A stretch of 32,000 nt of DNA from Longivirga aurantiaca. GTDB taxonomy: Bacteria; Actinomycetota; Actinomycetes; S36-B12; CAIYMF01. Below the pieces are notes generated by a model, which was not told where the DNA came from, made no database searches, and saw nothing but the letters and a program-made list of their open reading frames with translations. This document shows positions 1-32,000 of the stretch, piece by piece (position 1 is the stretch's first letter; the number at the start of each line of letters is the position of its first letter). Made by a program: the position numbers and the translations under genes. The stretch is taken from assembly GCF_042660085.1 (NCBI RefSeq), contig NZ_JBHSTI010000008.1:510001-542000 (forward strand). Direction: 5' to 3'.

Positions 1-236
1 ACCAGGCCGAGGCGGGCGTCGAGGCCGTCGAGCACCGGGCGGCCGTCCACGAGCGCGCGGCCGGCCGACGGGACGGCGAGGCCCGCGAGCAGTGCGAGCA
101 GGCTCGACTTGCCGCTCCCGGACGGGCCCGTGACGGCGAGCATCTCGCCGGCCTCCGCTCTCACCGAGACGTCGTCGAGCACGACGCGCCCGGCGGGCTC
201 GTAGCGCAGCGACTCGGCCGACACGATCCGGGTCAT
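1..236 (-). CDS. ABC transporter ATP-binding protein, 5' part only (gene continues off the left edge)
   Basis: Reverse-strand translation from ATG (236..234) gives MTRIVSAESLRYEPAGRVVLDDVSVRAEAGEMLAVTGPSGSGKSSLLALLAGL..., with Walker A GPSGSGKS. Its ATG overlaps the TGA of the upstream ATPase gene (ATGA at 233-236), suggesting translational coupling. Confidence 0.85.
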   Translation of the reverse strand, partial: MTRIVSAESLRYEPAGRVVLDDVSVRAEAGEMLAVTGPSGSGKSSLLALLAGLAVPSAGRALVDGRPVLDGLDARLGL

Positions 237-1096
237 CGGCCCCCCTCGGTCTCGTCCTCGCGCACGAGCTCGACGCCGTCGGGCCGGCGTACGACGCGGA
301 CCCGCGATCCTGGCGGGAGCATGCGCAGAACGTCGTCCGGGAGCTGCACCCGGCCGTCGAGGTCGACGTCGACGTGCTGCTGCCAGTGCTGCGTCTCGTC
401 GTCGGCGCGGCCCTGGGTGATGGTGATGGTGCGGCCGAGCCGCTCGGCCACCTCGGGGTCGTGCGTCACCACGACGACCGTCGTGCCGAACTGCCGGCCC
501 ACCGCCGCGATGAGCTCGACGACGGCGTCGCGGTTGGCCTTGTCGAGCTGCGAGGTCGGCTCGTCGACGAGCAGCAGCCCGGGCGACGTCGCCATGCCCA
601 TCGCGACGGCGAGCCGCTGCTGCTCGCCGCCGGAGAACCCGCCGACCGCACGGCCGGCGAGGTGCGTGAGCCCGAGGGCGTGCAGGAGCACCGCGGGCGT
701 CGGGAGCGAGGCGCGGCGGAAACCGCGAACGCCCCGCTGGGCGAACCGCACGTTGTCCTCGGCCGTGCCGTACGGCAGCAGGTTGCGCGAGGGGTCCTGC
801 ACGACGACGCCGAGCCTGTGCGCGCGCAGCATGAGCAGCTCGCGCTCGGACATCGCCGTCATCTCGTCGCCGCCGACCCACACCTGGCCGGACGTCGGCG
901 CGAGCAGCCCCGCGATCACCGCGAGGAGCGTGGACTTGCCGGAGCCCGACGGGCCGAGCACGGCGATCGTCTCGCCGGCGCGGACTGTGAGCGTGACGTC
1001 CTGCAGCGCGACCGTGTCGCCGGTCGGCGTGCTGTAGACGTGCCCGACGCGCTCGCAGTGCAGCGACAGGCCGGTCTCGAGCGTGGTCGTCGTCAT
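233..1096 (-). CDS. ABC transporter ATP-binding protein (MacB/LolD-like NBD) with an extra ~60-aa C-terminal tail
   Basis: C-terminal 287 aa of track ORF 233..1864, starting MTTTTLETG at the ATG 1096..1094. Motifs: Walker A GPSGSGKST, Q-loop VVVQDP, signature FSGGEQQR, Walker B LLLVDEPTSQLD, H-loop VVVVTHD. The ATG overlaps the permease stop (ATGA at 1093-1096). The upstream part of the track ORF overlaps the permease gene and is Arg/Ala-rich shadow. Confidence 0.93.
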   Translation of the reverse strand: MTTTTLETGLSLHCERVGHVYSTPTGDTVALQDVTLTVRAGETIAVLGPSGSGKSTLLAVIAGLLAPTSGQVWVGGDEMTAMSERELLMLRAHRLGVVVQDPSRNLLPYGTAEDNVRFAQRGVRGFRRASLPTPAVLLHALGLTHLAGRAVGGFSGGEQQRLAVAMGMATSPGLLLVDEPTSQLDKANRDAVVELIAAVGRQFGTTVVVVTHDPEVAERLGRTITITQGRADDETQHWQQHVDVDLDGRVQLPDDVLRMLPPGSRVRVVRRPDGVELVREDETEGGR

Positions 1097-4000
1097 GCCG
1101 CCACCTCCCGCAGCCGCTCGGGCACAGCCTGGCGCAGCAGCGCGATGCCGCCGACGACGGCGGTCAGCAGCAGCAGTGCAGCGGTGACGACGGTGAAGAG
1201 GAGCACCGCAGCCGTCTGGATGTCGACGGTCAGCGGCAGCAGCGTGGCCGAGGACGTCTGCGGCAGCAGCGGCAGCGCGAGGCGCGCGACCACGAGGCCG
1301 ACCGGCACGCCGACGGCGAGGCCCGTGCCCAGAAGCAGCGCCTGCTCGAGCACGCACCCGCGCAGCAGGGACCGGCGAGGTACGCCGACCGCGCGCAGCG
1401 CGGCCAGCTCGTACGACCGGCGGCGCCCCGTGACCGCGACGCTGATCGCGAGCGCGCCCGCTGCGAGCAGGGATCCGACCACAGCGCAGACGAGCAGCAG
1501 CCTCAGGGCGAGCGCCGGCCCCTCGCGGTCGAGCTGGTCGAGGCGCTCGGCCTGGGTCCGGACGCCGTCGACCGTGATGCCGGCGGCGGTGAGCCGCTCG
1601 ATCGCGTCGGGCGGGGCGTCGGGCCCCAGCCACACGGCCCAGTTCGCGTCGTCGGCGAGCTGCTGCGCGGACCGCGTCAGCGCCTGCAGCCCGGTGATGG
1701 ATCCGCGGCTGCCGACGAACGGGAGGATCGTGTTCGCCCCCGCCGAGACGGCCTGCACGTCGCGGCCGTTTCCGTCGACGAACCGCAGCTCGGCGCCGGT
1801 GGGCGCGATCGTCTCGGCCGTCACGAGCGGGAGGGGGGACGGCACCTCGGCGTACTGGAGCCACGGCGACACGTAGGCGGGCAGCTCGGCGGTGTACCGC
1901 AGGCCGGAGCCGGCGAAGGCGAGCGTGCCCGTTGGATCGCCGGTGTACGCCGTGACCCGCCAGGTGCCGGGCGTGCCGAAGCCGGCGTCGAGGTCCTGCC
2001 AGCTCGAGCCGTCACCCTGCTGCACCGAGACGATGGTGAGGTCGAGGGACGACGTGGCGGCGTCGCGCGCGCGGTCGAGGGCGATGCCGTTGAGCGTGCA
2101 CTTCTGCTCGTCGCACGGCACCTCGACCTCGTAGTCGTGGGTGCCCTCGCGCAGCGGCGAGCTCAGCGTGAAGGTCGGCACGTCGGTGGTGCCGCGATAG
2201 GCGACCAGCACCTTGGTGGAGGCGCTCTGCACCGGCCCGGACGTGATCCGCACGCGCACGCGGGTGCCGGTGATCGCGACCGGGTCGGGCAGGACGGGCG
2301 AGATGAGCGCGGCGGCGTCGGCTGCCGAGATGGGGCCGTACTCGTCCGACCACGCGGCCACGGCCGCGAGGCGTTCGGGCTGCACCGCCAGCAGGCGCCC
2401 GGACAGGCCGCCGGAGGGGATCCAGTCGGCCACCGCCATGGCCCAGCGGCCCTCGGGGTCGGCCTGCTCCACGGCCTGCACGAGGTCGCGCTGCGGGTCG
2501 AGCTGGACGGCCACCGAGGTCCGCGCACCGACGTCCGCGCCCGCGCGCACCTCACGGCCCGCGGCGGCCGCGGCCGAGGCGTCGACGGCGAACGTCGCGA
2601 GGCCGAGCGTGACGGCGAGCAGCGCCGCGAGCCGCAGCCCGGCGGGGCGGCGTACGGCCTGGCGCGAGCCGAGGAACAGCCCGAGGCGCGAGGAGGCGCG
2701 CGTGCCCCGGACGAGCGCGCCGAGGACGGGCCGGGCCAGGCGCACCAGGAGCAGCCCGGCGGCGATGACGAGCAGGCCGGGGGCGAGCCAGCCCAGGGCG
2801 GCTGAGGCGCTGCTCTCGTCGGACGGCGATCGGGTGGCCAGGACGACGAACCCGCCGAGGGCCACGATCGCGAGCACGACGTCGACGACGACCCCGCGTC
2901 GGCTGCCACCGGACTCGGTGGTCTGGGACCACTGCTCGAGGACGGGGCGGGTGAACATGCGCCGCGAGGCGAGGACCGCGGCGGCGAGACCGCCGAGGAA
3001 CGCGAGGCCCACCGCCATCAGCGTGCCGGGCGTGATGACGACGGGCACGTCGGCTGCCAGCACGGCCTTGGCGAGCACGGTGACGAACCCGTACGCGAGG
3101 AGAAGGCCGATCGGTGCGGCGAGCAGCAGGAGCACGATCGGCTCCCGCAGCGCGACCGCTGCCACTGCGCGAGGCGGGAGGCCGCGCAGCTTCGCCAGCG
3201 CGACCTCGCTGCCGCGCGCCTCGCTCGTGTCGGTGACGACCAGGTAGAGCAGGAGCCAGGCGAGCAGTGCGAGCTGCGCGGTCACGATGCCGGCGGCGAG
3301 GGCCGTGGTGGCGCGCTCCGCCTCGAAGGCGTCGAGCACCGAGAGGACGTTGGTCGTCGGCTTCGGGCCGTCGCTCTCCGGGCCGAGGTAGCCCTCCACC
3401 GCCGTGCGCAGTGCGGGCACGTCCGCGACCCGCAGCTCCCGCGGCTCGGACAGGATCAGGTCGGCGGCGATGGTGCCGGGGGTCGGGTGCACGAGCGTGG
3501 GGAAGAGGTCCTTCGACACGAACACCGAGTCGACGGTGTTCGGGCCGTCGCCGTTCGGGTAGAACGAGAAGTAGATGCGTCCGGCCCAGAAGGGGTCGGC
3601 CGTGGAGGCGGGCCGGTAGGTGCCCACGACGGTGACCACGGCCGGGGTGGTCGCGATGTCGGAGCCGGTCGCGGTGTTGTCGTACTGACGCAGCTCGTCG
3701 AGCGTGACCTTTGTGCCCACCACCCACCCGACCGACTCCGCCGCGCGCGCGCTGACGACCGCCTCGTTCGTGCCGTCGCCGCACCGGCCGTCGACGATCA
3801 CGAGGTGGTCGCACACGCCGTCGCGCCAGACAGCCTTGGTCTTGGCGGCGAGACCCTCGGCCGGGGTGCCCGTGGTCTCGACGACGGTCTCCGCCACCGG
3901 CGGGCCGTAGCCCGGCACGGTGCCGCGCTCGTTCTGCGAGTCGACCACGACCGAGACCGACGCAGGGTAGGAGACGTCGGTCTTCAGGTAGAAGGCGATC

Positions 4001-4179
4001 GTGGTGTCGGCGGTGTCCGCCTGGATGAGGCGGTCCTGCAGCACCGACTCGGCGGCGGCAGCGGAGAACAGCGGGCCGAGCGCCGCGGCCGCAACGGTGA
4101 GTGCTCCCGCGACCAGCACGACGAGGGAGCCACCGCGCCGCCACCGGAACGCGCGCAGCGCGAGCCGCAGCTGGTTCAC
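1093..4179 (-). CDS. ABC transporter permease, FtsX/MacB-type, duplicated (two FtsX-like 4-TM modules plus two large extracytoplasmic domains), 1028 aa
   Basis: Track ORF 1093..4179. N-terminus MNQLRLALRAFRWRRGGSLVVLVAGALTVAAA is typical of FtsX-family permeases. Two FtsX-like blocks are present: ...EVALAKLRGLPPRAVAAVALREPIVLLLLAAPIGLLLAYG... and ...SYELAALRAVGVPRRSLLRGCVLEQALLLGTGLAVGVPVG.... GTG start at 4179 is preceded by GGAAGGGGG. Confidence 0.9.
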   Translation of the reverse strand: MNQLRLALRAFRWRRGGSLVVLVAGALTVAAAALGPLFSAAAAESVLQDRLIQADTADTTIAFYLKTDVSYPASVSVVVDSQNERGTVPGYGPPVAETVVETTGTPAEGLAAKTKAVWRDGVCDHLVIVDGRCGDGTNEAVVSARAAESVGWVVGTKVTLDELRQYDNTATGSDIATTPAVVTVVGTYRPASTADPFWAGRIYFSFYPNGDGPNTVDSVFVSKDLFPTLVHPTPGTIAADLILSEPRELRVADVPALRTAVEGYLGPESDGPKPTTNVLSVLDAFEAERATTALAAGIVTAQLALLAWLLLYLVVTDTSEARGSEVALAKLRGLPPRAVAAVALREPIVLLLLAAPIGLLLAYGFVTVLAKAVLAADVPVVITPGTLMAVGLAFLGGLAAAVLASRRMFTRPVLEQWSQTTESGGSRRGVVVDVVLAIVALGGFVVLATRSPSDESSASAALGWLAPGLLVIAAGLLLVRLARPVLGALVRGTRASSRLGLFLGSRQAVRRPAGLRLAALLAVTLGLATFAVDASAAAAAGREVRAGADVGARTSVAVQLDPQRDLVQAVEQADPEGRWAMAVADWIPSGGLSGRLLAVQPERLAAVAAWSDEYGPISAADAAALISPVLPDPVAITGTRVRVRITSGPVQSASTKVLVAYRGTTDVPTFTLSSPLREGTHDYEVEVPCDEQKCTLNGIALDRARDAATSSLDLTIVSVQQGDGSSWQDLDAGFGTPGTWRVTAYTGDPTGTLAFAGSGLRYTAELPAYVSPWLQYAEVPSPLPLVTAETIAPTGAELRFVDGNGRDVQAVSAGANTILPFVGSRGSITGLQALTRSAQQLADDANWAVWLGPDAPPDAIERLTAAGITVDGVRTQAERLDQLDREGPALALRLLLVCAVVGSLLAAGALAISVAVTGRRRSYELAALRAVGVPRRSLLRGCVLEQALLLGTGLAVGVPVGLVVARLALPLLPQTSSATLLPLTVDIQTAAVLLFTVVTAALLLLTAVVGGIALLRQAVPERLREVAA

Positions 4180-4260
4180 GCGCCCCCTTCCGCATCGACC
4201 GGCACCGGTGCCGGTGCGGTCTCCGACCCTAACCGCAGCCCCGGCCGGATCCCGACGCCG

Positions 4261-4776
4261 TTACCGGACGGTGCCCGTGGGCCGCCGGCCGGTGCGCAGG
4301 GCGGTGGGCAGCACGAGCCACATGATCAGTGCGCCGCCGGCCGTGATCCCCGCGAACCAGGCGGCGACGCTCCCGCCCGCCGCCACCCACGCCGCGAGGG
4401 TGACCGAGCCGGTCACCGCGAAGGCGAGCGCGACCATGCCCACGAGGGTCAGGACGTGCGTCGCCCGCACGAGCCGCGGCTTCTGGCCGCGGCCGAAGAG
4501 GAACCGGTGGATCACGATCGGTGCCATGAGGCAGAGCATCGCGACGGTGCTGGCGGCGATGCTGACGAGGTAGAGGTCCTTCTGCGACGCCGACAGCGAC
4601 CCGAACGGCTGCGTGAACGCGATGGTCAGCTGGAACCCGAGCAGCAGCTGCACGCCGGTCTGCGCGACGCGCATCTCCTGCAGCTGCTCGCCGTAGTTGC
4701 GGTCGGCCCGTTCGGCTTCGGTCTCGTCGCGCGTCGGCGTGGACCTGCGGTGGTCGTCGAGTCGCGCGTCGTCCAT
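4261..4776 (-). CDS. DUF6328-like small membrane protein
   Basis: Within track ORF 4261..4911. Preferred start is MDDARLDD (ATG 4776..4774), with GGAGG 7 nt upstream. The conserved-looking block RNYGEQLQEMRVAQTGVQLLLGFQLTIAF is followed by 3-4 hydrophobic helices. Family assignment is from memory of the motif. Confidence 0.78.
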   Translation of the reverse strand: MDDARLDDHRRSTPTRDETEAERADRNYGEQLQEMRVAQTGVQLLLGFQLTIAFTQPFGSLSASQKDLYLVSIAASTVAMLCLMAPIVIHRFLFGRGQKPRLVRATHVLTLVGMVALAFAVTGSVTLAAWVAAGGSVAAWFAGITAGGALIMWLVLPTALRTGRRPTGTVR

Positions 4777-5054
4777 CGAGCCGCCTCCGGTCACGTGTGC
4801 CCGCCCCGTACCCGGAAGCCGGCGCGCCGAAACGACTCCGCCGTACCCACTTGGCCAGGAGCGTGGCTCCGCAGGAAATCGCGCTTTCGCCCGAGGCCAC
4901 GGCGGTATCACACTGAGGTCTGTGAGGTCTGTGCGCGCCTCGGCTCCGCCGAGGCTGGGAGGCGTGCGGCGGATGGGAGGGCCCGGGCCACGCCAGCGGA
5001 CGCCAGCCGGCGTCGATCGCTGTCACGGGGGGTCGCTCGCGGAGGAGCTGGGTC

Positions 5055-5198
5055 ATGAAGGACCTTCGATGCCTGTTCGGGATGCATGACAACAACGTCC
5101 GGACCAACGACCTGGGCGACCGGTACCTCGTCTGCTCGAGGTGCAGCAAGGAGACCTACCCCAACGGCATCGCGGGCGGCGGCATCGTTCCGTACTGA
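5055..5198 (+). CDS. Small (47 aa) Cys/His-containing protein, possible zinc-ribbon-like; absent from the supplied track (below the size cutoff)
   Basis: ATG at 5055 with GGAGGAG 8 nt upstream. Translation: MKDLRCLFGMHDNNVRTNDLGDRYLVCSRCSKETYPNGIAGGGIVPY*. 43 of 47 codons end in G/C, matching the genome's coding bias. Contains C6, H11 and C27-x2-C30. Confidence 0.5.
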   Translation: MKDLRCLFGMHDNNVRTNDLGDRYLVCSRCSKETYPNGIAGGGIVPY

Positions 5199-5233
5199 TC
5201 CCGCCCAGCCGCCATGGACGGCACACTGGCCGC

Positions 5234-6016
5234 GTGACCCACCTGCTGCGCCTCGTCGAGGTGACCTCCGGCGTGTGGGTGGCCCAGTCGCGTCGCTACG
5301 CCACCAACTCCACCGTGCTGCTCGACGGGCACGGCGGTGCCCTCGTCATCGACCCGTCATGGGACCCGGACGAGCTGGCCGCGATCCCGGCCGACCTCGC
5401 GTCCCTGGGTGTCCGGTGCGTCGCGGGCCTGTCGACCCACGTGCACTACGACCACGTGATGTGGCACCCGGACCTCGGCGACGTGCCGCGCTGGGCGACA
5501 CCGGGCACCATCGCGATGGTCGACGCCGATCGCGACGGAGTCGTGGCACCGCTGCGCGGCGACCTGCCCGACGACCTGGTCGACCTGGCTGCTCGTGACC
5601 TCCGCCCCATCGACGGGGAGCTGCTGGAGTGGACCGGACCGACGGCAGTCGTGCACGTCCACCATGCGCACGCGCCGCATCACCTGGCGCTCGAGCTGCC
5701 GGACCTCGGACTGCTCGTGGCTGGAGACATGCTCAGCGACATCGAGCTGCCCATGCCCGACAAGGACGACACGGACCTCGCGAACTACCTCGGTGGGTTG
5801 GAGCGCCTGCGCGGTTCGGTGTCGCGCTCGCACCTGCTGGTCCCCGGCCACGGCTCTGTGAGCAGCCGTCCGATGGAGCGCTACGACGCCGATGCCCGCT
5901 ACCTCGACGCCGTCGTGCGCCTCGGCGCCAGCGACGACACGCGCATCGCGGACATGGCCGATCTCCACGCAGCGAACCTCGAGAGAGCGGCGAACAGGAT
6001 GCGTACCCGCGGGTAA
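5234..6016 (+). CDS. MBL-fold metallo-hydrolase
   Basis: In track ORF 5141..6016. Contains the HxHxDH motif (STHVHYDHVMWH) plus later His/Asp ligand candidates (HHAHAPHH, GDMLSD, VPGHG). Start set at in-frame GTG 5234 (VTHLLRLVEV) because the ATG at 5141 overlaps the small ORF. Start is uncertain. Confidence 0.85.
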   Translation: MTHLLRLVEVTSGVWVAQSRRYATNSTVLLDGHGGALVIDPSWDPDELAAIPADLASLGVRCVAGLSTHVHYDHVMWHPDLGDVPRWATPGTIAMVDADRDGVVAPLRGDLPDDLVDLAARDLRPIDGELLEWTGPTAVVHVHHAHAPHHLALELPDLGLLVAGDMLSDIELPMPDKDDTDLANYLGGLERLRGSVSRSHLLVPGHGSVSSRPMERYDADARYLDAVVRLGASDDTRIADMADLHAANLERAANRMRTRG

Positions 6017-6198
6017 TAACGGGTGTCTCGTGCGCCACAATGTAGTTGAAGGCAGGATATCTGAGCGCCACAGGTTCACTCTTCTCTTGAGAGCGCTCGG
6101 AAGAACTCCCGGCCCTCACCCAGAAGGTCCGGTCGGGAGGGCGCCCTCACAGGGCAACGGCCCGACGACCTCGGGACCGTGACTGCAGGGGAGTTCCC

Positions 6199-6777
6199 AT
6201 GTCCGCCACGATCGAGCGGCCAAGCGTCGAGGCCGCAGACCAGATCACCAGCACGTCCGCACAGAAGTGGGCCGCTGTCGTCCGAATCCTCCTGGGCTTC
6301 ACCTTCCTGTGGGCCTTCCTGGACAAGGCGTTCGGCCTGGGCTACGCCACCGAGAAGGCGTGGCTGTTCGGCGCCGGAGAGGGCAGCCCGACCACTGGGT
6401 TCCTGAAGTTCGGCGTCAACCCTGAGGGCCCGATGGCCAGCTTCTTCAACGGGCTCGCGCCGAGCTCGCCGGCAGGGTTCATGAACTGGCTGTTCATGCT
6501 CGCGCTGCTCGGTGCAGGCGTCGGCCTCATCCTCGGCCTGGCCATGCGCATCACCAGCATCGGCTCCGCCATCCTGCTCATGAGCATGTGGCTCGCGCTC
6601 GCACCGTGGGCGAAGATCACGCTCGAGGACGGGACCATCGAGGCCTCGAACAACCCGATCGTCGACGACCACATCATCTACTCCGCGACGCTGATCCTGC
6701 TCATGCTGGTCGGCGCCGGTCGCTACTGGGGTCTGGGCCGCTGGTGGGAGAGCCACACCCCGACCTGGCTGCACTGA
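6199..6777 (+). CDS. DoxX-family membrane protein
   Basis: Track ORF 6199..6777, with GGGGAG SD 6 nt upstream. Has four hydrophobic helices and the N-terminal pattern AAVVRILLGFTFLWAFLDKAFGLGY typical of DoxX/thiosulfate-dehydrogenase-subunit-like proteins. Confidence 0.83.
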   Translation: MSATIERPSVEAADQITSTSAQKWAAVVRILLGFTFLWAFLDKAFGLGYATEKAWLFGAGEGSPTTGFLKFGVNPEGPMASFFNGLAPSSPAGFMNWLFMLALLGAGVGLILGLAMRITSIGSAILLMSMWLALAPWAKITLEDGTIEASNNPIVDDHIIYSATLILLMLVGAGRYWGLGRWWESHTPTWLH

Positions 6778-7099
6778 TCGGCTGAGGGCGCAGCGCCCTC
6801 GACACCGAAGCACCGCCCCGGACGCCGCCTTCGCAGCGCCGGGGCGGTCGCCTGTCTGCCCGGGGGTGGTCGGCGCCTCCCCCTCCCAGGCAGCCGTCGG
6901 TGGTGACACGCACACGTCCGAGGACGACGTCGCTGAGTTCAAGTGCCGCCGTTGCGGGGAGTGACGCCGCTCGTCGTCCTCGTCGGGTAGTGCCGTTCAC
7001 CCTCAGGGGTGCGCCGTCCACTGCTCCCTTCTCGCTCCATGCTGGATGTGCCGGACGACCGGGGGCTCCTGCGCCGCCGACGTGCACGGGGTCCCGCCG

Positions 7100-7549
7100 A
7101 TGGACTGGACCGCGTTCCGGTCGACCCCGGCGTTCGGCTACCTGATCGTCGGGCTCGTGATCCTGTACGCGGGGGCCCGGGAGGTCGCCCCGGGCGACCT
7201 GCCCTCCATCGCCCTGGCACTCGAGCTCGCGACCACCGTGTGCACCCGCGGTGTGGATCTGGTCATCGGCCCGGTCCTGCCGTCCGCGTTGACCGCCGCC
7301 GGCCTCACACTGCCATCCGGTGTCGAGCACCGCGACGGCGACGATGATCTGGAGACGTGGACCGGCGCAGCCATCAGCCCCGGCGACTTCCTGGTGGTCC
7401 CCTTCGACGGCACCTCCATCGGTGCCGCCGCCGACCGGGTCGACCGCTCGCTGCGATCGCTGCTCGCCGTCAACCACAACCCCGAGACCGCGGCTGCCCT
7501 GGCCCTGAGTCCCATGAACCTGCCCGTGGGCCGGTCGCTGGGTGCCTGA
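7100..7549 (+). CDS. Hypothetical protein with one N-terminal hydrophobic helix
   Basis: Track ORF 7046..7549. Strong G/C third-position bias in this frame. No motif recognised. Start ambiguous (ATG 7100, GTG 7082 or ATG 7046). Confidence 0.45.
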   Translation: MDWTAFRSTPAFGYLIVGLVILYAGAREVAPGDLPSIALALELATTVCTRGVDLVIGPVLPSALTAAGLTLPSGVEHRDGDDDLETWTGAAISPGDFLVVPFDGTSIGAAADRVDRSLRSLLAVNHNPETAAALALSPMNLPVGRSLGA

Positions 7550-7564
7550 CCAGGCTGAACCCGG

Positions 7565-8581
7565 TCACTGGCTCTCGGGCACCGCACAGGTCGTACCGCC
7601 CGCCGGGCAGAGCCGGGTGCCGCCGACGACGAGACGCACGACCAGGTCCTCGAGGCCGAAGCCCGCGTCGTTGAGGGCGACGCGGAGGCTGTCGACCTCC
7701 ACCTCGGGCGGCGGACCGAGCGCCGTGACGATGATCTGGCGGTTCACGACCTGCACCGTGGTGACCTGCCACCCGGCCTTGTCGGCCCACTTCTGCGCGA
7801 TGGGGGTGGCGTCGCGCTGGGCGAGCTGGTCGTAGGCGACGTTGAGCGAGCCGATGCCGAGCGGCACCAGCACCACCACGATGAGGGCGCAGATCACGGC
7901 GATGGTCCCCTTGCCGAGCCCGCCGTGGACCTGTCCGGACTGCTTGGCGATCTCGCGCACCTTGTAGAGCACCAGCACGATCGTGCCCGTCGCGATGATC
8001 GCGGCGACGTTGGTGCCGAACAGCAGCAGCGCCTGCGCGGCGTCGGTCAAACGGCCGACCTGCAGGAGCAGCCCCACGACCGCGAGCGGCGGCACGAGCG
8101 AGATCGCGATCGCGACACCGGGTAGCGCGTCGCTGATGTCGCGGCGTACAAGGGCGAACGCACCGACGGTGCCTGTCGCGAGCGCCGCCATGAGGTCGAT
8201 GAGGCGCGGGCTGATGCGCCCGGCCACCTGCGAGTTGGTGCGGTAGTCGTCGACGTTGAACCCGATCGCGCCGATCAGCCAGGCCAGCGCGACCACCACG
8301 AGGGCGCCCCCGACGACGTAGGCGACGCTGCGCAGGAGCGCAGGGCGGTCGCCCAGGACCGTGGCCAGCGCGATGCCGAGGATCGGCGTCATGAGCGGCG
8401 CCACGATCATGGCGCCGATGACCGATGCCGTGCTGTCGGCGATCACGCCTGCCGTAGCGATGATGGTCGCGAGGACGAGCAGCACCCAGAACTTGCTGGC
8501 TGACGGGCTCTTCCACGACTTCTCGATGAACAGCGCATCGGTCATGCGTGTGACGTCGTCAGCCCTCACCGGTGTCGGCAT
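7565..8581 (-). CDS. DUF389 (TIGR00341-like) integral membrane protein
   Basis: Track ORF 7565..8611. The block SPSASKFWVLLVLATIIATAGVIADSTASVIGAMIVAPLMTPILGIALA is the characteristic DUF389 core. Preferred start MPTPV (ATG 8581..8579) has GGGAGGG 6 nt upstream. Confidence 0.88.
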   Translation of the reverse strand: MPTPVRADDVTRMTDALFIEKSWKSPSASKFWVLLVLATIIATAGVIADSTASVIGAMIVAPLMTPILGIALATVLGDRPALLRSVAYVVGGALVVVALAWLIGAIGFNVDDYRTNSQVAGRISPRLIDLMAALATGTVGAFALVRRDISDALPGVAIAISLVPPLAVVGLLLQVGRLTDAAQALLLFGTNVAAIIATGTIVLVLYKVREIAKQSGQVHGGLGKGTIAVICALIVVVLVPLGIGSLNVAYDQLAQRDATPIAQKWADKAGWQVTTVQVVNRQIIVTALGPPPEVEVDSLRVALNDAGFGLEDLVVRLVVGGTRLCPAGGTTCAVPESQ

Positions 8582-8700
8582 GGTCGTCCCTCCCAGGTCG
8601 TCGGCGCCCATGCTCCCGCCCCGGGGTGCGTTCGTGGTGGTGAAACTCGCTGCGGGGAGCGACTTTCGTCATCCAGATCAGGTCGTGGCCCGGTGCGTGT

Positions 8701-8725
8701 CAACCTCGGAGCGGCTCGGACGTCC
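8701..8725 (+). promoter_or_regulatory. Candidate ECF-type promoter upstream of the sigma factor gene
   Basis: gtgtCAACc-N15/16-CGTCCta, with AAC at 8702-8704 and CGTC at 8721-8724 (16-nt spacer), about 33 nt upstream of the ATG at 8758. It resembles the AAC-N16/17-CGT architecture of group-4 sigma promoters, which are often autoregulated. Pattern match only. Confidence 0.3.
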
Positions 8726-8757
8726 TATCCCTGACGTTCGAGCCGGAAGGGGCTGCC

Positions 8758-9291
8758 ATGAGAGGCGCCGACGAGTCGTGGGGGTCCGCCGACCTCCCGC
8801 GTTCGCCGCGCGCGGCGGTCGCTGCGCTGTTCCACGTGCACTACCGACGACTCGTCGGGCTCGCCGGCCTCATGGTCGACGACCGGGAGACGGCGGAGGA
8901 GGTCGTCCAGGACGCCTTCGAGCAGCTCTACCGACGGTGGGGGACCCTGCGGGACCCGCAGGCCGCCGTCGCCTATCTCAACAGGAGCGTCGTGAACGGT
9001 GCCCGCTCGCGGGTCCGTCGGCGGTTCACCGAACGCTCCTTCACCCTGCCCGACGCGGGCACCGTCGACTCCGCCGAGAGCGCCGGAGTCGACAACCGCA
9101 GGCGCGACGACCTGATGGAGGCGGTGCGGGACCTCCCGCAGCGCCAGCGCGAGGTCATCGTCCTGCGCTACTACCTCGACCTCTCCGAGGAGCAGATCGC
9201 TGTGTGGCTCGGCGTCTCGACCGGCTCGGTGAAGAAGCACGCCCACCGGGCAACCGCCGCCCTGCAGAAGCGGATGGAGGCATGGGCATGA
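8758..9291 (+). CDS. RNA polymerase sigma-70 family factor, ECF/SigE-like (actinobacterial subgroup)
   Basis: Track ORF 8758..9291, with GGAAGGGG SD. Region 2 reads LFHVHYRRLVGLAGLMVDDRETAEEVVQDAF...AYLNRSVVN. Region 4 reads LPQRQREVIVLRYYLDLSEEQIAVWLGVSTGSVKKHAHRA. Confidence 0.92.
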   Translation: MRGADESWGSADLPRSPRAAVAALFHVHYRRLVGLAGLMVDDRETAEEVVQDAFEQLYRRWGTLRDPQAAVAYLNRSVVNGARSRVRRRFTERSFTLPDAGTVDSAESAGVDNRRRDDLMEAVRDLPQRQREVIVLRYYLDLSEEQIAVWLGVSTGSVKKHAHRATAALQKRMEAWA

Positions 9292-10529
9292 ACCTGTTCG
9301 AGTCCACGCTCGTCACCGCGCTGCGCGATGAAGCCCGGGAGACTGCGATGAACACAGACCTCAACGAAGGACGCGACATCCTCGAGAGCCGCCTCGACGA
9401 CGTCGACCGCGGCCGGCGTCGGTGGATGGTGGCGGGCGGCGCCCTCGCCGCCACGGCCGCCGTCGCCGCGATCGCCTACCTCGCCGTCGGCCGCCCCGTC
9501 GCCGCCCCGGAGCCCGCCGATCCGACGCCGATCCCCTCGCCGACGGCGTCGGAGACGTTCCGCAGCAGCGAGTTCGCCTTCCCGTTCACCGCTCGACCGC
9601 CCCTGTGGGTCGCCGAGGCTCTGGACGAACCGACGTCGGAGAACCTGCGCCACGTGACGTGGAACCGGTGCGAGGGCGACGTCTGCATCGGGCTGACGTT
9701 CCTGTCGCTGTCGGTCCTGGATCCCTTCGGCCTGGAGGAGCGGACCGACACCGCGATGCCGGGCTACGACGCATACCTCGACTATCTCGACTCCCTGGTC
9801 GCGAGCAGCAAGGCCACGATCTCCGATCGCATCGATCGGACCATCGACGGCCGGCCCGCGACCGTCATGACCGTCATGCCGCTGTCCGACGTGCCCGACG
9901 GCGTCGGCTGCGAGGCGGGCGACGGCACCACAGACGACTGCTGGGACTTCCTCGAAGGGGTCGCCACTCGGATGGCCGTCGTCGACGTCGGCTCCTCGAA
10001 CCCGCTGGTGATCCTCACGCGCACTCCGCCGTCGAACTCCGATGCTGCGGCGTGGATCGCGCAGTTCGACCCGATGCTCGACTCCGTGACCCTCGACTTC
10101 GCGACGGTCAACCCGATGGTCGGCGTATGGACGACCTCGTTCTCGGGTGAGGACGTGACGCAGGTGCTCGCTGCCGCCGGGTTGGAGGCATCGACGGAGC
10201 AGGTGCTGCAGGAGATCGGGGACTCCGGCCAGCCGCTCACCTGGGAGCTGTGGATCGACCCGACGTGGTACCGCCTCTACTCCGTGGCCTCCGACGGCAC
10301 CCGCGCGCTGGTGGACGTGCACACCTACGTCCGCGACGGCGGACGCGTGACCGGTACCACCACCGGCTCGCCGCCGCTGGTCACCCTGAGCACGGTCTCG
10401 GTGCAGGGCGATGAGCTGACCTGGGCGACCGTCTCGAGCACGGAGAACAGCGACCGTGCGGCGCCTCCGGAGGAAGCCATGCACCTCGCCCTCTACTCGA
10501 CCTCGACGTGGGTGCGATCGTCGACCTGA
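9288..10529 (+). CDS. Single-pass membrane protein coupled to the sigma factor (putative anti-sigma / sensor), 413 aa
   Basis: Real part of track ORF 8361..10529. ATG 9288 overlaps the sigma stop (ATGA at 9288-9291). It has a ~45-aa cytoplasmic N-terminus, one TM helix (WMVAGGALAATAAVAAIAYLAV), a Pro-rich linker, and a ~330-aa extracytoplasmic domain with 4 Cys. No HxxxCxxC (ZAS) motif. Confidence 0.7.
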   Translation: MNLFESTLVTALRDEARETAMNTDLNEGRDILESRLDDVDRGRRRWMVAGGALAATAAVAAIAYLAVGRPVAAPEPADPTPIPSPTASETFRSSEFAFPFTARPPLWVAEALDEPTSENLRHVTWNRCEGDVCIGLTFLSLSVLDPFGLEERTDTAMPGYDAYLDYLDSLVASSKATISDRIDRTIDGRPATVMTVMPLSDVPDGVGCEAGDGTTDDCWDFLEGVATRMAVVDVGSSNPLVILTRTPPSNSDAAAWIAQFDPMLDSVTLDFATVNPMVGVWTTSFSGEDVTQVLAAAGLEASTEQVLQEIGDSGQPLTWELWIDPTWYRLYSVASDGTRALVDVHTYVRDGGRVTGTTTGSPPLVTLSTVSVQGDELTWATVSSTENSDRAAPPEEAMHLALYSTSTWVRSST

Positions 10530-10537
10530 CCACCTCG

Positions 10538-10626
10538 AGGACGACCGGGGCCTGCTGCGACGTCGCAGCGGGCCCGTGGTCGTCCTGCCCGGGTCCGCCC
10601 GCGGTAGCAGGGCGCCGCGACCCGGG
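10538..10626. terminator. Two adjacent stem-loops between convergent genes (likely bidirectional terminators)
   Basis: Hairpin 1 (10538-10586): AGGACGACCgGGGCCtGCTGCGAC/GTCGCAGCgGGCCCgtGGTCGTCCT, a near-perfect ~22-bp stem. Hairpin 2: CCCGGGTC (10588-10595) pairs with GACCCGGG (10619-10626). They lie between the stop at 10529 (+) and the stop at 10642 (-). Confidence 0.6.
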
Positions 10627-10641
10627 TGCCGGCCGGTCGGG

Positions 10642-11193
10642 TCAGCTGCTGACGAGGGGGTCGGCGTCGAGGGTGGCCGCGACCGCGGCGACGACGGCGG
10701 CGATGCGCAGCGCGTCGTTCACGGCCTCGCGGGTGACGCCGGCGCTGCGCGCCCCGGCTTCGTGCTCACCGATGCACGCCTCGCAGCCGTGGATCGCCGC
10801 CACCACCACGGAGCAGAGCTCGACGTCGGCCCTCGGCGTGGTCGGCGCGATCGTGGCGGACGACCGCAGGCCCGCCCGCAGGTCGTCGTACGCGCCGTGC
10901 AGGAAGTGGCGGGCGCGGAAGTAGACGGCGTGCCCGGCCATCACCGAGGCGACGGCGAGGGCGGAGTCGGCCAGCTCGCGGGGCAGCCGGGCGCGGGCCT
11001 CGCCGGCGAGCGCCGGGCTGGCGCTGGGGGAGCGCACCGCGGCCGCGGCCGCGAGGACGCAGCCCCAGTGCTGCTGCGGGGTCAGGTGCGCGCCGGGCGC
11101 CACCACGACGGCGGCGAGGTTGCGGGACGTGTCGGCTGCGTACGCCGGCAGCCACGTGGCGAGCTCGGCGAGGCTTCGGGGCGCGTCGTCCAC
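10642..11193 (-). CDS. ahpD: Alkylhydroperoxidase AhpD-family protein (carboxymuconolactone decarboxylase fold)
   Basis: C-terminal ~183 aa of track ORF 10642..11418. Colinear with my recollection of M. tuberculosis AhpD: LPAYAADTSRNLAAV, YFRARHFL..YDDLRAGLR, the active-site AAIHGCEACIGEHE (CxxC + H), and REAVNDALRIAAVV. Start set at GTG 11193, which is uncertain. Confidence 0.85.
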   Translation of the reverse strand: MDDAPRSLAELATWLPAYAADTSRNLAAVVVAPGAHLTPQQHWGCVLAAAAAVRSPSASPALAGEARARLPRELADSALAVASVMAGHAVYFRARHFLHGAYDDLRAGLRSSATIAPTTPRADVELCSVVVAAIHGCEACIGEHEAGARSAGVTREAVNDALRIAAVVAAVAATLDADPLVSS

Positions 11194-11377
11194 AGGACCA
11201 CTGTGGCCCTCCGGGCGCCGTCCCACCAGCACCGACGTCGCCCTGGTGGCCCTGTCCAGCAGCTGGACGCCCGTCCCGAGTGCTGGACCCCGATGACGGG
11301 AACAGATCGCCCCGTGGCACCGTTGACGTGCGCAGACACCGGGGAGCCGGTGTGCCCGAGCTCTGAGGAGAACGTCC

Positions 11378-12550
11378 GTGTCCCTGCCGCCGCTGGTCGA
11401 GCCTGCCGACGCACTCACCGTCGACGAGGTCCGCCGCTACAGCCGCCACATCATCATCCCCGACGTCGGGATGGCGGGTCAGAAGCGTCTGAAGAACGCC
11501 AAGGTCCTGTGCGTCGGTGCGGGCGGCCTCGGCAGCCCCGCGCTGCTGTACCTGGCCGCAGCCGGCGTCGGCACGCTCGGCATCGTGGAGTTCGACACCG
11601 TCGACGAGTCGAACCTGCAGCGCCAGATCATCCACGGCCAGAGCGACATCGGTCGATCCAAGGCGGAGTCGGCGCGCGACTCGGTGCTCGAGGTCAACCC
11701 CTACGTGAACGTGATCCTCCACGACACGCGCCTCGACAACGACAACGTGCTCGACATCTTCAGCGGCTACGACCTCATCGTCGACGGCACCGACAACTTC
11801 GCGACGCGCTACATGGTCAACGACGCAGCGGTGCTGCTCGGGAAGCCCTACGTCTGGGGCTCGATCTACCGCTTCGAGGGCCAGGTCTCGGTCTTCTGGG
11901 ACGAGTACGGCCCGAACTACCGCGACCTCTACCCCGAGCCCCCGCCGCCCGGCATGGTGCCGTCGTGCGCCGAGGGCGGCGTGCTCGGCGTCCTCTGCGC
12001 GTCGATCGGCTCCGTCATGGTCACCGAGGCGATCAAGCTGATCACCGGCATCGGCGACACCCTGCTGGGCCGCCTGATGATCTACGACGCCCTCGAGATG
12101 TCGTACCGCACGGTGAAGATCCGCAAGGACCCGAACGCCACCCCGATCACGGGTCTCATCGACTACGACGCGTTCTGCGGCACGATCTCCGAGGCCGCGG
12201 CCGATGCTGCGGTGGGCTCGACGATCTCGGTCAAGCAGCTCGACGAGATGCTCGCCGAGCGTGAGCGCGGCGAACGCGACTTCGTGCTGATCGACGTCCG
12301 CGAGCAGAACGAGTGGGAGATCGTGAGCATCCCGGGCGCGGTGCTCATCCCCAAGGGCGATTTCCTGAACGGCAAGGCCCTGGAGCAGCTGCCCAGCGAC
12401 AAGCAGATCGTGCTGCACTGCAAGGTGGGCGGCCGTTCGGCGGAAGCCCTCGCGGTCGTGAAGGGCGCGGGCTTCTCCGACGCCATCCACGTCGGCGGCG
12501 GCATCGTCGCGTGGGTCAACCAGCTCCACCCCGAGCTGCCCGTCTACTGA
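11378..12550 (+). CDS. moeZ: MoeZ/MoeB-type adenylyltransferase-sulfurtransferase (ThiF/E1-like domain + C-terminal rhodanese)
   Basis: Track ORF 11378..12550, GTG start with GAGGAG SD. Motifs: RYSRHIIIPDVGMAGQKRLKNAKVLCVGAGGLGSP (nucleotide-binding GxGxxG) and NLQRQIIH. The rhodanese domain has the active-site loop HCKVGGRS. Confidence 0.95.
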   Translation: MSLPPLVEPADALTVDEVRRYSRHIIIPDVGMAGQKRLKNAKVLCVGAGGLGSPALLYLAAAGVGTLGIVEFDTVDESNLQRQIIHGQSDIGRSKAESARDSVLEVNPYVNVILHDTRLDNDNVLDIFSGYDLIVDGTDNFATRYMVNDAAVLLGKPYVWGSIYRFEGQVSVFWDEYGPNYRDLYPEPPPPGMVPSCAEGGVLGVLCASIGSVMVTEAIKLITGIGDTLLGRLMIYDALEMSYRTVKIRKDPNATPITGLIDYDAFCGTISEAAADAAVGSTISVKQLDEMLAERERGERDFVLIDVREQNEWEIVSIPGAVLIPKGDFLNGKALEQLPSDKQIVLHCKVGGRSAEALAVVKGAGFSDAIHVGGGIVAWVNQLHPELPVY

Positions 12551-12572
12551 CGCCCGCCCACCCGCTGTACGC

Positions 12573-12613
12573 ACGACGAGGCCCCGACCGGATCCCGGTC
12601 GGGGCCTCGTCGT
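12573..12613 (+). terminator. Intrinsic terminator hairpin after moeZ
   Basis: Perfect 19-bp stem: ACGACGAGGCCCCGACCGG (12573-12591), loop atc, CCGGTCGGGGCCTCGTCGT (12595-12613), followed by TCGCG. It begins 23 nt after the moeZ stop. Confidence 0.75.
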
Positions 12614-12615
12614 TC

Positions 12616-12712
12616 GCGATGAAGGCTGGTCCCCCGCAGGGTGAGAATGGCCGAAGGCCTCACCCGGTAGGGGACTTCATCCGGTAGAGCCGAGCAGTTC
12701 CGGCCTTCATGA
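12616..12712 (+). repeat. 97-bp structured repeat, copy A
   Basis: gcgatgaaggctggtcccccgcagggtgagaatggccgaaggcctcacccggtaggggacttcatccggtagagccgagcagttccggccttcatga. Its reverse complement recurs at 13297-13393 (88/97 identical, no gaps). It lies between the moeZ terminator and the stop of the Fe-S gene. Confidence 0.9.
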
Positions 12713-12726
12713 AGTTGGGGACTGGG

Positions 12727-13263
12727 TCAGCTCGCCGGTGCCGGGGCGTCCGAGAAGCCGACGCGGTTGTGCGTGCCGTCGCAGAACGGCTTGGTGGCCG
12801 AGTGCCCGCAGCGGCAGAGGTACGCCACCCGGCCCACCTCGCGCAGCACCGTGCCGTCGGCCGCGCACACGCTGACCGCTCCGCGGATCTCGTACGGGCC
12901 GTTCTCCGTCGCCGTGACGACGACGGCCGCCGCCGGCTCAGCGGGGGCCGTCGGCACCTCGGGTGCCGGCGACGGCAGGAGCAGCTCGCCCTTCGGCGCG
13001 GGCTCGACGTCGGTCCGCGTGTAGCGCAGCGCGCCGCTCGGGCATGTGTCGATCGCGGCGGCGAGCGCAGCGGCATCGGCGGCATCGGCGTCGATCCACG
13101 GCTTCTCCCGCGGCCGGAAGACCTGCGGGAGGGTGCGCGCGCACACGCCGGAATGGATGCAGATGTCGCTGTCCCAGTGGATCGTGAGGCCTGCGGTCGG
13201 GTAGTCGCGTCTGGTCACGAGCCGATGGTCCACCCACCGGGTCCCGAGCGCGCGTCGGGGCAC
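12727..13263 (-). CDS. Iron-sulfur protein: divergent 4Fe-4S mono-cluster domain fused to a CDGSH-type domain
   Basis: Track ORF 12727..13263. N-terminal half: IHWDSDICIHSGVCARTLPQVF...PWIDA...IDTCPSGALRY (C-x-H-x3-C ... CPSGAL pattern). C-terminal half: CRCGHSATKPFCDGTH, an exact fit to C-x-C-x2-S-x3-P-x-C-D-G-(S/A/T)-H. Start candidates are GTG 13263, 13234 and 13218. Confidence 0.88.
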   Translation of the reverse strand: MPRRALGTRWVDHRLVTRRDYPTAGLTIHWDSDICIHSGVCARTLPQVFRPREKPWIDADAADAAALAAAIDTCPSGALRYTRTDVEPAPKGELLLPSPAPEVPTAPAEPAAAVVVTATENGPYEIRGAVSVCAADGTVLREVGRVAYLCRCGHSATKPFCDGTHNRVGFSDAPAPAS

Positions 13264-13296
13264 CGACGCGCGCCTTTCCGGCGCAGTGCACGCTGC

Positions 13297-13393
13297 TCAT
13301 GAATGCCGGAGTTGTTCGGCTCTATGGGATGAAGTCCCCTACCGGGTGAGGCCTTCGGCCCTTCTCACCCGGCGGGGGCCCAGCCTTCATCGC
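13297..13393 (-). repeat. 97-bp structured repeat, copy B (inverted relative to copy A)
   Basis: The reverse complement of 13297-13393 is gcgatgaaggctgggcccccgccgggtgagaagggccgaaggcctcacccggtaggggacttcatcccatagagccgaacaactccggcattcatga, with 9 mismatches to copy A. It lies between the stop (13407) of the large membrane protein gene and the start of the Fe-S gene. Confidence 0.9.
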
Positions 13394-13406
13394 AGACCCG
13401 GGGGGG

Positions 13407-15902
13407 CTAGAGGGAGCCGACGCGCTGGAGCCAGTTGAAGGACCAGTAGCCGGGGAGGGTCGGCAGCCAGAAGGTGAGCAGCCGGAACAGCAGCGTGGCC
13501 GACACCGCGACGCCGGAGTCGACGCCGGCGGCGGTGAGGCCGAAGACGTACGCCGCCTCCACGGCACCGAGGCCGCCCGGCGTCGGAGCCGCCTGGCCGA
13601 GGGTCGACCCCGCGAGGTAAACCAGCGCGATCGCCGCGTAGTTCATGGGGCCGGAGTCGAACGCCTCGACGCAGGCGATCATGCAGAGGGCGAACGCCGC
13701 GTTGAGCAGCAGGATGCCGCCCATGCCCTCGACGATCTTCCACGGCTGCTGGGTCAGCGTGACCAGGCGGGGACCGACCTCGTTGAAGATCGGCCGCACG
13801 CGGTCGACGAGGATCTTGCGCACCGGCCCGAACATCAGCAGCAGCGCCAGGATCAGAACGACGCCGACGACTGCCCAGATCGCCCAGGCGGGCGGCTGCA
13901 GCTCGATCGAGCTGTTGGTGCCCGCCAGGATTCCGACGATGAACAGCATCGCGATGTGCAGGACGAAGGCGAACACCTGGGATACGCCGACGCTCGCCGC
14001 TGCGAGCGCGGGGTGCAGCCCTGACCGCTGCAGGTAGCGCACGTTCACCGCGACCGCGCCGACCGTGGGCGGCGAGACGAGCGTGGCGAACGCCGCCGCG
14101 AGCTGGGCGGCGAACGTCCGCACGTGCGAGAGCTGCTCGGGCACGAAGCCCGACAGGGACAGGGACGCACCGACGAAGGTCAGGAACGACAGGACGAGCG
14201 CGACGAGCGCCCACCGGAGGTCGGCCTGGCGCACGAGCCCGACGAGGTCGACCTGGGCCAGCTGGCTCAGCAGGACGTAGCCGGCGATGGTGCCCGCCAC
14301 GATCGTGAGCAGCGTGCGCGGCGTGATGCGGCGCAGCTCGATGGGCGGAGTCTCCGCCGCGGACGGCCTCAGCGCCACGAGCTCCTCGCGCACCAGGCCG
14401 AGCAGCTTCTTGTTCTTGCGCACGCGGCGTCGGGTGTCGCTGGAGAGCGCCACGATCTGCAGTGCCGGGAGCGCCCGCAGGATCTTCTCCTCGCCGAACA
14501 CCCGCGCCCCTGCCGCCACGGCCCGGGCCGGGTCGGTCATGAGCGCCGCGGTCGCGAGGATCTCGGCGAGGTCGATGCGCTCGGCGAGGTCGCCGGCCGC
14601 GATCGTGCCGTGCTGCAGGCCCGCGAGCCACACCTGGCCCTCGCGCGGCCGGATGATCTGCTCGGCGGAGAGCGCCCGATGCGCGATGCGGTCGCGGTGC
14701 AGCCGCTGCACCGCCGTGAACGCGGCGTCGAGGTCAGCGTCGGTCAGCACGCCGGGGCCGATCTCGGCCCACGTCGTGCCCGGGATCTGGTCGTACGCGA
14801 GCAGGGTGGAGTCGGGCCCGACCTCGCTCGCGAGGCGCAGCGCGGGCACCGGTGCCCCGGCCGCCGTGCCGGCGTAGGTCATGAGGGCCGCGTGCTCGAG
14901 CTGGGCGCGCATCGAGAAGCCGCCGGGCGAGCCGGGGTCGGTGCGCAGCCTGAGGTTGCGCCAGGCCGCGGCGCCGACGCCCGCGCCCTCGAGGTCGCGG
15001 TCGAAGACGACGACGCGCAGGGGGCTGCCGCTGCGCGTGTACGCCGAGTACTGGCGACCGCGCGCGGTGTGGCGGTCGGCCCGCAGGAGGGTGAGGGGCA
15101 GGCCGGCCCGGTCGAGGACGTCGGCCACCTGGATCCCGCTCGGGCGGGTGGTGGGCGTGCCCAGCGCGTAGCGGGCACCGAGCCCCACGGCCCAGCCGAG
15201 CAGCAGCGACAGCCCGATCACCACGACGGTGGACGATCCGTTCGTGATCGGGCCGACGGACACCGCGACCACCGTGATGACGGCGAACACGCCCCAGCGA
15301 CCGCGGCCGAGCAGGCGCGCCACGGTGATGAACGCGACGAGCCCGACGATGAGCGGGTTGAGCACGAACACCCGCGAGGGCTCGTCCGTGCCGGTGAGCG
15401 CCAGGAGCAGCTTGCTCGAGCCCCACAGCGCGACCAGGGCGGCGATGAGCACGGCGAGGGCGGTGGCCACCACCATCGCGCCGATCGCCTCGACCAGCTG
15501 GCGGCCGCGCTTGCGGACGAGCAGGTCGATGGCGGCGGCGATCGGGAGGCCGAGCAGGCCCAGCGCGCCGATGACGTTGAGCGCGAGCAGCAGGAACGAC
15601 GGCAGCCGCCCGCTCACCTGCGTGACGTCCTCCTCGATGCCCGTGCTGGTGGCGCTGAGGAAGTAGGCCACGGCCACGAGCACGGCCATGCCGAGGATCG
15701 CGAGGCTGAGACGGATCACGTCGGCCGGGCGGCGGACGCGCCGTGGGATCACGCCGTCCTCGATCACGAGGGTGCCGTGGCTGTCGTCGTCGAAGGTCCG
15801 CTCGAGCGGGTAGTCCGGCAGCGACTGGTCCCGGGACGTGGTCACGGGCGCCTCGGGACGGCCGTCGACGGGGTCGACGGACGGACGCGGCTCGACGGAC
15901 AC
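13407..15902 (-). CDS. Large multi-domain membrane protein: N-terminal TM bundle, ~277-aa soluble central domain, C-terminal flippase-like (LPG_synthase_TM / UPF0104-type) domain
   Basis: C-terminal ~831 aa of the 2078-aa track ORF 13407..19643. The last ~306 aa (nt ~13410-14327) have ~8 TM helices and the motif APTPGGLGAVEAAYV typical of the MprF-flippase-like family. The N-terminal region has ~6 hydrophobic helices. Start is uncertain (GTG 15902 or GTG 15845). Everything upstream is antisense to the atl and adnA genes and is rejected. Confidence 0.85.
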   Translation of the reverse strand: MSVEPRPSVDPVDGRPEAPVTTSRDQSLPDYPLERTFDDDSHGTLVIEDGVIPRRVRRPADVIRLSLAILGMAVLVAVAYFLSATSTGIEEDVTQVSGRLPSFLLLALNVIGALGLLGLPIAAAIDLLVRKRGRQLVEAIGAMVVATALAVLIAALVALWGSSKLLLALTGTDEPSRVFVLNPLIVGLVAFITVARLLGRGRWGVFAVITVVAVSVGPITNGSSTVVVIGLSLLLGWAVGLGARYALGTPTTRPSGIQVADVLDRAGLPLTLLRADRHTARGRQYSAYTRSGSPLRVVVFDRDLEGAGVGAAAWRNLRLRTDPGSPGGFSMRAQLEHAALMTYAGTAAGAPVPALRLASEVGPDSTLLAYDQIPGTTWAEIGPGVLTDADLDAAFTAVQRLHRDRIAHRALSAEQIIRPREGQVWLAGLQHGTIAAGDLAERIDLAEILATAALMTDPARAVAAGARVFGEEKILRALPALQIVALSSDTRRRVRKNKKLLGLVREELVALRPSAAETPPIELRRITPRTLLTIVAGTIAGYVLLSQLAQVDLVGLVRQADLRWALVALVLSFLTFVGASLSLSGFVPEQLSHVRTFAAQLAAAFATLVSPPTVGAVAVNVRYLQRSGLHPALAAASVGVSQVFAFVLHIAMLFIVGILAGTNSSIELQPPAWAIWAVVGVVLILALLLMFGPVRKILVDRVRPIFNEVGPRLVTLTQQPWKIVEGMGGILLLNAAFALCMIACVEAFDSGPMNYAAIALVYLAGSTLGQAAPTPGGLGAVEAAYVFGLTAAGVDSGVAVSATLLFRLLTFWLPTLPGYWSFNWLQRVGSL

Positions 15903-15951
15903 GCGACTGATCGTCGCATCCCCCGGAGGTCGAGGTGCACAGGCGGGCAGG

Positions 15952-16338
15952 ATGGCGGGCGTGACGTCGCCCGCTCGGACCCGCCCGCGCGCGGATCCCG
16001 ACACCGCGGCGGGCCTGCCCACGCCGTACGCCGAGGCCGTGCTCGACCTCGTCTCGCGCATCCCCCCGGGCCGGGTGATGGCGTACGGCGACGTCGCCGC
16101 GGCCCTGCAGCGCGGCGGCGGGCCCCGGCAGGTCGGCACGGTCATGGCCCGCTTCGGCTCGGGCGTGCCGTGGCACCGGGTCGTGCGCGCGGACGGCTCC
16201 CCGGCGGTCGGCCACGAGGCCGAGGCCCTGCGACGCCACCGGCGCGAGGGCACCCCGCTGCGGGGCACCCGCATCGACATGGCCCGGGCGCGCTGGGCGC
16301 CCGAGATGTCGCACCCGGGTGATGGGATCGGGGAGTGA
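15952..16338 (+). CDS. Alkyltransferase-like (ATL) protein, MGMT-fold DNA-binding domain with Trp replacing the active-site Cys
   Basis: In track ORF 15838..16338, ATG 15952. Motifs: VMAYGDVAAAL, PRQVG, and PWHRVV instead of the PCHRV of true O6-alkylguanine transferases. It ends ...ARARW like E. coli YbaZ/Atl as I recall it. Its stop overlaps the adnA start (GTGA at 16335-16338). Confidence 0.88.
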   Translation: MAGVTSPARTRPRADPDTAAGLPTPYAEAVLDLVSRIPPGRVMAYGDVAAALQRGGGPRQVGTVMARFGSGVPWHRVVRADGSPAVGHEAEALRRHRREGTPLRGTRIDMARARWAPEMSHPGDGIGE

Positions 16339-19300
16339 CCAGCACCTCCGCCGACGCCGTGCACGCGTCGGACATCCCGAAGCTGGTCCTCGACCGGACG
16401 CCGCCGCTCTCGGCCGCGGCGCCCGCGCTCGACGCCGAGCAGCGCCGGGTCGTGGCGCACCGGGAGGGCCCGCTCCTCGTGCTCGCCGGCCCCGGCACGG
16501 GCAAGACCACGACCCTGGTCGAGGCGATGGTCGCGCGGTTGCAGGGACCGACCGCGGTGCGCGCCGACCAGGTGCTCGGCCTCACGTTCGGCCGCCGCGC
16601 CGCCGGGGAGTGGCGCGAGCGCGTCACCGCCCGCCTCGGTGGCGGGGTCGTCCCCACCGTCACCACGTTCCACTCGTTCGCCTACGCGCTCGTGCGCCAG
16701 GCGGCCGACCCCGAGGCCTTCGCCGAGCCCCTGCGCCTGCTGTCCGGCCCCGAGCAGGAGGCGCGCCTGCGCGAGCTGCTCACGGGTGCCGTCTCGGACG
16801 GGCGCCTCGCCTGGCCCGCCGACCTCGCCGCCGCGCTCGGCACGCGCGGCCTCGCGTCCGAGGTGCGCGCCGTCGTGGCGAAGGCCCGCGCCCTCGGCCT
16901 CGACCCCTGGGACCTCGAGGCGCTGGCCGCCCACGCGGGCAGCGTCGGCCCGGCGTGGAAGGCGGTCGGAGAGTTCCTCGGCGACTACCTCGACGTGCTC
17001 GACGCCGAGGGGGTCACCGACTACACCGAGGTCGTCCACCGGGCCGGGCTGCTCGCGCACGACCCGGACGTGCAGGCCCGGCTGCGGGCGCAGTACTCCG
17101 TGGTGCTGGTCGACGAGTTCCAGGACACCGACCCCGCGCAGGTGCGGCTGCTGCAGGGGCTCGTCGGGCCCTCGACGTCGTTCGTGGTGGTGGGCGATCC
17201 CGACCAGAGCATCTACGCGTTCCGAGGCGCCGACATCGGCGGGATCCTCGGCTTCCGCGAGACCTTCCGAGCCCCCGACGGGTCCGACGCCCCCGTCATC
17301 GTGCTCCGCCGCACCCGCCGCTTCGGGCCGGTGCTGCGCGCGGCCGCCGGGCGGGTGCTGCGCACCACCTCGCTCGCCCCGCTGCCCGCCACGATCGTCT
17401 ACGACCACCGGCACCCGGTCAGCGAGGCACCGGCGTACGGCGAGGGCTCGCTCGAGGTGCGCACCTACGACTCCGAGCACGCCGAGGCCGCGCACGTCGC
17501 CGACCGGCTCCGTCGCGAGCACCTCGAGCGCGGCGTGCCCTGGTCGGACATGGCGGTGCTTGTGCGCAGCGGGCGTCGCTCGATCCCCACGCTGCGACGG
17601 GCGCTGCTCTCCGCCGGCGTCCCGGTCGAGGTGGCGTCCGACGAGGTGCCGCTGCACGACGAGCCCGCCCTCGCGCCGCTCCTCACCCTGCTGCGGGTGG
17701 CGGTCGACCTCGGTCAGCCGCAGGGCCCGCCCGATGCCGGGGCGGTCGACGACGACACGGTCCACACGCTGCTGCTCTCCCCTCTCGGCGACGCCGATCC
17801 GGCCGACGTCCGGCGGCTCGGCGGCGTGCTGCGCCGGCTCGCGCGCGAGGAAGACCCCGACCAGCGGCCCGCACCGTCGGGCGAGCTGCTGCGCCGTCTG
17901 CTCGTCGACCTCGTGGCCGATCCCGCGACCGTCCTGCCCGTGCAGCAGTCGGCGGCGGGCAGGGACGCCCGCGCGCGGCACGCGCAGGAGTGCGTGGTCC
18001 GTGTCGCCCGGCTCCTGCACGCGGCACGCGAGGTCATGGCGAGGCGGGGGAGCACCGAGGAGGTGCTCTGGACCGTCTGGTCCGGCTCGAACGGCCGGGG
18101 CGGGTCGGGATGGCCACGGCGCCTCGAGCAGGCGGCCCTGCGCGGGGGCGACGGCGGTCGCCGTGCCGACTCCGACCTCGACGCGGTCCTCGGGCTCTTC
18201 GCCGCGGCCGAGCGGGCCGAGGACCGGTTCGGCGGACGCCGCGGCGTCGCCAACTTCCTGGCCGAGCTCGACTCGCAGGTGATCCCGGCCGACAGCCTCG
18301 CCGAACGCGGCATCCGCGGGCCTGCCGTCCGGCTGCTCACCGCGCACCGTGCGAAGGGCCTGCAGTGGCGGCTCGTCGTGGTGCCGGGCGTGCAGGAGGG
18401 CGTGTGGCCCGATCTCCGTCGTCGGGGCTCGCTCCTGCAGGCCGACCGCCTCGAGCGCACGGGCCTCGGCGAGGCCGCGCCCCCCGCGGCCCTGCTGGCC
18501 GAGGAGCGGCGGCTCTTCTACGTCGCCTGCACGCGGGCGCAGGAGTCGCTGGTCGTCTCGGCCGTGCGGTCGAGCCACGACGACGGCCCCCAGCCGTCGC
18601 GCCTGCTCGCCGAGCTCGCCGGCGGCGAGGACTCGGTGGCCCACGTCATCGGTCGCCCGGCGCGGCCGCTGTCGGTGAGCGGGCTCGTCGCACAGCTGCG
18701 CGCGACGGCGGTCGACAGCGCGCTGCCGGCCACGTTGCGGGCAGCGGCCACCCGCCGGCTCGCGGCCCTGGCCTCGGCCGCCGACGACGACGGCCGCCCG
18801 CTGGTTCCGGCCGCCCACCCCGACCGCTGGTGGGGCCTGCTCGACCCGACCGAGTCGTCGGAGCCGGTCCGTGAGGCCGACGCTCCGGTCGCGCTGTCCG
18901 GCAGCCAGCTCTCGACCCTCGGGAAGTGCCCGCTGCAGTGGTTCCTCGGGCACGAGACCCACGCCGAGGTGGCGCGCACGACCGCGCTCGGGTTCGGGTC
19001 GGTGGTGCACACGCTCGCCGACGCCGTCGCGCGCGGCGAGCTGCCGCCGGACCTCGCCGTGCTCGAGACCGAGGTCGACCGGATCTGGTCCGCGCTGGGG
19101 TTCGAGGCCACCTGGCAGAGCGAGGGCGAGCGGGTCGAGGCGAGCGAGGCGCTGCGCCGGTTCCTCGACTGGCACGACGGCAGGGACGACCGCACCTTCG
19201 TGGCGAGCGAGCACGAGTTCGACCTGCAGCTGCCCGTCGGCGAGCACGGCGTCCGGGTGCGCGGATCGTTCGACCGGGTCGAGGTCGACGCCGACGGCGC

Positions 19301-19709
19301 CGTGCACGTGGCCGACCTCAAGACCCAGCGCAACCCCGAGACCGGAGACGCCCTCGCCGAGCACATCCAGCTCGGCGTCTACCAGCTCGCGGTGCAGCGC
19401 GGCGCGCTCGACTCGCTGCCGGCCGACGTCCGCGAGCGCGCCGGTCTCCCGGCGCCCGGTGAGTCCGTCCACGTCGCCGGGGCCGAGCTCGTGCTGCTGC
19501 GCGTCGAGCGCAAGCGCACCGGGATGCCGGCGGTGCAGGAGCAGGCGCCGATCGGCGACGGGCCGTCGTGGGTCGACGAGGCGGTCGAGTCGGCCGAGCA
19601 GCGGGTGCGCGCCGAGCTGTTCGTGGCGCGCCCCGGCAGCCACTGCTCGATGTGCGACTTCCGCCGTGCCTGCCCCGCGGTCGACGAAGGCCGGGAGGTG
19701 CTGCCGTGA
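16335..19709 (+). CDS. adnA: AdnA-type helicase-nuclease subunit (UvrD-like motor + C-terminal RecB-family nuclease with Cys cluster)
   Basis: Track ORF 16335..19709 (GTG start). Motifs: Walker A AGPGTGKTTT, VLVDEFQDTD, VVGDPDQSIYAFRGA, TAHRAKGLQW, YVACTRA. The C-terminal nuclease has FDRVEVD...VADLKT and the Cys pattern C-x(n)-C-x2-C-x5-C (CPLQWF ... CSMCDFRRAC). Confidence 0.93.
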   Translation: MTSTSADAVHASDIPKLVLDRTPPLSAAAPALDAEQRRVVAHREGPLLVLAGPGTGKTTTLVEAMVARLQGPTAVRADQVLGLTFGRRAAGEWRERVTARLGGGVVPTVTTFHSFAYALVRQAADPEAFAEPLRLLSGPEQEARLRELLTGAVSDGRLAWPADLAAALGTRGLASEVRAVVAKARALGLDPWDLEALAAHAGSVGPAWKAVGEFLGDYLDVLDAEGVTDYTEVVHRAGLLAHDPDVQARLRAQYSVVLVDEFQDTDPAQVRLLQGLVGPSTSFVVVGDPDQSIYAFRGADIGGILGFRETFRAPDGSDAPVIVLRRTRRFGPVLRAAAGRVLRTTSLAPLPATIVYDHRHPVSEAPAYGEGSLEVRTYDSEHAEAAHVADRLRREHLERGVPWSDMAVLVRSGRRSIPTLRRALLSAGVPVEVASDEVPLHDEPALAPLLTLLRVAVDLGQPQGPPDAGAVDDDTVHTLLLSPLGDADPADVRRLGGVLRRLAREEDPDQRPAPSGELLRRLLVDLVADPATVLPVQQSAAGRDARARHAQECVVRVARLLHAAREVMARRGSTEEVLWTVWSGSNGRGGSGWPRRLEQAALRGGDGGRRADSDLDAVLGLFAAAERAEDRFGGRRGVANFLAELDSQVIPADSLAERGIRGPAVRLLTAHRAKGLQWRLVVVPGVQEGVWPDLRRRGSLLQADRLERTGLGEAAPPAALLAEERRLFYVACTRAQESLVVSAVRSSHDDGPQPSRLLAELAGGEDSVAHVIGRPARPLSVSGLVAQLRATAVDSALPATLRAAATRRLAALASAADDDGRPLVPAAHPDRWWGLLDPTESSEPVREADAPVALSGSQLSTLGKCPLQWFLGHETHAEVARTTALGFGSVVHTLADAVARGELPPDLAVLETEVDRIWSALGFEATWQSEGERVEASEALRRFLDWHDGRDDRTFVASEHEFDLQLPVGEHGVRVRGSFDRVEVDADGAVHVADLKTQRNPETGDALAEHIQLGVYQLAVQRGALDSLPADVRERAGLPAPGESVHVAGAELVLLRVERKRTGMPAVQEQAPIGDGPSWVDEAVESAEQRVRAELFVARPGSHCSMCDFRRACPAVDEGREVLP

Positions 19710-22700
19710 GCAACGTCCCGGTGCGCCCGCGCACCGCCGTCGACGGCTTCGGCGTCCGCGAGCTGAAGGCGCTGCTCGGCGTCCCGTTCAGCGACGAGCA
19801 GATCGCGGCGATCACCGCGCCGCTGTCGCCGTACGTCGTCGTGGCGGGCGCCGGCTCGGGCAAGACCACGGTGATGACGGCACGCGTGGTCTGGCTCGTG
19901 GCGACTGGCCAGGTGCGCGCCGACCAGGTGCTCGGCCTCACCTTCACGAACAAGGCCGCGAGCGAGCTCGCCTCCCGTGTCCGGGACGCTGTGCGCGAGC
20001 TCGCGCAGCAGGAGTCCGGCGACCTGCCTCCGGGCGAGGAGGTCGACCTCGGCGAGCCCGTGATCGCCACCTACCACTCGTTCGCGGGCCGGCTGCTGTC
20101 CGAGCACGGGCTGCGCATCGGGGTCGAGCCGCAGGCGCGGCTGCTCGGCGAGGCGGCGTCGTACCAGCTCGCCCACCGCGTCGTGGTGCGCACCCGGCGC
20201 GACCTCGTGCCGCTCGGCAAGGGCGTCGGCGGCGTGGTCGGCGACCTGCGGGCGCTCGACGGCGAGCTCGCCGAGCACTGCGTGGAGCTCGCCGAGCTCC
20301 GGGCCTGGGACGAGCGGTTCGTCGCCGAGGTCGAGGGCCAGGTCAAGATCATGGCGGGTGCCCGCGACGCCGCTGCGGTGTCGCGCAAACGGATCGAGCT
20401 CGCGCACCTCGTCGAGGAGTACCGCGCCGAGCGCCGCCGGCTCGACGTCGTGGACTTCTCCGACCAGATGCGCTTCGGTGCGCGCCTCGCCGAGGACTGC
20501 CCGGAGGTCGGGGCGGCGCTGCGCGAGCAGTTCGCCGTGGTCCTGCTCGACGAGTACCAGGACACGTCCGTCGCGCAGCGGCGACTGCTCACCGGGCTGT
20601 TCGGCGGCGGTCACCCGGTGACTGCGGTCGGCGACCCGCTCCAGGCCATCTACGGCTGGCGCGGTGCGAGCGTCGCCAACATCGACGACTTCCCCGTGCA
20701 CTTCGCGCCGGCATCGGGCGGTCGGGCGCCCGTGCTGCCGCTCGCGGAGAACCGGCGCTCGGGCAGCAACGTGCTCGACTCCGCCAACCTCGTGGCCGCC
20801 GACCTGCGGGCGCTGCACCCCGAGGTCGCGGCGCTCGTGGCGGCCGACCCCGGCAAGCCGCCGGGCGCGGTGCGGCTCGCCCTGCACCAGACGTACGCCG
20901 AGGAGATCGACTGGCTCGCCGACCAGGTGGTCGGCGAGATCGCGGCGGGCACGGCACCGGGCGACGTGGCGCTGCTGGTGCGCGTCGGGTCCGACCTGCC
21001 GCCGGTGATGGCGGCGCTGGCCGACCGTGGCGTGCCGTTCGAGGTGCGCGGCGTCGACGGCCTCCTCGCGGTGCCCGAGGTGGCGGAGGTGCTCGCCGTC
21101 CTCGACGTGCTGCACGACTCGACCGCCAACCCCGCCCTCGTGCGGCTGCTGGCCGGCCCGCGCTGGCGCATCGGCCCGCGCGACCTCGCGCTGCTCGGCC
21201 GCCGCGCCCGCCAGCTCACCGGTGGACGGGCATGGGGCGAGGCACGCGACCTCCAGCAGCAGCTCGACGACTCCGTGGGCGGCACCGATCCGGCCGACGT
21301 CGTGTCGCTGCTCGACGCGCTCGACGACCCGGGCGACCTGCCGTACGGCAACGACGCGCGGCGCCGGTTCGCCGCACTGTCCGGCGAGATCCGCGCGCTG
21401 CGCCGGCACGTCGGCGACCCGCTGCCCGACCTGGTCCACCGAGTCGTCACGACGACCGGGCTCGACATCGAGCTCGCCGCATCGCCCGAGCTCGTGGTGC
21501 TGCGTAGGGCCGAGGCGCTGGCGTCGTTCGTCGACCTCGTGGCGGCGTTCCAGGACGCCGAGGGCGCGTCGTCGGTCACGGCGTTCCTGTCGTGGCTGCG
21601 CCTCGCCGAGCGCTTCGACAAGGTGCCCGAGCTCGAGCGCACGCCGTCCCGCGACGCCGTGCAGCTCATGACCGTCCACAAGGCCAAGGGCCTCGAGTGG
21701 CCGGTCGTCGTGCTGCCGTCGGTGACGGTCGGCGTGTTCCCCAGCGCGCGGGGCCGGTCGCGCTGGCCGGAGAGCGCCAAGACGCTGCCGTACCCGTTGC
21801 GCGGCGACTCCGCAGCCCTGCCCCGTCTCGACGGGCTGACCAAGAAGGACTTCGACGCGTTCGTCGACTCCTGCCGGGCCGGGGACGAGCTCGAGGAACG
21901 ACGGCTGGCCTACGTCGCGCTGACGCGTGCCAAGCGCCTGCTCGTCGCCTCGTCGTCGTGGTGGGGGCCGCGGCAGAAGAAGGTCCGCGGGCCGTCGCCG
22001 TACCTCGACCTGCTGCGCGAGGCGGCCCTCGACGGCGCGGGCGAGGTGGCCGTGTGGGCCGAGCGCCCCGACGACGACGAGTCCAACCCGGTGCTCGACG
22101 AGGTGGTCGAGGTGCCCTGGCCGGTCGTGCCGGACGCCGCTGCTCTCGCGGCGCGGCGCGCGGCCGCGACCTCCGTGCTCGACGGGCTCGGCACCGACAT
22201 CTCAGCGCTCATGCGCGAGCACGTCGACCTCGCCGTGGTCGAGGGCGTCTCGCCGCTGCTCGGGCTCGATGCCGCCGACCTCGGCACCGTCGTCGGCTGG
22301 GACGACGACATCGCGCTGCTGCTCGAGGAGCGACGCTCCGAGCGATCGGCCACGCGGGTGGTGCCGGTGCCGTCGTCGCTCTCGACGTCGGACCTCGTGC
22401 GGCTCGCGGCCGATCCCGACTCCTTCGCACGGCGCCTCGCTCGCCCCGTGCCGGCCGCGCCGGCGCAGTCCGCCCGCCGCGGCACGCGCTTCCACGCCTG
22501 GGTCGAGGCCCACTACGGCGTGCAGCCGCTCCTCGAGCCCGACGACCTGCCGGGAGCGGCGGACGGCCTCGACGACGACTCCGACGAGGCCCTCGACGCC
22601 ATGCGTGCGGCGTTCCTCGCGAGCCCGTGGGCCTCCCGGACGCCGGTTGGGATCGAGGTCGGGTTCTCGCTCGTCCTCGGTGGCCGTGTCGTCCCGGGCC

Positions 22701-22951
22701 GCATCGACGCGGTCTTCTCCGAGACGGCGGCCGACGGTGTGACGCGCTACGAGGTCGTCGACTGGAAGACCTCGCGCCGTCAGAGCGCCGACCCGCTGCA
22801 GCTCGCGGTCTACCGCGTCGCCTATGCCGAGCTGCTCGGCGTACCGCTCGAGCGGGTCGACGCCGCGTTCGTCTACGTGCGCGACGGCTCGGTCGTGCGG
22901 CCGGAGGGTCTGCCCGACCGTTCTGGCCTCGAGGTGCTGCTCGCCGGCTGA
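19706..22951 (+). CDS. adnB: AdnB-type helicase-nuclease subunit (UvrD-like motor + C-terminal RecB-family nuclease)
   Basis: In track ORF 19568..22951. GTG 19706 overlaps the adnA stop (GTGA), with GGGAGG 7 nt upstream. Motifs: AGAGSGKTT, VLLDEYQDTS, AVGDPLQAIYGWRGA, TVHKAKGLEW, YVALTRAK. The nuclease motifs are GRIDAVF...EVVDWKT. No Cys in the C-terminal domain. Confidence 0.93.
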   Translation: MSNVPVRPRTAVDGFGVRELKALLGVPFSDEQIAAITAPLSPYVVVAGAGSGKTTVMTARVVWLVATGQVRADQVLGLTFTNKAASELASRVRDAVRELAQQESGDLPPGEEVDLGEPVIATYHSFAGRLLSEHGLRIGVEPQARLLGEAASYQLAHRVVVRTRRDLVPLGKGVGGVVGDLRALDGELAEHCVELAELRAWDERFVAEVEGQVKIMAGARDAAAVSRKRIELAHLVEEYRAERRRLDVVDFSDQMRFGARLAEDCPEVGAALREQFAVVLLDEYQDTSVAQRRLLTGLFGGGHPVTAVGDPLQAIYGWRGASVANIDDFPVHFAPASGGRAPVLPLAENRRSGSNVLDSANLVAADLRALHPEVAALVAADPGKPPGAVRLALHQTYAEEIDWLADQVVGEIAAGTAPGDVALLVRVGSDLPPVMAALADRGVPFEVRGVDGLLAVPEVAEVLAVLDVLHDSTANPALVRLLAGPRWRIGPRDLALLGRRARQLTGGRAWGEARDLQQQLDDSVGGTDPADVVSLLDALDDPGDLPYGNDARRRFAALSGEIRALRRHVGDPLPDLVHRVVTTTGLDIELAASPELVVLRRAEALASFVDLVAAFQDAEGASSVTAFLSWLRLAERFDKVPELERTPSRDAVQLMTVHKAKGLEWPVVVLPSVTVGVFPSARGRSRWPESAKTLPYPLRGDSAALPRLDGLTKKDFDAFVDSCRAGDELEERRLAYVALTRAKRLLVASSSWWGPRQKKVRGPSPYLDLLREAALDGAGEVAVWAERPDDDESNPVLDEVVEVPWPVVPDAAALAARRAAATSVLDGLGTDISALMREHVDLAVVEGVSPLLGLDAADLGTVVGWDDDIALLLEERRSERSATRVVPVPSSLSTSDLVRLAADPDSFARRLARPVPAAPAQSARRGTRFHAWVEAHYGVQPLLEPDDLPGAADGLDDDSDEALDAMRAAFLASPWASRTPVGIEVGFSLVLGGRVVPGRIDAVFSETAADGVTRYEVVDWKTSRRQSADPLQLAVYRVAYAELLGVPLERVDAAFVYVRDGSVVRPEGLPDRSGLEVLLAG

Positions 22952-23050
22952 CCTGCCGCCCACCGCCGTGCGGCCTGCCTCAGCGTCCCGCGTGCCTCGC
23001 GTGGCTACGGTGAGCGTGCACGATCGGCGCGGACGGGCAGGGAGGACCAC

Positions 23051-24181
23051 GTGACCAGCGAGCCCGTCGGCGCGCTCGGCCCGAGCGACCCGACGCCCGA
23101 GGACGTCGACGCCCTGGTCGGCAGCCCGCCGCGCAGTCTCGGCCGTCGCCTGCTCTCGGGGCTGCTGACCTACGGCGTGGTGGCGCTCGCGCTCTGGTAC
23201 CTCGTGAAGCAGCTGAGGAGCGAGGGCGGCATCGGCGATGCCCTCGCGCTCATCACACCGGCGCAGGTCGCGCTCATGTGCGTGCTGGGCGTGGTCAACC
23301 TCGCCACCAACTGGCCCCCGATCGTCATCGCCCTGCCCGGCCTGCGCGTCCGCGAGGCGGCCGTCACCAACACGGCGTCGGCGGCGCTCTCGAACACCGT
23401 GCCGGAGGGCGGCGCCGTCGCGACCGCGCTCAACGTCGCGATGCTGCGCTCGTGGGGCTTCACCATCCGCGACATCACCTCCGAGATCCTCGTGACGGGC
23501 ACCTGGTCGCAGCTGACGAAGTACGTGCTGCTCTCGATCACGCTCGGGGTCGTGGTGATCCAGGGGACCGCTCCGGACGGCGCCGGCGTGTGGGCGCTCG
23601 TGCTCGTCGTGCTCGTGGCGATCGCCGTCGTCCTGCTGCTGCTCGTCCTGCGCAGCGAGCGGTTCGCCGTGCGGCTGGGGCGCTTCGTCGACTCGTTCCT
23701 CACCCGCGTGACCTCGTGGGTGCGGCACCCCTCGCATACGCGCTTCGCCGACGACGTGCCGCGCTTCCGCACCGGCATGGTCGGGCTCCTGCGCGTGTGC
23801 TGGGGACGCCTCACCGTGGCGATGGTCGTGTCGCTGCTGACCGCCGGCTCGATCCTCTACATCGCCTGCGTCATGCAGGGTCTCGGGGGCACCGTCACGT
23901 GGGCTCTCGCGATGACGGCGTACGGCCTTGCGACGTTCGCGTCGCTCCTGGTGCCCACGCCGGGGGGTCTGGGCGTCGCCGAGGTCGTCCTGACGTCGGT
24001 GCTGGCGTGGGCGGCGCCGGAGTCGGCGCAGGCCGCGGTGCTCGCCGCGGTCCTGCTGTACCGCCTCGCGACGTTCCTCGTCCCGATCCCGATCGGACTC
24101 GTGACCTACCTCTACTGGCGCACGTCCACCGCCTGGCGCGTCGACGTCGACTCCAAGCCCGTCGATCTCTCCGCCCGCTGA
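23051..24181 (+). CDS. Flippase-like (LPG_synthase_TM / UPF0104-type) integral membrane protein, stand-alone, 376 aa
   Basis: Track ORF 23051..24181, GTG start with GGGAGG upstream. About 8 TM helices and the family motif VPTPGGLGVAEVVLTSVL. It is a paralogue of the C-terminal domain of the 13407..15902 product. Confidence 0.85.
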   Translation: MTSEPVGALGPSDPTPEDVDALVGSPPRSLGRRLLSGLLTYGVVALALWYLVKQLRSEGGIGDALALITPAQVALMCVLGVVNLATNWPPIVIALPGLRVREAAVTNTASAALSNTVPEGGAVATALNVAMLRSWGFTIRDITSEILVTGTWSQLTKYVLLSITLGVVVIQGTAPDGAGVWALVLVVLVAIAVVLLLLVLRSERFAVRLGRFVDSFLTRVTSWVRHPSHTRFADDVPRFRTGMVGLLRVCWGRLTVAMVVSLLTAGSILYIACVMQGLGGTVTWALAMTAYGLATFASLLVPTPGGLGVAEVVLTSVLAWAAPESAQAAVLAAVLLYRLATFLVPIPIGLVTYLYWRTSTAWRVDVDSKPVDLSAR

Positions 24182-24222
24182 GGCGATTCGCCCGTGTCGT
24201 CCCGACCTCCCGGCCCTGGGGT

Positions 24223-25140
24223 CTAGAGGTCGAGGTCGACCGTGACTGCGGCGTGGTCGCTGACCGGGAGGGGATGCACTTGCGCGGTGGCGCTGCCGAT
24301 CTGGGACGGCGTGAGGCCGTCGGCGAGCACGTGGTCGAGCTGCACGCGCGGCTTCATGACGGGGTACGTCTTCGCGCGGGCGAGCGGCGTCCAGCCGGTG
24401 ATGCGCGCGGGCATGCCTCCGGGGAGGTTGAAGTCGCCGAGCAGCACGAGCGGGCGGGGCAGGCCCGCGAGCCACCGGCGCAGCGCGCGCAGCTGGCGGA
24501 CGTTGTATCCGGGCACGAACGACAGGTGCGCGGTGACGACGGTGAAGGGTCCCCGGGCGCCTTCGACGACCGCTGCGACGGCGGCCCGGGGCTCGTCGGC
24601 CACGCGGATGAACTGCGGCCGCGGCTCGGCCGGGATCATGACCGGCAGGCTCCAGGGGGCCGGGTCGAACCGCGTGCTGCGCCACTCGAGCACGGGCAGC
24701 CGCGAGACGAGGCCGACGCCGTACAACGGGCCGATCGAGATCACGGTGCCGGGCGGACCGGGGTCGAGGTCGCTCGCGCGGCGGCGCAGGTCGGGATCGG
24801 GGAGGTGGGCGTTGCTCGCCCGCTCGTGCGTCTCGTCGGCCTCGGCCCAGCCGGGGAGTCCCGGCGTACCTGCGACAGACGGCGCGAAGCGCCACTGCTC
24901 GGCACCGATGGCCTCGGCCACCGAGCGCACCTGGTGCACGCCGCCGCTGCGCGGCTGGTCGACGTCGACCTCCTGCAGCCCGATCACGTCGGCGTCGAGC
25001 AAGCGGACCGCGTCGCGCAGCTGCCGGTCGTCGGCGACGGTGAGGCCGGTGGGCCGGCCGGCGTCATCGAGGTCGGGCGCGGCCATACCGCCGAGCACCG
25101 GCACGCCGTGCAGCAGGTTGTACGTCGCGAGCCGGACCAT
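24223..25140 (-). CDS. Endonuclease/exonuclease/phosphatase (EEP) family protein
   Basis: Track ORF 24223..25140. Motifs: N-terminal LATYNLLHG (catalytic Asn region), DVIGLQEVD, TVVTAHLS, VLLGDFN, and C-terminal SDHAAVTVDL. These are the canonical EEP motif series. Confidence 0.85.
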   Translation of the reverse strand: MVRLATYNLLHGVPVLGGMAAPDLDDAGRPTGLTVADDRQLRDAVRLLDADVIGLQEVDVDQPRSGGVHQVRSVAEAIGAEQWRFAPSVAGTPGLPGWAEADETHERASNAHLPDPDLRRRASDLDPGPPGTVISIGPLYGVGLVSRLPVLEWRSTRFDPAPWSLPVMIPAEPRPQFIRVADEPRAAVAAVVEGARGPFTVVTAHLSFVPGYNVRQLRALRRWLAGLPRPLVLLGDFNLPGGMPARITGWTPLARAKTYPVMKPRVQLDHVLADGLTPSQIGSATAQVHPLPVSDHAAVTVDLDL

Positions 25141-25146
25141 GTCCGA

Positions 25147-25152
25147 ACGCTA
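25147..25152 (-). promoter_or_regulatory. Candidate -10 hexamer for a leaderless EEP transcript
   Basis: The minus strand reads TAGCGT-TCGGAC-ATG. This is a TANNNT hexamer ending 6 nt before the ATG, with no SD-like sequence. That geometry is typical of leaderless actinobacterial mRNAs. Pattern only. Confidence 0.25.
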
Positions 25153-25255
25153 AGCGCCCCAGCGCCGTACCGCGAACCGCACTCATCAGCCCAAGGGGTC
25201 AAGGAGTGCAGCTCAACTGCCGTGATCGACCCTAGGGGCGGAGAAGTGGGGCGGG

Positions 25256-26470
25256 TCAGTGCTCGAGGGCGACCTCTTCGACGGGCTTGGGGCGCTCGCC
25301 GGAGCGCTTGCGCATCCACTCGCGGGCGGGCTCCTCGACGATCCTCCACATGAGCCAGGCGACGACGACCGCGCCGACGAACAGCACGATGGTCGCCAGC
25401 GCGTAGAGCACGCCGCTGTCGATCCCCATCCTCGTGAGCACCGCGCGCCAGAGGCCGTACCAGACCGTGTGCGTCATGTAGAGCGAGAACGAGATGAAGC
25501 CGCCGAGCACGAGGCGGTCGGTGGCGAGGAAGCGGGAGAGGCCGCGGCGGCTGAGCGCGAGGACGCCGATCCACACGATGAGCAGCGGCACCAGCAGCAG
25601 GTGCCACTTCGGCGGCAGGTCGGCGACGTTCGGGGTGTCCTCGAAGCCCTCGCCGCCCCACTGCAGGCCGGGGATCCGACCGAGGACGACGGATGCCGCG
25701 ACGATCACGATCGGCAGCGCCACCGACAGCGTGGTGGCCAGGCGCTCGACGCGCGGACGCGGGCCGTCCTCCGTCGCCGTCCAGAACCGCAGCACGACCA
25801 CGTAGGTCAGCGCCCCGGCCGTGAACTCGGTGAGGATGCGGATCGTCGAGCCCCAGTCCGAGATGTAGTAGGGGTCGCCCTGGTAGGCGACGCCGTACCA
25901 GAGCAGCGGCACGAGGACGACGACCCAGGCCAGCGCGATCCAGCGCGTCGCGAGCCGCTGGTGGAAGCGGAAGAACACGAGCACGAGCAGCGGGAACAGC
26001 AGGTACGCGAGCCACTCCATCGACAGCGACCACGCCGGGAAGTTCCATCCGCGCTGCGGGTCGCCGCCCCACTCGTGGATCAGCAGCACCTGCTTCAGGT
26101 AGTCGACGACGTTGAACCAGTCGCGGTCGACGCTCTCGCCGGCCACCTTCGCCTGCAGGAACACCGCGAGGCCCGCGACGTTGAGCATCACGAAGTGCAC
26201 GGGGTAGATGCGCGCGAGCCGCAGCCACAGGAAGTGGCGGGACGCCGGCCACGTGATCCGCGGCCCGAGCTTGGTGAGGTAGGTGTGCGTGAGGATGAAG
26301 CCCGACAGCGCGAAGAACAGGTCGACGCCCAGGCGCCCCACCCGCACGAACTCGTGCAGCACGGGCACGAGCAGCCCGAGCGTCGCGAGCGGCACCTGGA
26401 AGTGGTAGAGCATCACCCACGCCGCAGCCACGAACCGCACGCCCGTGAGCTGGCCGATGAAGCCCTTCAT
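25256..26470 (-). CDS. Acyltransferase family 3 integral membrane protein
   Basis: C-terminal 404 aa of track ORF 25256..28060, starting MKGFIGQLTGVRFVAAAWVMLYHF (ATG 26470..26468, GAGGGA upstream). Motifs: GVDLFFALSGFILT, IYPVHF, and WSLSMEWLAYLLFP, with ~10 TM helices. The upstream part of the track ORF is antisense to the M20 gene. Confidence 0.88.
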   Translation of the reverse strand: MKGFIGQLTGVRFVAAAWVMLYHFQVPLATLGLLVPVLHEFVRVGRLGVDLFFALSGFILTHTYLTKLGPRITWPASRHFLWLRLARIYPVHFVMLNVAGLAVFLQAKVAGESVDRDWFNVVDYLKQVLLIHEWGGDPQRGWNFPAWSLSMEWLAYLLFPLLVLVFFRFHQRLATRWIALAWVVVLVPLLWYGVAYQGDPYYISDWGSTIRILTEFTAGALTYVVVLRFWTATEDGPRPRVERLATTLSVALPIVIVAASVVLGRIPGLQWGGEGFEDTPNVADLPPKWHLLLVPLLIVWIGVLALSRRGLSRFLATDRLVLGGFISFSLYMTHTVWYGLWRAVLTRMGIDSGVLYALATIVLFVGAVVVAWLMWRIVEEPAREWMRKRSGERPKPVEEVALEH

Positions 26471-26596
26471 ACCCGTCCCTCTGTACGCCGCAACCGTCGC
26501 GGGAATCCTCGCACGCGGCCCTCTGCCACCGACGAATCCGCGCCGGACGCGGGTCCTCGCGCACGCACCGGTGGGCGCGGCCGTAGGGTCGGGCGG

Positions 26597-28027
26597 GTGA
26601 GCGACCCGCAGCCCGATCCCGCCGTCCGCCAGCACGTGCTCGAGCATCGGCAGGCGCTCGTCGACGCGCTCCTCGAGTGGCTGCGCATCCCCAGCATCAG
26701 CGCCGATCCCGACCACGCCGACGACGTCTCGCGCAGCGCCGACTGGTTCGTGCAGCGCCTGCTTGCTGCCGGGTTCCCCGAGGTCGAGGTGTGGTCCACC
26801 CCGGGCCTCCCGACGGTGTACGCCGAGTGGCCGAGCGACGACCCCGACGCGCCGACCGTCGTGGTCTACGGGCACCACGACGTGCAGCCCGTCGACCCGA
26901 TCGAGCTGTGGGACTCCGCGCCGTTCGAGCCGTTCGTGCGGGCCACGGCGTACGGCGAGGAGCTCGTCGGCCGCGGTGCGATCGACGACAAGGGGCAGAT
27001 GGTCTACCACCTGTTCGGGCTCGCGGCGCACCTCGCGGCCACCGGCCGTACGAGCCCTGCCGTCACGCTCAAGGTGATCGTCGAGGGCGAGGAGGAGTCG
27101 GGCTCGACGCACTTCCGCCAGCTGCTCCTCGACAACCGCGAGCGGCTCCGCTGCGACGTCGTGGTGGTGAGCGACAGCGGCGTGTACGACCGCAGCACGA
27201 TCTCGGTCGTCACCGGCATGCGCGGCATGATCGAGTGCCAGCTCGACCTGCGCGGGCCGGCGGGCGACGTGCACTCCGGCTCGTTCGGCGGCGCGATCCC
27301 GAACCCGGCAACGGTCGCGGCCCGCCTCGTGGCGGCCCTTCATGACGCCGACCACCGCGTGACGCTCCCCGGCTACTACGACGGCGTCGTGCCTCTCACC
27401 GACCGGGAGCGCGAGCTCATCGCCGCGCTCCCGTTCGACGAGTCCCGGTGGCTCGAGGGAGCCCGCTCGAGCGGGACCGACGGCGAGGCCGGCTACTCCA
27501 CGCTCGAGCGGGTCTGGGCGCGACCGACCGCTGAGGTCAACGGGATCTGGGGCGGCTACACGGGCCCCGGGGGCAAGACGATCGTGCCGAGCGAGGCGCA
27601 TGTGAAGCTGTCGTTCCGTCTGGTCGCCGGCCAGCGCAACGAGGACGTGATGACGGCGATGGAGGCCTGGCTCGACGACAGGCGGGCCGACGGCGCGGTG
27701 CCGGCCGGCATCGACGTCACCGCGACGTTCCCGCGGATCGGTGTGCGCCCGTGCCTCACCCCGCTCGACCACCCCGCCCTGCAGAGCGTCACGCGCGCGA
27801 TGGCCCGCGCGTTCGAGACCGAGGTGCTCTACACCCGCGAGGGCGGCAGCGGCCCGGAGGCAGACCTCGCCGACGTTCTCGAGGCGCCGGTCGTCTTCCT
27901 CGGCGTCGGGCTCCCCGACGACCGCATCCACGCGCCGAACGAGAAGGCCGACATCGAGTTCCTCCTCAAGGGGGCCGAGGCGGTCGCCTATCTCTGGGAC
28001 GACCTCGCCACCACCTGGGAGCGCTGA
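26597..28027 (+). CDS. M20-family dipeptidase / metallo-hydrolase
   Basis: C-terminal 476 aa of track ORF 25259..28027, GTG 26597. Motifs: LEWLRIPSISADP, VVVYGHHDVQP, GRGAIDDKGQ, EGEEESGS, and IHAPNEK near the C-terminus. These are the M20 metal-ligand and catalytic residue pattern. Confidence 0.9.
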   Translation: MSDPQPDPAVRQHVLEHRQALVDALLEWLRIPSISADPDHADDVSRSADWFVQRLLAAGFPEVEVWSTPGLPTVYAEWPSDDPDAPTVVVYGHHDVQPVDPIELWDSAPFEPFVRATAYGEELVGRGAIDDKGQMVYHLFGLAAHLAATGRTSPAVTLKVIVEGEEESGSTHFRQLLLDNRERLRCDVVVVSDSGVYDRSTISVVTGMRGMIECQLDLRGPAGDVHSGSFGGAIPNPATVAARLVAALHDADHRVTLPGYYDGVVPLTDRERELIAALPFDESRWLEGARSSGTDGEAGYSTLERVWARPTAEVNGIWGGYTGPGGKTIVPSEAHVKLSFRLVAGQRNEDVMTAMEAWLDDRRADGAVPAGIDVTATFPRIGVRPCLTPLDHPALQSVTRAMARAFETEVLYTREGGSGPEADLADVLEAPVVFLGVGLPDDRIHAPNEKADIEFLLKGAEAVAYLWDDLATTWER

Positions 28028-28032
28028 ACTCG

Positions 28033-28995
28033 TTGCCGGACAAGGGATTGCTCGACTCACTGGCGCTCGCGCGCGGTTCCATCGACCGTGCGGCCGAGCG
28101 GCGCGAGGACGAGGCCTGGCTGGCGGCAGCCTGGGCCGACCAGTCGTCCCGCGTGCTCGTCATCCACCACGGCCGGGCCCCAGCGGTCATCGACCCCGAC
28201 GGTGCAGGGGCGCCCGGGACCGTGGCCCTGCACTACGTGCCGTCGCTGGAGGCGCCGGACGGCGGGATCCGCGTGCTGCTCGCCGTCGTCGACGACGTCA
28301 CCTACTTCGGGCTGCTCCTCGACGTCGCGGAGGATGCGCCGCCCGAGCATCCCGGCACCAGATGGCTGGGGCTCCGTGAGATCGGCGCCGCGCTGGGCGA
28401 CGTCGACGCCGGGGTGATGGTCGCGGCCGTCGCGCTGGCCAACTGGCACGCGACGCACCCGCGCTGCCCGCGCTGCGGGGTGCCGACGCTGCCGACCCAG
28501 GCCGGCTGGTCGCGCACCTGCCCGGACGACGAGAGCCAGCACTTCCCGCGCAGCGACCCCGCGGTGATCGTGCTCGTGCGCGACGCCGACGACCGGGCAC
28601 TGCTGGGTCGCCGCATCGACTGGCCCGTCAGCTTCTTCTCGACCCTCGCGGGCTTCGTCGAGGCGGGGGAGTCCGCCGAGGCGGCGGTGCTGCGCGAGCT
28701 GTCCGAGGAGGCCGGCGTCGACATCGACCCCGGCGCCCTGGACTACCTCGGCTCGCAGCCGTGGCCGTTCCCCTCGAGCCTCATGCTCGGCTACCACGCG
28801 CGGCTGGCACCCGGGTCGCGCGTCGCGATCCCCGACGGGGTCGAGATCGAGGAGGTGCGGTGGTTCACCCGCGAGGAGATGCATGCGGCCTGCGAGAGCG
28901 GCGAGCTGCGCATCCCGCCCGCGGTGTCCATCGCCCGCAGGCTCATCGAGGCCTGGTACGGCGGCGAGCTGCCGGGAGCCTGGTCCCGTCCATGA
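28033..28995 (+). CDS. nudC: NAD(H) pyrophosphatase NudC (Nudix hydrolase with zinc ribbon)
   Basis: C-terminal part of track ORF 27751..28995. Zinc ribbon: CPRCGVPT...RTCPDDESQHFPRSDPAVIVLV. Nudix box: GFVEAGESAEAAVLRELSEEAGV. Downstream motif: SQPWPFPSSLM. Start is uncertain (TTG 28033 or TTG 28048), since no ATG/GTG lies between the M20 stop and the conserved region. Confidence 0.87.
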   Translation: MPDKGLLDSLALARGSIDRAAERREDEAWLAAAWADQSSRVLVIHHGRAPAVIDPDGAGAPGTVALHYVPSLEAPDGGIRVLLAVVDDVTYFGLLLDVAEDAPPEHPGTRWLGLREIGAALGDVDAGVMVAAVALANWHATHPRCPRCGVPTLPTQAGWSRTCPDDESQHFPRSDPAVIVLVRDADDRALLGRRIDWPVSFFSTLAGFVEAGESAEAAVLRELSEEAGVDIDPGALDYLGSQPWPFPSSLMLGYHARLAPGSRVAIPDGVEIEEVRWFTREEMHAACESGELRIPPAVSIARRLIEAWYGGELPGAWSRP

Positions 28996-29008
28996 CCGAG
29001 GGACGACG

Positions 29009-29045
29009 TCGGCCCCCGACCGCAGCGGCTGCGATCGGGGGCCGA
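29009..29045. terminator. Stem-loop between convergent nudC and VOC genes
   Basis: TCGGCCCCCGA (29009-29019) pairs perfectly with TCGGGGGCCGA (29035-29045) across a 15-nt loop that contains its own GCAGC/GCTGC pairing. Confidence 0.6.
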
Positions 29046-29061
29046 TGACGTACGCCGTGCG

Positions 29062-29484
29062 TCAGCCCATGGGCAGGCGCTGGGTGACGCGGTACTGGTT
29101 GCCGGTGGGGTCGCGGAAGCCGAAGTCGATGCCGTACGGCTGCTGGTTCGGCTTGTCGATGGTCTCGACGCCGTTCGCGACGAGCGCGTCGTACACCGCC
29201 AGTGCGTCGTCGACGGTGAAGAACACGGCCGTGGCGAAGCCCTTGGCCGCGATGTCCTCCACCTGCGCCTTGGTCGCCTCGTCCATGACGGGCGGCCCAG
29301 GGATGGCCATGAGCACCATGGCGGTTCCGTCCTGGCCCTTCGGCCCGACGGTGAGCCACCGGAAGTTGCCGAGCTCGGCGACGGTGACGTCCTCCTTGAT
29401 CTCGAAGCCGACCTTGTCGGTCCAGAAGGAGGCCGCCTCGTCCTGGTCGCGGACCCAGATCTGGGTGGTGGAGAGCGTGAGCAT
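29062..29484 (-). CDS. VOC (glyoxalase/bleomycin-resistance/dioxygenase) family protein
   Basis: Track ORF 29062..29484, with GGAAGG SD 8 nt upstream. Size and pattern (IWVRDQDEAASFWTDKVGFE..., FRDPTGNQY...) are typical of single-module VOC proteins. Confidence 0.87.
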   Translation of the reverse strand: MLTLSTTQIWVRDQDEAASFWTDKVGFEIKEDVTVAELGNFRWLTVGPKGQDGTAMVLMAIPGPPVMDEATKAQVEDIAAKGFATAVFFTVDDALAVYDALVANGVETIDKPNQQPYGIDFGFRDPTGNQYRVTQRLPMG

Positions 29485-29530
29485 GGGCTGACCTTCCGTC
29501 GTCGTCGTGGTGCCCCGAACCTAGGGCGCG

Positions 29531-30031
29531 TCAGGACGCCCGGTCTTCTCCGTTCGTGCTGCCCTTCACGGGCCTGCCGTACGCGCGGAGCATGCACCCC
29601 GGGATCGTGATCAGCTCGGCGGCAGGTGGGAACGACGCGCGGTAGGCGGTGGGGGACTTGCCGTACGCAGTGGTGAAGCTCGTGGTGAACGAGCCGACGC
29701 TCGTGAGCCCGACGCGCATGCAGATGTCGGCCACGGACCAGTCGGTGCTGCGCAGGAGCGTCGCCGCGCGCTCGAGACGGCGCGTGAGCAGATAGGAGTA
29801 CGGCGACTCGCCGAACGCGCGCTTGAACTCGCGGCTGAAGTGGGCGCGCGACAGATGCGCGGCCGCCGCGAGGTCGTCGACCGTGAGCGGCTCGGAGTAC
29901 CGCTGGTCGGCGAGGTCGCGCGCCCGCGTGAGGTGGCGGACCGGCGCGGTCGCGGGGGTGGACGGCACCGGCCCAGCGTAGGCACCGGGACCGACGAGCG
30001 GGAGCGCCGGCGCCGGCGTCTGCCAGGACAC
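29531..30031 (-). CDS. AraC-family helix-turn-helix transcriptional regulator (short, DNA-binding domain only)
   Basis: Track ORF 29531..30031. Motifs: LTVDDLAAAAHLSRAHFSREFKRAFGESPYSYLLTRRLERAATLL and VADICMRVGLTSVGSFTTSFTTAYGKSPTAYR, the two HTH units of AraC/XylS. It sits 46 bp upstream of the VOC gene on the same strand. Confidence 0.88.
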   Translation of the reverse strand: MSWQTPAPALPLVGPGAYAGPVPSTPATAPVRHLTRARDLADQRYSEPLTVDDLAAAAHLSRAHFSREFKRAFGESPYSYLLTRRLERAATLLRSTDWSVADICMRVGLTSVGSFTTSFTTAYGKSPTAYRASFPPAAELITIPGCMLRAYGRPVKGSTNGEDRAS

Positions 30032-30109
30032 CGCGGCGGTTGCCGCCCTAGCGTGGTGCTGTCCGCAGCGGAGTGCCGTGGGGCGCCCGCGACGCGGGCG
30101 GAGGCGGTC

Positions 30110-31366
30110 ATGAGCGGCTCCATCACGCCGACGGCGCCTGCCCCGTACGAGCAGGGGCCGTCGGTCGGCACCACACCTTCAGCAGCCCCGCGCCACCGCG
30201 GTCGCCGGGCCCTGGTCGTCCTCGCAGCCACCCTCGCCGTGCTGCTGGGGATCTTCTACCTCGGGGGAGGCTGGTACTTCTCCAGCCAGATCGAGTCGGG
30301 TGCGCTCGCGAGCACACCGGGTCCGATGGCCCCGTCGTACAACCTGACCGTGACGGTGGTCGAGCCGGGCTCGGTCACCTACCGGTCCTCCGGCGACCTC
30401 TCGCCGTCCTTCGAGCAGGCCTCGAGCTATGCGCTGCTCTGGGAGGGCGGCTGGGCGCACGTCGGTCCGCCGACGGACGTCGTCGACGGCGCGGTCACGC
30501 GCCCGATGAGCGACGTCACCGGTACGCCGCCCGAGGCGGGCACCCCGGCCGCGCTCGAGCGCGACTGGTACATCGGCGACCCCCAGACGGCGCTCGGCTA
30601 TGCGTTCGAGGACGTCGTGGTGACGAGCGTCCACGGCCAGCTCCCCGCGTGGTACGTGCCGGCGGCAGAGGCGTCCACCTGGACAGCCGTGATGGTGCAC
30701 GGACGCGACGGGTTCCGCCGCGAGACCCTCCGGGCGGCCGAGATCGCGCACAAGGCCGGGTACAACGTGCTCGCCATCACCTATCTCGGCGACTACGGGA
30801 ACATGCCGTACGCCGACGGTCATCTCGGCTTCGGCACCACCGAGTGGCCGGACGTCGAGGCCGCTGTGCAGTGGGCCGTCGCGCGCGGCACGACGGACGT
30901 GGTCCTGGTGGGCAACTCCATGGGTACCACCGTCATCTCCGCCTTCCTGCGCGAGTCCGAACGCGCGTCGCTGGTTCGCGGCATGGTGCTCGACTCGGCG
31001 GCGATCGACCTGGCGCAGACGGTCGAGGCCGGTGCGGCCCAGGTGTCGCTGCCGGTCCTCGGTGCTCCACCGTCGAGCCTCGTCGCGGTCGCGGAGTGGT
31101 TCGCGCAGCTCAGGTTCGGCGTGGACTGGGACTACCTCGACTACGCCGACGACGCGATGTGGGACACGGTTCCGACGCTCGCGCTGCACGGGTCGGAGGA
31201 TCCGACCGTCACCGTTCAGGTGAGTCGCGACTTCGCCGCCATGCACCCGGAAACCGTTCAGTACGAGGAGTTCCCGGGCGCTCAGCACGTGGAGTCGTGG
31301 AACACCGATCGTGCGCGCTACGAAGCCGTGCTGTCCGCGTTCCTCACGGAGGTCCGGACCGGCTGA
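30110..31366 (+). CDS. Membrane-anchored alpha/beta hydrolase (LipV-like by context)
   Basis: C-terminal 418 aa of track ORF 29840..31366. ATG 30110 with GGAGG 5 nt upstream. It has an N-terminal TM helix (ALVVLAATLAVLLGIFYLGGGWYF), the nucleophile elbow GNSMG, and later LHGSEDPTV and QH(V)ES, candidates for the Asp/His of the triad. Confidence 0.85.
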   Translation: MSGSITPTAPAPYEQGPSVGTTPSAAPRHRGRRALVVLAATLAVLLGIFYLGGGWYFSSQIESGALASTPGPMAPSYNLTVTVVEPGSVTYRSSGDLSPSFEQASSYALLWEGGWAHVGPPTDVVDGAVTRPMSDVTGTPPEAGTPAALERDWYIGDPQTALGYAFEDVVVTSVHGQLPAWYVPAAEASTWTAVMVHGRDGFRRETLRAAEIAHKAGYNVLAITYLGDYGNMPYADGHLGFGTTEWPDVEAAVQWAVARGTTDVVLVGNSMGTTVISAFLRESERASLVRGMVLDSAAIDLAQTVEAGAAQVSLPVLGAPPSSLVAVAEWFAQLRFGVDWDYLDYADDAMWDTVPTLALHGSEDPTVTVQVSRDFAAMHPETVQYEEFPGAQHVESWNTDRARYEAVLSAFLTEVRTG

Positions 31367-31391
31367 CTGGTCCTCCGACGCGCAGGCGCTG

Positions 31392-31423
31392 CCGGGCCGG
31401 CCAGCAGGACTGCTGCCGGCCCG
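31392..31423 (+). terminator. Stem-loop after the alpha/beta hydrolase gene
   Basis: CCGGGCCGGC(C)AGCAG - ga - CTGCTGCCGGCCCG, a ~14-bp stem with one bulged C, located 26 nt after the stop at 31366. Confidence 0.55.
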
Positions 31424-31486
31424 ACCGCGCCGTCCGGGGGCACGAGGACCGGGACCGGCGAGCGGGTGGGCTAGCCTCGCGGCGTC

Positions 31487-32000
31487 ATGGATGCCGTCCT
31501 CGTCGCTGCTGCCGTCGTCACCCCTGAGCGCGTGCTGCGCCCCGGGTGGGTGCGCGTCGTCGGCGACCGCATCGATGGCGTGGGGGAGGGACCGCCGCTC
31601 GGCGGGGGCGTGACCGACCTCGGCGACTCGATCCTCGTCGCAGGCCTGGTCGACGTGCACTGCCACGGTGGCGGCGGGGAGTCGTTCGGCGCTGACGCCG
31701 AGGCCTCGGCCGGTGCGGCCGCAGCGCACCTGGCGCACGGCACGACCTCGGTGGTCGCCTCCCTCGTGAGCGGTCCGCAGGACCGCATGCTGCGCGAGAT
31801 CGCCTCTCTCGCAAGCCTTGTCGAGGACGGAGTGATAGCGGGCGTGCACCTCGAGGGGCCGTGGCTCTCGCACGCGCAGTGCGGCGCCCACGACCCGTCG
31901 CAGCTGCGCGCACCCTCTCCTGGCGAGGTGCGGGCGCTCCTCGCCAACCCCGTCGTGCGGATGGTGACGCTCGCCCCCGAGCTCGACGGCGCGCTCGACG
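31487..32000 (+). CDS. nagA: N-acetylglucosamine-6-phosphate deacetylase, 5' part (runs off the right edge)
   Basis: Open frame from ATG 31487: MDAVLVAAAVVTPERVLRPGWVRVVGDRIDGV...GLVDVHCHGGGG...GVHLEGPWLSHAQCGAHDP...VRMVTLAPELDGA. This is colinear with my recollection of E. coli NagA (GFIDVQLNGCGG, GLHLEGPWLN, VTLAPE). Confidence 0.87.
   Translation, partial: MDAVLVAAAVVTPERVLRPGWVRVVGDRIDGVGEGPPLGGGVTDLGDSILVAGLVDVHCHGGGGESFGADAEASAGAAAAHLAHGTTSVVASLVSGPQDRMLREIASLASLVEDGVIAGVHLEGPWLSHAQCGAHDPSQLRAPSPGEVRALLANPVVRMVTLAPELDGALD

What the first reader, a model, noticed from the sequence alone, without database searches (positions are those of the whole stretch)
12616..13393. Two inverted copies of a 97-bp element (88/97 identical, no gaps) bracket a single small Fe-S gene
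Copy A (12616-12712) and the reverse complement of copy B (13297-13393) align end to end with 9 substitutions and no indels. The first 65 nt differ at only 3 positions. Together they enclose exactly one gene, the 4Fe-4S/CDGSH fusion (12727..13263, minus strand). The gaps to that gene are only 14 bp on one side and 33 bp on the other.

This geometry has three possible consequences.
- A minus-strand transcript covering the gene would carry ~97-nt complementary sequences at its 5' and 3' flanks. These could form a long closing duplex, which might affect stability, processing or translation.
- At the DNA level, the pair is a substrate for inversion of the ~780-bp segment.
- The Fe-S gene may have arrived as a foldback-type cassette, or two copies of a dispersed MITE/REP-like element may have landed either side of it.

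I see no transposase or recombinase in the window and no obvious target-site duplication. The flanks are cgtcgttc / agttgggg for copy A, and ccgggtct / gcagcgtg for copy B in the same orientation. I do not recognise the element as any RNA family I know.
Basis: seen in the sequence. Interest (0 to 1): 0.7.

Follow-up and report, generated by a model that had tools for sequence, protein, structure and literature searches.

The report
Dispersed palindromic repeats flank flippable gene
The two 97-bp inverted copies are real, but they are two members of a widely scattered small palindromic repeat family of an uncultured high-GC actinobacterial group. Related genomes carry the small iron-sulfur gene between them in either orientation, or lack it, so the pair looks like ordinary recombination-prone repeat DNA and not a dedicated switch.

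Summary
In detail: 12616-12712 and 13297-13393 are inverted copies (88/97, no gaps) around one Fer4_19+CDGSH gene.

They are not a locus-specific device. A degenerate core pattern found 95 metagenome stretches. A profile then found 137 copies in 104 loci, in about 120 different intergenic contexts and mostly just after stop codons. The family has three forms:
- a 23-nt palindrome;
- a roughly 52-nt short form;
- a roughly 97-nt long form with an extra hairpin that shows compensatory changes. The window carries two long forms.

There is no Rfam, plasmid, phage or literature match.

Each arm lies sense-downstream of one of the two convergent outer genes, moeZ and an LPG-synthase-like gene. Across 11 related lineages the Fe-S gene is older than the arms: it occurs with no arm or with one. 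Within the arm-bearing clade it is inverted at least twice independently. In one lineage it is cleanly absent, leaving the two outer arm ends joined.

Best reading: two copies of a REP/MITE-like repeat form a recombination-prone inverted pair. The window contains no recombinase. A closing RNA duplex is thermodynamically possible, but arm complementarity is not conserved. One point remains unexplained: family-wide, paired copies almost always face inward around single genes.

The parts
11378..12550 (+). moeZ (ThiF + rhodanese), the outer gene converging on the locus from the left
   Evidence: Pfam ThiF 6.9e-79 and Rhodanese 9.9e-15; 95-99% identical proteins in related contigs
12570..12616 (+). 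GC-rich hairpin after the moeZ stop codon (likely the moeZ terminator, with no U tract); homologous hairpins are present in relatives
   Evidence: 22-nt arms, 95% complementary, 3-nt loop; conserved in L001, L002, L004, L088, L187 and L197; no canonical terminator consensus
12616..12712 (+). Copy A: long form of the dispersed element, in sense orientation downstream of moeZ
   Evidence: matches the family pattern and profile
12626..12674 (+). Hairpin module of copy A, lying between GAAGG and CTTC; short-form copies lack it
   Evidence: Alignment with short-form relatives; 12 long-form copies, 17 predicted pairs, 3 with compensatory changes
12675..12709 (+). Conserved core of copy A (variant type 'T2': CTTCATCC..TAGAGCCGA.CA.....GGCCTTCA)
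   Evidence: Degenerate pattern match
12727..13233 (-). Fe-S gene (Fer4_19 + CDGSH, 168 aa from the start used in the homologue's gene call; the longest ORF extends to 13263)
13234..13296 (-). 5' leader that stays attached to the gene in the inverted variants; includes the box CACTGCGCCGG and a GC-rich hairpin (about 13243-13269)
   Evidence: Alignment of upstream regions; in L004 the inverted block runs from window 13334 to 12686
13297..13393 (-). Copy B: long form of the element, in sense orientation 13 nt downstream of the stop codon of the LPG-synthase-like gene
13335..13383 (-). Hairpin module of copy B
13300..13334 (-). Conserved core of copy B
13407..15840 (-). LPG_synthase_TM (MprF-like) gene, the outer gene converging from the right. 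The stop at 13407 is exact; the start is approximate, inferred from the 802-831-aa orthologues
   Evidence: Synteny and Pfam annotation of orthologous loci; 89-99% identity over the C-terminal 400 aa

Best explanation
The two arms are two copies of a small, dispersed, palindromic intergenic repeat. It resembles REP elements and MITEs, is not in Rfam, and belongs to an uncultured high-GC actinobacterial lineage. Each copy lies in sense orientation just downstream of one of the two convergent outer genes: moeZ on the plus strand and the LPG-synthase-like gene on the minus strand. The small Fe-S gene, which was already at this locus, is therefore enclosed by an inverted repeat.

Shown:
- The element family, its modular short and long forms, and its usual position after stop codons.
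- The Fe-S gene predates the arms.
- The gene lies in both orientations in lineages that carry both arms.
- One lineage lacks the gene and keeps only the joined outer arm ends.

Inferred:
- Homologous recombination and gene conversion between the arms flips the segment and keeps the two arms alike. Alternatively, homologous replacement uses the arms as portable homology.
- A deletion across the foldback removes the gene.
- No dedicated recombinase or RNA function is needed.
- Each arm probably acts locally as a 3'-end hairpin for its outer gene.
For: Family:
- 95 metagenome stretches match the core pattern.
- A profile finds 137 copies in 104 loci, in 122 distinct contexts.
- The element's 5' side faces a gene stop codon in 68 of 94 scorable cases, at a median of 14.5 nt.
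- Short and long forms differ by a hairpin module with 3 compensatory pairs.
- There is no Rfam hit in the window or in 12 element-bearing loci.
- Genes enclosed by other pairs are ordinary (aminotransferases, permease, GNAT, PAP2, DsrE-like, ECF sigma) and include no transposase.

History of the locus:
- Fe-S present without arms in L189; no element core on the moeZ side in L197 (the other side is off that contig).
- Fe-S present with one diverged arm in L086, L087 and L186.
- Fe-S present with two arms in L001-L005, L088, L089, L090 and L118.

Inversion:
- L004 positions 1-64 and 748-789 are collinear with the window plus strand, while 88-737 match window 13334 down to 12686.
- L088 shows the same switch over 3.3 kb.
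- A neighbour-joining tree of the Fe-S proteins places both flipped loci inside the two-arm clade as separate events.
- The arms share at most 19 nt (L004) and 33 nt (L088) of exact sequence. That is far below the k=127 in L004's contig name, which argues against an assembly artefact.

Deletion:
- L187 and L188 (MoeZ 95% identical) have the moeZ hairpin, then GCGATGAAGGCGGCCTTCATCGC, then the LPG-synthase stop. Both outer junctions are exactly where they lie in the window.

Other:
- The arms at this locus share nearly the same sequence in the family's otherwise hypervariable linker, which fits local gene conversion.
- No recombinase or transposase was found among the window's scanned ORFs.
Against: - No reads were available, so it is unknown whether both orientations coexist in one population.
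- The copy number in the source genome is unknown. The window (32 kb) and L001 (20.5 kb) contain only these two copies.
- L004's present arms are too dissimilar for easy in-place recombination (19 nt exact). That variant may instead have arisen by allelic replacement or in an ancestor with more similar arms.
- L189 has the opposite orientation with no element at all, so orientation can differ without the arms, or the arms have since decayed there.
- The family-wide excess of inward-facing pairs (13 gene-enclosing pairs against 0 outward-facing and 2 direct) is not predicted by two independent insertions.
- Gene contexts come from a crude GC3-based gene caller.
Confidence: 0.72

Rival explanations
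1. The orientation variants arose by allelic replacement rather than in-place inversion. Incoming DNA of the form 'arm-gene-arm' recombines with the resident locus using the conserved arms as portable homology. Because the arms are inverted copies, the gene can enter in either orientation.
For: - Mosaic arms. The L004 gene encodes the same protein as L001, with 9 nucleotide differences in 507, but its 5' arm is a different sequence type and its leader differs.
- The arms of L004 share only 19 nt of exact sequence.
- The content enclosed by other pairs differs between orthologous loci: L110/L137, L141/L167, and L099/L183/L136.
Against: - No donor or recipient pair has been identified.
- Arms of 52-97 bp are short for homologous replacement.
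- Gene-content differences at about 80% nucleotide identity are common anyway, so the varying enclosed content carries little weight.
Confidence: 0.12
2. Programmed invertible element. A site-specific recombinase encoded elsewhere recognises the conserved element and flips element-flanked genes, switching the Fe-S gene between the LPG-synthase and moeZ transcription units.
For: - Both orientations exist in nature.
- The element core is near-invariant and species-specific, as expected for a protein-binding site.
- Pairs are almost always inward-facing around single genes.
Against: - No recombinase was found in the 32-kb window.
- Most copies are solo.
- No other element-flanked locus in the data set shows a strand switch between homologous contigs.
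- The arms are long and variable in form, unlike typical invertase sites (own knowledge).
- The leader moves with the gene, so no obvious on/off logic follows from a flip.
Confidence: 0.07
3. RNA-level device. A minus-strand transcript spanning both arms forms a closing duplex of about 97 bp that controls processing, stability or translation of the Fe-S mRNA.
For: - The minimum-energy fold of the 811-nt transcript pairs the arms: -513.8 kcal/mol, z-score -13 against shuffles.
- Known small repeats such as Correia and ERIC elements are transcribed and processed as hairpins (own knowledge; PMC3733652 notes RNA roles for REP elements).
Against: - Complementarity between the arms is not conserved: L088 is short against long, and L004 and L090 have different sequence types.
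- Each arm also folds stably alone, at -44 to -52 kcal/mol.
- Selection for a duplex would permit outward-facing pairs too, and none are seen.
- Relatives express the same gene with no arm or one arm.
- No promoter or terminator evidence shows that a single transcript spans both arms.
Confidence: 0.05
4. Foldback cassette or composite transposon. The Fe-S gene was brought to this locus together with its two arms as a mobile unit.
For: - The terminal 10-nt inverted ends (GCGATGAAGG / CCTTCATCGC) resemble transposon ends.
- The gene plus the inner parts of the arms are absent as one block in L187 and L188.
Against: - The gene occupies the same locus without arms or with one arm in other lineages.
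- There is no target-site duplication and no transposase.
- The other element-flanked genes with orthologous contigs in the data (the GNAT, YjbR and permease loci) keep their positions across species.
Confidence: 0.03

Closest known systems
REP elements, BIMEs and REPINs (repetitive extragenic palindromes; Bertels & Rainey 2011, PMC3116915; Di Nocera et al. 2013, PMC3733652)
   Same: - Short palindromic units dispersed in extragenic DNA, mostly downstream of coding regions.
- They occur as singletons and as inverted dimers.
- One inverted dimer type is privileged and head-to-tail dimers are rare.
- DNA can be inserted between dimer partners.
- The units combine into mosaic, nested structures.
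- Copies at orthologous sites carry lineage-specific sequence variants.

   Different: - The unit is longer (52-97 nt) and compound: a 10-nt terminal inverted repeat, a conserved non-palindromic core, and a hypervariable 5-6-nt linker.
- A GTAG tag precedes only one subfamily.
- No associated RAYT transposase could be looked for.
- The host is an actinobacterium. The 2013 survey's main text does not mention Actinobacteria.
- Many inverted pairs enclose whole genes rather than 20-100-bp spacers.
Bacterial MITEs such as Correia, ERIC and RUP elements
   Same: - Non-coding, 50-150 bp, multi-copy, with terminal inverted repeats and able to fold as a hairpin.
- Located next to genes, where they can end up in transcripts.
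   Different: - No target-site duplication.
- No parent insertion sequence with matching ends was seen.
- Copies persist at orthologous positions across species with about 80% flank identity, which is unlike recent selfish spread.
Repeat-mediated chromosomal inversion between inverted copies of dispersed repeats (insertion sequences, rRNA operons, REP elements)
   Same: - Inverted homologous copies flank a segment found in both orientations in related genomes.
- The arms are homogenised.
   Different: - Very small scale: 584 bp and one gene.
- Very short arms, 52-97 bp.
- Whether the flips are recurrent within populations is unknown.
Invertons (phase-variable invertible DNA; e.g. bioRxiv 10.1101/2023.03.11.532203)
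   Same: An inverted-repeat pair flanks a segment that exists in two orientations.
   Different: - No invertase nearby.
- The arms are members of a mostly solo dispersed family.
- A whole gene with its leader flips, not a promoter or a coding segment.
- Heterogeneity within a population has not been shown.

Membership tests
REP / REPIN | Short imperfect palindrome repeated many times in extragenic DNA | tested here: met
   137 copies in 104 loci, all intergenic and in about 120 contexts. The GAAGG...CCTTC palindrome and the hairpin module are conserved. The copy number per single genome was not measured.
REP / REPIN | Over-represented inverted doublets able to form one hairpin | tested here: inconclusive
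   Five inward-facing doublets have 0-40-nt spacers (L131, L129, L179, L185, L158). A further 13 inward-facing pairs enclose genes, against 0 outward-facing and 2 direct. However, most copies are solo, and no genome-wide null model could be run.
REP / REPIN | Association with a RAYT (HUH tyrosine transposase) gene flanked by the repeats | not testable with these tools
   Only fragments of the host genomes are held. No transposase-like gene is present in the window or among the enclosed genes that were scanned.
REP / REPIN | Conserved GTAG or CGTC tetranucleotide at one end of the palindrome (PMC3733652) | tested here: inconclusive
   Subfamily A copies read CGTAGTCACTGAAGG, with GTAG 6 nt before the palindrome. 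Subfamilies B, C and T2, including both window arms, do not.
MITE | Terminal inverted repeats | tested here: met
   GCGATGAAGG ... CCTTCATCGC (10 nt) in many short-form copies. In the window the 3' ends read CCTTCATGA and CATTCATGA.
MITE | Target-site duplication flanking each copy | tested here: not met
   No duplicated flank appears at the window arms or in the aligned copies.
MITE | A related autonomous insertion sequence with the same ends | tested here: not met
   All inverted pairs enclose ordinary genes and none encloses a transposase. There are no hits in the plasmid or phage collections. The search covered only about 0.56 Mb of held loci.
Inverton (programmed invertible element) | Inverted repeats flanking a segment found in both orientations | tested here: met
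   L004 and L088 compared with the window and L001. The two orientations are in different samples and lineages.
Inverton (programmed invertible element) | Both orientations coexisting within one population (read level) | not testable with these tools
   No read data are available.
Inverton (programmed invertible element) | Dedicated serine or tyrosine invertase, nearby or global | tested here: not met
   None found among the ORFs of the 32-kb window scanned against Pfam. A distant, global invertase cannot be excluded.
Any Rfam RNA family | Covariance-model match at the gathering score | tested here: not met
   No hit across the whole window. Only chance-level miRNA-like hits at E<=10. Nothing falls on the element in 12 other loci.
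Intrinsic terminator | GC-rich hairpin followed by a U tract | tested here: not met
   No terminator-like site in 12300-13700. The element has no T run.

The most novel reading that the evidence does not exclude
The element is not merely selfish DNA. On this reading it is a selection-maintained, REPIN-like system of an uncultured actinobacterial lineage, and its inward-facing pairs mark single genes genome-wide as flippable, deletable or replaceable modules.

Three features fit this reading:
- The core is near-invariant and species-specific at orthologous sites.
- A hypervariable linker sits inside that core.
- Outward-facing pairs are absent.

The Fe-S locus would be the first case caught in several states.
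Probability: 0.15. Interest if true: 0.7.

Novelty: new member of a known kind. Interest (0 to 1): 0.35.

Why it matters
The result replaces an apparently special 'gene in a hairpin' with a concrete and checkable picture. The arms belong to an apparently undescribed REP-like repeat family in uncultured high-GC actinobacteria found in wastewater and other metagenomes.

The comparison series shows what such short inverted repeats do to the gene between them: inversion, arm homogenisation and clean loss.

For annotators, it flags a repeat that coincides with contig ends (19 of 128 copies lie within 60 nt of a locus end) and sits in 3' regions.

For people who study mobile DNA, three observations may be worth a genome-scale follow-up:
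- conservation at orthologous sites with species-specific sequence variants;
- a hypervariable linker inside an otherwise fixed core;
- inward-facing pairs only.

Tried and rejected
- Exact 22-mer of the long-form core in genome contigs: 0 hits.
- Exact-protein look-ups of the window's own Fe-S and MoeZ proteins: not on record, so the source genome was not identified.
- Rfam at gathering and permissive thresholds: nothing real.
- Plasmid collection and viral contigs: no copies.
- Literal sequence search in the paper library: none.
- Sigma-70 promoter and terminator consensus scan of 12300-13700: nothing, so the Fe-S promoter could not be placed.
- Composite transposon or insertion-sequence ends: rejected, because all enclosed genes are ordinary.
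- 'Pair born as a pair': rejected. The arms of most other pairs (for example L099, L137, L155, L167) carry different hypervariable linkers, while the Fe-S arms share nearly the same linker.
- All-against-all comparison of the held loci for other strand switches at elements: only the Fe-S locus, plus an odd junction in L118, turned up.
- 'Sits after a stop codon' as the explanation for the inward-facing bias: rejected. Context frequencies of solo copies predict many direct and outward-facing pairs.

Full report
**1. The observation**

The repeat finder reports arms at 12616-12712 and 13297-13393. They are 97 nt long, 91% complementary and 584 nt apart. A direct comparison gives 9 substitutions and no gaps, with only three substitutions in the first 65 nt. 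A 34-nt core is identical in both arms, occurs nowhere else in the window, and never appears in shuffled sequence.

The enclosed minus-strand ORF is a genuine Fer4_19 + zf-CDGSH gene. Its closest homologue, P0001 (93% identical), starts ten codons downstream of the longest ORF. The likely start is therefore 13233, which leaves a 63-nt leader.

The window is about 73% GC. Its MoeZ protein is about 90% identical to those of MAGs labelled Candidatus Nanopelagicales and 84% identical to Jiangella and Phytoactinopolyspora. No recombinase or transposase domain was found among the window ORFs I scanned against Pfam. The adnA/adnB-like ORFs at 16323-22951 were identified only through their counterparts in L001 and L186.

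**2. What the arms are**

Close relatives of the locus (L001-L005, whose Fe-S protein is 93% identical to the window's) carry a shorter inverted pair of about 52 nt at the same two positions. The sequence is GCGATGAAGG-GGG-CCTTCGTTGCTAAGAGCGCAACAAATCCGGCCTTCATCGC. Both window arms differ from this by an extra hairpin of about 45-49 nt, inserted between GAAGG and CTTC.

A degenerate pattern covering all these copies matched 95 metagenome stretches. A profile built from them finds 137 copies in 104 loci. They lie in 122 distinct and unrelated intergenic contexts, from several samples and several species.

The family is modular:
- a minimal 23-nt palindrome, GCGATGAAGGnnnCCTTCATCGC (L138, L187, L188);
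- the short form, which equals that palindrome plus a 30-nt conserved core bounded by a CCTTC direct repeat;
- the long form, which carries the hairpin module;
- inward-facing doublets.

The hairpin module is known from 12 copies. It has 17 predicted pairs, three of which show compensatory changes. It occurs once in the opposite orientation, in L180.

The element has no Rfam match in the window or in 12 other element-bearing loci. It has no copies in the plasmid or viral collections, and its sequence does not appear in the paper library.

**3. Where the copies sit**

I used a simple GC3-based gene caller to score contexts. The 5' end of the element faces a stop codon on the same strand in 68 of 94 scorable cases, at a median distance of 14.5 nt. 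Its 3' end faces a stop codon in 55 cases and a start codon in 37.

Both window arms follow this rule. Copy B lies in sense orientation 13 nt after the stop codon of the LPG-synthase-like gene. Copy A lies in sense orientation after the moeZ stop codon and its hairpin.

At orthologous positions in species with about 80% flank identity, the element is still present. Each copy carries the variant typical of its own species:
- A: GTCACTGAAGGTGG
- B: GTGCGATGAAGGTGA...ATAGAGC...AATTCC
- C: GTTTGCGATGAAGGGGG

A 5-6-nt linker between GCAACA and GGCCTTCA, by contrast, differs in almost every copy. The core therefore evolves in concert or under constraint, and the linker does not.

**4. History of the Fe-S locus**

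I recovered eleven lineage states.

| State of the Fe-S gene | Arms | Loci |
|---|---|---|
| Window orientation | two arms | window, L001/2/3/5/118, L089, L090 |
| Window orientation | one diverged arm, on the moeZ side only | L086, L087, L186 |
| Window orientation | no element core on the moeZ side (other side off the contig) | L197 |
| Opposite orientation | two arms | L004, L088 |
| Opposite orientation | no element | L189, L190 |
| Absent | the 23-nt palindrome sits exactly where the two outer arm ends lie | L187, L188 |
| Absent | no element, 32-nt spacer | L191-L196 |

Flank identities order these lineages consistently.

The gene is therefore older than the arms, so the cassette-arrival idea fails.

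A neighbour-joining tree of the Fe-S proteins places L004 next to L001 (identical protein, 9 nucleotide differences in 507). It places L088 next to L090. That gives two separate flips inside the clade that has both arms.

L004 aligns to the window as follows: positions 1-64 match 12561-12624 (plus strand), 88-737 match 13334 down to 12686 (minus strand), and 748-789 match 13377-13422 (plus strand). L088 shows the same pattern over 3.3 kb.

The arms in those contigs share at most 19 and 33 nt of exact sequence. L004's contig name indicates k=127. A repeat-induced de Bruijn mis-join is therefore unlikely, although only reads can prove this.

The L187/L188 state is most simply a deletion between the GAAGG direct repeats at the base of the foldback. 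It keeps both outer junctions. An 'empty site' reading is less parsimonious, because the gene predates the arms.

The two arms at this locus share nearly the same linker: CAACTCC against CAGTTCC in the window, identical in L088, and one difference in L089. Arms of most other pairs do not share linkers. This points to local gene conversion.

**5. Mechanism and rivals**

The best-supported reading is ordinary. Two copies of a REP/MITE-like repeat, each associated with the 3' end of an outer gene, form a short inverted repeat. Recombination between the arms flips, homogenises and occasionally deletes the enclosed gene.

*Allelic replacement.* A variant of this mechanism, replacement using the arms as portable homology, could explain the mosaic arms of L004.

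*Programmed invertase switch.* This is not supported. No recombinase was found, most copies are solo, and no other element-flanked locus shows a strand switch in the held data.

*RNA closing duplex.* The duplex is the minimum-energy fold of the full transcript, at -513.8 kcal/mol with a z-score of -13. But each arm also folds alone. Arm complementarity is not conserved in relatives. The gene also exists with no arm or with one arm.

**6. What remains odd**

Across the family, two copies on one contig are almost always inward-facing.
- Thirteen distinct pairs enclose one to three ordinary genes: DUF5318, YjbR, PAP2, a permease, aminotransferases, dienelactone hydrolase, GNAT, DsrE-like and an ECF sigma factor.
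- Five more are short-spacer doublets.
- None are outward-facing, and two are direct.

The context preferences of solo copies predict roughly 0.27 inward-facing, 0.21 outward-facing and 0.52 direct, so the bias is real.

Published REP families show the same kind of privileged inverted dimer. Head-to-tail dimers are rare in them, and DNA can be inserted between dimer partners (PMC3733652; PMC3116915). I therefore read this as REP-like organisation rather than something new in kind, but its mechanism is unknown.

The content enclosed by pairs also differs between orthologous loci in three further cases. At this level of divergence that is not clearly more than background.

**7. Verdict**

The element family appears undescribed, but it belongs to a known kind. 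Interest is moderate to low for the locus itself. It would be higher only if the family proves to be a constrained, REPIN-like system that makes single genes modular.

Noticed in passing
L118:1-2950 compared with window 29057-31803 and 12592: In contig L118 the Fe-S locus is intact. To the left of the loop of the moeZ hairpin, however, the sequence is not moeZ. It is 1.6 kb of unrelated DNA, followed by DNA homologous to window 29-31.8 kb in inverted orientation. This is either a larger rearrangement with a breakpoint in the hairpin loop or a chimeric contig.
   Followed up: partly
family-wide; e.g. L099:2425-2478, L137:9601-9654, window 12696-12701 and 13308-13313: A 5-6-nt linker between GCAACA and GGCCTTCA differs in almost every copy, while the rest of the element is near-invariant and species-specific, even at orthologous sites.
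   Followed up: partly
L001:10575-10600 (moeZ side), L004:52-82, L090:440-475, L156:5385-5412: The element's 5'-terminal 15-18 nt (GGGTTTGCGATGAAG) is repeatedly duplicated in tandem. This could be a footprint of nested insertion or of gene conversion into an older element end.
   Followed up: no
window 13243-13269 (minus-strand leader of the Fe-S gene): A perfect 11-bp GC-only hairpin (GCGCGCGTCGG / CCGACGCGCGC) lies about 10 nt upstream of the start used in the homologue's gene call. The L001 lineage has a different hairpin there. The box CACTGC(T/G)CCGG next to the arm is conserved, including in lineages without that arm.
   Followed up: no
L110 compared with L137:9654-11272; L141:1888-4298 compared with L167:1095-1586; L099 compared with L183 and L136: Orthologous element pairs in different species enclose different gene content: an amino-acid permease present or absent, a 2-kb difference, and a 356-aa gene present or absent.
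   Followed up: partly
L186:11196-11250, L086:6530-6600, L197:2190-2226: In lineages without a full element on the moeZ side, the moeZ terminator hairpin itself has the form GAAGG-[GC hairpin]-CCTTCGTC. This is the same frame as the element's 5' hairpin. In L086 and L186 it is followed by a degenerate core (GTCGTCACGAGCGCAAC).
   Followed up: partly
L180:440-490: The long-form hairpin module occurs in the reverse orientation inside an otherwise normal element. The module therefore behaves as an independent palindromic unit.
   Followed up: no
window 23006-24181 (+): A second LPG_synthase_TM paralogue lies 10 kb from the first, just beyond the AdnAB-like helicase-nuclease genes.
   Followed up: no
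Fe-S protein residues about 75-110 (window 12900-13010): The Pro/Ala/Glu-rich linker between the Fer4_19 and CDGSH domains is hypervariable in length and sequence among orthologues. It accounts for much of the low identity of this protein (61-93%) compared with MoeZ (90-99%).
   Followed up: no
L111:12485-12640 (-): A c-di-AMP riboswitch (Rfam RF00379, 65 bits) lies in one of the element-bearing metagenome contigs. It is unrelated to the element.
   Followed up: no
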